Part shown: positions 1 to 63,528 of the stretch, in pieces
Numbering within the stretch: the stretch's first letter is position 1
Layout of the letters: the number at the start of each line of letters is the position of its first letter
NCBI GenBank assembly: GCA_008632985.1
Contig: QPGO01000009.1
Coordinates: 744,001-807,528 of the forward strand
Reading direction: 5' to 3'
Origin: Psammoneis japonica
Taxonomy: Eukaryota
DNA length: 63,528 nt
Made by a program: the position numbers and the translations under genes
Notes under the pieces: model-generated
Database searches by the model: none
The model's input: the letters and a program-made list of their open reading frames with translations, nothing else
What the model was told of the DNA's origin: nothing

Positions 1-898
1 TGACTGGCGCAATCACCGCTGCAAGTCCCAGGCGAAACTGCTCTGTCGGAATAGAGCGAACTGCTGCGAGTGCTTGGTATGGTTGTTGCGCTGCAGGTGG
101 TCGGTCGTCGACTTCGCCGTCCCGACGGTCATCACACCTCGGCGCACTGCGGCGGCGTTTTTGAATGCTATTGCTGGGACAAGAGATTCTAGGAATGCCT
201 TGCATAATTTCTTGGATGTAGTACTCCACCTCGTAATGCTTGACAAATTTCGTCGCCCTTTTCAAATAATGCATGTGTTAGGCGGGAATACCCCCGGTCG
301 TGACGAACATTTACAGAGAGAGCCTACGTTTCTTTGCCATTTTCTGCTTTCTTAACGGTCCGCCTCAGCGCCTCAACATAGTAATGGCCTATTTCTTCTT
401 CAACGTGAGCAATCAAGGCGGCCTCGAACGATGAACGACAACAAAATGAAATCATTTTGGAGGACACGGCAGATGGCAGGAACACAATGGTCCAACCAAT
501 TTTACACGAAGATCTTTTGCTGTCACTGGAAGCATCAGTAGGTTGAATGGTGAATGTGAATGTTTGGCATCCCAGAGGCGTCCATTTACTGGATTCCATC
601 ATTTCTACGCCAGCATTCACCGAGTAATACGGCTCCTCATCGATTTGTGTAATTGTTTTGCGCAAAACAATTTCACCACCTCGAAAGGTGCGCCGTTCAT
701 CCCAACAAGCCCCAACCGTCGATGGCTCACCCCTCACAAACTCGACAGATAGCAGGTGCGGAACAAACTCAGGTGCGGAAGTTATGTCTCAGAACGTGGC
801 TCTTGCCATCTCTGGGGTAACATCTGGAAATTCAAAAGATCCGCTAACGATGAATTCTCGACATGTTGAAGCGAGAGGTCCCATTGTAGTTTCGAGTA
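1..898. repeat. Segmental duplication copy 1 (matches 16127-17024; runs off the window start)
   Basis: Colinear high-identity match at a constant offset of 16126 (tgactggcgcaatc... to ...cccattgtagtttcgagta). Confidence 0.95.
324..884 (-). pseudogene. SRPBCC/polyketide cyclase-like protein, copy with a premature stop
   Basis: Same 561-nt span as 16450-17010, but the Arg codon CGA is TGA (plus-strand tca at 789-791). The ORF track therefore recovers only the downstream 137 aa. Confidence 0.8.
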
Positions 899-1368
899 AA
901 TTTGCTCGTTAATTTGCAGCTGTTCCAAACGACAATAGTTCTGCTGCTTTTTGGTGCTGCAGTTTGGCAAAGCGATTGCAGCAGTGACCCATGTAAAGCA
1001 TCAAGCACCAATTGGTCCGTTAAGCAAGCTGTCCATGTCCAGATGAACAACGAAGGCTGCGTGCAATTTTTTCTAGAGGGATGTCGTGCGTACTGTAGGG
1101 CCCTAGATCAGCGATCAGCAGAACACGTCCGGGTCGTCACGGTCCGAAAATTCCATGTGCATGAACATGAACCAGGTGTGATAGTTAGAATTACTGAGAG
1201 CAAGACAAGACCTGAATGGTTACCAACGTGTTGTCTTCATCGTCGCCGACTGTACGGTAGTCTAGCTAGCTAGTCTTACCTTGTGGTTGACAACTTCTCG
1301 CGCATGCAGCGCAGTGCGATGAAACCCAGTCCGACCCCGCCACGCCCCTCCTCGCAAAACAACTCGTG

Positions 1369-1747
1369 TGCACTATGCTCGAAGAACGAGTGTAAACGAA
1401 AGTAGAATGAAGTTCAAAAGGTGAAAATTATGAGAATTATTTCTGCGCAATCACTTTGGGTTTCTCCGAACGGGTTCTCAACAGCCTAAACCTTTTGCAC
1501 TGCTCCTACAGACAAAAGGCCTTTCGGAGAACATGATCGTGACGACAGATTGTCCGGGTGCGATTGACATTGACACATGAGATGTCAACATCATCGTGCG
1601 ATCGCATTTGCAATTCTCGACATCCGATCACTTCTGTGTGACTGATCTGTACTTCGTACGAACCCACGATTGACGTGCGATTGAAACATGCTTTTGTTTG
1701 ATGTGTAGATGTGTGTGTGCAATGCGTGCATGACAACGCACATTGCA
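1369..1747 (-). repeat. 3' LTR of the gypsy element
   Basis: Aligns without gaps to 6166-6544; 32 differences by my count, all transitions. Confidence 0.95.
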
Positions 1748-1757
1748 TTCGCCTCCC
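1748..1757 (-). other. Polypurine tract (GGGAGGCGAA on the minus strand)
   Basis: Purine-rich run directly abutting the 3' LTR. Confidence 0.8.
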
Positions 1758-1773
1758 TAATTGCACATTAGAG

Positions 1774-4700
1774 TCAGTCGTTAAACGGTGTTGTTCGACG
1801 AACATTGACAGTGTCAACAACGTTGCCGCGTTTGATCTGCACTGTGCCATCAGTGTGTGCCGTTGTTGTTGCACACGGTCCAACATGGGGCTGTTCTAAT
1901 TTTTGCGAGTCTTTCTCGAGCAGCATCTTTTCTCCCACTCTGTGCGTGCAAGGAGTGCGTCGAGCATTCTCTCGAGCGTCATTTTTATTTGTGATTTCTT
2001 GTTTTCGCTGCTGGATTGATTTCCAGTCTGCGACATGTTGGACGTTGAATGTCATGTTTCCATTGAAGACCAGTTGTCCTGGTGCAGCTTGCGCAGTGGC
2101 ATGACACGGCAGAACGTGCCGCAAACGCTGCCGCTGACAGCACTCCAGCGAAAGGATCCTCAGCATCTAGAGGTGTGTGTTGCAAATCAAATGCACGGAG
2201 CATGTTCCCCAGCACTTGATGCACATGTTCAACAATTGCGTTTGCTTGTGGATTTCGTACAGTTGCAGGCTTGACTTCAATGCCACAATCATCTTGCACC
2301 ATTTCTCTAAATTGGTGTCCGATGAACTCACTTCCACTGTCACATGTAATTGACGATGGCCAAGGACATCCACTCAACCATGTTCGTTCTAGTGGTCCAG
2401 CTGCAGTTGTGGACTCCTCTTTGGGATTTCCACAACTTCAAACCATCCAGTTGCTGGATCGATCATAGTCAAACATTTCAGGACTGGGGGTTTTTTCTTT
2501 CCCTTACGACGTATTTTGTATGGCCCAATGAGGTCCACACATAGTCGTTCCCATGGTGCGGATTCTGCGCACTTAGGAGGTAAATGTCCATATTTCTTGT
2601 GTTTCTTTTTGAATTTTTGGCACGTCTCACATCTCGACACGTATTTTCGTATGTCTTCACGTAAGGTGGACCACCATAGGTGTTGTGAGATTGTTTCTTC
2701 TGTTCGATTTATGCCAGGGTGAAGAAGGTACGTATGATGCCAATCTATCACTGCCTTTTGTAACGTCCTCGGGACGACAATTTTATCCTTATGACATATG
2801 AGCAACCGGTCTCGCTCGCCTCCACGAAAAGTCTTCGTATGAAACGTCTTATTTGACAATTGGGAGAGAATGTCTTTGTCCCGTTTTTGTTCATAATCAA
2901 GAACTTTGTAATTTAACGGAAAGACATTGTCGTAGGATTTTGGTAGGACCTTTTCAGCTAGCTCTTCTGTGCTGAGGGTTTCCATAGGTTCTATTTTCTT
3001 CATAGTAAGTCGGCTAATCGCATCTGCGACAATATTTGCCTTGCCCTCAAGGTATATTATTTTGGGACTGTATTCTTCTATTATTAGACGCCAACGCATG
3101 ACTCTGTCCGTTGTGAAATTTTTGTGTGTGAGATTTTTATGATCCGTATATATATTTATCTGTTGGCCAAACAGTATATTGCGGAACTCTTTTAACGTCT
3201 CCACTATGGACAATAGTTCTTTTTCTGTTGTAGTATAACGCGTTTGCGCTCCATTCAGCTTGCGGCTGTAGAAGGCAATTGGTCGGTTTTTCTGAGTAAT
3301 AACCGCCCCCAATTGAGAATTACTAGCATCGGTATATATCTCAAAGGGTATATTAAAATTCGGGTATGATAATAGTATATCTTTGGAGATGATGCGCTTC
3401 ATATTTTCGAAGGCTTTTTGTTCTGTTTCGGTCCATTGCCACTTTACTTGGGTAGAAGTGAGTTTGGCTAAAGGAGCTAAAACATGAGATCGTCGAGGCC
3501 ACATGTCTCGATAGTAGTTGATCATACCGATAAAGCGTCGCAATTCCTTGCGAGTTTTGGGAGTTGCGATCGCGCGAATCGCTTCTACTTTTTTTGGAAT
3601 CGGACTGATGCCCTTGCGGGTGATGTGAAAGCCTAGATAGTCTACTTCGGGTTTAGCGAAAAAGGACTTCTCGGCGTTGACCTTCAATCCGGCTTGTTCT
3701 AGGCGTAAGAACACCGTTTCAAGCTTCTTGAGGTGGTCTTGAAAATCACCTTTTGCAAGACACAACACATCGTCAACATGAGTTCTGACGAACTCCAGAC
3801 CTGCCATGAGCTCACTCATGTGCTCTTGGAAAATATCTGGAGCTCCACAGATTCCCATCGGGAGTCTACAGTGCTCATGTTTGCCCCAAGGCATGACGAT
3901 CGTGCACAAGCGACGTGCATGCGGCGTCAATTCGATGTGATGGCATCCCATGTTTAAATCTAGGGACGTTGCATACATGAAGCCTTCGAGCTTCTGTAGC
4001 ATATCCTGAATATTGGGTGGAGGAAACGGAGTACGAATTAACCTCTTATTTAGCTCACGAAAGTCGGACAAGAACCGAACTCTACCATTTTTCTTGGGTT
4101 GAACAAAGGTTGGAGCCGCCCATTCAGAACAATTTGTTTTTCTTGAGACTTTCAACTTGCACAGTCTTTCAACCTCCTTACGAGTAGTCGCCTCCAAGGC
4201 TTGTGGTGCGGGAAATGGTTTGGCATGATACGGACTCACGCCCGATTTCAACTTTAAATCCACCGGTTTCCCGGTCCATTTGCCCAGAGAACCATCGAAA
4301 AGGTTTTCAAATCTTTTTAAGAGGAAGTTCAGCTGCTTCTGCTCTTCAGGAGTTAGATGAGCAGCTGCTGCGGTCACATCATTGAGGTTTGCAGCGTGAC
4401 AGTCTGAGTCAAGGATCCGATTGACCCTGTCATTAAGACCAATCACTGCATGAGATTCCTCAACATGATCGGCAATCAACTTAAAAACATCGGCATCGAA
4501 GAGTGTGTCAACATTCTTCATGGGAGTAGTTGCATCTTCCCATCTAATCTCTTCATTCGAGAAGTCCAATGTCATCCCAAGACTTGACATTAAGTCGCGT
4601 CCCATGATCACATCATAACGACTTGAAGAAGAAGGGGAGTTGTCAACACATGCCGTTGTTTCAATCATCTTGTGTTTGTCAAATTCGGGCAAGGAGAATT

Positions 4701-4974
4701 GGATCTTACATCGACTGTCAGTCGTGAAGAGCCCTCCTTTGGTTTCCCAGAGTTTGGTGGCGGATGCTTTTGTTCTGAGTTTCCGCGTGAATTTGCGCAA
4801 AATTATGGTTGATGATGTTCCGCTGTCGAGGAGAACGCGCAGAGGCTTATTTTTCGCCTTGCCTGATGAAGCATTCATACAGGCGACGACTGCTGGACTA
4901 GTGTGAATTACTTTGGCCCTTTTTCTGGGCTTCCTAATGTCCAGTGGAGCGTGAGACTCCTCTTGCGGTGCAAG
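1774..4974 (-). pseudogene. pol: Gypsy pol (protease, RT, RNase H, integrase), disabled
   Basis: LLDSG protease; RT motifs LDLNMG, LPMG and HVDD (for Y-x-DD); RNase H YTDAS and YTDHKNL; integrase HHCC plus DLIGP, CDSGSEF and NPQANAIVE. Frameshifts near 2410 and 2100. Confidence 0.93.
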
Positions 4975-6129
4975 TCATTCCTCAGAATCACTGCGCGTCA
5001 TTTTTTCAAACTGACAATTTTCCTCGTCAAGGGTGTCAGAATCATAATTTTTGCTCTTGTGTTTTTTGTCATTGTTCGAAGAACTCGCTTTGAGCATTTT
5101 TTGAACTGCTTGGATCGCCACAGCATTCAACTCTTCTTTGCGAGCGGCGTTGTCATTGTCGCGACGAGACCACGTGCGATTGCCATTTGAACGGCGCCGT
5201 TTCGGGTCGGGTTCATAGTTCCCACGGCGTTCTTTCGCAAGTCTTTTGATCGACCAGCACTTGTCCGTGTTGTGAGTGGATTTCTCGCACAAAATGCACC
5301 ACTTCTCGGACTGAGATTTTTCGGTGCCATGTTGGTGACCATTTTTGGAACCACGTTGGGAACCACTCTTGGCTTTTGATGCAGCACTGCCACTGCCATC
5401 AGCCTTGGCATGAATGCCATCAAATGTGTCTTCTGCGACCTCCAGGCGCTCCAAGAACTCAACCAACTCGTCACAGGCATGTTTCAAAATTTCGAAACCC
5501 TGGACGGTCGACTGACGCTGCCACTTTCGAGGTGCAAGGTTGAAGAGGATGTCCTTGAGCTCGTCGTCCTCGATCTTCTGTTCCTTCCCAAAGGGAGGAT
5601 AGAACTTGAGGTCTTCGTTGACTTCCTGGACCCAAGCAGCAATTTCGCGTACTTTCATGGACTCCGGCTTCTTGAGATCACGACGCAAATGACGTTTCTG
5701 CACCGAAAGTGCGTTCTTGGGAAACACATGCCTCGTGAGATGTTGTGGGCATTTCTCGAAGCTTCCTTCCGCAGATTCGTCTTCAAGGTTCGCTGCCGCA
5801 TTCTCGAAGGCACGTAGAGCATCTCCTTGGAGCAACATGCGCATGAGACGAAACTCATCAGATTGCTTCCTGACATTCTGGCCCACTGGAAGTTGATCGT
5901 AGCTCTTGAGAAATTCGATGAACTTGGGGACACCTTGTTTCTTGTGGCACTCAACATTGATGGTGCAGGTGCGGCTGTCCTTCTTCTCGGGATGAAAACG
6001 TTGCTCCATCTTGAGGTGCTGGCTCGGTTTGAGGCTCTTCGGCTCGGAGTTCGATTCCAGCGGTTGAGGGACGATTTTCTCCTGCCTTGACGAAGTCTTG
6101 GCATTGGTTGCATGAGGTGAAAGCTTCAT
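4975..6129 (-). CDS. gag: Gypsy gag
   Basis: Open frame upstream of pol inside the LTRs; zinc knuckle CILCEKSTHNTDKC; ATG at 6129. Confidence 0.88.
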   Translation of the reverse strand: MKLSPHATNAKTSSRQEKIVPQPLESNSEPKSLKPSQHLKMEQRFHPEKKDSRTCTINVECHKKQGVPKFIEFLKSYDQLPVGQNVRKQSDEFRLMRMLLQGDALRAFENAAANLEDESAEGSFEKCPQHLTRHVFPKNALSVQKRHLRRDLKKPESMKVREIAAWVQEVNEDLKFYPPFGKEQKIEDDELKDILFNLAPRKWQRQSTVQGFEILKHACDELVEFLERLEVAEDTFDGIHAKADGSGSAASKAKSGSQRGSKNGHQHGTEKSQSEKWCILCEKSTHNTDKCWSIKRLAKERRGNYEPDPKRRRSNGNRTWSRRDNDNAARKEELNAVAIQAVQKMLKASSSNNDKKHKSKNYDSDTLDEENCQFEKMTRSDSEE

Positions 6130-6165
6130 CTTGAACTTGTTGCCTTCTGTGGTGTGTGTGCACAA

Positions 6166-6544
6166 TGCACTGTGCTTGAAGAACGAGTGCAAACGAAAGT
6201 AGAATGAAGTTCAAAAGGTGAAAATTATGAGAATTATTTCTGCGCAATCACTTTGGGTTTCTCCGAACGGGTTCTCAACAGCCTAAACCTTTTGCACTGC
6301 TCCTGCAGACAAAAGGCCTTTCGGAGAATGTGATCGTGACGACAGATTGTCCGGGTGCGATTGACATTGACACACAAGATGTCAACATCATCGTACGATC
6401 GCATTTGCGATTCTCGACATCCGATCACTTCTGTGTGACTGATCTGTACTTCGTACGAACCCACGATTGACGTACGATTGAAGTGTGCTTTTATTTGACA
6501 CATGGACACACATGTGCAACACGCACATGACAACGCATGTTGCA
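6166..6544 (-). repeat. 5' LTR of the gypsy element
   Basis: Direct repeat of 1369-1747. Confidence 0.95.
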
Positions 6545-6549
6545 CGTGA

Positions 6550-9500
6550 CAACAGTTAGACACCGTCGGCATTTTGCGATGATGGCGCCACCCTTTGCCA
6601 CACTTTCTGTCGCTGCAATCATGCAGTGCGGTCAATTAGACCCACATGTCTGACAGGTGATGTGGTTTTGATTGAAGCAAGTGCGTTGAAGATGAAGTCC
6701 AAGTCAAAAAGACTTGCTGAGTTTCCCACTTGCCATTGTGTTGTGAGAGAGACGGCTGCTGTGTTGTCATCATCACGACTCGCTCAGAGGAGCTAAATTC
6801 AGCCATGTCATTGCTGGACCAATCAATTTGTTGGATGCAGACACAAAAAGTTGGGATTTGGTGATTTGAAAACTCCTCTGGGTGGACGCTCCTTCTTTTG
6901 CGTTTGATTGTTCCAACAACATGCCCTTTCTTTGCCGGCGGTGGGTTGCAAATGACTGCTGAGTTGAGTGCCATTGGTGAATCAATGACATTGCCATGAC
7001 TCATTCACCACTTGAGTGCACAGAGGCAAGCATGGCATCTGCATTAGAGAATCTGAGGAATGGGAAGCAAAGCCAGAAGACAAAAGTCAGGTGAAAGCTG
7101 GGCACGTGAAAAAAACATTGTCTTTGCTGTGTTTTTGTTTGGGTGCTGCTGACACTCCCTCTCCAATGAAGAAAGAGCACCAATGATGTGATCACAAGAA
7201 TCAGTGACATCTTCAGCTCAATGTCAACAGCAAGGATTTTTAGGATGCAGCACCACCGCTGGCAAGAGGACAATGTTTGCGCTGCAAATGCAGCAATGTG
7301 GCAAAACAAAAGTCTGTTGATGACAAGCATTCTGGCCAATCATTCAACAATGCTGCCTTCATTCTCAGATGCAATGCCTCAAAGGCTCAGCCTGAGCTTC
7401 TGCTGTCTTCTTTGCTTTGTGGTGCCATTGTGAGTTGAGAGCAAATCACCCCATCTGAGTCACCCTCTGCTGACAGACAGAGAAGTTGAAAAGTGTTTGC
7501 CCTCCTGTGTGCCACAAGTTCAATCTCTTTGTCACTCACATCCAACTTTGCTTTCCAGCATGTCTGCAACACAACAGTTTGCTCAACAGACTGTGTTGCC
7601 CAGCTCAAGATCCCACTCATGAGATGGATGAGTTGTGTGCTCAATTTCTCTTGCAAGTGCAAGCCATTTGTGGCCCTCCCATCACCTCAAACATCCATGC
7701 TGCAATGCCAAATGTTCAATGTTCAAACCACATTTACCAGCTTTGTTTTCATTCACCAGCTTTGGTCAGCAAAAAATGACCATGGCCACAATGCCAGTGC
7801 TGCTGAACAAAAGCAAACACTGCATGTGACACAAAAAAGCTGCTGGATGGGATGTCAAAATGACAGAGACAGAGAACAAATGTGAGTGAAAGCACAAATG
7901 GAAACAATTTGAGCACGCCAAAAGCAAAAAGTGGGGGAGTCAAAGATGGTGTTCACCGCCATTGTCAGATGTGATCCCAGCATGCTTTGCCATTTTTTTT
8001 CATTGTTTTTTTTTCACAGGAGGGGCAGGAGTTGGAAAGCACCCTAAATTTCTGGACTGAGGTTGAGGGTCCAAGGTCTGCTGATGCTGCAAGCTGGGGT
8101 TGGGCTCTCACTTTCTGATGCTGGTGGAGGCTGCCAGTGCTCTCTGGCAGTGAGCAGAGAGACAGACTCCACCTGGCACAGCACTGTGCTCAAATGCATC
8201 AGCAGGCATGTGTTTCCCAGTTGATGACAGCTGATGGACCAACCGACAACTGCTTTTGTCACACACTTCTTCTGTCATCAGTTTGTTTGCTGAGAATTGC
8301 TGGGCATGACTGGGCATGACTGAGCACAACCAATGCTTGCCACTTCCTGCATGTGGTCAACACCTGCCAGTTCACACTGCATGTGAAGTGCAAGAGCATG
8401 TGAAGCAAAATGACCCGCTCACAACAAAATCTGAGACATCAATTTCTTGACATTCATTTCACACTCACATTGCACTGCCATGCCTGTGACACAGCAACAT
8501 CCATCAGCTCACCATGAATGTGAGCTCCACATTTTGTGCCCTCTCACAAATGGAGCAACTGCATCTCACAAAAAAAATTGTGTGGGATCCCTGGAAAAAA
8601 GCAAAGCATTGTGCTGCTGGAGAGCACAGCAAAAAAGAAACATGCAGCTCAAGCTGAGCACACAAAGGTCACACAGTGAGAAGAAGCTTCCCTCTGCCAA
8701 CACTGTGGTGCTTTCAGAAAATTTGCTTTTCTTGTTGTTTGTTGTGCTGCAGAAAAAGATTGAGAGCCAAAGGAGCTGCCCAGAGAGCTTTTGCATGGGG
8801 GTGGGGCAGAGATTTGCTTGACTGGGTTGTTGTTGATGCTCTCACCCTCTTGTTGACATGCTCAGCCACCACAAGCTTTCTCAGAACATTCTTTGTGGTG
8901 CTGAGAGGCAGAAAGCAAACCAGCCAGCCAGAATTGCACTGTGCCAGAGAGTGCTTCAACAACCACTGGGCTTTTCAGCAAAGACATGACTTTGCACATG
9001 CATCACCAACAAGGCAACTCAAGTGCACAGTGCTCTGTCCACCACAAAGACATGTTGAAAAATTCTAATTTGACAAGCAGTGTGGTGGCGAAGTGGGTTG
9101 TTGCACTCTGGTGGTGCATGGCAGCAAAAATGTTCTTGAGAGCACTGCCCATTGGCACAGGCAGCTCCAGGAGGGCCTCACACAACTTCTTGGCTTTGGT
9201 TCTCTGCCTCATGACACCTTGCCAGCCTCTCAAACTGAAATTGTGCAAGGTGGAAACCCACATTGCAGGCAGAGCCTGTGCATCTTTTTGCCATCTTGTG
9301 TTTTCTCAGCAGTCTGCCTCAGTGCCTCTGTGCAGTGATGGCCCATTTTTTCTTCAACATGAGAGCAATCAAGGTGGCCTCAAAAGACAAATGACAACAA
9401 CATGAGGTCCCTTTGGAGAGCTTGTCTGATGACAGAAATGCACTGTCCCGGCTGGATTTTTCAACAGGCGGAGCTGTGAATGCAAGCATTTGGCTCCACA

Positions 9501-12500
9501 GTGGCAAGCACTTGCCAGATTTAATCACTTCTTTTCTGCTCAAGGACTGACAGAGCAGCACATTTTCCCTTCCATTTGTGCAGTTGTTTTGTGCTCTGCT
9601 GCCTCCTTGCCAAAAAAGATGTGTCTTTCATCCCAACATGCTCTGACTGTGGACTCAGTTTTTTTGCCAAATTACATTTTTTTGCTGTCGCAGCCCTGCC
9701 ATCAAGAATGGTGGGCAGGTCACTGTGTGATGCATGCACAAAGCAGCACACTCACTGACTCAACAAGCAGTCATGGCTCCATTTCAGCATGAGTTTGCAA
9801 ATGCTGCAGGTGGAAGCCACCAAACCACATCACTGTGGCAACTTTGTGGTCACCATTTTCTCAAAAGCTTCGCCTTCAAGTGCTGCAGCAATCAACAGCA
9901 CATTGCATCTCTGCCCCAACTCACATGTGATGGCACCAAATGTTGACTTGTGCATTTCAGTTGTTGATTTCTGTGCAATCAAATGACTTCAATGCACAGC
10001 TGGGCATGCCCACACATGACACAAATTGTGTGCCATTGAAATGTGTCAGTGTCATCATGGTGTTGATGGAGCATTTTGCATTTGTGGCTGCAACTGTCAT
10101 TGGGCAGTTCACAAACTTTTGGTGTTTGTGTGTGACCTTTGACACACAACAAGTGGAAAATGAGAGTTGACAGAGGCCCCCCATCCATCATGGACTTGCA
10201 GCTTGCTGTTTTCACCAAGGTGAAGCACAGTTGAATTGAAAAAAAACAACATGCAAATCACATGCTGTTGGGAAAATTTTTAAGCTGAAAACAGCAGCAA
10301 ACAACCCCTCTCAATGCACAAATGCTGACATTTTGATTGCTGCCAGCAAAAAAATGATGTTTGGCAAAAAAAAATGCAGAGTGGGGACTCTGGGTGGCTG
10401 GCTCCCCACAAATTTAACTGAGACAACATGCAGACAAACTCTGGTGTGGGTGCAATGCAGTGGCTCTTGCTGTCTCTGGGAGCAACGTCTGGATGTCCAA
10501 GAGATTTTCCAAAGATTAAGTGGTGGTGTGGGCTGTCAAAAAGGTTGTGCCACAACTTTGAGCAGAGTTGCTTGAGCTGCTTTTTGGTGGTTTGGCATGA
10601 AATGAGGTAGAGCTTTGGTCTGTGGTGGTGATGCTGTGCAGTCCAAAGTCTGCATGCCACACCAAGAGGAAACACTCTGCCCTCACTTCTTGCCACACCA
10701 ACCAAGGGCTTGCAAGGCTGCTGTCAGGGTGCAAACACAAGCTGTGCAGAGCATGTGCTGCTGTGCATGGCTGCAAGTCCTCAAGCAATTTTGACTGCAC
10801 AAACAATGTGCAACATGGCACAAATTGGATGTGTGCCAAGAGCAAAAAGTTTGGCTTTTGTTGTGGTGTGTGTGCAGCCTGTGTGCACAAGCTCTGCAAG
10901 ACATCAGAGGAACTTTTGCTCATGTGCAGTGTTGACATTGAGAGTTCATCATGTCAGAAGCCTGAAGTGCTCTGCTTCTACAAAACCCAGCACAAACTGC
11001 ATTGGTGCTCACACTGTGCATTGCAGCAGCCTCTCATGCAGGATTGCATCAGTGCTTGCACATTCTGACAAACTCACAAATCCTTGGCACCCACCCTGCC
11101 ACGCAGCCATCAACCATTGTCACCAAGTTTTGTGCTCAGTGTTTGTCAAACAATGGCTGGGTGTAGATTTTCAGAGTGTCGCAGCTCTTCTCTGGAGGGA
11201 TGGTTTGGCTGCCTTTTGGTCTCACTGGAGGGTTGCACTGCTCACATGGGGGGCAAAATCTCTCTTCACCCCACAGGATTTTGCGCAGCTTCTTCTGTGT
11301 GAGTCAAAGAGGAGAGAAGACAGACACAAACTCCTGGAGGAGGAGAAAGAGCCAGAGGGGGGGGGGGGGGATTCTCATCCACACTTGGCCCTGGTGACAC
11401 AAAAACTGACACACAAACTCACATCACAGCAGCAATGACAGCAAAACCAAGTAAAACTGTGAGCTGGCAATGAAAACACCGCCTCCTGGTCTGGCCATGT
11501 GGCTGGCTTTGCTGCTGAAGGGAGGAAATGTTGCCATGCACACTCCATTGGCAACACACCAGTGCTTGTGCTGAGCACTGAGCAAGAGAAATTCTAAAAT
11601 GCTGCCTGTCAAGGCATGCCAGCATCTTTTTAGCTCTGCAGCTGTCTCTGCAGCCTGAGCAGGGGGGCTTCTTTGATGTTGCGGTGACCTGGCTTGCTTT
11701 TTTTTAGACAGTCTGCTGCCAACTTCTCTGGCAGACTGTCTGTGTGTTTGGCAAAACCCAAGATCATCAAGCAGTGGTGAGCACATCTCACACAGCAAAC
11801 AACAACTGGAGCACAGGCAGGTCTGTTGTGCAATGAGAGTGACAGCGGCATGTGCAGCACACCTTTCTGCATTTGCTGCCTGGCTCTGTTTTGCATTTTT
11901 ACAATGATGTGGTCAACATGTTGCAGCTCTTGTTGCAGCAACTTCATGATCTGTTGTGGCATTTGTTGCACTGAAAGCAAACTGGGGAACAGCCACCCAG
12001 CTGCAGCTAAAAACACCAGCGGGGCTCTCCACACTCAAGGGTTGCCAGCACTCTCAGCCAAAGCTGGAGGACTGTGCTGTTGTGTGAACACCATTTTGGG
12101 AGCGGGGGTGAGTGTTGGCAAAAGGGGCTCATTCACAAAATCTGTTTGGGAGCCCCATCTCATCCTGTCATCTCTTGAGGCTTGGTTTCATGATCTGCAC
12201 TGGTTTGTAAGTTGGGTGTCTGCATCATGCTTCATCTGCTGTGGAGAACTCAGTTGGTCAGACATTGGCTGCGCTGCCAGTTGTTCAATGGTCAATTTTT
12301 TGCCCTTTGGAGCACCTTTCAGGAGCTGCATCTTAGAGAGACTGGCCTTCTGGAACAACACAAAAAGGAAAACTCTCCTCCCCTGGTTTGGGCAGTGTGG
12401 GTCAGATCATGCATTTGGACTTCATGGTGGGAAGTGCGGGAAGAGCACAACAAGGCAATGCGCATTGCATGGTGTGGACTCACTGAAATCATCCCAGCCA

Positions 12501-12790
12501 ATGTCGGTGGACAGAAGCTGAACTTGCAGCCATCCATGACAAATGCCAAGAACACCTGGCAAAGGACAGAGAGGCTTTGTCAGATTTCCTTTTGAAGATG
12601 CCATGTCCAGCTCTGCATCCAGGGCTCAGAATTGGGTCACCATGGTCAAACCACATGATCCAAAGGAAAGCATCAAGAAAGTGAAGAGCTCCACACTTCA
12701 CAGCACTCCCACAGTCACCAGCTGCGGATTCGCTCGCAAGAAGGTTCAAGCTACCCGCATCACCTAAACAGTTTGTCCACAACATTCACG
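6550..12790. other. Heavily decayed repeat DNA, depleted of both TpA and CpG; original identity not recognisable
   Basis: Only about 26 TpA in about 6.2 kb by eye, few CpG, strong TG/CA excess; sharp return to normal composition near 12.8 kb. Confidence 0.8.
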
Positions 12791-13429
12791 TGTGTTTTGA
12801 AATGAAAAAGAGATAGCCAGAATACTACAACATGTCCGTCTTGCTGACTGACAACCGCCTCTTACGGTAGAAGTGCGCATGTGTGAGCTGGTAGTAGTAC
12901 TAAGGTGTTGTAAAGAATTGCAAGCGGACGTTTTAGGAACTCTGTTTTCTATTCCTTTTATGTGAGACGTGTTTTTATTGTCTCTCTAGAGAGGTATGAT
13001 TTGTATTTTTTCATGGGAGCCTTGTAAAATTATTGCTCCCACCGAATGCTCTATTCTCTTCCGTCAATGTTTCAACAACAAGCTTGACTTCCGAAGCGAC
13101 ACGACTTACATGATAGCAATGCGAGCCTGAATTAGAGTGTGGTCAATGAATTCTCTTTCGTCAATGTTGCCTCTCTGTTTCAACGTGACGTCCGAAACGG
13201 CCTCGGCTTACAGTACTGCGAGCCTGAATTCTTGAGCAGTAAAAGCGAACCGACATGGTGCAAACGTCAGAGAAAGCGCGTTCTCTATTAGATTGCAATG
13301 TTCTTGGACCGACTGTGTCATCAATATTCCGAGTACTAGCCTTCATATGGTCTGACATGGTCACCGGATGTCATAACAAACACCTCTTCGGAAGGACTTG
13401 TTGGTGGAACAGGTGGGGGCATCTGGTGA

Positions 13430-14050
13430 GTTTTAGCTACTGCTTCGAGACTACCACACAGGTAGCCCTACTAGGCATCCCCACGACTGACGTAATGCCC
13501 CCCTTGGTGAAGACGTTGGCGAGTGTTGCGCTACTGCTTCGTGACTATCGGTAAAGGCTAAATGCCCGGTCCGCCGATGCCCTATTAGGTAGCCTCGTCT
13601 AACGTCCACCTTGCCTTTGCGGCAAAATTCGTTCTTCTCCCAACCAATGGATATGCGTGCGAGTTGTTGTGCCACTGCTTCGTGACTATGAATAATTGAC
13701 GAGAGGCTGAAGCCTTCACATCTACTCATGCCCTAATAGGTGGCCCCGCAATCTAACATTCCGGACTGTGAATTCGTGTGCGAGTTCGCGTTACTGCTTC
13801 GAGTCAGGATAATTGACAAGAGGCCGTCTCGGGTTGCGAGACTGAGTGCCACGTCTATCCAAGTCCTAATGAGTAACCCCGCTTCCACGTTCACGCCGCC
13901 CCATGGCAGCAAAAGCCACAACAAGTCAAGTACGAGATTTTGCTACTGCTTCGGGTAGAGCAATTGACAAGAGGCCGTCTCTTATTCCAACGTTGTTGGG
14001 AGACTGAGTGCCACGTCTGCTCAATCCTAATGGGTAGCCTCGCATTGCTG
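13430..14050 (-). pseudogene. Degenerate tandem repeats, possibly an ankyrin-repeat gene relic
   Basis: Five recurrences of actgcttcg at about 90-150 bp spacing, with shared aattgac(a/g)agaggc and ctgagtgccacgtct blocks. Minus-strand fragments read HEAVAQ and LLLPWGGVNVEA. Confidence 0.4.
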
Positions 14051-16126
14051 CTGTACTTTTCAAAACGTCCTTCTTGGTGAATCCAATCCCAAACCACAAT
14101 CAGTACATCGCCTCGTCTTGAAGATCCGATCCCAGACCGCCGTGCCGCAACCTAGACACGAGCACCTCAACGTATCCGCTTCTTGCCCACAACCACGGTG
14201 AATGATAATTCTGTCTCTGTGTACGTACAAGAAGGCAAGAGCGAGTTGAGTGGATGAAATACAAAAGAAAAAGGAACAACACGATACACGATCACGACAA
14301 GAACACACGTACCTTACTCTGCAACGACAAGGCCGGCAGCAAGCAGAACGCCCATGGCCACTGCAACGAGCGCCATGGTCAAAAGAGAAACACAATCAAC
14401 TCCTCCATTTTACTGCCGTGTTGTTTGAGTTGATTGTCAGAATTATGAGCGAATCGAGAGCGAGCGGAAATTCAGCATCGGATTGTTCGTGTACCAGAAG
14501 CACGTAAAATCCACGGAGCCTCAGTCCTCGGTCTTCCACGACTCGTGTGCTTTCGGTGCCTGGCAGGTTTCGACAACTTATCCTCTAGTGGGATCAGATA
14601 TTTTCAAAAATGTCGGAACCGGTACTGGCATGCCGAATCTTCCAAAAACGAGCGGCAAATCGATCGCGAGCGTCATGGTGAAGTTTCTCGCTTCGTTATT
14701 CTTTGATTTGATTGTGTACGTGTTGTTGTGTGGTCGCGCGTTGGTTAGTCCTCAGATCTTTGCGGACGCACATCAGACGTAGAATTTCGAACATTTCAAC
14801 ATTTATGAGCATGAATGTTATTTTGTCTTGATATCTTCCGGATGTTCCATTTCGCGGATGACAAAAATAGACGTTGCTGCATCGATCTTTTTTACCGAGC
14901 TGTACCATTGGGAAAGAGACCAGTGGTCCCGTGCAAGCAGATTTCCATCTGGAAGGAGGTCCGCGGCGCTGTGTGTTCGGGGATGGAGCCTACGACACGA
15001 TTTGTCTTTGTTTCTAGTTCCTTCTACTTCAAGATCGTACTTGGCCTAAAACAGCTCTTGTCTATCTTTTGTGTTGTAAAAGATCTTTTTTCAACGGGAT
15101 CTCTAGTGATAAGAAAAACTAACAAAGATTACAGTAGACAAGTAGTGTTAGCAGCTGCTATGGCATCGGATGCTTTTAGGCAATGTTCTTGAATCATTTT
15201 GTAGTTGCAATCGCCTGCCTGGTATGGAATGCTAGATACGCTCGCAGTTGTTTTCTGCTGGTAATGTCTTATCAGAGAGTATGCACATAGTCTATCTAGA
15301 GATGTCTCAGGACAACCTCATGCGCCAACCTCGCAAGTTGAGTGACTTCCTTATCAAAATTCGTCTTGACTCGAAGAAAACCGTTTGGTACTATACTGCA
15401 AAGGCGATTGCATCAACATCCAACCAAAAAAACATACTGCAACAGTCTCATCCCATCAAAGTAATAGGCAAACGATGCGACCACATTTGTCATAAAAACG
15501 ATATCCACTGATTCTTCCTTGTCCAAGGCCGAGAGAACCATTCCCACAATACAACAAACTTGCCACAGGGCTCCTCCACCCGTGCCATTTAGACTATAAT
15601 ATCAATGCTCATATTTTCAAAAAGTGCACGATAAAAGCCACATAGTGCACTTTGAATACCGTGGATAGAGAGGTAGGTCCGCTCGACGATGTCGGATCCT
15701 CCGTGATCTTACGAAGATCGGCATCATTGATGGCTCGAACGGTATTCTTCTACCCCGAATCTTGCCTCTTGAAAGAAGGATGTCAGCAAATCGTAAAATT
15801 ACCGGGCTAATCACGCAGAGACAGAGACCATCAAAAGTCAACGCAGAAGTTTGAGATTGTCGTACGCATTCGAAACCTCGCCCATAAGTGTGTTCATCGT
15901 ATCCAGAAATATGCAAACAAGGAAGCTATGCGACTCGTCAATAAGGTCCTCTTCGAACAAAGTATTCGTGACCTTTGTCACTCTTCCCGCTGACTGGTAT
16001 GTTTTGGAGACACTCTGTCGGGTACGAATGGCTGAGCCGAGGGTACTGAGAAGGGTAAGAGGGATCTGCGTTCTGTGGCCCATGGAATCAACTGCTCTCA
16101 CCAGACCATAACGTTCGCTCGCAACT

Positions 16127-17024
16127 TGACTGGCGCAATCACCGCTGCAAGTCCCAGGCGAAACTGCTCTGTCGGAATAGAGCGAACTGCTGCGAGTGCT
16201 TGGTATGGTTGTTGCGCTGCAGGTGGTCGGTCGTCGACTTCGCCGTCCCGACGGTTATTACACCTCGGCACACTGCGGCGGCATTTTTGAATGCCGTTGT
16301 TGGGACAAGAGATTCTAGGAATGCCTTGCATAATTCCTTGGATGTAGTACTCCACCTCGTAACTCTTGACAAATTTCGTCGCCCTTTTCAAATCATGCAT
16401 GTGTTAGGCGGGAATACCCCCGGTCGTGACGAACATTTACAGAGAGAGCCTACGTTTCTTCGCCATTTTCTGCTTTCTTAACGGTCCGCCTCAGCGCCTC
16501 GACATAGTAATAGCCTATTTCTTCTTCAACGTGAGAAATCAAGGCGGCCTCGAACGATGAACGACAACAACATGAAATCACTTTAGAGGACACGTCTGAT
16601 GGCAGAAACACAATGGTCCAACCAATTTTACACGAAGATCTTTTGCTGTCACCAGATTTCTCAACAGGCTGAATTGTGAATGTGAATGTTTGGCTCCACA
16701 ACGGCGTCCACTTGCTGGATTCCATCATTTCTACGCCAGCATTCACCGAGTAGTGCGGCTCCTCATCGATTTGTGTGATTGTTTTGCGCTCCACTACCTC
16801 CCCGCCACGAAAGATGCGTCTTTCATCCCAGCACGCTCCAACTGCGGATGGCTCGCCCCTCACAAATTCAACCGAGACAAGGTGTGGAACAAACTCTGGT
16901 GCGGATGTAATGTCTCGGAACGTGGCTCTTGCCATCTCTGGAGAAACATCTGGGAATTCAAAAGATCCGCTAACGATGATTTCGCGGCATTTTGAAGCAA
17001 GAGGTCCCATTGTAGTTTCGAGTA
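16127..17024. repeat. Segmental duplication copy 2 (matches 1-898)
   Basis: Direct alignment to the window start. Confidence 0.95.
16450..17010 (-). CDS. SRPBCC/polyketide cyclase-dehydrase (START-like) family protein, 186 aa
   Basis: Intact ORF; pattern FRDITSAPEFVPHLVSVEFV...GACWDERRIF resembles the SRPBCC fold; many differences from copy 1 are synonymous. Confidence 0.7.
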   Translation of the reverse strand: MGPLASKCREIIVSGSFEFPDVSPEMARATFRDITSAPEFVPHLVSVEFVRGEPSAVGACWDERRIFRGGEVVERKTITQIDEEPHYSVNAGVEMMESSKWTPLWSQTFTFTIQPVEKSGDSKRSSCKIGWTIVFLPSDVSSKVISCCCRSSFEAALISHVEEEIGYYYVEALRRTVKKAENGEET

Positions 17025-17295
17025 GAGTTGCTTGAGCTGCAATTGGTGGTTTGGCGAAAGATAAGGCTTGCTGTGGTGACTGGTGACGCTGCTGTGGTCT
17101 GCATCACCATCGCAACAAACAATAACTTTCCCTGCCTCCGCCGCCGCGATCGCCGCGACCGACCGCCACCCATAACCACCCAACCGTCGTGCGTCCCCGT
17201 GGAATTGAATTGATCGATTCGAACGAGTGGGCAGATTTTCAGAGTGACATTCACATGGGGACAAAACATCTCTTCACCCGACCAGGATTTGTGGG

Positions 17296-17298
<3 letters not shown>

Positions 17299-17354
<56 letters not shown>
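17299..17354. repeat. (AG)28 microsatellite
   Basis: Perfect dinucleotide run. Confidence 0.98.
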
Positions 17355-17357
<3 letters not shown>

Positions 17358-17399
17358 TGAGTGGGAGAAAGGCAAAAGAGCAAGCAGGGTGGACGTGAA

Positions 17400-20260
17400 A
17401 AGTGAAAAGAGCCGGGGGCTCTCCACACTTTTCACGACCTGGCACACTTGGCCACAATGCAAACTCATCTGGCAGCAACAAAAACAAACCAGATGGTGTT
17501 GGAAATGAAAATCACACCTCCTGGAAACTGGCTCTGTGTGGCTCTGACTCCTCTGCTGGCATCCTTGCACTCCACTGGTGACACAGAGCATCAAGCTTCA
17601 TGATGCATGCACGCCCAAGAGAGCTGCAAGGAGACAAAAGAAGATGCAGCAGAAGACTTCAAAAATTTGGGAGCGTTGGGCAAGAGAAATTCCAACACCA
17701 CCCACTGAGGCTTTTTCAATGGATTGTGCACCAGGCAAGAACTGGCAGGGGTTTTGAAGTGCGGGGGCAGTGAGCTGGGGCTGAAGGTTGGATGAACAGC
17801 GGGATGAATGTCCAGCAAGGGATTCAGAGACCAAGAAACTGAGGCTTTGCAGGCCCCATTGGGAGGGTGTGGCAGCTGGGTCAATGGACAAGCCCATCAA
17901 AACACCAAAAGAGAATTCCACATGGGAAAAGCCATGCACAGTTGTGGGCAGCATGAGAGGATGGGTGCCAGAAAGAAGATTCCGCTGCCCAAGGAGGGGG
18001 AAGTGGTGTGGAGAAAGAATCATGGGCTTGTGTTGGTCTGGTCCAGAGCAATGATGTGCAAAGGAGCCAGGTTGGCAGAGAATGAGAATGAACTGGGCAC
18101 TTGCCTGAGGGTGACTTGGAGTGATCAAGTCCATGCACAAACAGGAGAGAGCAAGCGCCAAAGCCAGCAATGCCTTGCGCCAAAGTGTGCTCAAGACATT
18201 GTGAGAGATTCTGAGCCAGTCTCAGAATTGAAGCTGTGGTGGAAGTCAGAGGATTTTGAGAGGTCAACTAAACTCTGTGGAGCTGCCAATGATTTCCATC
18301 ACAAACAGACTGGAAGACATGATGTCTTCAGTCATGAGGTTCAGCAGTTTGAAGGGAGAATGAGGGGCGCTCCAGCTTCATTGAGAGAGGAGGTCTCTGC
18401 AGTCAAGCTGCACTTGGTTTTGTGGTTTCTGCATGACTTCCATGCAGTGCTTGCATGGGGTGCTTGGGCAAAAGAGTCAAGGGCAGTGGTTTGGGAATGG
18501 TGGTGTTGATCACAAAAGGCAGGCATGGGTGTTGTGGGAGACGTGGTTGTTCAAACAGGCATGAGGTGTGCGCCAATGTCTGCAGGTTGTTTCAAAGGTG
18601 AGTGAGGAAGGGGCAAGAAATGGCAGCACTGGATTTGTCAAAAGATGCTGGCAGGTGAAGCTTCCTCTGCAACAACAGGCAAAAGAGGTCAGTGGGAGAC
18701 ATTGACTTGCAGAGAGTTTGCGAGGAAAAAATGAAGTGGGGGGCTTGTTGCATGTGGAGATGGAAGGGGCAGGAGAGCCACAAATTGTTGGAATTGAGCA
18801 CAGTGGAGAGCACAGGAGAGTTTGTGCAATGGCACACTCTTGATGAAGGGGTGACAGAAGTGGAGACAGGGTGTCAAAAAGTGGAAGCAGTGTGTGGTGT
18901 TGACACAAGAATTTTTGAACACCCAACAGAGGTAAAAAGACACGCTTGTGGAGAGCACATGCACAGAAGGGTGGGAGGGCAAAAGGCTCACATGCACTGG
19001 CGGAAAAGCCATGGGTTGCAAATCTGAGTGAGCAAACAAGCTCTGAGTGATCAGGAGTGTGACAGTGCTGACACCAGAGACAGAGCAGCAGCTGATGCCA
19101 ACAGCTGGTGCTGGGGTGTGTGAGGTAGAACCAGAAGTGTGCAGGGTGAAAGGGGGCAGGGCCAGGCAGCAAGCTGTTGAAGAAAAGTGTTGCAGTGTCA
19201 TTGGATGGGGCATGGTCATCCTGAAGTGGGAAGGCTGTGCTGTGCTGGGACAGGGCAACAGCCAGAAGGGTTTTCTGGGTCAAAGTTGCAGCAAACATTG
19301 GGTGTTGTTAAGAGCCAGTGTGTGTCAAGCATGGCATGTTCTTGGTCTGGGTGTCTTGGAGGTGGGATGAAAGCTGATCCAAGCCAGTTCAAAAGGAACA
19401 GGCTTTTTGAAAAAGAAAGTGCCAGCAAAGTCAGCATTGCAGTGGTCTGACCCAGAAATCAAAGGCCAATTCTGTGGTCCGTGGCCTCCACACTGCAGTG
19501 TGAGCAGTCGGAGAAATTCACTTGTGTTTTTTCACCTTCTTCCAGCCAGCCATGCTCAGCTAGAGAGTGGAGTTGCCAGAGCCTCTCCTGCTGGAAGCAC
19601 CTCAAAGAATTGCATGTTGTGCCATTCACAGCACAGACCCTGTCCATCTGGCCAAAAACAGGGGGAGCCTTTCTTTCATGTGAGCTGCAGCAAAAGCTTG
19701 GGTCTTCTTTTTGTGGACAGTCTGCTCCTGACTTCTTTGGTGGAGACTGTGTGTTTGGCAAAAATCTGAGACCATCATCCAGCAGTGGCATGTGAGCACA
19801 TCTTGAGCAACAAGAAACAACAGCTGCAGGAACAGGCAAATCTAACACATGAGGAGAGTGCGGCACATGCAATGCATTTCTGCCTTTGCTGGTTCTGCTT
19901 TGTGTTTCCCCACAATGATGTGGACAAAACACATTGTGGCTCTTGTTGTTGCAGCGGCATCATGACCACCTTTGATCTGTGTTGCACAGAGCAAGTTGGG
20001 GAAAAGCCACATGGCCACAATTCAAACTGCCAGCCAGACCCACTGTGCTGAAGTGTCACCAGCCATCTTTCAAAAACAGAGGACTGCAGTCTTGAGCAAG
20101 TGCCATGTTGGGAGTGGAAATCTGGTCAGGAGTGCCACACCCAAAATGCCTTTTGTTGAATGTGCCCAATGCTGTGACTGATGCAAGGCAGGTCTCAGTT
20201 TCCTCTCCCAGACAACCACCTGGAACAATGAAGCTGCAATTGCTCTCATTGCAGTGGCTG
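17400..20260 (-). mobile_element. Decayed repeat domain depleted of TpA and CpG (probable retroelement relic)
   Basis: Same composition and strand asymmetry (purine-rich plus strand) as the CRE-like relic at 34.8-37.6 kb; no intact domain. Confidence 0.45.
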
Positions 20261-20909
20261 TTTCTAGGCCGACATAAGCTTGGAATGCGACAAGCAGAGA
20301 TCGGTGTACATGTGATTAGCTAGAGCAACCTGATTGCCAATCAAGTTCCTCCTGCCTCTCGTACATTCAACATCTATTTGATTGATCGCCCTCTTGTCGC
20401 ATGGTGAAAAGGCTAGTCTACTGTTTAGAAAATGTCGGGCAGTGTCTGCATCGACGGTCGTTTTTCGTCCCATGCTACAGTGCCCTAGGCCCCTACCCAT
20501 CTCCTTGCTCCACTCGTTCGATGGCTGTGCCACGGCGAGAGCAAAAAACGAAAATCATAGTAGCTCGTCGTTCAAGCATTGTAAGTTTTCCTTGTTTGCA
20601 TTCTAGGCCCTTGTCTGCCAGTCCCATTAGCTAGAGAAGGGATTTGATGCTATGCTTAAGAGAAGAATATGCGAATTCGAAAGCTATTGTAGGGCTACGA
20701 CATCTCTCTAATTATCATTATTTCTCGTTGAGACTTCTTTGATTTTCTTCAAGTACAATCATTCAGTCATGCGTTTCCTCCCCATTCATCCCAAATCATT
20801 GATTTCAAGTCTTAGACTTCATACGCAACCACATCTTGAGGAATAAACTGTGGAGTTGGTGGCTGCATCGGAAGTAGAGCCGATTCTTCTTCTTCTTCGT
20901 GTTGCTGTT

Positions 20910-21543
20910 TTACGGGTTCTGGAGTGGACGGTTCGACCGACTTGCGCCTTGGCCTCGTTGATTCCACGAATCTCTCAAGGTTTCACCGGCTTTGTATTTT
21001 TTAAAGAGTCGCAGCATGTTTTGACTCTTGCAGGGAATGTACCGCTTGGTTTCCCATACCGCAATCCACTGCTTCCGTACACGAGTCGACGGTGCCTTGT
21101 CGAGCGCCGTGACAGCCTCCATAACGGCAAAGAGCTTACCGTCGCTCGGTAAGGGAGTGGGCTTATTGAATTACTAGGAGGAGAGTTGGTATGTTCCACA
21201 ATCGGAGTGCTGTTGTTTGGTTGGAGTGGCAGTGACATGGGTGGTATGGGCCGGAAGGAGGGAATATCATTGGTAGCGGTGGCATAGCAAAGGGAGCAGG
21301 CCCCATCACCGAAGACGACGACTCCATCTTTACCAAGGTGGAGTGTAAATTCTCAAGAGTCTCGGCGACCGACGTAAGACCCTTTAGCACGTCCTCCTCA
21401 TCTTGTCGCTGTCCTTCAGGTCCGCAATGCACTGTCGAATTTGCTTGGCAGAACTGTTTGTGCCTGCCTTGATGTGAGCGTGCCAAAACGGAGAATACAC
21501 TGGAGGAGGCGTTTGTTGTCCTTGGAGAATACGATTATTCATG
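20910..21543 (-). pseudogene. Short frameshifted coding-like segment of unknown function
   Basis: Consecutive protein-like ORF pieces (WHAHIKAG..., VLKGLTSVAETLENL..., RKQWIAVWETKRYIPC...) in different frames. Confidence 0.3.
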
Positions 21544-21949
21544 CCGGGGTGTTGGAACGATGGATTCATAGTGACAAGAACGGTGGCTGATACCGGGTAA
21601 GCTTTTGCTGTTGTGATTGTTAGGTTTGACTCGCAGCGGTTCGGTCGGTGTTTGATGAGTTTTTTGAACGCGCCCGCGCCGCGGCGTGTGAGATGATTCG
21701 GCGATCGATCGATTTGAATGCGGCTGACGTCACGCGACAGATTTGAATTTTTGGAATTTTTCTCGCCTGTCCTTCCGTCCCTCCCTGCGACGAGATCTTT
21801 CTCATCACACCCAACACGAGACACGAGCAAGAAGCACGAAGCTGACGATAAATGATAACCTTACTGTAACAGGCGACAAGCGAAAACACCGCAAACAGCA
21901 ACATACCGCTTGAGATTGGCTGTTGACAAGTATTTCTTGCTCCAATCAT

Positions 21950-23351
21950 ATGTCAAAGGAGGATATGACTGGAGAAACAGAAACTAGTAATAGTATCGTC
22001 GAGAACAAGCTCCCTCGCTCGTCCTCAGACCATCATCGCCGCAAATCAGCTCGAGGAGGAGATCCACCAGGAGGTTATGCACCGCTCTCGATTGACGATG
22101 GAACTTCGGACGACGGTGACGAGGAAGAATTAATCTCGTCTTTACAAATTGGAGAAGCAAGTCGATTGTCTAGTAAATTTGTTTGCTGTACCCGAAGAAG
22201 AAGATTCTGCTGTTTTGCAATTCTGATTGCAATATCCATATTCTTGTTGGTGACTTGGATTTATCATCCATCCCTCCTCGTGGTATCAACAAGTTGGTTC
22301 CGAAACAAAAAGCACAGGAATTTCGTATGTCTTCCCATGAACAAAACCACGACCAGTTCGTTCAAGCCTGTACATCCTACGCAACTCGATTTGAATCGAG
22401 AAACCAAGAAACTAAAACATTTGCCCCGGTACGCACACGACGGTTTCCTATGGAACGACGAGGATGCCAGTACGCAAAAGTGGAGACCCCAAGGCGTTAC
22501 TGTGGCAACCTTGAATCACACAGCGTTTGCGTTAATTAGTTGGTATGGTCGTGCCGATCAAGGTTATGAAAATCGTGGAGCACGGATATCGTTGTCGACT
22601 TGGAGTCGCGATCATACCGACACGTCTTGTTGGTGGATCCCAACTATTGCACCATGCCAAGCTTGCATGCCGGTGGGTTGGTCTATCGACAAGGAAAGCT
22701 TCATGTTCCCGATTCACGTGACAAGAGCCAAATTGTACGATTTTTTGACGTCGAGACGGGTATCTATCAAGTCAATCAAGACGATGAGAATCGCTTTTTT
22801 GGGTATCGGTATATTGTCGTGCAAGAATCCCAGTACGAGGTTCCAACCGTGCCGTCCTTCTTGTCATACAATGCCAATTTAGACATGATGGTTGTGGGAA
22901 CCTATGCACATTGTTCCGACAACGTCTTGGCGAGTCACGACGATTCCTTGGAGTGTCGGTCACGACTAGAGAATCGATTGGCGTGGAAACGGAATGCTGA
23001 TGCTAGTGATTCGCCATGGACCTTGTGTACCCCATACTTTTCCGAAATGCAAGGTGTTGCCGTGGCACAGTCGAATGAAAACAACAGTGAATTGGTACTG
23101 TGGGTCGTAAGCAGCTACGGTCCCGTCAATGACAGCCACTTGCACATTGTCGCCCATTTCGATGAAGCGTGCCAAAACAACGAATCAACTTGGGCGAAAA
23201 TCAAAGCAATGGCTATAAGGTTGTCTCGTATCCACCGGGACTGGAGGATCTGCACATTGAAGAATTTCATGACCTGCGAGAAATGTGGATGCTGACCGAA
23301 TTCAAGACACGAGCCGTCTTTGTCGTGGACCTGGACAAGCTCATGCCGTAA
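21950..23351 (+). CDS. Type II membrane protein with a conserved uncharacterised lumenal domain; two 1-nt frameshifts
   Basis: One TM segment (FAILIAISIFLLVTWIY), then WRPQG, ISWY, YRHVLLV, HAGG and PPGLEDL motifs spread over three overlapping ORFs. Shifts near 22590 and 23190. Confidence 0.7.
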
Positions 23352-23738
23352 AAGGTGAATAGACTTTGCAAGCCACTGCGTTGCTACAAGGAGAGGAAAA
23401 GTTAAAACCTCGACAATGACCGTAGCCATATGGTCTTGCTTCAAATGAAGAAATTCAATAGGATGCTCCAAAAGGGCACACTGGTACCACTGGAATTGAG
23501 AGAATGATACGTCCCTGTAAGAACAGTTACAGGTCGTACCTTAGCAAAGATAATGATGACTCCATCACCTGGCGAGCTTCTTACCGCTATCGAAAGTATT
23601 TTGACAACACTACAACTAGAACACTCTTGTGAATATGATTTATTTCTAATCTGAATTATCTCTAAAGTAGTAAGCAACCCCACGATGCTTATCGGGATGC
23701 AAGAAACGTCTCGGTTTGCATCCTCCCCCGTCCGGTGT

Positions 23739-25229
23739 CTACGGCGCCTCACAATGTTTCGAGATGCGAGCCCGCATTCGTTCCGTTCCCTTCTGCCAAC
23801 GCTGGCACAACTTCGTATTGTAGCTGTCAAATGATCCTGGCTCCATAGACGACTTTGTCTCACACCTTTTCGAGATGCGAGAATTAATTCGTCGGATTTC
23901 CTTCCGCCAACGTTTGCACTTGCCATTCTCAATGCGGGGCTCAATATGCTTAGAGACACGAGCCCGCAATCGTTCAACTTCCTTTTTCCAACGATGGCAC
24001 AACTTTGCACTGTAAATGTCAAACGATCCTGACCCCATAGACGACTTTGTCTCACACCTTTTCGAGATGCGAGTATTCATTCGTCGAATTTTCTTTCGCC
24101 AACGTTTGCACTCAATACTCTGAATGCGTGGCTGCTTAGCCATCAACTTGAGCAAACCACTAGTCTGAATCCATTTAGACACGTCTTGCACTCTCTCTTT
24201 GATACTGTGTCTGTCCGACAACAACAAAAGTGTTTCAAAAGGCGTCGCCATGCCTTTCACGCGCATCGACCAACGCCTCAACAGCTTGAACTGGCAGTCT
24301 TCGACACGATGTTTCAACAAGAGAAGCGGCATAGTCTTGTGTTCTTGGAAAAGGCGAGCCTGAGTCTGTACTCGAGTGAACAAGCGCATCGAGGCGTCTT
24401 CGACTGTCTTCCCCCAATTGTATACGCGCAACTCCAACCCGTGGCTTTCGCCACTGGAGCTGTACAAAGTTGGGATCCAAAGCGGCATAGACTTGCGTTC
24501 AAGCAAAAGACTAGCCTGAGTCTGCACTCGAGCAATCAAGCGCATCGAGATATCTTCAACTCTCTTCCCCCAATTGTATAAGCTCAACTCAAACTGGTGC
24601 CTTTCGATACTGGAGTTGTACAAAGTTTGGATCCTAAGCGGCATAGACTCATATTCTTTCAAAACGCCAGCCTGAATCTGCACTTGAGTGATCAAGCGAC
24701 TCGATGCGTCTTCGACCGTCTTCCACCAGTTGTAAAACCTGTCGTAAAAGGTTGGCTCGGCGTCAGCGTGCAAGTAAAAGTTGTCGATGGAGGACTCGAT
24801 TGGAGCAATATTGCGAAGGATTTGCTCCACGGTCTTGAGGTAGTCTGGATCGTCCTTATCGTGCTCATAATAGAAACAGAAAGTGCTTTTCGAACGGTCC
24901 ATTGGCTTTATAGTATTGGGCCTAGTCTTTTGTAGAACTTGTAGAAGACTGTCGTCATGTTTAAGAGACAAGCAAAAGGGCACCAAGCTCGGGGTGATGA
25001 GAGCTTCTTCCGCGAGAGTCCTGGCACTGATTGGGGCATTGTGGTAACTTTCCAACTTTCCCCTGAGTTTACCCATAGCAATAGCCATTTTCCAAGCATT
25101 GCGTGACAAGTCTTGGTGCATAACGGCGATGCTCTCTGCCGCGGCAATCGAAAGAGCTCGAAGACCGCTCTTCGCCGTGTCGACAAGCGAGGCAGGCGGA
25201 GGGCTGGCGGCGACAGCACCAGTGCTCAT
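23739..25229 (-). CDS. Hypothetical protein with internal repeats
   Basis: About 496-aa ORF of normal composition; three YNW.K.VED.S.RL...VQ.QA repeats and two basic C-terminal repeats. Confidence 0.65.
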   Translation of the reverse strand: MSTGAVAASPPPASLVDTAKSGLRALSIAAAESIAVMHQDLSRNAWKMAIAMGKLRGKLESYHNAPISARTLAEEALITPSLVPFCLSLKHDDSLLQVLQKTRPNTIKPMDRSKSTFCFYYEHDKDDPDYLKTVEQILRNIAPIESSIDNFYLHADAEPTFYDRFYNWWKTVEDASSRLITQVQIQAGVLKEYESMPLRIQTLYNSSIERHQFELSLYNWGKRVEDISMRLIARVQTQASLLLERKSMPLWIPTLYSSSGESHGLELRVYNWGKTVEDASMRLFTRVQTQARLFQEHKTMPLLLLKHRVEDCQFKLLRRWSMRVKGMATPFETLLLLSDRHSIKERVQDVSKWIQTSGLLKLMAKQPRIQSIECKRWRKKIRRMNTRISKRCETKSSMGSGSFDIYSAKLCHRWKKEVERLRARVSKHIEPRIENGKCKRWRKEIRRINSRISKRCETKSSMEPGSFDSYNTKLCQRWQKGTERMRARISKHCEAP

Positions 25230-26469
25230 GGCGGCAACAAAGGCAAAGTAGAAAGGATGTTGATAACAATTTTCATGGTAGAGCTGTGAATCGACGGCGA
25301 TTCTGAAAATTATGACACAAACACTCGACACTGGAAAAAATCAGCGTGGTTGTCATCCGATGATGTTCGGTACAAAACACGTAGAATGTACGTAGCTTTG
25401 TCACGACTCGGTGATGGGCCACAGGGATGCAGGTTTGGCAATCATGTGTCGTGTTGTGTCGTGGATACGGATTGGTGTTGCCACATTTTTAGATACAAGT
25501 TCTAAACTGCTTTCGTCAGCCGCTGTCACACAAAAGACGTGCCATCTTGACCGACTCGTCGACGCCTTCTTGGTGCTTGTTTCGTTGTGCTCGCGCGGCA
25601 CGCAACATCACGCTCGTGTCGTGCGCATTATCGTGAGAAGTCGAGCGCGCTATGAGCTATGAGGCTGAGGATAGATAGATCCTCGAGGCATGCCGCGCCT
25701 ACTCTAGAGCTAGAGTAGTATGTAGTAGGTACAAGGACGACAAGCTAGAGTATTCAGTATTCCGCATCATACCTTGTTCGTGTCTTCATGCCTGCCGGGC
25801 CCGTGGACGAGGACATGGATCCAAGTACCTCAGCATATTAGATGCAAGACAGGATCGGAGCATTATCAGCCGAAACAACGTAGAGAGTAGACTGCATCGA
25901 TTACAATGATTTTGTGCTCTAGGAGAGTTTTCATAATGTAAACTCATCGTCATCTAGGTGGTTTTGTTCGTTGTTATACATTTTTTCTATGTAGCGTCGT
26001 CAGATGATGAGGGGCCGCGCATTAAGCTGCTCCTGTCTTTTCGTCTTGGACGTCTTGATCGCCCCCCACGCTCGTCTTTTGGATAGCCCTACTTTCCCGA
26101 CGCGTCGTGCCTTCAGAGTACCTAGTATTAATAGTCAAGCGCGCTGTGACGTCGGAGGACCAGAACTAACTTACGAGTGCGTTAACTAACTTCACCTATG
26201 AAAATAGAGCAAACGGCTTCAGTCGTTTCATAGATAAGTCAGTCTCCAATCACATTACTTACTATGATAAGCCCGAATGTAACTTCTACTGCAGGAAGCA
26301 CGTGGTGCAGATGATACCAAAACAATGATGCCGACGACAACCAAAAGTTGCGGAGAAGAACCCCCCTTCATCTTTTCATTCGTTTAACATTTCATTTTTC
26401 AACATCCTTTCCAACATTTCAATCTATTTTTTCAACAACTGAATCTCAAAATACGTTGTCAACATTTAA

Positions 26470-27060
26470 ATTTCCTGATCCTTCCCACCGAGTTCCTCAA
26501 GTAGCTCGTCGATCTTTTTCGTCTGTTCATTCTCGCGATCTTTCTCATGTAGTTTCTCGTTTAGCACTCCAAGTTCCTATCTTCTCATTTAGAGCCCCGC
26601 GTAGCTCCTCAATGTCATGCTCTAACCTGCCGAGTTGCTTGGTGATCTCTTCAGTTGTCTTGCTCTTTTCACGGCGTTGCTCTTCAAGCCTACTGTATAA
26701 TCTTTGTCGTCGCCCTTGTTTTCTACCAATGCAAGATACACGGCCTTCCTGAATTCTTGTTTGACGTGCTCCATGCGACACTTCACGCATTGCCTAGCCT
26801 TGCGAATTGATAATTCTCCAAGCATGTCGGTGTTCGCATCGCCTCCTTGGCTCTTGTATTCTTTCACCTTTTCGAGCTCTGTATCGTGAAATACCTTTCA
26901 GAGATTGTTGATCCACATCTTGATCCACAACTCTTGCCACATTTCGGTTGAACATTCCAGCCCCAATGCCGGCTTCAAGTGAACAAATTGTCTGTAACCG
27001 AACAGGCCAAGCATGTTTTCTTTTGCCTTTGCCGTCTCTATTTTCGTCCTCTGTTCTTTA
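26470..27060 (-). pseudogene. 5'-truncated, frameshifted coiled-coil gene fragment
   Basis: Protein-like pieces (KIETAKAKENMLGLFGYRQF..., KEYKSQGG..., LGRLEHDIEEL...) in shifting frames; cut off where the 27061 repeat starts. Confidence 0.4.
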
Positions 27061-27982
27061 GACAGTGGGAGTGACCCGCCACCTCCGACAACAACGACCA
27101 AGTGCATGTAGTGCGTCCAAAAAATGCAGTGTTCCGGCCTCTTATGCTGTACCTCCAAGACCGCAAATTGTAGTAGATCGAATGTGTGTCTCGTCATAAC
27201 GACCCGAATCAATGATGGATGCCCTGTTTTGACATTCTGCATCGTTTCTAGCCCCACAAGCAACCGGCAACCAACGACCAGAGAAAACAAAAAACCTCCA
27301 TGTCCATCTAAATGCCAAAGAAACACGAAACCTTTAGAAGATGCCAACAAAACCACTACACCACCAAACTCAGCGTATTCGAATTACCTTGTACCAATGT
27401 TATTGACGCCAAAATATCGTCCCATTGATGGCCGATTTAATGAATAGAGCAACTTGCGGAGAAAAAAAACAACCACCCTGCCCACACAAATGCAAAAGAA
27501 ACTCAAAAAAGCTTTTGAAGATACCAACAAAAACAAAACACAATCATACTCGCCATATTCGAATTACCGTGTACCAATGCTCTTAACGCTGTGACATTGT
27601 CCCAGTTACGGCGTATTCATGAACGGAGCCGTGCGCCATGCCGCCATGGTGCACTTTCTTGCCTTTGAGTTTCATTCGCACGAGTCGTCCAGTCACTTTT
27701 TTGAGGTTATGGGCCAAACGCGTAGAAAAAAGCATCGTGATTCAACGCCTCCCCTTAAATAAATTAATGTCCAACGCTTTTACTGTGATTTATTGAATGA
27801 CTAAAAAAATAGCTTTCCGACGTCAATGCCCACAAAAACATGACAATGCCCACAATTCGCGAATCAATGCCCAAGCTCAACGCATTCTTCCTCTAATTGG
27901 GCAGGAACTCAACGGCCTCCCTTTTAAATAAATATATGCCCAACGCTTGAAGCTAACCCGCCCACAGCGATTAGCTTCGTAG
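27061..27982. repeat. Non-coding repeat family member, largely unmutated copy
   Basis: Matches 39257-40360 and partly 38194-38305. Confidence 0.85.
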
Positions 27983-28249
27983 AAATGAATTTTTGTACCA
28001 GCGTAGAAATGTACGTGTACATCTAGTACATAAAATTCGTGCCACTAAAATCAACTTTCCTAGCGATCTTTCGACAATGGCGGCGTTCGTCGGTTCGTAG
28101 CCATTGCGCTGCTGAAACCATGTCAATTGTCATCAAACCTATGGCACGTTACTCGTCACCTTCTCCTTAATTCATATGTTCCTTTGAAACGACGTATTCT
28201 TTAGCCACAATCCAGATAATCGATGACATCAACACAAGGTGAAAATCCA

Positions 28250-29480
28250 AAGAAGATTCAAGATAATCTTCTACGATCTGACAATGCCAGGCTGCGGAAG
28301 AAGCGATGATATATCTCTGAGGTGTCGTTTGACTCTGATGACACCTCTGAGGAAGTTGAGCGACAGAAAATGATGCGGGAATTAGAGGAAGCGAGGAAAA
28401 AAGCACAAGAGCTGTCGGCGAGCAAAGCGACTGACAAAAGTGGTGCAAGTGTCATCAGCATCAAGAAGTGATGAGAGGCCTCCGACTGCAACCGACAAAG
28501 AAACACCAAATGACACAGATGCTCAAAATAGTGTTCGTCCACCTGGTCGAACCCCATCCACCGGGTGAAGTGGAAATGACGTCTTGAGGTCCTTAGAGGA
28601 CGCACACAGATTGATGAATCCAAGTTTCTCCGCGGATGACGACAGATCATTCAAGGAACTTGGCGGTAAAGTGTTGAAAGTTTCAAGTGCTCTGGTTGCC
28701 ATCAACACGCAACGGCTATTTGTTTGCAGGAGTGGGGACCTGTGTCACCAAATTCGCTTCCGACCATGTGCAAGAGAAACTCAACGGTGTGGTACACTTC
28801 GGCCTGGAAATTGCTAGTCACATGCTACTTTGTGTCGGTGAACCTCACGCTAAATATGACGTCTTTTTGTCCTTTCCTGGAGAAGAGGTGGCTTTACGTC
28901 GATATGCTGAAAGAAAGGATAGAAAAGGAATGGATGACTGTGTTTCACACCCAATGTTCAATGGCCGTTGGAGCAACGGCTGACTCACGTGCTACGATGC
29001 ACCGTCACCACCGCCAACTCAAAACCCATCGCCACATCGGACTGCGCCGCCGACTCCCAACCCCTCACCACCGCTAACTCTGCCACCGACTCCCAACCCT
29101 TCTCCGCAACCGGCGCCTCCGACACCGCCTTCATCTGCGACTAGAAGTTTGATTATGGATACATTGATAGCTTTTGATGGGGGTGCGTCGCTCCAAGACG
29201 CCTCTTCGCCGCAACCTCTAGCCTCGATGTGGTTGGAAGGAAGCGCTTTTTTCGGTCTTATAGATTATCGAAAGATACAACGATTTGTACTTGCTAGCTT
29301 GCACTACACGCCAGTGGTGACAGTGGGTGGAATACCGTAAGGGGTCGTGGTTGAGTGGCAGCAACGCTTGCAAATGGGATGGTGTTTTGCAAGTTGACGA
29401 GCTTTCTTTTTGCTCAATCGGTTGGAAGGAACGATACCACCAAAGCGTGGCTTACTGTCCAGCTCATTACGAGGTACATT
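28250..29480 (+). pseudogene. LRR membrane-protein pseudogene A, paralog of 45227-48262
   Basis: PPTPNPSPPP stalk, LQDASSPQ...WLEGS...KIQRFVLA cap and first LRR (NRLEGTIP) are present; many frameshifts; later LRR exons are absent. Confidence 0.8.
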
Positions 29481-29917
29481 GAATTTTGATTCTCTATTGT
29501 CAATACAATAATTGAGCTTACTGATAAGTCATCCATATACACTGAGATTTGTGACGATGAAGAAAGGGAAACGAGAGGCGACACGACTCTACGAGAGAAC
29601 CACAACTTGCCACAATCTTCAACCCAAAGACCGACTCACAAAAGAAGGCGGTCAGCAACCGGCGGTCAACTCGGAAGGTCAAGAAATCGGTGACTTGCGT
29701 GATGCAAAGGATTGAAGAAACTGCTACAAGCAATCGACTTTCTTCTGCTGAAATAGTATTTTCGCACTATTAAATTTGTTCCTATTACTGCGTTGCTGCA
29801 ATGTCAAAATAAGCAACAGTATTCACTTTACACATACAGTACATACCCGTCCCAGTCAGTTCGACGGCCACTACAAGGACGGATGAATCTCGCAGACAGA
29901 TGCTATAGAGGGCGGGA

Positions 29918-31370
29918 CTATGTTTCCTCAACTCCTTGCTGCCGAAGTTCATGTATCCGCTGCTGAAGTACTTCTATTTCTCTGTGCAACCCAGCAGCGA
30001 CACTATCTGCATCCTCAGCTTCTGACTGGGGCCGAAGTTCATGTATCCGCTGCTGAAGTACTTCTATTTCTCTGTGCAACCCAGCAGCGACAGCAGCGAC
30101 ACTATCTGCTTCCTCAGCTTCTGCTTGTATGGATAACTGGGAAAAGCTGTCATTGTTCTCAAGCAGAGCTAATTGAGCTTTAAGGTTCTCAATTTGCGCT
30201 TGCAACTCCTCATTAGTACGTGCAACTTCTCCTTGGACAATACGAGGCGTCTCGGGTTGCGAGAGCGTGGCTGGTCGCGTCCATTCACTAACCACGGAGG
30301 GACACACGATACGATTGCGTTGTTCAACTCTTGGCCCATACACCGCAAAGGCCCCCACAATATCTTGCTGTCCATCCTCTTGTGGAGACACAATCCCTTG
30401 GTCCGTCGCCTGTGCTCGTATTTCCTCCGTTTGATAGGACATCGCCTGCTCTTCCGCTGATGTTTCCGGAGGTTCACGGTCAGTCGGTGGCACACTAGCC
30501 GGCGTTTGTTCTCCTTGAATGGGGTGCTGCTCTTGACTCAGTTGCCGACATTTTCCCTCTTTCTCCGATACCAAGAGCCTCAAAGCGACATCTGATGAAC
30601 CACCTTCATTTCTCTTTCCACTCCTCTTTTTCTTCCGCTTTTTCCCGGCATACTGGGAACTTTCTTGGGGATCTGGAGTCCTACTACTTGAAACAGATGC
30701 TTCTTCCGAGAGCACGGCCGGGTCTACATTGGATGAACCATATTGGTTGGCAGGGCGTCTGGTGCTGCTTGTTTTCCTTTCACGGTTTCGATGTCCCCTC
30801 CTCTTCATTGGCTTTCTTCCCGCTGAAGGATCCCCCGCCACCGCATCCGTAGGTTCCAAATATCCGTCACCAGATGCGGCTGGCACAGTCGTCCCACTAG
30901 CAGGGAATGATGTCAATCCGCCAGTCGCCGTCGAAGCTCGACCACCAGACAGTACAATTGCAGGCGAGGACGTCGGTTCATCCGCAGCCGCTGGAGACGA
31001 CTGGATGCTTTCTTGGGGAGCATTACTCGGTGATGGAGGAGATGCAAAGGGGGGATCCCGAAAGTACTCATGCGCCAGTTTCTCTTCTTGGAGTTTTTCT
31101 GCTAACTTCCGTCTCTCGAGAGCCGGCGCGAGACGTTCGTGTATACTCAATGATGGCAAGTCCTTCTGGAGTTTCTCTATGTCTTCTTCCAGTTGTTTTT
31201 GAGATTTGTACTCCAGCCGTTCACAACGGTTGTTGACAAAGTCTATCAGGTGCTTCGCGTCCGAGGCTCTCTGGGCTTCGCCTTCGGTGGCATGGTCGTA
31301 ATCCACTTTGTCGATTTCATCCTGGCAAATTTCCTTCAGCCAATCATGAAAAGCACGCGTTTCGCCTTTC
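29918..31370 (-). CDS. Low-complexity/coiled-coil protein; probable C-terminal half of the TIR-ankyrin gene
   Basis: 462-aa ORF whose frame stays open back to the stop of the upstream ORF (EKGETRAFHDWLKEICQDEIDKVDY); C-terminal tandem AGLHREIEVLQQRIHELR. Confidence 0.75.
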
Positions 31371-31371
31371 T

Positions 31372-33252
31372 CTAAAAAAGATGACAGCGTAAGATCAACA
31401 CATTAATGGCATCGTTTAGTTTCATTTCTGTTGGAGGATTCATCATCAGCGAGAACTCACCGTCACTGATTGTATCCATGTCGAAACGTTGGAAATATCC
31501 ACACCTGTGTATCAGGTCTTTCAGTTCTTTTTGAATATTTTCATTCAGCTCTTCAGCCTTTTTTGCACCTGCACTAGAAGGCAATCTCTTAAACTCTGCC
31601 ACAGCCTTCTCCTTTTCGCGTGGTAGTTCCTTGTATGGTTTGTATCTTTCCATTTCACAAAGTGCTTTGAGGACTTTCAATTTTTCGTCACAAATCTCCA
31701 TACGCTTGAAGACTTCGTCGGATGGGTCCTCCAGTTCAATTGCTTCCTTCTCCCTTTCGCAGGCCGCTATGGTTTTCTCCAATTCGGTTCGGGTTTCGAA
31801 CGTGGGGACGTTACAAGCTAGACATTTTCCTTCGAGAACCTTCCCCTTTAGTGTTAGGGCTGCCTTTCTCTTCCGGAATTTTCCGGTGATCTTGAACGTT
31901 TTCGTTCTACACCCGGCACACTTTCCTAGTGGGGTCATGAACGAAGAAGCATTCAGTTCAGTAAAAAGTTCGCAAACAACTCGGCAAACACTCAATAATG
32001 ACTCACCAGTTATGACTCTTTTTTCTGCCTCCGACAACAGGTCTACCATCTCTCTCTTGTTATTCTTTTTCGCGCATAGCTTTGGCGTTCTAAAATGCTC
32101 GTCCTTGGCAAGAACATCTGCACCCCTTTTGAGCAGCAGCTTGGCTAATTCGATGCAGCCATTATGCGCAGCGTGGTGGAGGGCTGTCAGCTTTCTTCTG
32201 TCGCGTGCATTCACGTCATCCACGTGGCCCTTATCTTCCCACCACCTTTTCAACAACATGTGCACCTTCCCTAGCTCACTTTTCTTGACATACGTGATGA
32301 GAGGCGTCTCGTCTTGATCGTCTCTTGCAATTTTTGAAACCTCTGAAGTGCTCATTCTTGCTGTCTCTTCCGAACGCACGTCGAACAGAGTAATGTTCTT
32401 TCTCGTATCATATTTTGGATTGCCAAACTCATCCTTCTCCTTTCCAGGGGGGACCGGGAAACAATCGTCCACTTTACGTTCAAGTACGGCTTCGGTATTC
32501 ATCGGTGAATTACCAGAGCTTTCGGTTGCATTTCCCGCTACCGTTTCCGGTGATGTGTCAAGTGGCTCATTTAATCTGGATCGTCGAGGTAGCCTATCCT
32601 CAATCCAATTCGCTACCACTTCGGCATACTGCTGCTCAGTCTGGTCGGCTTCTGGGTAGTGCCTCGGCCCTTTTATCTCCTTCAATGCGGTCAAAGCCGT
32701 CTTCCAGCGGCGGGGGTACTCTTCCTCCCCCATTGACCACTGAACGAACTGCGACGCCACAACGGATTCTCTCTGCACAAGCTCAGGAAAATATCGTTTG
32801 CTAATGTCTTCTGGACTAAGGTGGAAGTAGAGAGGCAGAACTTCCCCTGGAATCCCATCCTCAACGTCCTTAACCAGAGTTTGCTCTCTTTCGGAAAGCT
32901 TCTGCTCGAGAAATTCCTGGAAAGATTTTCGCCCGCGAAATCGACGTGCGTCTTCACGTCGGGGAGATGCGCCATTGTCTCGCGCCAAGGCTATCTCCAG
33001 TTCTTTCAGCGTCCACTCGCGACAAAGAAATTCTGGGCTGAGAAAGACGACAACGACCTTGGCCGTGGCGACCCCTCGTATCACGTGGGGTGCGACGGGT
33101 TCCCCGGTTTTCAAGCTCTCCTTGTCGAAGAACACATTGGTAATGCCCCGGCGTTTCAATTCTTCGTAGACCAGCGACACAATACCCGCCTTTTGTGCTC
33201 GATTGCCAGCGTGACACAAAAAGACATCAGGGACTTCCATTTGCATTTGCAT
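31372..33252 (-). CDS. TIR domain + ankyrin repeat + Cys-motif protein
   Basis: TIR motifs DVFLCHAG, VFFDKESL and VVFLSPEFLCREWTLKEL (Glu at the catalytic position); ankyrin TALHHAAHNGCIELAKLLLKRGADV; CxxC...CxxC motif. Confidence 0.9.
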   Translation of the reverse strand: MQMQMEVPDVFLCHAGNRAQKAGIVSLVYEELKRRGITNVFFDKESLKTGEPVAPHVIRGVATAKVVVVFLSPEFLCREWTLKELEIALARDNGASPRREDARRFRGRKSFQEFLEQKLSEREQTLVKDVEDGIPGEVLPLYFHLSPEDISKRYFPELVQRESVVASQFVQWSMGEEEYPRRWKTALTALKEIKGPRHYPEADQTEQQYAEVVANWIEDRLPRRSRLNEPLDTSPETVAGNATESSGNSPMNTEAVLERKVDDCFPVPPGKEKDEFGNPKYDTRKNITLFDVRSEETARMSTSEVSKIARDDQDETPLITYVKKSELGKVHMLLKRWWEDKGHVDDVNARDRRKLTALHHAAHNGCIELAKLLLKRGADVLAKDEHFRTPKLCAKKNNKREMVDLLSEAEKRVITGESLLSVCRVVCELFTELNASSFMTPLGKCAGCRTKTFKITGKFRKRKAALTLKGKVLEGKCLACNVPTFETRTELEKTIAACEREKEAIELEDPSDEVFKRMEICDEKLKVLKALCEMERYKPYKELPREKEKAVAEFKRLPSSAGAKKAEELNENIQKELKDLIHRCGYFQRFDMDTISDGEFSLMMNPPTEMKLNDAINVLILRCHLF

Positions 33253-33701
33253 CGGTGTTGTCACGCTCTGTTTCGTTCAAGTTCCTGCTTCCTGCCATCT
33301 GCCATCATGCATGGCCATCCTGGATACCTGTAGAGGGCCCTACCGTACCGTAATCATTCTTCTTGAACTTTTTTGAAGTCATTTTGTCAGGATCTCGGGT
33401 GTGTGAAAGTTGGATTCTGTGTGTGTGCTTTGTCTGCCTTGCCCAAAACAGCATCTGTGACAGTTAGTGCGATCACAATGATGGGCAGATCATGCCAAGA
33501 GGGGCGAGCCCGGGCCTCATGATGTGCATGCAGGCAGGGCCTCTGCCTTGCAGTTCAAGCTCTGGCAGCAAATCTGTGTACATGGCACCCTGCGTGAGAG
33601 CCCGCTCACTTGGTGCAGCACACGGCACAGTGAAATTTTGTGCCTCTGATCTCCACACAGAGAGGCCTCTGCATCGGGCTTCTGATGGGATGAACCCAAC
33701 A

Positions 33702-33896
33702 TTTGAAAAGACCAACTAAATCAAAAAATGCCAAACACTGATTTTGGGGGAAAATGTGAGTTCGCTGCTTCTCACAAAATGGCGCCAATCTTGGCACATT
33801 CAGTTTAAAAGACCAGCCAAATCAAAAAATGCCAAACACAATTTTGGGCCAAAAATGAGTTTGCGACTTCTCACAAAATGACGCCAATCTTGGCAC
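33702..33896. repeat. About 100-bp tandem repeat, 2 copies
   Basis: aaaagacca...tcaaaaaatgccaaacac...ttctcacaaaatg.cgccaatcttggcac occurs twice. Confidence 0.85.
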
Positions 33897-34769
33897 TTGT
33901 GCAATTGGATGTCTCCCACAACTTGTGAAGCACGCAGAAACCCGTGCCATTGTTGCTGCCAGCATGCACTTCAGCAAGGCTCCTGGTGGCTGCCTTCCTC
34001 ATTTTTGAGAAGGTGAAGAAGTCTTGTTCCAGCCATGTGCATGGAATGACAGTGTGCAAAGCTGGAGGTTTTGTGCAATTTTGCACAAATGCTCCCACGT
34101 TGGGGTTGCATCTCCCCCATCAAAAATGTTTTTTGTGCCAATCCAATGGCACTCCAAGAACATGCAGATGAGATGCCCTCCTCTGTGTTTGGAAGCACCC
34201 ACTTTGTCTTTTGCACTTGTTCTGAAGGAGGGGAGACTCAATCCAGACACAAAGGGTTGTTGAATTTGACAGCAAATCTTTCTTTGTCCATGTGAGTGAA
34301 CAAATGGGCAAGAGCTTCAAGATGCGCAGCTGTGTGCTTCTTGTTCAAAAGAACTTGCAACATCAAAAATTTGACAGCATCTTTTTTCCTCATGCAAAGT
34401 GCTTTCAGGCCAATGATGAAAATGTTCATGCAGACAGACATGTGGAAGGAACTTCACGCACTGACCAGCTGGAGACAATGTGGGACATTTGAGCTCTGAT
34501 GTTTTTGTCTTCAGACCCGTTGCATTTGGCATTGATGAAAGAAACTGTGGTGAAAAATGATGAGATTGCCACCAACGGACAACAAAATGAAGGCAAGTTT
34601 ATGAAATTTCAGAAGAAAAACATGTCATGTGGTTGCTGAAACCTTGCCCATGGATGCAACAGTGACACACAATGTCAATGACATCATTGCAAATGGACTG
34701 AACTTGTCAGAACAATGATTTGACATGCGCAAGGTCACAGCAGAGCCACCAAAACACCATGGTGTTTTA

Positions 34770-37600
34770 AAATGCAGAGTTTTGAAAAGCCCACACAGAA
34801 CAGAAGGGAGCAGCAGAGGGAGGCAGCTGCTGCAGTGGCAGAATGGAATGGGTAGAAAACACTGGACGCAGGGCATTTGGTTGATGGGACAGGAGATGAA
34901 GGAGCAGGGAGAGAGGAAGCAAATCAGGGGGCGCAAATGGAGAGGTGAAGGACAACATTGCAGCTGAGAGCTTGAAGGGCCCATTGGGAAGGAGAAGCAG
35001 TGCAACAAGCACTGCCAAAGTGACTGGAGGACAGGCAGTGCCATGCAAAGTCAGCCGACAGGAGAAGAGCAGATGGAGAGGACAAGGCACAGAGAAAGGC
35101 AGAGTGGGAAGCATCGGAGTGACGAAAGTCAGAAGAAGAGGCCCAGGGAGGTTTGGGTTGAAAGCAGATGGAGGAAAATGCAGAGCCAAAGAGAAAGTGG
35201 TGAGCAAAGAATCCAATGCCACCAAGGTGATTGACGGTAAAAGGGAGAAGGAAGATGCCGTCATTGTTGAGTGAAGCAACAACAAGGGACAGATCAGCAC
35301 AGAGGAAGTGGAAGGGCCAAGAAACTTCAGTCTCGCGCTTGCATTTTGTGCCTCAATTAAAGTGGGGGAAGAGGGGCAGGCAGACCAGGAGGAGGGCAAG
35401 AGGGAGCTTCAGGTGCATTGACATCAACTGTGACACAGTGATGGCAGGAAGGAGCCAAGAGTGAGGCAGGGGGAGGAATGGAAATGCCAACATTGGCAGG
35501 GCAAAGGAGTGGACAGGTCGGGAGCAGATTTGCGGGCTCAAGGTGAACGTCATTGGGAGAATGACAGAGCTGGGCAAGGGGCGCCAAGGTTTGGGCCAGG
35601 ATGAAAAGGGTGTCATGAAGGGCGGCCATTGGAGAGCTTGGATTTGTGAGCACGATGGCAAGAGAAGGTGTGATCACCACAGGCATCGAGAGTGGCATGG
35701 CCACAAGGACAGGGCATGTTGACAAGGGAGGAAGGAATGATGGGAAGGTGGAGCTTGCGTTGGGCAGCAATGGTGCAGGCGTCAGAAGCAAGGTGGGAGC
35801 TGTGGAGGCGCTGGGAGAAGGGGTGAAGAGGGAGGCTGGCAAGTGGAGAAAGCAGCAAAGGCAGGGAGACTTGCACATTGGGGGCAGCATTGGCATGGGT
35901 GGAAGCAACAAGCTGTTGCTGATGGTCATGGCAAAGGTGGCAGGCCAGGCCAGGAAGAGCAGCCAACTTGATTAAAGTGGCAAGGGAGGCAGCAGAGAGA
36001 GCAGTGGTGGAGGCAAGGACCAGAGCATGGCTGCAAAAAATTGTGTGAAGTTGCAGGGTGGAATGGGGGTTGTGCCAAGAGGACAGAAAAAGCCAAAAAC
36101 AGCATGGAAGAGCAACAGCAGAACCTGATGAAAGCTTGACACCATGGGATGCAAAGCAAAATGAGCGGAGAAGAGACACAATGAATGATGGGATGGTGGT
36201 GGCCATTGGATCACGAAGGCTGAAGCCACCAAGCAACGCAGGAAAGAAGGACATGGCCAGAGAGTGGCCAGGAAGAGGAGCAACATGGGAGGCAGTGCAG
36301 CAAAGAAATCGGTGAATGATGGTGAGAAGGGAGTCTTGAAAGGAAGAGGTCAAAAGGAACAGATCAGGCCGATTGTCAGGATCAAAGTTGCAACAGAAGT
36401 CAGTGCCAAGAAGGTGGGCAGAAGAAGGAGTGAAGCAGTGCTTGAAGAGTTGACCACAGGTTTGTTTGTCATGGAGGCAGGTGAGAAGCATGTCAACTTT
36501 GTGAGAGAGAGTAAAAAAAATGGCAGAGAGGAAGGAATTGGCAAAATCTTGGGAGCCGAGGGGCTGGCCAAGGAAGCAAACACCAGAGGTGAGTTTGGGG
36601 TTGCAGGAGGGATCATTTGCAGGATTGAGATGGGAGAGAGAGGCACAGAGAGGGTTGGCCTGGGAGGGAGGAAGAGCAGGGATGGGGCCAATGATGCCAG
36701 CAATGGAGGTGAGAATTTTGGTTTTGCAGAGGTTGAGGGCGACACCACAAGGGGCACCAAGGGTGGAGAAACACTCAAGGAACTGCAGGAGGACAGAGTG
36801 AGGGAGAAAAGCATGAACTTTGTCAGTGTGGGAGCCAACAGAGGTGGGAGAGCAGCCAGGGATGTGTTCACAGAGTTCTTGGTTAATTGGGCAAAGGACG
36901 AGTGAGAGGACAAGGCTTGCAAAAACAGGACCAAGGGGGCAACCTTGGGCGAAGCCCTCTTCTTGAGTGAAGGAGTCCCAAGTGGAGTCAGGTTGACAGC
37001 ACCAGCAAGCCTTGAAGCTTTGGCACATGAGATTGAAAAAGGGAAGAAACAGAAGGAAAGCATTGGCAGAGGAAAGCAAGCAATGGCAAGCATCGCGCAT
37101 CATGGGAGGCTTCATTGAACATGTTGACCAAGTCCAGGAGAAGGAGAGCTTTGGCAGTTGGTGGGATCAGCTGTGGAAAGGCAGTGCTCCATGTTGGCAT
37201 GGGCAGAGTGGATGAGGTGGTGGAGTCTGCCTTTGACACTGATGCCAAATTCATTCTGCAAAAGCAGAGCCAAAAAGGGTCACAATGACAGAGCCAGCAA
37301 TGCATCAGAGAGCGGTCCCAACACCTGTGGGGCAGAGCTTTTTGAGGTTGTTGGCATCTTTGTGAAGTGCAACGAAGTGGTTCAAGGAGAACAAGGGATG
37401 GATGGATGGATGGAGGGATGGATCCATGAAGGAGAAAAAGGATGAGCTCATGAAAGGAGGGCAGACAAGGATGCTCCTGAGAGTTTCCCGCGGGAGTTCT
37501 GACAGAGAAGATCATGCAGAACTTGAAAAGATCAGCAGAATCAGCAAATGCTTGAGCGGCAGTTTTTGATGCTGTCATTAGAATGTTCAGCTTTGTGCAC
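34770..37600 (-). mobile_element. Decayed non-LTR retrotransposon with restriction-like endonuclease (CRE-like)
   Basis: RT motifs LLLDLVNMFNE, GFAQGCPLGP, LNLCKTKIL and FLGQPLG; zinc finger CPCG...DACGDHTFSC; endonuclease relics CPANV (for RPAD) and VDV; PFTVNHLGGIG. Confidence 0.82.
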
Positions 37601-40499
37601 AAATGAGTTGATTAAAATCAGAGGCACTGAGATGCACCTGTTTGGTTGTCAAAAAACAATTTTTCAGGAGCACGCATTCAATGCATGCATCATTTCTCAC
37701 AGAATTGCAGATGTCAAATTTCACCCTCTTGCACTCGCGAGAAAATCAGGTGTCATTTTGGGGGCCTGTGCAATTCAACTGTACAAACATGTTCAATGTT
37801 GCACCTGGGTCACATCCAAACAAACCGCCAAGCAAACTCACAAGGACGCATCTGTGCATGGCTCACAAATGGACAGCTTGCCAAGTTTTGTTTTTGTTGT
37901 GAAGTGCAAACCAGCCAGCAGAGCCTTTTTTGATGCACATGATGACACCCCAGCATGCCATGTGAACCAAGCATTTGCCTTGCCCAAAAATTTTGCCATT
38001 GTGCTGTGTGCATGCATGCAGCCCACATTCAGCCTCTGTGCTGCAACATCACAATGAGACCGGTTTTGGTGCATTTTGTCAAATCAGCCATTTGTTGAAA
38101 CCACCAGCATTGGGGACCAAGGGTGGCCCACATCATGGCCAGATGAACTGACTTTCCCGCAGCTTCCTTTTGCTGTGATTTGTTGAGTGTTTGAAAAAAC
38201 AGCTTTCCGATGTCAGCGCCCACAAAAACATCCACAATGCCCACAATTTGCCAATCACCACCCAAGCTGAAAAAAAATTTTCCTCCAATTGAGCAGAAAC
38301 TCAATGTTGGCTTTCGTGTGATCATGGGTTTTGGCCTGCATGGTGAGACTTTTTCCCCAGAGGTGGATCTTGGATCTGGATCTTGGATTTTGGAGCAGAG
38401 ATCAAGATGATGCAGCACCTGCCCACGCACATTGCTTGGCCTTGTTTGAGCCATTCTTCTTCATTTTTGTTCATTGCAGACATGGACATTGCTTTGAGGA
38501 GGTTGACTGGCCAGGTGAGGCCCTTCTTGGTTTGGCAAGAAACGGTGTTGTGGTTTTGTGGCAATCAAGGGTCTTTTTGCTGGTGTCTTCCATTTCTGAG
38601 CAGAAAAACCCATGCTCTGATGTTCATTTGTTCCTGTTGCCTCCTCTGATGATGCCCATTGCTGTCATTGACTGACCACAGCCATGAAAAGTTTCCCCTG
38701 TCTTAGCCATGCTGTCGTTTGTCGGAAGCAATGCACATTCAACATCGATGTTTCAGCGCATCATTGCTGTCCAGCGCTGATGATCCCACCAATCCAGCCA
38801 AGGTCTTCTGTGCAGCAGCATCCAAAACAAAGGATGAGAGAGCAGCCAGCCACCTCCTTAGAGATGCAAACAATGCATCTGGCATTTCTTCTTGTTGTGC
38901 CTCTGTGGACCATTCCCTCATGTCGTTTTCGGTGTGTTCTCTCGGCGAGTCAAAAGGTAAAAGTGCTTGTCATGCTTTCTCTTTGACTCATTTCATTGCA
39001 CCTCAATGGCTTGCACATTCACTTTAGACTGTGCGCAAATCTTCCAGGGTGTTGAGAAAGCAGTCAGCACGAGTGTGAGTGAATTGACTGCCACAAATCA
39101 AGTTGGCTGCTTTTGCTTTCTTTGTGTGCATTTCGGTTGCAGTGCGTCATCCCCATTGCTTCATTTGCACCGAATTAGCTGTGACATTTGCCACAAATGA
39201 CATGTCAATTGTCCATGCAACAAACACAATGTTGCACTGGGTCCAAAAGTTCTTTGGACAGCAGGAGTGACCCGCCACCTCCGACAACAACGCCCGAGTG
39301 TGCACAGTGCATCCAAAAACTGCGGTGCTCCGGCCTCTTGTGCTGTGCCTCCAAGACCGCAAATTGCAGCAGATTGGATGTGTGTCACGTCACAACGACC
39401 CAAAGCAATGATGGATGCCCCATTTTGACATTCTGCATTGTTTCCAGCCCCACGAGCGACCCGCCACCTCCGGCAACAATGACCAAGTGTGTCCAAAAAA
39501 TGCAGTGTTCCAGCCAATTGCTGCACCTCCAAGACCGCAAACTGCAGCAGATCGAATGTGTGTCTCGTCATGATGACCCAAATCGATGATGGATGCCCTG
39601 TTTTGACATTCTGTGTCGTTTCTGGCCCCACAAGCAACCGGCAACCAACGACCAGAGAAAACAAAAAACCTCCATGTCCATCTAAATGCCAAAGAAACAC
39701 AAAACCTTTGGAAGATTCCAACAAAACAGCTGCACCACCAAACTCAGCGCACTTGAATTGCCTTGCACCAATGTCATTGATGCCAAAACATCGTCCCACT
39801 GATGGACGATTTTAATGAATGGAGCCAAGTTGTGGAGAAAACAACAACCACCTTGCCCACACAAATGCAAAAGAAACTCAAAAGATTTTGAAGATGCCAA
39901 CAAAAACAAAACAATGTCATGTTCGCCACGTTCCAATTGCCTTGTGCCAATGCTCTCACTGCTGTGACATTGTCCCAGTTGCGGTGCACTCATGAACGGA
40001 GCTGTGCCGCAATGGTGCATGTTCTTGCCTTTTTTCTCGGAATGAGTTTCGCTCGCACGAGTGAGTCGTCCAGTCACTTTTTTGAGGTTGTGGGCCAAAC
40101 GCGTAGAAAAAAAGCATCGTGATTCAATGCCTCCCCACAAATGAGTCAATGTCCAACGCATTTGCTGTGATTTGTTGAATGTCTAAAAAAATGGCATTCC
40201 GATGTCAATGCCCACAAAAACATGCACAATGCCCACAATTCGCAAATCAATGCCCAAGCTCAATGCATTCTTCCTTGACTCTCATCAGGCAGGAACTCAA
40301 CGCCTCCCAATCAACAAACACATGTCCAACGCTTGAAGCTAGCCCACCCACAGTGATTGCAGCCATTGCGCTGCTGAAACCATGTCAATTGTCATTGAAC
40401 CTGCAGCACGTCACTCGTCACCTTCTTCTCAATTCATGTGTTCCTTTTAAACTGCGCATTCTTCAGCCACAATCCAGATGATCGATGACATCAACACAA

Positions 40500-41745
40500 G
40501 GCAAAAATCCAAAGCAGACAATCTCCTGCGATCTGACAATGCCAGGCTGCAGAAGAAGCAATGACACATCTCTGGGGTGTCGTTTGACTCTGATGACACC
40601 TCTGAGGAGCTTGAGCGACAGAAAATGATGCGGGAATTAGAGGAAGCGAGGAAAAAAGTACAAGAGCTTTTGGCGGTCGGCGAGCAAAGCGGTCAACAAC
40701 AAGTGGTGCAAGTGTCATCAGCATCAAGAAGTGATGAGCCGCCTCCGACTGCAACCGACAAAGAAGCGCCAAATGACACAGATGCTCAAAATGACATTCG
40801 TCCACCCAGTCCAACCCCATCCACCGGGTGAAGTGGAAGACAACGTCTTGAGGTCCTCAGAGGATGCACACAGATTGATGAATCCAAGTTTCTCTGCCGG
40901 TGACGACAGATCATTCAAAGAACTTGGTGGCAAAGTGTTGAAAGTTTCAAGTGCTCTGGTTGTCATCAACACGCAACGGCTTTTTGTTTGCAGGAGTGGG
41001 GATCTGTGTCACCAAATTCGCTTCCGACCATGTGCAAGAGAAACTCAACGATGTGGTGCAGTTCGGCCTGGAAATTGCCAGTCACATGCTGCTTTGTGTC
41101 GGTGAACCTCACGCTGAACATGACGTCTTTTGTCCTTTCCTGGAGAAGAGGGGTGGCTTTACGTTGACATGCTGAAAGAAAGGACAGAAAAGGAATGGAT
41201 GACCGTGTTTCACACCCAATGTTCAATGGCCGTTGGAGCAACGGCTGACTCACGTGCAACGATGCACCGTCTCCACCGCCAACTCAAAAGCCATCGCCAC
41301 ATCGGACTGCGCCGCCGACTCCCAACCCCTCACCACCGCCAACTCTACCACCGACTCACAACCCTTCTCCGCAACCGGTGCCTCCGACACCGCCTTCATC
41401 TGCAACTAGAAATTTGATTGCGGACACATTGACAGCTTTTGATGGGGGTGCGTCGCTCCAAGACGCCTCTTCGCCGCAACCTCTAGCCTCGATGTGGTTG
41501 GAAGGAAGCGCATTTTTCGGTTCTTATAGATCATCGAAAGATACAACGATTTGTACTTGCCAGCTTGTGCTACACGCCAGTGGTGACAGTGGGTGGAATG
41601 CCGTAAGGGGTCGTGGTTGAGTGGCAGCAACGCTTGCAAATGGGATGGTGTTTTGCAAGTTGACAAGCTGTTCTTTTTGCTCAATCGGTTGGAAGGAACG
41701 ATACCACGAAAGCTTGGCTTACTGTCCAACTCATTACGAGGTACA
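40500..41745 (+). pseudogene. LRR membrane-protein pseudogene B
   Basis: Copy of 28250-29480; WLSGSNACKWDG and NRLEGTIPRKLGLLSNSL are recognisable. Confidence 0.8.
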
Positions 41746-42180
41746 TTGAATTTTGATTCTCTGTTGTCAATGCAATTGAGCTTGCTGATAAGTCTGCCAT
41801 ATAGTGATATTTGTGACGATGAAGAAAGGGAGACGAGAGGCGACACGACTCTACGAGAGAACCACAACTCGCCAAAATCTTCAACCCAAAGACCGACTCA
41901 CAAAAGAAGGCGGTCAGCAAACGGCGGTCAACTCGAAAGGTCAAGAAATCGGCGACTTGCGTGATGCAAAGGATTGAAGAAACTGCTACAAGCAATCGAC
42001 TTTCTTCTGCTGAAATAGTATTTTCGCACGATTAAAATTTGTTCCTATTACTGCGTTGCTGCAGTGTCAAAATAAGCAACCGTATTTACTTTACGCATAC
42101 AGTACATCCCCGTCCCAGTCAGTTCGACGGCCACTACAAGGACGGATGAATCTCGCAGACAGATGGTATAGAGGGCGGGA

Positions 42181-44629
42181 CTATGTTTCCTCAACTCCTT
42201 GCTGCCGAAGTTCATGTATCCGCTGCTCAAGTACTTCTATTTCTCTGTGCAACCCAGCAGCGACACTATCTGCATCCTCAGCTTCTGACTGGGGCCGAAG
42301 TTCATGTATCCGCTGCTGAAGTACTTCTATTTCTCTGTGCAACCCAGCAGCGACACTATCTGCTTCCTCAGCTTCTGCTTGTATGGATAACTGGGAAAAG
42401 CTGTCATTGTTCTCAAGCAGAGCTAATTGAGCTTTAAGGTTCTCAATTTGCGCTTGCAACTCCTCATTAGTACGTGCAACTTCTCCTTGGACAATACGAG
42501 GCGTCTCGGGTTGCGAGAGCGTGGCTGGTCGCGTCCATTCACTAACCGCGGAGGGACACACGATACGATTGCGTTGTTCAACTCTTGGCCCATACACCGC
42601 AAAGGCCCCCACAATATCTTGCTGTCCATCCTCTTGTGGAGACACAATCCCTTGGTCCGTCGCCTGTGCTCGTATTTCCTCCGTTTGATAGGACATCGCC
42701 TGCTCTTCCGCTGATGTTTCCGGAGGTTCGCGGTCAGTCGGTGGCACACTAGCCGGCGTTTGTTCTCCTTGAATGGGGTGCTGCTCTTGACTCAGTTGCC
42801 GACATTTTCCCTCTTTCTCCGATACCAAGAGCCTCAAAGCGACATCTGATGAACCACCTTCATTTCTCTTTCCACTCCTCTTTTTCTTCCGCTTTTTCCC
42901 GGCATACTGGGAACTTTCTTGGGGATCTGGAGTCCTACTACTTGAAACAGATGCTTCTTCCGAGAGCACGGCCGGGTCTACATTGGATGAACCATATTGG
43001 TTGGCAGGGCGTCTGGTGCTGCTTGTTTTCCTTTCACGGTTTCGATGTCCCCTCCTCTTCATTGGCTTTCTTCCCGCTGAAGGATCCCCCGCCACCGCAT
43101 CCGTAGGTTCCAAATATCCGTCACCAGATGCGGCTGGCACAGTCGTCCCACTAGCAGGGAATGATGTCAATCCGCCAGTCGTCGTCGAAGCTCGACCACC
43201 AGACAGTACAATTGCAGGCGAGGACGTCGGTTCATCCGCAGCCGCTGGAGACGACTGGATGCTTTCGTGGGGAGCATTACTCGGTGATGGAGGAGATGCA
43301 ACGGGGGGATCCCGAAAGTACTCATGCGCCAGTTTCTCTTCTTGGAGTTTTTCTGCTAACTTCCGTCTCTCGAGAGCCAGCGCGCGACGTTCGTGTATAC
43401 TCAATGATGGCAAGTCCTTCTGGCGTTTCTCTATGTCTTCTTCCAGTTGTTTTTGAGATTTGTACTCCAGCCGTTCACAACGGTTGTTGACAAAGTCTAT
43501 CAGGTGCTTCGCGTCCGAGGCTCTCTGGGCTTCGTCTTCGGCGGCATGGTCGTAATCCACTTTGTCGATTTCATCCTGGCAAATTTCCTTCAGCCAATCA
43601 TGAAAAGCACGCGTTTCGCCTTTCTCTAAAAAAGATGACAGCGTAAGATCAACACATTAATGGCATCGTTTAGTTTCATTTCTGTTGGAGGATTCATCAT
43701 CAGCGAGAACTCACCGTCAATGATTGTATCCATGTCGAAACGTTGGAAATATCCACACCTGTGTATCAGGTCTTTCAGTTCTTTTTGAATATTTTCATTC
43801 AGCTCTTCAGCCTTTTTTGCACCTGCACTAGAAGGCAATCTCTTAAACTCTGCCACAGCCTTCTCCTTTTCGCGTGGTAGTTCCTTGTATGGTTTGTATC
43901 TTTCCATTTCACAAAGTGCTTTGAGGACTTTCAATTTTTCGTCACAAATCTCCATACGCTTGAAGACTTCGTCGGATGGGTCCTCCAGTTCAATTGCTTC
44001 CTTCTCCCTTTCGCAGGCCGCTATGGTTTTCTCCAATTCGGTTCGGGTTTCGAACGCGGGGACGTTACAAGCTAGACATTTTCCTTCCAGGACCTTCCCC
44101 TTTAGTGTTAGTGCTGTCTTTGTCTTTCGGAATTTTCCGGTTATCTTGAACGTTTTCGTTCCACATCCGGCACCAGCACACTTTCCTAGTGGGGTCATGA
44201 ACGAAGAACGAAGAACGAAGAAGCATTCAGTTCCGTGAAGAGTTCGCAAACAACTCGGCAAACACTCAATAACGACTCACCGGTCCTGACTTTTTTTTCT
44301 GCCTCCGACAGTAAGTTTACCATCTCTCTCTTGTTATTCTTTCTCGCACATAGCTTTGGCGTTCTAAAATGCTCGTCCTTGGCAAGAACATCTGCACCCC
44401 TTTTGAGCAGCAGCTTAGCTAATTCGATGCAGCCATTATGCGCAGCGTAGTGGAGTGCTGTCAGCTTTCTTCTGTTGCGTGCATTCACGTCATCCACGTG
44501 GCCCTTATCTTCCCACCAACTTTTCAACAACGTGTGCACCTTCTCTACCTCACCTTTCTTGGCATACGTGATGAGAGGCGTCTCGTCATGGTCGTCTCTT
44601 GCAATACTTGAAACCTCTGAAGTGCTCAT
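42181..44629 (-). pseudogene. Ankyrin/coiled-coil gene copy lacking the TIR domain, frameshifted
   Basis: Near-identical to 29918-32355. The 7-mer acgaaga is triplicated at 44201-44221 (+14 nt frameshift). Homology to copy A ends at 44688. Confidence 0.85.
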
Positions 44630-45226
44630 TCTTGCTGTCTCTTCCAAACGCACGTCGAATCGTCGAATAGAGTAATATTCTTTCTCGTTCCGTAAAGGAA
44701 GTGAGAAGAAGCAGACGAAATATCTTTTGTCTCTGCTTTTGCTATCAGCTCCCCCACTCTGCACGTTAGTTCACCCCCCTTCCACCGCATGTACGTCCTA
44801 TGAAACGTAAGTTTTCGTACAAAGCCGATGGCAACACCGGTTCTGCGGGCTTCCCCTTGTGAAGCACGAATGGACTTTTAGCCGCGATCGATGCGGGACT
44901 TGTGAATGCCATTTTTCGTACTTTCTCTATCATGCGTTTATATAAAATGATTAATTGAGAACTTATAACCTTCAGATAGTATGAGTAGTACTATCAATTG
45001 AAAACAGAAAAATAACTATTGCACTTTACGTATCTTGCAGTATGATATCTCCTTTTCCATACCGGGATTACTCAAAGGACTAAATAATGATTTTACGAAT
45101 ATAGCATTAAAGAGTTCCCGCCAAAAGCCACTTTTTCTTGTGACGCGCATTTATGAGCGCGTTATGCCAAAGAGGTGAAAGCGACGAACAACAGCAGGAA
45201 AGCAAAAAGCAAATCAATGCTGTACG

Positions 45227-48200
45227 ATGAACCCGACCGCTGGACAACCTAGTACAATTGCATCTCCCATAGTGTGCAGCCATCATTCGATGGTAGACGC
45301 CGGAAGAGGCAAAATCTCCAGGGTATCGTTTGAGCAGGGCAACCAAGAGACTATGGAAAACAATCCCTCTACTGCAGGCAATAACGCGCTCAAGCGAAGC
45401 AAGCGGACAACGCATCGGAAATCATACAAATTGATCAGAAAAAGTGACAAACAAAAGGGTCCAAAACATCCAACAGTCGAATTTTGCAGAAGTAAGACAT
45501 CTAAAGAATTGGGGCCACCGTCGTTATCAACAGACTCAAGCAGTGGCAGTCGATCAGACACGAGTGCGGCTACGCCAGCTACTTCTGCAAAGGACGACGA
45601 TGTCACGCAACGCCAAGCTCTTACGACCGAGGATAAGGAACAAGGTGACAAGTCGCCTCCCACTACAAACAGTGAGGAAAAGCAAAGCATTGCAGATTCG
45701 CAAAGCACACCAAGTGAAATCGAATCCCACGCATCATCGGACATTCCAGATCAAAATCTGTGTCAAAGGTTTTGTAATTGGTTGGAGACAATGACCTTCA
45801 AAGAAAGATGTGCGTTGATTAGCGGACTCACCACAATCGCCGTCGTCGGGGCGGTCGTTGGCCTGTGGGTTGGATTGACGGGCGGCACCGGAAACAAGAC
45901 TACCACGGAACGAGCAACCGGATTGGAAATATTTTTGGTTGGTCTGAACACCACATTTGATGACGAAGATTCTGAATTATGGGCAACCACAACTAAGGAC
46001 TTTGTGGAAGCCCATTTCAACGATCGTCGCCGGCGTTTACGTGGTTTGCTGAACACCAGTGTAAAAGACGTGGAGACCACCTTGAAAATAACAAACACAA
46101 CAGTCGTGCAGGGTGACAATGGTACTGATTCTTTGCGTGTCACTTACAACCAGAATTTCACTTTTGCGACCTCTGAGAGCGCCTCGGTGACGATTGAAGA
46201 CTTGGTGAATGGGCCATTTAATACGAATGCAAGCAGATTTTCATACATGGACAAACTTACGGAAGCTGGTAGGATGGCAGGAAGTGACGTCTTTAATAAT
46301 TTGGTTGGAATAAGCCAAGTACCCGCAAGCGCTAGTCCCACGGAGTCTCCATCCTCCTACAACTCAACCCAGAGCCCTTCTTCTCTACCTCCATCAGTGA
46401 CAGAGAAACCCTCTGTGGCGCCCCAGTCAGGAGTTTCCCTGTCACCTTCTCAGGTTTCTTTAATCCCGACAAAGTATCCGTCCATTGATCCCTCGACGAC
46501 TCATCACTCTTTTCTTCCGACAATTTCTCAAGCTCCGACGACTTCGACATCATCCAACTTAACGCCCAATCCATCTCAAGCCACCGCTCCACCGCACACC
46601 GGTTTTCCATCTCAAGACACTCTTCAGCCATCATCACCGACTGCACCGCCCACTTCATTTCAAGCCACCTCACCACTTACTGGTGCTCCATCTCGAGCCA
46701 CTCCTCGGCCAACTCCGCCACCATCTTCACTCACAACTGTACCAACGCCTCCAACTCCACCACCGTCTCAACCTTCGACTCCCGTGCCGACTCCCGTATC
46801 GACTCTACCACCGTCTCCACCGCAAACTCAAAAGCCATCGCTGCGACCGAATCCGCCAACAACTCAAGAGCCATCGGTAACAGCGACTCCACCACCGTCT
46901 CCACAGCCAACTCCAAAGCCATCGGTAAGAGCAACTCCACCACCGTCTCCACCGCCAACTCCAAAGCCATCGGTACCACCGACTCCACCACCGTCACCAC
47001 AGCCAACTCCAAAGCCATCGGTACGACTGACTCCGCCACCGTCTCCACCTCCAACTCCAAAGCCATCGGTAAGACCGTCTCCACCTCCAACTCCAAAGCC
47101 ATCGCCACCTCCGACTTTGCCGCCGACTCCCAACCCCTCACCACCGCCAACTCTGCCACCGACTCCCAACCCATCTCCGCCTCCGATGGCGGCTTCATCT
47201 GCGACTCATAATTTGATTACGGATACATTGGGTGCTTTTAATGGGGCTGCGTCGCTCCAAGACGAGTCCTCGCCGCAATCTCGAGCCTTGGCGTGGCTGG
47301 AAGGAAGCCCATTTGTCGATTCCTATCCAGACTCGCGTAAGATACAACGATTTGTTCTTGCTACCTTGTACTACAGCACCAGTGGTGATAGTTGGTTTCA
47401 TAAGGACTCGTGGTTGAGTGACGGCAACGAGTGTGGAGGGTGGAATGGTGTGCGGTGCGACACCAAGGTACAAGTTGACTTTCTGTACTTTGGAGGCAAT
47501 CGGTTGGAAGGAACGATACCACCAGAGCTTGGCTTACTGTCCAATTCATTACGAGGTACGTTGAACAGTTGTTACTCTTTTGTGTGTACTCTTTAGCTAA
47601 CCGTATTGTGGTTTCGTCTTGGTCCTGCTTGCATGCGTCGCAGCTGGTTTGTTCCTAGAAAACAACGATTTGTCGGGCACTATTCCAACGGAGCTCGGTT
47701 TGTTGACAAATCTTGGTGAGCACAGTGCAGCATGTATGATACACGTTTCTACGCGGATTTGACGTTTACTGTTTACTCTTTTTTCCGAATCTGCACAGAG
47801 GACATAAGACTTCCGAAAAACAACCTTGCGGGAACAATTCCTGCTGAACTTTCAAGGTTGGACTATCTAAGTGAGTATTATTTTAAATGAAGTTGTAAAG
47901 AAGTATTTTATTGCTTCTTTCTCATGGTTCGATTCCTGTTTTCCCCTTTTCCGCAGAGCTTTTGGACCTGGCTGACAATGACCTTACAGGCACCATACCT
48001 GAATACTTGACAAGAATGGGACGACTAGGTGAGAGCATGTTGTGATGACAACGAGAATAGCCTCACATTTTACCTGATTCTCTTATATTCTAACTCACGC
48101 ACACTCCTCCGTGCACATTTCTTGTTTTCCAATTACACGCTAAACACAGAACATTTGGAAGTTTGGGGTAACAACTTTTCAGGGGGGTTTGTGTGCCCAG

Positions 48201-48262
48201 ATTCCATCTCTACTTGTTACATCTCGTGCGCGAAGGCATGGCCGGCTTGTCGCCAGTGGTGA
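45227..48262 (+). CDS. Type II membrane LRR protein with Pro/Ser/Thr-rich stalk; exons 45227-47555, 47644-47715, 47799-47870, 47957-48028, 48150-48262
   Basis: TM segment IAVVGAVVGLWVGL; PTPKPS repeats; LRR N-cap SPQSRALAWL...QRFVLATLYYST...WLS...C..W.GV.C; four GT-AG introns splice in frame, giving LxxNxLxGTIPxEL repeats. Confidence 0.92.
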
Positions 48263-48387
48263 AAGGTTCCTACTTCTACAATGAATGCTTCATGTACAGT
48301 CGTGTAGAGCCCAGCCACACCTTGTTTAAGTTTCGACTTTTTGAGAGATTGAATCCGTCAATCGCTACAGCTTGTACGCCAGACTCT

Positions 48388-48645
48388 AAAGAGCTTTCCC
48401 TTTCAGGTACCATGAATCAGTCATGATTTTTGGGCGACCAACCCATGCGGTTGTGCGAATGAAACGCCAAAACACAAAAAATCTTAAAATTTTTCCTTGA
48501 TTGTACTATACTTTCCACTACGTTCTCTACAGATCCATCACTACTTCTGTTGTTGTTCCACTTTACTACTTCTAGACCACTAATTTATGCGGGCAGCATG
48601 CTTTGCACACAATTCGATATTTCGATAGATGCCGGTTGCTCTTGT
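48388..48645 (-). repeat. Diverged tandem copy of the DHHC gene's last 20 codons and 3' UTR
   Basis: Aligns to 48665-48903; encodes [19 protein letters not shown] versus [19 protein letters not shown]. Confidence 0.85.
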
Positions 48646-48842
48646 GCTATCGCTAGAGACTCTCAAGAGCTTTCCGAATCAGTCATGATTATTAGGCGAA
48701 CAATACACATGCGGTTGTGTGAATGAAACGCCAAAACAAAAAGCTCAAGAGCTTTCCTTGATTGTATACTTGCACTACACGTTCTGTATCGATCCATCAC
48801 TACAACGCACTGTTCCACTATAATACTACTACTTATCATTAT

Positions 48843-50263
48843 TTACACGGGCAACATGCTTTGCACACAATTGGATAATTCAATCGATGCCGGTTTTTCT
48901 TGTACATCCGGCGGTGTTTGTTCTTGCAATTGCAATTCTCTTGCCAACCGTTGTGGCATGCTGTATCCCATGACGACATCGTAATCGTCAAAGACGGGAT
49001 CAATCGGTACAATCCACGTGTGGTATCCACCAATGCCAAACACGTGTTGCAAGGGAATGGGTTCTTCATCCGATGAATTCATGGTGTTGGTGGCCTTTTT
49101 CTTGAGTCGATCGATAGTTCCAATCCCCGTCATGATGCCATAACAGACATTCATGAGCATGCTGGATGTGAATAAAAAGGCTCCCACGCACAAAATTGTC
49201 ATGACGCGGACCAAATGTACCAACAAGGGATGAAAGGTACAATCCTCATCGGCACAAAAAAAGTAATTGACGCCAAACAAACTCAGTGCGTATGCGGCAC
49301 ACGTCCATGTGTAGAGTAAAAACAAACAAAAGTGTTCTGCGAGTATGAAAAGAGAGAGAGAGAGAGTAGAGAATGGGATTGTGAGTTGAGAACAACATAC
49401 TACACTAGCACATCACAGTTTTCATCAAACAAATACTCACTCAAATTCCCCGCTCCGACACAATTGTTCATCCACGGGCAGTGATGATCCATTCGTGACA
49501 CGCATCGATTGCATATCTGTGTGTGTGTAGTAGTAGAGATAGAGAGAGATGAGTTGGGATTGTACAATGCAAAACTCACAAACCAAAAACATGACGATAC
49601 GGACCCTACAATGATGCGAGGATGGTGGTTTGTACGTTTGACACTGTCCACACATGCTGTGGCTTTGATTTTGTTTCAACAAGGATTCACACGGCACGGC
49701 CGCACGGGGAACCGCACCGGGATCGGTAAAGGATGTCTTGGCGTGACTGGCCAACGCCATGGCTACCAAAAAGCAGTACAGCATGCCCCAAAAGGGTGCC
49801 AAACCTTCCGTCATGACCAACAAGGTGACCGTCACGGCAGAATACAACATTAATAACCACACGAGCGCCGCCATGATGGTTCCCGCTTGATCACCCGAAT
49901 TCATCCATGTGCCGTTCTGTGGAGTAGTTAGAGAGAGAGAGAAAGAGAGAGAGAAGTTGAGATTAGCGACACTTATGCAGCATACAAGTACACCGCTAAT
50001 CAATTCAAAAAACATCACGCTTCACACAAACACTATCACTACTACTCTGTCTCATGCTTCATACAACATACCTCTTCGTCTGTCCCAAAGGAGCATTTCC
50101 ACGGTTCTCCATTAAAGCTATCAATATAATATTCGCCACGTGATCGAATACGAGGCAAGGGTTTGCTCTTGATGTTGGGATCGGAATAATCATATTCAAG
50201 TTTTTCCTTGATTGGATCGTATCCACGGCCACACACGCGGGTGCAACAAGATGAAGACGACAT
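48843..50263 (-). CDS. DHHC protein S-acyltransferase (palmitoyltransferase); exons 50263-50072, 49916-49605, 49516-49441, 49336-48843
   Basis: TDPG motif; CxxCxxxKPxx[28 protein letters not shown] segments; GT-AG introns splice in frame. Confidence 0.95.
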
Positions 50264-53200
50264 GATGGTTGTATGTTGTTGTGATTGACGGTGGATTTGC
50301 TCGTTCAGAGATTATTTGAATAAAAACAAGAGAACCGTCTCTTTTGTGTGCAAGCTATCGTTACTAAACAGGGTGTTCTGGGTATAATCAACGGAAAGCG
50401 GTCGACTTTATTGACAAACAACAACACAACAACACTTGAGCTGTTGTTGTTGTTGTTGTCAAAGTGCGCCAATTTTTGTTGCCAATGATGCACGTGGTAC
50501 GGAAATGATTACCTACGTGAATGAATAACGATAAGCAAATTGAAGTATATATTTGTATTAGTCTTTGAATATCTGTAAACCTATTGCCTTATGCAACGTC
50601 AATAGAGCCAGTCGTGTAAAGTGACAACGTATTTGTTTCCTTCGTATATGTATATTGTATAAACATCATCGCGCGACGCGCGTCGATGGATACTGCTCGC
50701 ACGCACGACGGCGAGGACCAAAAAAGATCTCGACGTGCAACGTGACACTTCTCCGCCATCAACAACCATGATGCCTCTACTCCATCCGTAAAACGACAGC
50801 CGCTGCTCCTTGCACGCATACTACTACTCGCAAGTAGCATTGTGATTTCCACAAATGCCTCTTTGATTCCACACTCAATGTCAAATCATTCCAAGTCGCC
50901 ATCAAGACTCGACGCAACAACAAAACAGCAACAAGAACGCTCCAAGAAACGAGCCGCTGTCGGATTGGGCACGAAGAATGATGCGGGTATTCAAATGGGT
51001 GGTGTGGATATATATCAATCCGGTAAGAGGGCATGTATGACAAGCCATTGGCACGCAATGTGATCCTCACCATCTTGAATGTTTTCATGGGTGCAAAAGC
51101 ACCATCCGTTTGAACTGGCACTTCTGTTGCCGTTGCTGCTCTGTGGCTCTTCTAAGGGGGGGGGGGGGGTCTTCGATTTTCATTGCTGCTCCGCGGCTCT
51201 GTTAAAGAAAGGTAGACGAAACAATTCCACACTGGACAATTCTGGAGCTGACACCTTGGCAAGTCATGACAGCACAATTGCAACAAGTGCGCTCATGTTT
51301 TTCAGGCATTTGAGGATGCAAGTTTTCACCGGTTTGTTCAAGCTCTCAAAAATTTTTTAATCATGCCTTTAGTTCAGATCAACCAGTGTCGTACAATGGA
51401 CACCACATGACATTCACGTGTCGATTTTTGGAGGAGTTGAACCGAAAGCCCCATTTCGGAAGTAGAATTTTGGGCGTTCTTGTTTTTCTTTGCGCGGCAT
51501 TGCTTTCACCATCTCGTATGCAATTGGAGTTGACCAGATCAACTTTTACGAACATGGCTGGCCCGGAGGATCCTGAGAGAATTGTAAAGATTTTCGCGTT
51601 ATAGTCTGCACCGACAGAGACTATATGACACACGATGCTGCCAAGTCGCCAACGAAACAGAGAGTAAAAAGTCGCCATTTCTGTTGTTCAGTTGTCGCTG
51701 CAATCGCTTCTGATGCATTGATGCTCACTTGGCGGGAGAGTCGTCACGTGATGATTTCACTCTACGCATTGTGTTGCCGGTGGGTGCTTCTACAATGATG
51801 ATAACGTACGATGTTAGTTCGTAGAAGTATCTGCAAGGTGAAATTGAAAATAGAACTACAACTATGTCAGCTCACGCATGCGTTGGGTTTTCTATTCTCC
51901 CTCTTCTATACGCCCCACTGATCTTGCCACTGGAACCACGACCTGATAGAGGTGGAAATGGCACCGCGTTTCTCGGCGCTTGATCTTTTCTTGAGCCCAT
52001 AGTCTTGGGCTTTAATGTCGGATGGTGCTAACCAGGAAAACATGTGTGGCTCATGAGACTATCATGGTAACCAATACACCAAAAACCGTTGCCACAAGCA
52101 AAAACGAATGGAGAGCACTCATTACATGGAAGAAACAATCCCCAGCCAGGGATGATAGGCACCTTTTTACGGAAACGATGATGTTGAACCGCTTTGGAAT
52201 CTCGAATCATCGTGGTGAAGAGCGTGCCATTGAACCTTCGCAAAGAGATAATGACAGGCTGGTCGAGTCGGACGGAAACATGCCGTCAACGCGAATAGAA
52301 ACGCCCTGTCTCTACAGCTTTGCGATTCAAGGAGCCGTGAAGGTTCTCGCAGCATGCTTGCAAAGTCAGCATCAGAAATTATCGCTTGTTCGGAAGCGTG
52401 TTCAAACATAAATACCGTAAGAGGCTGCTGGAACCAATGTAGATAAAATCTTCTCTCTTTGACGTTTTGTGTAGCATCATGTGTATCCCCGTCAGTTCCT
52501 TGCTTCGCAGAAGCATCTGGAGCTCCCTTTTCTATTGCCATTTTTCTTTCTCTAGTTCCAATCAGAGTTGGTTGCGTGTGTGTTCTCCTTGAAAAAGGGA
52601 AGCAAGTTCAAGCAGCCAGTCGTTGAAAGGCAAAAACTCATCCAAACGAAGTGATGAGCTTAGGTCGCCGATTATAGATACATAAGAAACGATTCTACCT
52701 CAACGAGGCGAGACCAACCCGCACTCTCCCGAGGGCTCCACGCACGCTGCACGGTAGAACTCATTAGACCCGTCTTCGTTTCGAAGTTCGATAAGGCACC
52801 CGCATCAACTTTGAGGCGAGCACCAAACGTGAGGTTCGATAGAAAGCCTTCCGCACTGTCTCTTTCCAGCTCAATACACTCTTTGACGCCGCGAAAGAGA
52901 CCAGCACCATGCAGGCTGGCAAGACGTAATTACAGCGTCATGCGAAGGCGGCTTCAATGCTACTGGTTTTCCAAAAATCAATGAGTTCATGGAGGACACC
53001 ATAAGTGGGATGTCCTTATTCAGCACTTGATTAGTTCGAGAGACCTCCACTTGCTGATTGAGCAAGATTGAGCGGCAGATAGTCACAAAATACCTTTGAC
53101 AGCACGATGATTCTCTGCTTCATTCTCACATAGCTTTCATCGCGACCACGTCATCTACTGAGCAACTTCGTACACTTCCACTTACGCGTGTCAAGTCGTG

Positions 53201-53576
53201 GCGGTGCAAACAGTCGATTAAAATAGCAGTGTGACAAATCCCGTAGCTTTTGTGTAGAATGAGCAAGTTGAATCCCCAGTAACCAAAAAAGTCGCTCGGT
53301 TTGAAAAAAACACACGAGAGACTTCGTGAGTTTGAAAATGGACGTGTTTCAAAATTTTTTGAAATGGAAGCGCCGTTCGAACCAGTGGAATGTGGCATTG
53401 ATTCTACAGAGAGAGGATCGCACAAGAGAAGAGAAGAGCAAAATCCTCAGTCACTCTCACAATTTTGACATTCGTCATTTTGTTGTTCGCACTCACTGTC
53501 ACCGTTCCCATCTACATCGAGCAGTCTTCACCACCGTTCACCAGCTACATCGAGCAGTCTTTGCCGATCCTTTACG

Positions 53577-54446
53577 ATGAAAGCGGCGGTGGGAGTGGCG
53601 GTGGCCGAAACGCCAAACAAGAGGAAGCGCCGAAACGAAGAACTGGCTGGTTTTGCTGCAAGTCTCCTGTCTCATCATTCGGAGTTTGATTGTTCAAGTC
53701 TGATGCATCGCGGATGTTGTCTGCACCCTGAGTTCGAGAGGGAGTGCGAGGAGTGTAGCCCAGAAGAGTTGAGCGCTCGCTTCGACAAGGCGTGTGACGA
53801 GCAAACGCGTCTCGTGCTCAAAATCCAGGGCCAGAGCGATCACTTTGAAGCGGCCAAGGGGAAGTGCAGTGTAGCTTCAGCGAATTTGAACAAGCTTCAA
53901 GCTCAGGTCTGTGAAGCGGAAGATGAAGTGGAGCGTTGTAAAGGTGCTCAAGGTGAATCTTGTCTCAAGTGCCAAGATCTACACTCGCTCGCCGTCTCAA
54001 ATCAGAAGTTCCTCCGAACCGCCGGCTGGTGCCGCAGAGCTTCAATGGAGAAGAAGCATGCCAAGAATCCCATGTCGTTTGCCCGAGCTGATGCGGGTTT
54101 GACATCCAAGGCAGCAGTTTACATTCTTTCGCGCGATGAATGCATGCTCAAGCTCTGCAAGTTGTGCCACAATGGACTCGCCGACAATCCTGAGTTCCGT
54201 GATGAGATTTTCTTAACTGGCAAGGCTTTGAAAACGAGGCTTCATGACCGTGTCATTCGTTGCCTCTGTCTCGATCTCATTGAGCCTTTTGCCTCCACCA
54301 GTGCTGAGAAGACCGCAGTCGCAGCAGTTCCGACTTCTGTGGATGCCGACCATGAAGAGACGTCTGCAAGCGCAAGGAAGAGCTTGAGCAGAAGTTGTCT
54401 CTTGCGCAGAGCGTGTCATGGCATTCACCAAGATTCGAACCATTGA
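53577..54446 (+). pseudogene. Coiled-coil ORF inside a TpA-depleted, CpG-retaining domain
   Basis: 289-aa protein-like ORF with a single Tyr and excess Cys/His, consistent with TAY to TGY/CAY decay. Confidence 0.45.
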
Positions 54447-55199
54447 TCATGAACTGCAATTGACTGACACCAAGTGGTGGAAAAACGTCCCTCACCGAGG
54501 GACAGCAATTCACAATGGTCGGCGGATGTCATGAAAACCTTGTAAATGGGATGCAACTGTTCACTTTTGTGCTTCAATGTGCAAACATCGTCAGCTCGGT
54601 CGTTGCTCGTTTGCTCGACGCAACGTTGCGTGTGTCCTTCACGTCGGAGCTCCTAAATCGGCCATGAGCTGCAGACAGAATCGACTGCAGTGCATGTCAC
54701 GGACCCGTTGGCAACCTCTGTTCCATGAGCAGAGGAAGAGCAATTTGCAAAGAGCATGACAGCAATTGTGACACATTGTGTCATCTTGCGCATCTTTTGT
54801 TGCTGTGACGAAACGAAAATGTGTTAGAAAACACCACGGCGCCAAATCGTTCAGCTGCATTGGCAACAGCGCGCGCGGAGAAGGGGAGCATTGGCCGACT
54901 CTTGTGCTGTTTTCCCATTGGGATGATGCTTGGAAGGCAAAAGTTGACAGCTGCCATCGTGACTGCTGGAAGCCATTTTTCCGGCCTTTTTTTGTTGGAA
55001 GTGGACGCTTCCTTCGGTCGTCACATGGCCTTCTTGTTCTTCGTCCGCATGACGGAACATCATCTGTTCTCGACTTCGTTGTCCATCCATCTCGAAAATT
55101 GCGATGATTGTCTGCATGTGTGGGAACGACGTGAAGAGCATGGCAGGTGTCAGTGCTTGAGTTGTTTGTGTTGTGGCAGTTTCTCTGCGAAGCAAGATG

Positions 55200-55440
55200 A
55201 ACTTCCTGGCTCCCCAGTTCCTTTTGAAGGACGAAAAGATTTGCGTCCTCCTCCATCGTCCATGGATCACTCTTTTCATTGGCTGCAACAGATCGTTCTA
55301 CTTGTCGCGGCACTGCTTTCAGAAACGGCCTTGCACCTGCGTGGCAATGCTGAACCACTTGCAATCGGCGGCTGCTTTGGCATTTCTGCTTCAATCAGTG
55401 TCCGGAGAAGTGCATCCTCCTTCAAGAGTCCCAGCCGCGT
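55200..55440 (-). pseudogene. R2R3-type Myb DNA-binding domain pseudogene
   Basis: Across frames: EDALLRTLIE...KWFSIATQVQGRF*KQCRDK*NDLLQP / KSDPWTMEEDANLFVLQKELG. Confidence 0.72.
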
Positions 55441-56346
55441 TCATGCATGATTGGGTGCTTTTCTGACTTACCGCGACGGTCCAGATTTTGTTTTGTTCGT
55501 TTGGCTTTCATTGAATCTCATCGCGTGCGGTGTTGTTGTTCTTGGGCTTGGAACGGGGAAAGTTGTCAACAGCAGAAAGCTGATGCAAGTTGGCGACCAC
55601 TCATTGTTTCTTGCGATTTTTCGCGTCTCCATCGATTCGGACTTTAGTCGATGAACCGGTCCGTCCCACAACACGTGCAGCTTCACATTCGCGTTGCGTT
55701 GGAGGCAATTCACGAACTCTGCCAGTCACATTCAAGCGATGACACTTCAATCCCGAGAAAGAGGTGCTGCGTCATTGCAGTGTCGAGCACAGGGCACAGG
55801 CGACGAGGTGGGGCTGAAAGGCCAACTCATTCCCATCGACCGTCGATCGCAAGAGTGGAGTGAGGTGGGATGATTGGGATTGGGATTCTCCACTGAACAA
55901 GCGGATCCGTTGACAGCACATTGTCACTGCACCTTAGAAACACACGTGTTTTGTCAGCCTTGCATCAAGCGAGTCAAACCGTGCACGCCCATCATCCTCA
56001 AGGAGGATGTTGTTCATCGACTGTGTTTTTGCGTTGCGTGCTGCACCCGGCTTTGTCGCGTTGTCACCAGCAAACAGAAACGACAGAAAGGATGGAAGGG
56101 ATGCCAATTCGCTTTGATGAATGGCTTCAGTTGTGTGGAGCATTCTCTGCGGTCGATTGTCAGGTTTCTTGCCGCTTGTCAGACGTCAGACATGGATGCA
56201 TGTTGCATGTTGTGTGGTTCTCGTCCATCCCCGCGACTCACCACGGACAGAACAATTCCAAATTTCAAATTTGAAATCTCGGAACATCTACACTGTAGTA
56301 CAGTATGTGCGTACGCGTACGTGGGGTTCCAATCTGGCTGGGCGTG

Positions 56347-56628
56347 CTACGCGAAAATACGTAAAAAGCGCTCGACCGGTACAAGCGTAGAAAATACATG
56401 CCCAGTACAAGCGTAGAAAGTACCTGCCCAGTACAAACGTAGAAAGTACCTGCCCAGTACAAACGTAGAAAGTACCTGCCCAGTACAAACCTACGATGGC
56501 TACGATACACTTTTGTCAAACTTGAAGTATTTACCAAAAACCTTGAAGTTTTGGCGAGGAGGCCATGCTACTCTCACGTAGCCACCGTAGATTGTACCGG
56601 ACGAGCCCTTTCTACGTATTTTCCGTAG
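56347..56628. mobile_element. MITE-like element with imperfect terminal inverted repeats of about 38 bp
   Basis: ctacgcgaaaatacgtaaaaagcgctcgaccggtacaa matches the reverse complement of 56592-56628 (ctacggaaaatacgtagaaagggctcgtccggtacaa). No TSD seen. Confidence 0.65.
56379..56490. repeat. 26-bp tandem repeat, about 4.3 copies (gtacaaacgtagaaagtacctgccca)
   Basis: Head-to-tail units with no spacers. Confidence 0.95.
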
Positions 56629-57260
56629 AATGACCAGTACATCGATGACCACCGAATGATTCGGACATGCTATATGATAGCGCTACGACTCACGATTCGA
56701 GACTTGCTCTGCAGCTTACCGTACGACGACGTACCGGTACCTACCGGTGTATCTAAAACCAGCCATACCATGATAGAAGTACCAGCCAGGCCAGCCACCT
56801 ACCACCTACCTCCTCACTCGCGACTCGCGACTCGCGACCATGCACTCGAGCACCATGCGACCCGATGCGACCCATGTGCATGAACCGCATCAACCCCAAA
56901 CCAGTGAATTCAAAGCACCATGGTCCATACTCTGTTGCTGTCGCATAGATGGCTTCTTTTAGTAGGACGGTGCGCATCTTTGGTACCGTCATATCGAAGA
57001 GCGTTACTTCGCCAACTCAACAGGATGAAGTTTTGCTAGACAAGTTGGAAAAAGAGGATGTCTGGAAGCCATCATGAAGAATCGCGGAATACCCGACAGT
57101 TTCTTTGTAATAAAAGAGTATAATTCTACTCTCCAAGTCGAATTTGTTTTTGACTTTTCCAAGGTGCTATCCGAAAAGGATTCAAACCGGCTCGACCTTT
57201 CTTCCTCCAACGTGACACTGCCGGTAGCTCTGATGTTGTTAGTAGGTTACCTACTCGTAG

Positions 57261-58935
57261 CTATGGCGTAAGTAGTGTTACGACTGCTCCCGGCACATTT
57301 TCAGCTCCCTGTTTTCTCAAGTATTCCTCTTTCCATTCTACTATTTCCAACCCGTTCGTTTTTGCCAAAGCTTCAATGTAGGCTTGCGTGTGTCCAAACC
57401 GGCCACTCTTTAGAAGTTTAACTCTCACAGAGTCGTCATCGTCATTCAACAGTAGTTCCACCGTAAAGCAAAGATAGCCACCGGTTCGTAGCGTTCTTGT
57501 GCATTCGACAAACACGTTTTGCAAGTCACCCATGTAAATAAAGACATCGCATGCTGTAATGACACTGACGGATCCTTGTGGGAGATTATGTAAAAATGCA
57601 GTACCGTCCACCACGGATACTTGACTATACACAGCAACGTTTTGACCAGTATCCAGCTGAACCTTTCTTAACCGATAAATCTATGCCATGCGTGGCGACA
57701 AGTCCACTCCGCGTAAATCGTCTCGCCTAATATTGTTGATCATCGGAACAAGACGACGAGAAGCCAATTGCGCATCAATTCTCCAAGCAAGCCAGTACCA
57801 CAACCCAAATCGACAATTGTAATAACCTTCCTCCTGTCGCCTTTTTTCTGGTTGTCATTTGGAAAAGAGTGCCTCGGCCACAAGCTCGTGTCCCTTTTGT
57901 GGTTCAGTTCCTGTACCAATTCATTTTCAAAACATTGCGAGTATCCATCCAACAAGTCCGCCACGTACGAGTCTTGTAATTTTATAGCAGCAGCAGTGGC
58001 ATGATATCCAAGGAAGCCAGCTGTGAACAAGGGCCTGTCCGTCGTTTGGATAAACTTCAAGGGCACGCTTAAAAAATAGGTGACTGCCATGTATCAAATT
58101 GATTTCGACTCTTGTAGACAACACCAACATTTTGTTCAACAAGTCGGCAGCCACCTCTGGATCAATAATGTTCTTTTTATGGTTCTTCCAATATAGTCCA
58201 AGAGAAATAATCCATATTCCAAGTGTTGATTGGGATTAATGTTTGCTTCTCGCGCACTGCAAAGGCAGCGAGAATGACATGATTGATCAACCGATTCCAA
58301 AGAATTCCTTGTTGTTTGTCATCCTGGTATGTGACGGGTAGGGATGGAAGTGAATCGTAGGGGTATTGTTTGTTGTTTGGATGAGAAGATCCACTCAACA
58401 ACAAAAAACTATCCACCGCCGTATTGAGTGATTTGAGAGCAGCTTGTTGATACGAATTGTAAACACTCTTAGTAGTACTCATTGTCGTTTCGTCGTCGGT
58501 ACTGAGCAGAGACACTTGCTGATTTATTCTTCTCAGGACAACGCCCATGCACTCGTCGACGCAATGGGCTCCCTGGGGACCGACACGATTATTCCAAGGC
58601 TTGCTTTCAACAAGACTTGTTGTGATGGACGGTACACGTTGGCACGGGACAAGAGCAATTTGACCAGAGTTTCAAAAACAGCCGCATGCTGAGACATGAC
58701 AAAATCGATATCATCACTATCCTCCTGTTGAATGTACAGCGTTTGATACAAGAGTTCTTGTGCACTTGTTGTTGGCCATCATTGTGTGTTTTTTTTTTTT
58801 TCGGTAACAATAACAAATTGGCAGCACGGTGCGCAAGGCGAGAATGCGAGTGACGCTTCGCCGTTGTGCTTTTAGCCACGTCTTGATACAATTGTATACA
58901 TTCTTGTCTGGGTGAATCATCATAATCACTGCCAT
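57261..58935 (-). CDS. TPR-associated class I SAM-dependent methyltransferase-like gene (COG4976-like), several frameshifts
   Basis: YVADLLDGYS..FE..LV, IVDLGCGTGLLG, GVDLS..M, CDVFIYMGDL, GGYLCFTVE and SGRFGH motifs occur in order; the 5' end is uncertain. Confidence 0.75.
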
Positions 58936-59169
58936 GATAGATTGCTTCTCATGGGCGGGCGCTTGCAGGTGCCGCGTCTGGAACGTTCGACGGCCAGTTG
59001 AATGGCGCTGCGTGAAATTGTCACTGTCATTCGTTGTTTTAGCGTCATTGAAATTGGCGTGCAGCTGTGCGGTGTGGAGTATGAAAAGGATACTGTAATG
59101 AGCAACAAGAGCATAGGTTTTGAAACAAAGATGTGTTTTTTGCTCACAGGTTACCCACTTGACACTGGT

Positions 59170-62100
59170 GTGAGGTGTGAATAGTCTACGAGTCACGAGT
59201 CAACAACCGAGTCTGATTCACGGATGACGCTCCCGGTCATGGATCTCTTCTTCCGGAAGAAATGTCCGTTGAGTCTTCTAGCGATAGTAATCGGAGTGAC
59301 ACACACGACCGTTAGGTCATAATGTCATCTCCAATCCCTCGTGAGATCTTCTCACAATTCGCATCTTTAGCGCATCTTATTGTCCCAAAAAAACCTGCTT
59401 CTTATCATCCTCTGTTGTGTTGCACAACCTCAAGAGAGTCCTGAACTCTCCATCCTACACAGTGCATTGTTGTATCCCAAGTGGTTACGACCCCAATCCA
59501 GGCACCGGCATCAACTCGTGACGGAGTTGCTGCCACTCGTTCGTCTCATTACAGACGACATCCTGTCCAACGGCGATCTTCTATGTCGCAATCCAACGGT
59601 GATCATCTATGTCGCAATCCCCACCTGCTAATCGATCCTCTACATCGAATCATCCATGACCATGTCCATGGATCCTGATGCCGTCAAGATGTTTGCTGAG
59701 GCCTTCGCCAAGATGCAAACCTCGACCAACCCTCCTGCGATCCCCACGCCGCTTTCCACCACTCTCATGGAGTGCACCTGGGTGGTTCGGCTCTGAACAA
59801 CAAGTGCGAGCAGACCGACACCCGCACCTGCCGTTTTGCCTTGCAACGTCGCCATCCGAAAGCTGTCGACTCTGTCGAGCGATCTCTCAGAGATCAACTC
59901 GCTTCGGCAACCACATCCAAGTTCAACGGCCAGATTGAGTCATCCAACGGTTCCAGTGCTGAACTGGACAAAGACCACTTCGTCAAGACCATTCAGGACT
60001 TAATCGAGTCGCGCGGACAAGAAACTTTCTGCCATCTCAAGAAAGTCGACGGCAAGGTTGTGCACCTTTTTGATCATCTTCACGCCTTCACTGTCAAGGA
60101 CCTTGAGAAGGAACATGAGACCCGTGTGGCGGCCACAGGTGACGAAGGCTACGATCAGCATGAAATCGATGACATCGGCTCATCACAACTCATCGTCAAG
60201 TCGCGCATCACCAAAACCTTCCGTGAAAAGATTGAAGCCAAGTTTGATCACTTGAAGAACTGCAAGGATCTTCCGGGGTCTGTCTTGTTTATGATGGCTC
60301 TGGACACCTGCAACGCCAGTGCTCTGGTTGACGTCAAGGCCGCCAAGGAAAAGTTGAATGACTTAACTCTGGACAACCACCCTGGCGAAGACTGCACCGA
60401 GCTTGCAACCGAAGCTCTGCGCCTGCTCAAGATCATGCAGACGGACTGTGCGTTGCCAGTTGAAACTGGGTCTGCTGTTTTATCTGAGGTGTCAAAGACA
60501 TCCTCCGAGTTTTTCAATCGTCAAGTTTTTGCCAAGCTCGACTCCGTCAAGCGCTTGGAGCACAAATGTCGCTTGCGTGACCCGGCAGAAGTCCCCAAGG
60601 ATGCCGACCATGCGGATCTTGGACCTGTTGGCCTCATTGGCTGGATCACCAAGACCCATGGCGAACTCATTAGCGATGAAGATTGGCCTGCCTTAGCAGC
60701 CAAGCTCCCGGAATCCAACCTCGCCAAGGACCACTCGGAAAAGCATTGCTGCGGCTGTGGCAAGGTTGGGCACACCAAACGCACGTGTCCCACCTGCAAG
60801 GAGCAATGCAAGAAGGACAAAAAGGGCATGGCGGACAAGTCCAAGGATGACCCTCCGGATGTCCGGAAGACTAACCCTTCCAAGAAACCACCCAAGCCGG
60901 CCTGGCGTTTCGTTCACAAAGGTGCCACTGTCACCGACGAGAAAGGCACGACCTGGCACTGGTGCGACAAGTGTGTGAACAAGGAAACGGGCAAGAAGGG
61001 CATGCATCAAGGCCACTCCTCCGCTCAACACACCGGGAAACCGTCTGTCAACACCGACACCACTGCTGCGGCAAATTTATCTGCTGTGTCGGACCCCTCT
61101 TCGGGCATTCCTTTTGGTCCTCCCGAGCAGACGACGTCTCCGCCTACAGACGAACCCTCTGACCCTAACGAGCTGGTTCATTGCGGCATGTGGTGTGCAC
61201 CTGTGGACGACTCTTTGAGTTCGACTCCAGTGACTGCGTCCGTCTCGTTCACTCCTGCTCCATCGGCCGAGAGGGAGACTGCCGTGGCCAAACCCGCTCC
61301 CATCTTGGTTGAAACGGTTGACCCCGAAGACGCTGACGATCACTCCGAGCACTCCGACGCTCACTCCTCTTTTGACTCCCTGCCGTCAGCTGTCGAGCTA
61401 TTTCCGGCCTGTGCCATGCACGAGATTCAAAATCCGGACGTGTTTTATGACACGATCGCAACTCACGTGGAAGGTCTGTCCGACGACGTGTTAGACGATC
61501 TCGTTTCCGGGGCAAGCATCCTGCCTTTCGAAGACAGCTACGAGCACTTACCTCCAAGCACCCAGCATCGCGGTTTCGAATTTTACGATCCCGAACCCCA
61601 AGATGTTGATTGTGGCGTCGAGGAGGCAATGCCGAGCTCTCGTCTTGAGCTTTTCTGGAACTTCTTGAAGCTCCGAGTTTTCTGGCTGTTTGCTGTGTTC
61701 TGGGAAACGGCACCACACATTTGCTGTGCGCCGATTCCTGTCTTACCTCGTCGCATGCGCCGTAAGGCATTCATCCCAACCATTCACGGTTTCCCCTCTA
61801 CCTGGATGGTGCTGACTGGAGCTGTCATGGTCTGGGCGTCTGTTTTCAACGGTCAGCTTCCCACGCATCCATTCTCCAATGTCCCTTCTCGCTTCTCCAA
61901 AGCCAGCTCTCAGGTCCACTCGATCATTGAAGAACTGGACGACAAGACAGTGTTAGATCCGGGCAGTTTGGTGGAACACAACAAGATTAAGGCGCGACAA
62001 GTGCTTGCCGAATTTGTGGAGCGCGATCCGGACCATTGTCTGAGCAAGAAATTCACGCAGCTCTGGGAGAACGACGTGTGCTCTTCCCCAGGCCCCTGTG

Positions 62101-63528
62101 TCCCTCCAGCTCTAGAAGACCTCGAGTCCCACTTCGACACCTGTGATTCAGAGGAAGCCCTCGGCCCGCTCCCGACCGAGCCGAGCCACTGCTTTGACAC
62201 GGTTGAGGAGCTCTCTCCGGACTATTTTCGTTTCGACGAGCTGTCCACCAAGTTTGGTTTCGTGGACACCACTCCATGGCAAGACCCTGTGAAGCTTCTC
62301 CAGGCAGCTGCTGACGGAACCGAAGCCCATCCCACTCATACCTCTGTGCAGGTGTTGACGGGCCAACGTTCTTCAGCACAACTCGCCGCCGACCCGCAAG
62401 CTTTGCTGAGTCTAGCACATGAGCGCCACACCGTCACATGCGACACTGGCGCATCCTCAGCCATTGCTTACGATGAAAACGACTTTATCGGACCTCTGAC
62501 GATCCCTGATGGCCCATTGAAGCTTGGGGGTCTAGCAAATGGCTTAACCATCGCCGGCATCGGACCCGTCTCCTGGGTTTTCCATGACGAGGACGGCTCT
62601 GAGCTCGTCGTCAAGACGATGGCGTGCCATGTACCTCAGGCCGGACAACGTCTTCTATCCCCACAACGCCTCTACAGCAAGGAACATGGCGTGACAGGAA
62701 AACATGAGGGAGACGAGGACTCATTTCGAGTGCATGTTGATGGCGTCGGTTCGCTCAAGGTCGCGTGCGCGTCAAATCACTTGCCGGTTGCGTCTGTGAC
62801 CAACGGGGTGGCACCCGCTCCTCAAGTCAATCTGTCTGTGTTGCACGAGGACAACCAGAACCTCACCACCGGTCAGAAGCTCCTTCAAGAATGGCACTTC
62901 AGGTTTGGTCACCTGAACATGCCACGCATCCAAGGCCTGCTTCGGGCCGAACCTTTTCTCCGACCCAAATTCAAGCATGCTTCGCGTTGCGACATTCCGC
63001 GGTGCGAGGTGTGCGAACATGCCAAAGGACATCGCCGAACCCTCAAGTCTGCCAAACATGCGGCTACTCCAGAGCGTGAGGGTGCTCTTCGAGCCGAGCA
63101 TCTACGTCCAGGCCAAGCCGTCAGCGTGGATCACTTCGAATCCCGTCTCCTCGGCCGAACCTGCGACTCCTGCGGGAAGGCCTCGTCCCAGCAATGCAAA
63201 GGAGGCTGCATTTTTGTGGATCATGCCTCCGGTTACCTGCGTGTTGAACACCAACTCGGTTTCTCTGCTGTGGAAACGGTGCGAGCGAAGCAAGCGTTTG
63301 AAAAGCACGCGATGGACCACGGCGTCATCATCCAGGAATTTCTTGCCGATTCTGGCGCTTTCAAGGCCAACACTTTTGTGCAACACATGCGACAGCACGA
63401 ACAACGTCTACGTTTTTGCGGAACCAACGCCCACCATCAGAACGGCATCGCAGAACGCGGCATTCGCTCCGTCTCCAACATGGCGAGAGCGATGCTCCTC
63501 CACGCATCCATCCGTTGGAAGGGGGGCA
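59170..63528 (+). mobile_element. Ty1/copia LTR retrotransposon (CoDi-like), 5' part; runs off the window end
   Basis: gag-PR-IN order. The 5' LTR at roughly 59170-59480 is inferred only, because the second LTR lies outside the window. Confidence 0.88.
59656..63528 (+). CDS. Copia gag-pol polyprotein (partial; missing from the ORF track because it has no stop in the window)
   Basis: One frame appears open from 59679 to the end; the ATG at 59656 joins it via a 1-nt shift near 59740. Motifs: CCGCGKVGHTKRTC knuckle, CDTGAS protease, WHFRFGH, VSVDHFES, IFVDHASG and AHHQNGIAER integrase. Confidence 0.88.

Follow-up and report, generated by a model that had tools for sequence, protein, structure and literature searches.

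Evidence for a TpA-directed hypermutation process in transposon-centred domains of the diatom Psammoneis japonica

TpA conversion and the closest described systems

In ascomycete fungi, RIP converts C:G to T:A at CpA, thereby creating TpA and lowering GC; it is triggered by homology, mutates both copies, and depends on RID/DIM-2-type cytosine methyltransferases at a premeiotic stage. To our knowledge, A:T pairs are beyond the reach of cytosine-methyltransferase chemistry. Deaminases of the ADAT/TadA type prefer a 5′ U (tRNA U33-A34-C35), and ADAR prefers the TAG triplet, a 3′ G being favored. In the portions of the literature drawn on here, APOBEC3 is described as leaving deaminase hypermutation scars in LTR retrotransposons (PMC4866542), and dinoflagellate transposons as carrying 5hmU made by TET/JBP enzymes, with thymine preferentially replaced in TA and TC, and with 5hmU and 5mC overlapping in the repeat elements they occupy (PMC11572971).

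The present study analyzes one window, i.e., the whole stretch of 63,528 nt of Psammoneis japonica contig QPGO01000009.1 (positions 744,001 to 807,528, forward strand), from which all the evidence comes. We favor, at a probability of about 0.8, a heritable, DNA-level and position-dependent hypermutation of TpA to TpG/CpA that acts in transposon-centred chromosome domains and is faster than CpG decay. Its polarity, context, strand symmetry, domain structure, and spread into adjoining duplicated DNA can be read directly in the window, and the domains presumably represent silenced, methylated chromatin. A literature search for TpA-erasing hypermutation of this kind found no description of it; the process seems to have gone undescribed so far.

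Like RIP, the window process is dinucleotide-specific and transition-only; it saturates transposon DNA, produces islands whose dinucleotide content is skewed, and can spill over into adjoining DNA. Unlike RIP, it runs from A:T to G:C and destroys TpA, and GC stays at 45 to 55% in the affected domains. The first-pass annotation had called it the mirror image of RIP; TA to TG/CA is opposite to RIP's CpA to TpA, and the TpA observed/expected ratio (O/E) falls to 0.02 to 0.10 in affected DNA. With 5mC-driven CpG decay it shares a self-complementary YpR target, the TG/CA product, action on both strands, and confinement to silenced repeats. APOBEC3 likewise leaves deaminase-type, context-specific scars in LTR retrotransposons; its changes are G to A, strand-specific, and pre-integration, whereas those in the window are A:T to G:C, symmetric, and post-integration (PMC4866542). 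The symmetric outcomes, together with in-place loss in a collinear duplication, led us to reject APOBEC-like editing at the cDNA stage. Dinoflagellate 5hmU offers a precedent for a TpA-directed mark alongside 5mC on silenced repeats, albeit in a different lineage and, in the passages drawn on here, as a modification with no described mutational consequence (PMC11572971).

The Gypsy element: LTR pair and tyrosine codons

The carrier element is a Ty3/Gypsy LTR retrotransposon on the minus strand, with the order reverse transcriptase-RNase H-integrase and LTR ends of the TG..CA type; it is flanked by a target-site duplication of 4 bp, CGTG (1365..1368 and 6545..6548). Its pol open reading frame (ORF; 2389..4878, minus strand, 829 aa) encodes reverse transcriptase, RNase H, and the integrase zinc finger, as identified by Pfam (RVT_1 261-419, RT_RNaseH 508-603, Integrase_H2C2 702-758) and alignment. 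The integrase core and C-terminus follow in two frames at 1748..2388 (minus strand; tblastn), and a gag-like ORF of 411 codons lies at 4978..6210 (minus strand), inside a TA desert at 4938-6194. A purine-rich tract adjoins position 1748 on the minus strand, as judged by eye.

The 3′ LTR (1369..1747, minus strand) and the 5′ LTR of the same element (6166..6544, minus strand) are direct repeats of 379 bp each that differ at 32 positions, all 32 being transitions, with no indels. A pair free of transversions and indels indicates a recent insertion. The probability of 32/32 transitions is 2.7e-8 when an ordinary repeat pair in the window (transition share 47/81) serves as baseline, and the two LTRs become 100% identical under purine/pyrimidine two-letter recoding. 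Eleven TG/CA doublets account for 22 of the differences; the others are TA/TG (6), TA/CA (1), CG/TG (1), CG/CA (1), and AA/AG (1, adjoining a doublet). Thirty-one of the 32 fall in a YpR step, which covers 54.9% of LTR positions (P for at least 31/32 = 1.3e-7), and over 100,000 trials of random placement the adjacent YpR doublets averaged 0.72 and never exceeded 6, whereas the LTRs have 11. Per site-copy, the TA class was hit at 29/48 and CpG at 2/48. The LTR counts of the first-pass annotation (32 differences, 11 doublets, 7 TA, 2 CG, 22 shared CpG, 6 shared TpA) were all reproduced. Of no fewer than 24 ancestral TAs, each LTR would have lost at least 14 to 15 since the element integrated. 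The doublets are read as putative ancestral TAs mutated on opposite strands in the two copies, although a CG ancestor is formally conceivable for any single doublet and the polarity rests on other sites. Counting against this reading, 8 of the 11 doublets, a run of 7 among them, carry TG in the same LTR and CA in its partner, a strand coherence that the duplication described below does not show.

One has to ask whether the TG/CA excess and the doublets could descend from methylated CpG through 5mC deamination on opposite strands, with TA uninvolved. CG to TG/CA change does run in these domains, and such an origin could formally yield a TG/CA doublet. However, 22 CpGs (and 6 TpAs) are intact in both LTRs and just 2 CpGs show a single hit; the TA-only deserts retain a CpG O/E of 0.8 to 1.0; a duplication described below has lost 66 TAs from one side; and the conserved residue that changes, both in pol and in a Copia-like ORF, is Tyr and not Arg. 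We consider this origin highly improbable.

The coding evidence is as follows. Conserved columns of pol were defined as those where 85% or more of the 47 homologues share a residue, giving 338 columns, and the window copy departs from consensus at 21 of them. Conserved Tyr (TAY) had changed at 7/19 columns versus 14/319 of the others (Fisher p=4e-5), always to Cys (TGT, TGC) or His (CAT, CAC); the YxDD Tyr (residue 367) is one of the seven. No Arg>Cys/His/Gln/Trp was found at conserved pol columns. The two integrase frames contain more Tyr>Cys/His changes. A Copia-like element with a 1276-codon open frame (59643..63527, plus strand), which continues past the window end, shows the same pattern: conserved Tyr changed at 4/4 columns (3 to Cys, TGC) and conserved Arg at 0/10, and its Ile has given way to ACA or ATG. 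A relic reverse-transcriptase-bearing ORF of 517 codons (35616..37166, minus strand) holds no Tyr at all among its 517 residues, and here conserved Arg has become His, Cys, or Gln at 7/11 columns.

The opposite polarity would be RIP-like, i.e., C to T at CpA turning TG/CA into TA, with the TA-poor copies being original. At no fewer than five sites (2259, 3139, 4185, 4527, and 5045) the window Gypsy copy does read TA where nearly all of the family depth reads TG/CA. These are reverse-direction changes if the majority state is ancestral, and they fit TA loss only if the majority lineage lost TA first. Against that polarity, Tyr is ancestral at the invariant codons and in YxDD, an outgroup paralogue favors TA by 4 to 1, the TA-bearing copies sit at the ordinary TA level of the window whereas their TA-poor counterparts occupy deserts reaching past the duplicated DNA, and the broken second ORF belongs to the TA-poor duplicate copy; we therefore regard it as extremely improbable. 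The family contigs, taken from the read-derived contig set X1, hold 1145 transition places versus 273 transversion places, and single-base indels separate these contigs from the window copy at ~2108-2110 and ~2417-2419. A point against the favored reading is that at least three doublets relative to the family majority (4464-5, 4649-50, and 5746-7) need two steps. The share of the element's sampled 31-mers present in X1 is 0.61.

Domains and duplicated DNA

Seven domains of 0.9 to 8 kb have a TpA O/E of 0.02 to 0.1, and 3/7 are also CpG-depleted. Besides the gag desert (4938-6194; 6 TA among 287 YpR steps, CpG intact), there is a desert at 6496..12747 (24 TA/1542 YpR), which from 6942 is also a CpG desert (25 CG/1417), and another at 17177..20259 (6 TA/689 YpR; CpG desert 17440-20265). 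The one at 33355..41340 (29 TA/1839 YpR; CpG desert only at 33400-38921) contains the relic retroelement and extends into the second copy of a duplication. The remaining deserts keep CpG intact: the TA-only desert at 53575..56285 (13 TA/659 YpR) and those of the Copia-like element at 59643-61394 and 62675-63527. Desert edges overrun element ends. The first-pass annotation had placed the process on the Gypsy element; this element is indeed affected, but the process is not confined there and occupies discrete domains that include neighboring duplicated DNA with no transposon-like character.

Polarity is clearest in the 5.4-kb duplication. Copy 1 (27053..32406) has ordinary TA and CG content and serves as the unmutated reference; the affected part of copy 2 is 39249..41784, whose twin at 27053-29520 kept its TAs. 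Within the domain part, copy 2 shows 32 TA>TG and 34 TA>CA changes, 66 in all, against 2 in the reverse direction, and TA counts are 100 in copy 1 and 22 in copy 2. Beyond the domain, the counts are 3 versus 6; the loss in copy 2 is limited to the part within the TA-free domain. Of five informative sites, the outgroup paralogue reads TA at four and agrees with copy 2 at the fifth, and at the single TG/CA doublet in the stretch it covers, it reads TA. Similarly, the desert copy of a three-copy repeat (9263..9654), compared with its two ordinary copies (311-719 and 16437-16849), has lost 11/11 TAs (7 to CA, 4 to TG) and kept 0/25 CGs (16 to TG or CA, 9 to other states). Together with Tyr>Cys/His, the one-sided loss, the outgroup, and this repeat bear out what the first-pass annotation had proposed, namely ancestral TA at the changed sites and a fast A:T to G:C process at TpA on both strands. 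The same four lines do not agree with CG ancestry for the TA-class changes; such ancestry does apply to another component, which is slower and shows in old domains, as seen in the CGs of the desert repeat and in the Arg changes of the relic ORF.

Unlike RIP, in which both copies are hit, the duplication (66 vs 2) was mutated only in the copy inside the domain. Therefore, the process is position-dependent, and a repeat-induced trigger in the sense of RIP was rejected. Both LTRs of the Gypsy element are mutated, yet this is equally expected if the entire element was targeted.

Could the copies have arrived already mutated, edited by an adenine deaminase on RNA or single-stranded cDNA during retrotransposition? 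All three affected elements identified (Gypsy, Copia-like, and relic) are retroelements. Of 29 inferred LTR events, 20 fit minus-strand editing at the 3′ LTR and editing of plus-strand strong-stop DNA at the 5′ LTR (sense orientation, hand count). Moreover, sense-strand T>C to A>G is 5:2 among the pol Tyr changes (Tyr>Cys to Tyr>His, 2:5). However, 9 of the 29 events contradict such editing, and Tyr>Cys and Tyr>His become about equal once integrase (~4:2, by eye) is included. Furthermore, 39249-41784 lost its 66 TAs in place while the collinear twin was spared, and the deserts overrun the element ends. Editing before integration thus appears very unlikely, and mutation in place is preferred.

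Selection or compositional constraint against TpA would require no mutation bias, and TpA is low across the entire window (O/E 0.40), as in many genomes. Constraint hardly explains the destruction of catalytic residues in dead elements, the loss of 75 to 100% of sites inside sharp domains, or loss in one duplicate copy out of two; we give it almost no weight.

Heavy modification of the desert DNA is plausible, which raises the concern that modified TpA bases (or 5mC in CpG) were misread and that the real DNA holds TA and CG. The single-copy 31-mer depth of X1 (~70 to 100) indicates accurate reads, and an X1 contig of depth 74 matches desert 7747-8201 over 455 bp with 0 differences. Such an exact match inside a desert counts against an artefact, although X1 may be the same sample that built or polished the window assembly, in which case the agreement is not independent. 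Strand-specific misreading also predicts blocks of all TG or all CA, whereas TG and CA outcomes in the duplication are equal in number and randomly interleaved (runs test z=0.5), and the amino-acid changes and frameshifts indicate long-standing decay. An artefact is accordingly most improbable.

Sequence context, rates, and candidate chemistry

In the duplication, A>G depended strongly on the 5′ base: 66/176 after T, 21/352 after C, 13/396 after A, and 8/291 after G, so that the share after non-T bases was 2.7 to 6%. TA loss by 3′ base was 23/41 for TAC, 21/49 for TAT, 13/46 for TAA, and 9/40 for TAG. NCG>NTG changes numbered 24/240 within the domain versus 4/302 beyond; CpG decay to TpG/CpA runs in the same domains but more slowly; ~75% of TA sites were lost in the domain part against 21% of CpG sites. 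The process thus differs from 5mC decay in target and speed, in the duplication as in the LTRs. Under the proposed mechanism, TpA would become TpG or CpA through a single A:T to G:C transition on either strand, each site independently, at ~6 to 15 times the per-site rate of CpG>TpG/CpA in the same DNA. Since TpA conversion outpaces CpG decay, young domains would be free of TpA and keep CpG, and old domains would lack both, with only TG/CA left among their YpR steps.

A diatom lineage may possess an enzyme system dedicated to genome defence or linked to heterochromatin, with a DNA adenine deaminase or else a thymine oxidase whose product pairs with G, by which TpA in genomic DNA is rewritten from A:T to G:C. 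It would be recruited to silenced domains alongside CpG methylation; we rate this at slightly below even odds. Such a system, if real, would represent the first A:T to G:C DNA hypermutation pathway in nature. It would inactivate transposons for good (catalytic Tyr>Cys/His) while GC is maintained and no TAA/TAG stops arise, and its 'YpR-homogenised' islands would be a readable record of domain age.

As to the chemistry, adenine deamination at TpA by a candidate TadA/ADAT-type deaminase, which the first-pass annotation had also named, is a tentative proposal, put at about one chance in three. Oxidation of the TpA thymine to 5hmU/5fU by a TET/JBP-type enzyme, the putative product mispairing with G, is somewhat less likely, at perhaps one in four; error-prone repair synthesis is doubtful, and other chemistry takes the remainder. 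For Pol eta (WA to WG), a candidate of the first-pass annotation, the fit is poor because AA is spared (AA 13/396 and GA 8/291 vs TA 66/176). With ADAR, ADAT, and TadA the process shares A read as G and a strong requirement for a 5′ T/U. In contrast to these RNA enzymes, the window process has altered the genomic DNA itself; its changes are found on both strands and extend to non-retro DNA. ADAR hyperediting fixed by reverse transcription was rejected, as Tyr>Cys and Tyr>His both occur, the LTRs differ, and TAG, the triplet that ADAR prefers, is the least affected. TAC is the top context, and the order TAC>TAT>TAA>TAG resembles the UAC preference of TadA/ADAT (T/U at -1, C at +1).

Transition-only divergence of a Gypsy LTR pair

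Probably, at about 0.8, the window records a genuine and inherited hypermutation, A:T>G:C and specific to TpA, that acts on silenced domains. The carrier in which it was first noticed is a minus-strand Ty3/Gypsy element, bounded by two 379-bp LTRs with TG..CA ends (1369-1747 and 6166-6544, the latter being the 5′ LTR), as delimited by a repeat finder and direct alignment, and flanked by the 4-bp target-site duplication CGTG. Its pol ORF (2389-4878, minus strand, 829 aa) comprises reverse transcriptase, RNase H, and the integrase zinc finger; tblastn placed the integrase core downstream on the same strand in two other frames, and a gag-like ORF of 411 codons lies upstream, also on the minus strand. 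The closest relatives in a collection of 5.8 billion proteins showed 53-61% identity, with fragments up to 72%, and no same-family copy was found there at near or shorter lengths (best identities 61% and 72%).

Direct alignment of the LTRs revealed 32 differing positions, all of them transitions, and no indels. Adjacent TG/CA doublets, 11 in number, account for 22 of these positions; seven more are TA-type (six TA/TG, one TA/CA), two set CG against TG or CA, and the last is an AA/AG difference adjoining a doublet. Dinucleotides intact in both LTRs comprise 22 CpG and 6 TpA. All the counts in the first-pass annotation were thus reproduced. The pattern is far from chance. YpR steps cover 54.9% of LTR positions, which gives P = 1.3e-7 for at least 31 of 32 differences falling in them; with an ordinary repeat pair of the window as reference (1-906 and 16127-17032; 47 transitions, 34 transversions), the probability of 32 transitions in 32 is 2.7e-8. 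Random placement yielded a mean of 0.72 doublets and a maximum of 6 in 100,000 trials, versus 11 observed.

The contigs of one public sequencing run (X1) were compared with positions 1-9000 at 80% likeness. Their summed depth, ~6000-17600 over the element, is far above that of the flanks (~90-370), and the family is therefore high-copy, the depth ratio pointing to some 50-100 copies. Its copies vary at 1145 transition and 273 transversion places, and X1 contains 0.61 of the element's sampled 31-mers. Among the variant places listed (40 of 1439), each LTR contributes two (1454/6251 and 1544/6341), none of them at a doublet. A metagenome scan retrieved five related Gypsy loci (46-65% identity; TpA observed/expected ratio, O/E, 0.53-0.95), and none of the five contained a TA desert, i.e., a stretch nearly devoid of TpA. 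Gypsy fragments at loci L001, L002, and L005, from sediment metagenomes, combine a CpG O/E of 0.24-0.28 with ordinary TpA (0.53-0.59); methylated transposons usually look like this, and TA loss forms no part of the picture. Homologues of the Copia-like element at 59700-63527 bear the name Fragilaria crotonensis, and a protein-atlas cluster labelled Bacillariophyta is among the matches; on these similarities, the host is likely a diatom.

TA as the probable ancestral state of the doublets

A TG/CA doublet viewed without an outgroup fits either a TA or a CG ancestor. Four tests agree in pointing to TA as the probable ancestral state. First, when the pol ORF was aligned with 47 homologues, it departed from them at 21 of 338 columns conserved in at least 85%. 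In seven of them, a TAY codon for a conserved Tyr now encodes Cys (TGT, TGC) or His (CAT, CAC), and the YxDD motif has lost its Tyr in this way. The change thus affects 7 of the 19 Tyr columns, versus deviations at 14 of the 319 remaining ones (Fisher p = 4e-5). None of the 338 columns showed a conserved Arg replaced by Cys, His, Gln, or Trp, and one conserved Leu has become TCA. In the integrase, pairwise tblastn revealed more replacements of Tyr by Cys and by His. In the Copia-like ORF, conserved Tyr is changed in 4 of 4 cases (three to TGC) and two Ile have become ACA and ATG, and conserved Arg is changed in 0 of 10. The gag-like ORF aligned with three of seven long homologues, with too few conserved Tyr to count.

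Second, a 5.4-kb duplication (copy 1, 27053-32406; copy 2, 39249-44688) has diverged one-sidedly. In its first 2.5 kb, TA in copy 1 faces TG (32 sites) or CA (34) in copy 2, the reverse occurring twice, so that copy 1 retains 100 TA and copy 2 only 22; over the remaining 2.9 kb, TA-loss counts are 3 versus 6. Third, an outgroup paralogue (47074-47583) has TA at four of five informative sites, and also at the sole TG/CA doublet in the stretch it covers. Fourth, in a three-copy repeat, the 11 sites with TA in both ordinary copies read CA (7) or TG (4) in the domain copy, never TA; the 25 sites with CG in both read TG (10), CA (6), or otherwise (9), never CG. Together, these tests support the earlier proposal that the doublets derive from ancestral TA by A:T>G:C change at TpA. 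Five sites in the Gypsy copy run in the opposite direction, with TA where nearly all family depth is TG or CA; they fit only if the majority lineage lost those TAs first. At family-variant sites where protein homologues could arbitrate, the changes are synonymous or the columns variable.

With ancestral TA at the LTR doublets carried over from these tests at other sites, the 24 TA sites visible in the LTRs (two copies) have undergone at least 29 events and the 24 CpG sites 2, with one further change belonging to neither class. This contrast of TA over CpG is larger than in the duplication. Eight of the 11 doublets, including a run of seven at 1702-1728, pair TG of the LTR at 1369 with CA of that at 6166, and such strand coherence is absent from the duplication. 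By hand count, editing at the cDNA stage accommodates 20 of the 29 inferred events and is contradicted by 9, which rules it out in strict form as the sole cause of the LTR pattern.

The duplication also contains an ORF that encodes ankyrin repeats and a TIR domain (31375-33276, minus strand), whose twin (~43629-44770) is broken into shorter frames.

Domains depleted of TpA and CpG

A 1-kb map and two-state segmentation of the window delimited seven TA deserts. Three of them enclose CpG deserts, likewise nearly devoid of CpG, with one outer edge in common: 6496-12747 (CpG desert 6942-12723), 17177-20259 (17440-20265), and 33355-41340 (33400-38921). The others are TA-only, namely 4938-6194 at the gag end of the Gypsy element, 53575-56285 (2.7 kb, no content assigned), and 59643-61394 and 62675-63527 in the Copia-like element. 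TA makes up 0.9-2.7% of YpR steps in deserts versus 12-20% in most of the intervening ordinary segments (61399-62673, which is short, has 7.4%), and TG and CA O/E rise within deserts up to 1.5-2.1. The first-pass annotation had the process acting on the Gypsy element; the element is indeed affected, but the process is not limited to it, being domain-wise and accompanied by a companion process at CpG. Outside the deserts, TpA O/E is only ~0.45-0.9 and CpG O/E ~1.0 across 1-63528, possibly a weaker genome-wide version of the same TpA bias.

The right-hand end of the large desert (38921-41340) is TA-only and includes the beginning of duplication copy 2. TA losses reach ~41.8 kb, slightly past the desert edge, and end within the duplicated segment; thus, only part of one copy was converted. 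In the oldest desert, a 517-codon frame (35616-37166, minus strand) matches reverse transcriptase-bearing proteins of ~1200 aa (best E 2.7e-67; RVT_1 in five of five checked matches). Its conserved Arg has become His, Cys, or Gln at 7 of 11 positions, and its composition is Tyr 0, Cys 6.8%, and His 6.0%. The plus strand of 34001-38000 has a strong purine excess (GC skew +0.30, AT skew +0.24), which makes this relic pyrimidine-rich in its sense strand; an R/Y skew of this kind cannot arise by transitions.

Among 38 desert ORFs, only the Copia-like one matched Pfam, weakly (gag_pre-integrase, Pol_BBD), with nothing above noise in the other 37. A protein-atlas search of 53469-54443 gave no usable match, and no Rfam family matched in the whole window. 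When the window was recoded into purines and pyrimidines (RY), pairs already known became more similar, and no new progenitor of the large deserts emerged. Up to three occurrences of a ~4-kb repeated unit are represented at 1-906, 16127-17032, 9263-9654, 10386-10608, 11681-12109, and 19690-20121, and one of them seems to have received the Gypsy insertion near its ordinary/desert border. A frame of 533 codons with no Pfam match (23742-25340, minus strand) contains diverged tandem repeats of ~190 bp (23748-24133) and ~156 bp (24324-24740).

Could the losses reflect a modified base misread strand by strand? Such misreading predicts all-TG or all-CA blocks, and the observed pattern is interleaved. 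Moreover, an X1 contig is identical to the window over 7747-8201, a desert stretch without TA and CG; X1 reads must be accurate, since the single-copy 31-mer depth of ~70-100 requires it, although X1 may be the source sample of the window assembly. Over 8433-8907, also in a desert, an X1 contig (depth 99) and the window disagree at seven letters, among them a CA>TG doublet (8661-8662). The contig represents an allele or else a paralogue, and in the former case YpR flips would be polymorphic.

Specificity, candidate chemistry, and implications

With copy 1 of the duplication as ancestor, A>G inside the domain depends on the 5′ base (T 66/176, C 21/352, A 13/396, G 8/291; outside, T 3/188, C 10/393, A 7/456, G 3/437) and on the 3′ base (TAC 23/41, TAT 21/49, TAA 13/46, TAG 9/40). 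C>T at NCG amounts to 24/240 inside versus 4/302 outside. The 89 aligned TA sites comprise 62 converted to TG or CA, 21 unchanged, one turned into CG, and five with other changes. TG and CA outcomes alternate as expected of independent events (35 runs versus 33 expected), and Tyr has often become Cys and often His, so that neither strand differs from the other. Outcome by flank (YTAY, TG 13 and CA 3; RTAR, TG 6 and CA 8) is borderline (Fisher p = 0.057) and is not used as evidence.

In the domains, TA is lost first and fast, with CG loss following. Once both are unstable, a TG mutating to TA or CG would resolve randomly to TG or CA, which accounts for the TG<>CA flips seen at 11 of 66 sites between desert and ordinary copies of the three-copy repeat, and also against the Gypsy family majority.

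TadA/ADAT-type deaminases prefer T at −1 and TAC. Such an enzyme is a candidate that would match the sequence context found here. The other candidate is thymine oxidised at TpA; oxidised thymines such as 5fU mispair with G. PMC11572971 reports that in dinoflagellates 5hmU, made by a TET/JBP enzyme, substitutes for T mainly within TA and TC, and that on repeats it overlaps 5mC. The Pol eta-type error-prone repair (WA>WG) suggested earlier fails, AA not being hot (13/396). Pre-integration editing of ADAR or APOBEC type fails on strand symmetry, the LTR differences, and the in-place loss in the duplication.

In outcome, the process resembles RIP: it is transition-only, dinucleotide-specific, saturating, and leaks into neighbouring DNA. 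It differs in base pair, direction, and trigger, since TA is destroyed here and made by RIP. Whereas RIP affects both duplicates, only one of two copies is affected here; the process is thus not repeat-induced. The closest likeness is the 5mC decay of CpG, transposed to the other self-complementary YpR step, and the TpA process runs alongside real CpG decay.

To our knowledge, context-specific repeat hypermutation is known for cytosine only (RIP, APOBEC, 5mC decay), and we know of no such chemistry on adenine or thymine in any described eukaryotic genome-defence or chromatin pathway. TpA removal by A:T>G:C, outpacing CpG decay in the same DNA, implies adenine or thymine chemistry; if it is enzyme-driven, a naturally occurring, dinucleotide-specific editor of DNA (A>G or T>C) would be at work. 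A search of openly accessible full texts returned no description of TpA>TpG/CpA hypermutation, nor did a term look-up in two diatom transposon papers (10.1101/2025.10.24.684338, PMC2806351).

In such genomes, insertion dating by LTR divergence is unusable (here, 32 differences with zero transversions), and maps of TA and CG O/E offer a cheap readout of silent domains and relative age. Furthermore, DNA without TA has no TAA or TAG stop and therefore presents gene finders with very long false ORFs; the dead hypermutated elements of the window hold open frames of 1276 (59700-63527), 861 (2392-4974), and 517 codons (35616-37166).

Follow-up and report, generated by a model that had tools for sequence, protein, structure and literature searches.

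Probable TpA-directed hypermutation of a repeat block, grading into the adjoining copy of a segmental duplication

To our knowledge, and with the literature found here included, repeat-directed hypermutation (RIP, TCG hypermutation, APOBEC editing) is cytosine deamination, and all of it drives DNA to A+T. In plant and vertebrate transposons, methylated CpG decays by deamination to TpG/CpA, confined to silent repeats and slower in GC-rich flanks, while A-to-I editing of the ADAR or ADAT/TadA type, with A-to-G hypermutated copies of retroelements or viruses as its counterpart, acts on RNA, has a strong preference for a 5′ U/T and leaves a strand-specific trace in retro-copied sequence. A search of the literature outside subscription journals and supplements returned no description of TpA-to-CpA/TpG hypermutation of repeats. 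For RIP in Neurospora crassa and Leptosphaeria maculans, the available part of the source (PMC2973834) describes a leakage that grades off from mutated repeats into the single-copy sequence beside them; the available parts of two further sources describe a RIP-like CpG (TCG) hypermutation of repeats in the Pucciniomycotina (PMC3318451; PMC12730594), and that of another describes 5-hydroxymethyluracil (5hmU), a thymine modification, in dinoflagellates as a silencing mark enriched in repeats, overlapping 5mC and with a reported preference for replacing T in TA and TC (PMC11572971).

We analysed a window of 63.5 kb (the whole stretch of DNA studied here, on which any generality of the results rests), in which one segment is present as two units, A and B (Table 1). 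By blastn, positions 28099-32406 of A match 40361-44688 of B at 94.8% identity and positions 27069-27972 match 39454-40358 at about 85%; an extra unit of about 190 bp is present in B and not in A. The copy of the TIR-ankyrin gene in B is without the TIR-coding 5′ part, and a homolog search with the gene of A returned generic ankyrin matches only. Total A/B divergence along B is U-shaped, a feature absent from the preliminary description of this DNA: it is 0.4% at 42.2-43.95 kb and rises to 4-9.5% again at 43.95-44.7 kb. The low-divergence core, which begins about 0.4 kb past the end of the hypermutated zone, is probably a gene-conversion tract. The distal end of B shows no TA or CG bias (TA 2 versus 5; CG 3 versus 4); it appears to be as old as the proximal end and is not hypermutated.

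Table 1. Coordinates of the features discussed (o/e, observed/expected).
Feature	Position	Strand	Remarks
SRPBCC copy S1	1-906		Outgroup for S3; spared pair with S2
Gypsy-type LTR element	1369-6544	-	LTRs 1369-1747 and 6166-6544
Block without TpA and CpG	7000-12500		Both near zero; contains SRPBCC S3
SRPBCC copy S3	9287-9653 and 10392-10596		Hypermutated; inside 7-12.5 kb block
SRPBCC copy S2	16127-17032
Block without TpA and CpG	17500-20000		Both near zero
Duplication unit A	27053-32406		Reference copy; blastn
TIR-ankyrin gene of unit A	29918-33276	-
Multicopy repeat block	33500-39000		TpA o/e 0-0.10; CpG 0.12-0.38; presumed source of spread
Duplication unit B	39249-44688		Left end adjoins repeat block; blastn
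Near-saturated zone of B	39249-41450		56/69 TpA, 25/102 CpG changed; TpA o/e 0.06-0.15; CpG o/e 0.55-0.9
LRR-like fragment in B	41266-41767
Fade zone of B	41450-41800		Converted and kept TpA interleaved; last conversion 41783
Near-identical A/B core	42200-43950		Context-free divergence 0-0.4% in most bins; no TpA to CA/TG
Distal old-diverged end of B	43950-44688		3.3-7% context-free differences; not hypermutated
Third paralog O of LRR-like fragment	47074-47583	+	77% identity to A and B; outgroup
TpA-only depleted island	54000-56000		TpA o/e 0.07-0.10; CpG normal, 0.83-1.0
TpA-poor, CpG-normal stretch	59500-63528		TpA o/e 0.13-0.29; carries copia-like gag/pol start

The fate in B of the TpA sites of A was scored by alignment in 250-bp bins. 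Conversion to CpA or TpG affects 56/69 sites (81%) at 39450-41450, 6/20 (30%) at 41450-41950, 0/70 at 41950-43950 (0/54 within the core at 42.2-43.95 kb) and 2/23 at 43950-44700; it falls with position in B (Spearman rho -0.68, p 3e-26; logistic midpoint 41148) and is strongly one-sided, with 62 conversions in B versus 2 in A at 39450-41950 (p 2e-16). The preliminary description had proposed that such changes are limited to the end of B adjoining the block at 33.4-39 kb and fade with distance by about 41.8 kb; the formal alignment bears out both points, and the examples quoted there lie at aligned positions (A27169/B39543, A27382/B39756, A28849/B41113, A29501/B41768). That A keeps its TpA sites is true for the most part. 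However, 11 dispersed TG<>CA double differences between the copies imply that A is not wholly spared: we estimate that roughly 10-25% of the TpA sites in its proximal zone were converted as well, A being about 4-8 times less converted than B over the same sequence. A reach of about 2.5 kb had been suggested; we find ~2.3 kb in B, but spread is uneven across the window: into the gypsy element it runs ~3 kb from the 7-12.5 kb block, and at the remaining block edges it stays under 0.5-1 kb. Similarly, the spread was thought to enter an LRR gene copy; the fade does fall within the LRR-like fragment, whereas the hardest-hit zone (39.25-41.2 kb) is upstream of it. The change of CpG to TpG/CpA, on which the preliminary description was silent, is also B-specific (26 in B versus 7 in A), and CpG loss in B declines steadily away from the block, from 25/102 to 1/29 and then 1/102.

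The sequence context of the changes is narrow. Per oriented site, A-to-G change affects 58/140 sites after T versus 0.04-0.06 after A, C or G, and C-to-T change 25/205 sites before G versus 0.03-0.04 before other bases; by 5′ base the latter is flat (0.05-0.07), so that only a 3′ G has an effect and no TpC effect is seen. CG stands in B at 1/83 of the TpA sites of A aligned at 39450-41500. The outcomes in B, 31 CA and 25 TG, are interleaved (31 runs versus 28.7 expected, z 0.63), with no coherent strand runs in this copy; the one coherent strand run in our data is in the TG/CA-rich end of the gypsy LTRs. Where TpA persists in depleted blocks, the context is mostly TTAA or CTAA (relative survival 0.46 and 0.35, respectively); ATAT and ATAC have no survivors there.

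The direction of change is TA to CA/TG in B, as had been proposed; composition and four outgroup tests (paralog O, the SRPBCC trio, the gypsy LTR pair and 60 protein homologs) agree that the TG/CA state is not ancestral. The proximal zone of A (first 1.8 kb) has a TpA o/e of 0.54 and a CpG o/e of 1.02, the window background being 0.5-0.7 and about 1.0, while the proximal zone of B (0.06 and 0.66) resembles the repeat blocks. Paralog O agrees with A at 6/11 of the B-derived changes that fall at an ancestral TpA. A further fragment of the unit recurs at 38167-38304 and was left out as an outgroup, because its position within the depleted block would expose it to parallel conversions. At sites on which SRPBCC copies S1 and S2 agree, serving as the outgroup, 7/7 TpA and 18/18 CpG are gone in S3, with CA/TG as the outcome at 7/7 and 13/18 of them, respectively. 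Columns with Tyr in at least 60% of the 60 protein homologs tell the same in the gypsy pol: in its TpA-poor half, 10 such columns read Y3 H4 C2 F1, and in its TpA-normal part 11 read Y9 H1 F1.

Beyond the duplication, the three core blocks (7-12.5, 17.5-20 and 33.5-39 kb) have a CpG o/e of about 0.0-0.35, and G+C remains near 48-50%. Three stretches (5-6.5, 54-56 and 59.5-63.5 kb) are depleted for TpA alone; in these TpA-only islands about 85-90% of TpA is lost with CpG intact, and no terminal repeats were found flanking that at 54-56 kb. The loss of TpA is stronger than that of CpG, reaches further, and at 5-6.5 and 54-56 kb occurs without it. In the gypsy element, the LTRs and the first 1.5 kb at the 5′ end have lost their TpA, an effect that tapers through pol. 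Its LTR pair differs at 32/379 columns, of which 31 are TA/CG-step conversions (11 TG<>CA doubles, 7 single TA and 2 CG) and one is of another kind; at the 11 double sites the two LTRs took opposite outcomes, CA in one and TG in the other, and 22 CpG are kept in both. Given these LTR differences and the TpA-only islands with intact CpG, the TpA change, made in place on the DNA, outpaces by far the background rate of substitution as well as the decay of CpG. Homologs of the element's protein are environmental proteins; among 78 related gypsy loci from metagenomes TpA o/e is 0.56-1.06 and none has the signature, which hints that TpA loss is not a trait of gypsy elements themselves; the peptide patterns of this search favour intact copies and would miss heavily mutated ones.

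The block next to B had been called a dead retroelement. That it is multicopy follows from its summed contig depth of 350-1960 versus about 62-71 for exact single pieces; its identity as a retroelement is less well founded, in that a Pfam search with 54 open frames from the depleted blocks gave RVT_1 alone, below threshold at E=0.055, its 517-aa frame has no homologs at E<=0.001 in a search over proteins 284-905 aa long, and tblastn of the window's gypsy and copia frames gave no match in the depleted blocks. The SRPBCC pair S1/S2, by contrast with S3, is spared, in agreement with the preliminary description: TA conversions are symmetric (4 versus 4), and S2 has no TA excess, even though a gap of about 0.5 kb is all that separates it from the 17.5-20 kb block.

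The reading that we favour, and consider probable, is a DNA-level, A:T-to-G:C hypermutation of TpA that is directed at repeat-rich, presumably silent chromatin and leaks into its flanks. We infer an enzyme as the agent, and chromatin state rather than homology as the target. A TpA step becomes CpA or TpG by one A:T-to-G:C transition, on either strand, and would thereby leave the pool of targets; CpG is lost to TpG/CpA alongside, at a lower rate, most simply read as 5-methylcytosine deamination. The data show the direction and context of the change, its graded edge, its action in place on sequence already duplicated or inserted, and a pace well above that of ordinary substitution. From a repeat block the process would reach up to 2-3 kb into the DNA beside it; copy B would have been hit because its left end adjoins the 33.5-39 kb block, and copy A, in ordinary sequence, only lightly touched. 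Candidate enzymes are an adenine deaminase that prefers a 5′ T, or an enzyme that modifies thymine to a form mispairing with G. It is quite possible, though we stop short of calling it probable, that this reflects a genome-defence or heterochromatin-linked editing of A:T pairs in DNA, in which TpA is recognised in silent chromatin and changed to CpA/TpG within a few generations, spreading a few kb into genes, disabling transposons and reshaping adjacent immune-type gene copies; possible editors are adenine deaminases with kinship to TadA/ADAT or bacterial toxin deaminases, and thymine oxidases of the TET/JBP type that leave a base pairing with G. TadA/ADAT-like, toxin-derived and LmjF36.5940-like deaminases are among the classes given for stramenopiles in PMC3239186.

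The most serious alternative, which we regard as unlikely, dispenses with spread: the first 2.3 kb of B would belong to a multicopy family, or would form one larger duplicated segment with the repeat block, and would be targeted by homology or copy number in the manner of RIP. Summed contig depth is 210-1046 over 39.0-41.0 kb versus 140-245 further right and about 62-71 for exact single pieces, so the proximal zone of B has other paralogs and might be targeted directly; the repeated unit fragment within the block and the conversions held by A in the same zone fit as well. However, A carries the same sequence with so few visible events, the 1.75-kb core, about 99.6% identical between A and B, shows no attack, the edge is a gradual one of intermixed sites with no sharp end of homology, and CpG loss falls steadily with distance from the block. 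The preliminary description had set the process apart from RIP; this stands in so far as the process was not set off by the A/B pair itself. According to the available part of PMC2973834, however, RIP too leaks in a graded manner, and it is possible that homology or copy number triggered a process on the multicopy block next to B, from which it then leaked.

Slow passive decay, in which a mutagenic modified thymine and 5mC in silent chromatin erode TpA and CpG with no burst of editing, is distinctly unlikely. CpG survival does track duplex stability (GCGC 0.65, TCGA lowest at 0.03), as expected for spontaneous 5mC deamination, and in the available part of PMC11572971 dinoflagellate 5hmU marks and silences repeats and is reported from earlier work to replace T mainly in TA and TC. 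Against decay alone stand the LTR pair, in which the background accounts for at most one difference, and the islands that have lost TpA with CpG intact.

A mosaic origin, in which ectopic gene conversion from an already hypermutated paralog gave the proximal part of B and the edge is a recombination junction, seems improbable. Context-free divergence is 4-10% in the dense zone (39.45-40.95 kb) versus 1.2-4.4% at 40.95-42.2 kb, by which the dense zone may have a partly separate history, and the core at 42.2-43.95 kb is most probably a conversion tract. However, kept and converted TpA are intermixed over 41407-41800 and CpG loss is graded over the whole 2 kb; moreover, this explanation shifts the question to another locus, hypermutation being independently evident from the LTR and SRPBCC tests.

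It is very improbable that modified heterochromatin bases were misread in sequencing or base-calling, even though the pattern coincides with chromatin presumed to be silent and fades as an epigenetic mark would. Contigs of run X1 match four repeat-block pieces (514-892 nt) with 0-1 differences at a word depth of 61.5-71.3, exact contigs having been shown for the repeat block while 39.2-41.5 kb is covered by summed depth and a word share of 0.82 for 36000-45000; these matches, together with a longest contig of 315 kb, imply that the reads are accurate, though run X1 may share its sample with the assembly. A symmetric modification could not yield a clean choice of CA or TG at each site, nor are the opposite outcomes in the two LTRs and the conserved Tyr codons now reading His or Cys in keeping with misreading. 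The reverse polarity, classical RIP (CpA to TpA) on A with B ancestral, can hardly be right: among the 72 context-clean sites at which A has T and B has C, 52 show the RIP dinucleotide pair, TpA in A against CpA in B, but A is at background composition with B the outlier, and all the outgroup tests refute it.

If true, such editing of A:T pairs in DNA would be the first repeat-directed hypermutation other than cytosine deamination, and a process that destroys TpA would need an enzymology unlike it. As G+C would be unchanged, screens based on GC or on RIP indices would miss the process. TAA and TAG stop codons and Tyr codons would be removed, and because two of the three stop codons vanish, open reading frames would be inflated, a pitfall in practice when genes are predicted in such genomes. 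Leakage into the TIR-ankyrin/LRR-type segment suggests how genes next to repeats may come to diversify or to decay, much as has been proposed for fungal effector genes exposed to RIP leakage. Base-editing research, too, would have an interest in a natural enzyme that follows a simple context rule in changing A:T to G:C on double-stranded DNA.

Compared with the known systems, the changes share with A-to-I editing the A-to-G class and the 5′ T preference; unlike fixed RNA editing, both orientations are interleaved, and a segmental duplicate contiguous with unmutated DNA and the LTRs of an inserted element are affected. APOBEC-type editing, strand-coordinated and C-to-T in TpC/CpC, is not matched, given the flat effect of the 5′ base. 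The confinement of CpG-to-TpG/CpA change to repeats, including the loss in the proximal zone of B, is a feature of 5mC deamination, which cannot remove TpA; here TpA loss precedes CpG loss and extends further. For dinoflagellate 5hmU, the available part of PMC11572971 describes no mutational consequence, and the TpC effect is absent here; introns in the window are GT-AG and the run contigs total 141 Mb, neither of which looks dinoflagellate-like. The DNA tentatively comes from a stramenopile-like microbial eukaryote. The TCG hypermutation of the Pucciniomycotina is likewise C-to-T at CpG in repeats, in keeping with the lowest CpG survival being in TCGA; as described in the available parts of its sources it is without a TpA component and would match the minor, slower component only.

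RIP is resembled in several respects: within repeat blocks the process is near-saturating, faster than background, dinucleotide-specific and in place on DNA, and it forms a gradient into adjacent unique sequence (along B, and also in the gypsy element) able to damage neighbouring genes. However, RIP, which is premeiotic and depends on RID/DIM-2, mutates both members of a linked duplicate once its length exceeds about 0.4-1 kb, whereas here the A/B core has no converted TpA, the S1/S2 pair is symmetric and unbiased, and a 5.4-kb linked duplicate with such a near-identical core is unattacked; nor does the sequence look fungal. RIP is also a C:G to T:A change, mainly CpA to TpA, which enriches for AT; here the pair is the exact reverse, the dominant class is A:T to G:C at TpA, with C-to-T at CpG the minor one, and the RIP indices in mutated blocks run the opposite way (TpA/ApT 0.04-0.12; (CpA+TpG)/(ApC+GpT) 1.8-2.2).

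In unit B, the copy of the duplicated gene segment whose left end adjoins the 33.5-39 kb repeat block, TpA has been converted in place, at the DNA level and in a context-specific manner, to CpA or TpG. The process is far faster than background, is bound to repeat blocks and leaks into their flanks, and a slower decay of CpG goes with it. By blastn, units A and B are 94.8% identical over 4.3 kb and about 85% in the first kb, with B holding an additional unit of ~190 bp that comes from an internal repeat roughly 178 bp long; the four examples quoted in the preliminary description fall on aligned pairs (A27169/B39543, A27382/B39756, A28849/B41113 and A29501/B41768). In a global alignment profiled in 250-bp bins, divergence is 8-16% at 39.45-41.2 kb, 3-6% from 41.2 up to 42.2 kb and 0.4% at 42.2-43.95 kb, and is back up to 4-9.5% at 43.95-44.7 kb. 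Context-free differences amount to 4-10% at 39.45-40.95 kb, 2% at 40.95-41.45, 1.2-4.4% at 41.45-42.2, 0-0.4% in most bins of 42.2-43.95 and 3.3-7% at 43.95-44.7 kb. A gene-conversion tract is the best reading of the near-identical core (42.2-43.95 kb).

Both units carry an LRR-type gene fragment, and the TIR-coding part of the TIR-ankyrin gene is missing from B. A 90-bp tandem duplication lies within the TIR-ankyrin frame of both units (29941-30112 and 42204-42377), its repeats being 89% alike in unit A and 97% alike in unit B, and 138 bp of the duplicated unit reappear at 38167-38304, inside the repeat block at its right end (80% identity to A 27777-27912, 85% to B 40161-40263). In the full LRR-type paralog, a long stretch rich in Pro, Ser and Thr includes 24/48-bp tandem repeats at 46860-47186. 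A contig of sequencing run X2 omits 89 nt at 43625-43715, and the CT..AC ends are GT..AG on the minus strand; X2 thus behaves like cDNA from a spliced TIR-ankyrin transcript. This run, listed as "DNA?", covers chiefly genic parts, and A (near 31.37-31.45 kb) and B are indistinguishable at the skip.

Features and zones of the window, with positions in window coordinates
Feature	Position	Strand	Remarks
Unit A	27053-32406		dispersed direct duplication; repeat search and blastn
Unit B	39249-44688		dispersed direct duplication; repeat search and blastn
TIR-ankyrin gene	frames 33276-31372 and 31402-29918	minus	in unit A
Full LRR-type paralog	45179 to about 48260		single-LRR exons of 72 bp, short GT-AG introns between
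Paralog O (third, of the LRR-like fragment)	47074-47583		77% identical; polarises 41.26-41.77 kb
SRPBCC copy S1	1-906		in ordinary DNA
SRPBCC copy S2	16127-17032		in ordinary DNA
SRPBCC copy S3	9287-9653 (also 10392-10596)		Polyketide_cyc2-like, hypermutated; inside 7-12.5 kb depleted block
Gypsy LTRs	1369-1747 and 6166-6544		used as identical-at-insertion pair
TpA of A to CA/TG in B	39450-41450		56/69
TpA of A to CA/TG in B	41450-41950		6/20
TpA of A to CA/TG in B	41950-43950		0/70
TpA of A to CA/TG in B	43950-44700		2/23
TpA-only loss	5.0-6.5 kb
TpA-only loss	54.0-56.0 kb		TpA o/e 0.07-0.10, CpG o/e 0.83-1.0
TpA-only loss	59.5-63.5 kb		TpA o/e 0.13-0.29

A window-wide map of TpA, CpG and CA/TG observed/expected ratios (o/e) at 500-bp resolution shows blocks with nearly no TpA and nearly no CpG at 7.0-12.5, 17.5-20.0 and 33.5-39.0 kb (TpA 0-0.13, CpG 0-0.38, CA/TG 1.6-2.05). 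In other blocks the loss is confined to TpA, and the proximal zone of B stands in between (TpA 0.06-0.15, CpG 0.55-0.9), which points to a faster and wider loss of TpA and a slower loss of CpG. The depleted blocks, 19.4 kb altogether, contain 80 TpA, while the 30.7 kb of ordinary sequence contain 1282. Because TAA and TAG vanish with TpA, these blocks are full of overlapping open frames, a hazard for gene prediction; at 34600-37700 and 59700-63527 such frames measure 200-517 aa on both strands, plus one of 1276 aa whose copia-type Pol_BBD/gag_pre-integrase match is limited to aa 914-1109. The 33.5-39 kb block is multicopy, and homology searches assigned it no identity; the 2-kb island at 54000-56000 has sharp edges, and neither a Pfam match nor terminal repeats were found for it. 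Given S3, depleted blocks contain host-gene copies besides transposons. TpA poverty is not inherent to the family of the gypsy element (1369..6544, minus strand), since 78 metagenome relatives have TpA o/e of 0.56-1.06, and in just two of their 500-bp windows does it fall below 0.2. Four relatives on environmental contigs (L033, L052, L020 and L012) have CpG o/e of 0.12-0.24 with normal TpA, so that CpG decay without TpA loss exists among them. Look-ups with the TIR protein and with gypsy pol give a weak indication of stramenopile affinity.

At 39450-41200, 90 sites have T in A and C in B, 52 of the 72 in clean context being TpA in A and CpA in B, and 47 have C in A and T in B, 23 of the 33 clean ones being CpG in A and TpG in B. 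Each TpA of A was traced to its aligned state in B, and the distance dependence proposed in the preliminary description is present in this formal alignment: TpA conversion falls along B with a Spearman rho of -0.68 (p 3e-26) and a logistic midpoint at 41148, fading to none at 41950-43950. Retained and converted TpA are intermixed in the fade zone, where the final conversion lies at 41783. CpG conversion to TG/CA (rho -0.30, p 6e-7) is 25/102, 1/29, 1/102 and 3/40 in the same four zones. At 39450-41950, B has 62 TA conversions vs 2 in A (p 2e-16) and 26 CpG conversions vs 7 (p 1e-3); at the distal end of the duplication the counts are 2 vs 5 and 3 vs 4. Hypermutation stops about 0.4 kb short of the near-identical core, in DNA still bearing old differences, and the distal end of B, just as old, shows no bias; the conversion tract is therefore not the cause of the restriction to the block-proximal end.

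Per oriented site, A-to-G change reaches 58/140 with a preceding T and 0.04-0.06 with a preceding A, C or G; C-to-T change reaches 25/205 with a following G and otherwise 0.03-0.04, the base 5' of the C having no effect. There is one conversion per TpA site, and CG stands in B at only 1/83 aligned TpA sites of A (39450-41500). CA and TG outcomes are intermixed along B (31 runs, 28.7 expected), a coherent run occurring only at the TG/CA-rich end of the LTRs. Surviving TpA are chiefly TTAA (relative survival 0.46) and CTAA (0.35), with no ATAT or ATAC; surviving CpG are chiefly GCGC (0.65), with a minimum at TCGA (0.03).

Spread from the block into B had also been proposed, and the graded fade has a counterpart in a second gradient: starting at the 7-12.5 kb block, it crosses the 5' LTR and gag region of the gypsy element and reaches pol, with TpA o/e of 0.06-0.26 over 5.0-6.5 kb rising through 0.32, 0.40 and 0.51 to 1.04. 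Other block edges, however, are sharp: S2, whose end is some 0.5 kb away from the block at 17.5 kb, has TA conversions of 4 vs 4 against S1. Spread out of blocks is genuine, yet variable in extent. TpA o/e falls to 0.33 at 33000-33500, the first coding part (TIR region) of the unit A gene, adjoining the block's left edge; this dip might reflect minor leakage into a live gene. The claim that only one copy is hit stands as a matter of degree: B is far heavier, but 11 scattered TG<>CA doubles between A and B (A 27066-29302), one of them confirmed by O, indicate that some TpA of A were also converted independently. By our estimate, conversion has reached about 10-25% of the proximal TpA in A, allowing for new TA arising by ordinary mutation and later converted, against about 81% in B. 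It is conceivable that B's proximal zone was targeted directly, as summed contig depth (210-1046 over 39.0-41.0 kb vs 140-245 farther right) points to additional genomic paralogs of this zone; A, which carries the same sequence, nevertheless shows that sequence alone does not set the outcome.

The change from TA to CA/TG seen in B might instead have been classical RIP of copy A viewed in reverse, but five lines settle the direction as originally described: composition, paralog O, the SRPBCC copies, the LTR pair and a protein outgroup. The proximal 1.8 kb of A (TpA o/e 0.54, CpG 1.02) resembles the window's ordinary sequence (0.5-0.7 and about 1.0), whereas the proximal zone of B has 0.06 and 0.66, with CA/TG at 1.68. 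Differences polarised by O comprise 11 B-derived, 9 A-derived and 4 unresolved, and 6 of the 11 B-derived changes began as TpA common to O and A. At positions where S1 and S2 agree, S3 retains 0/7 TpA (3 to TG, 4 to CA) and 0/18 CpG (13 to CA/TG). The gypsy LTRs now differ in 32/379 columns, 31 of them accounted for by 11 TG<>CA doubles, 7 single TA conversions (split 4/3 between the LTRs) and 2 CpG conversions, with 1 of another kind; 6 TpA and 22 CpG are retained in both. TG opposite CA is expected when the two LTRs convert the same ancestral TA independently. Finally, gypsy pol columns with Tyr in at least 60% of 60 homologs read Y3 H4 C2 F1 in the TpA-poor half (aa 109-432, nt 3679-4650) and Y9 H1 F1 in the TpA-normal part (aa 433-648), Y-to-H being the most frequent mismatch overall.

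That the letters are modified bases misread in sequencing is argued against by a single clean outcome at every site, by the opposite outcomes that the LTRs took at 11 sites, and by His or Cys at conserved Tyr codons. Run X1, whose longest contig of 315 kb implies accurate reads, holds 0.82 of sampled words of 36000-45000; its contigs (word depth 61.5-71.3) show 1, 0, 0 and 0 differences from 33675-34443, 35697-36588, 36858-37371 and 37344-37969, a partial check, as X1 is maybe the same sample as the assembly and, among the matches listed, no exact piece falls in 39.2-41.5 kb.

We infer an enzymatic base modification steered by chromatin state. Adenine might be deaminated where T precedes, and TadA/ADAT-type enzymes prefer A after T on RNA. 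Alternatively, the thymine of TpA might be oxidised to a G-pairing form, and the sequence would accommodate adenine deamination and thymine oxidation alike. Repeats of dinoflagellates are marked and silenced by 5hmU, which is reported to replace T mainly in TA and TC (PMC11572971); deaminase classes specific to stramenopiles, of unknown function, appear in a published catalogue (PMC3239186). A full-text search of the main texts of openly accessible papers returned no description of TpA-directed repeat hypermutation. We rate the process as belonging to repeat-directed hypermutation, as a variant for which we found no earlier description; its enzymology, if confirmed, would make it categorically new.

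RIP with leakage (PMC2973834) is closest in behaviour, and the preliminary contrast with RIP holds to that extent only in part; RIP's defining chemistry and dinucleotide rule, tested here, were not found, and a long, nearly identical linked duplicate has been spared. The CpG component resembles ordinary 5mC decay or the hypermutation at TCG known from rust and smut fungi.
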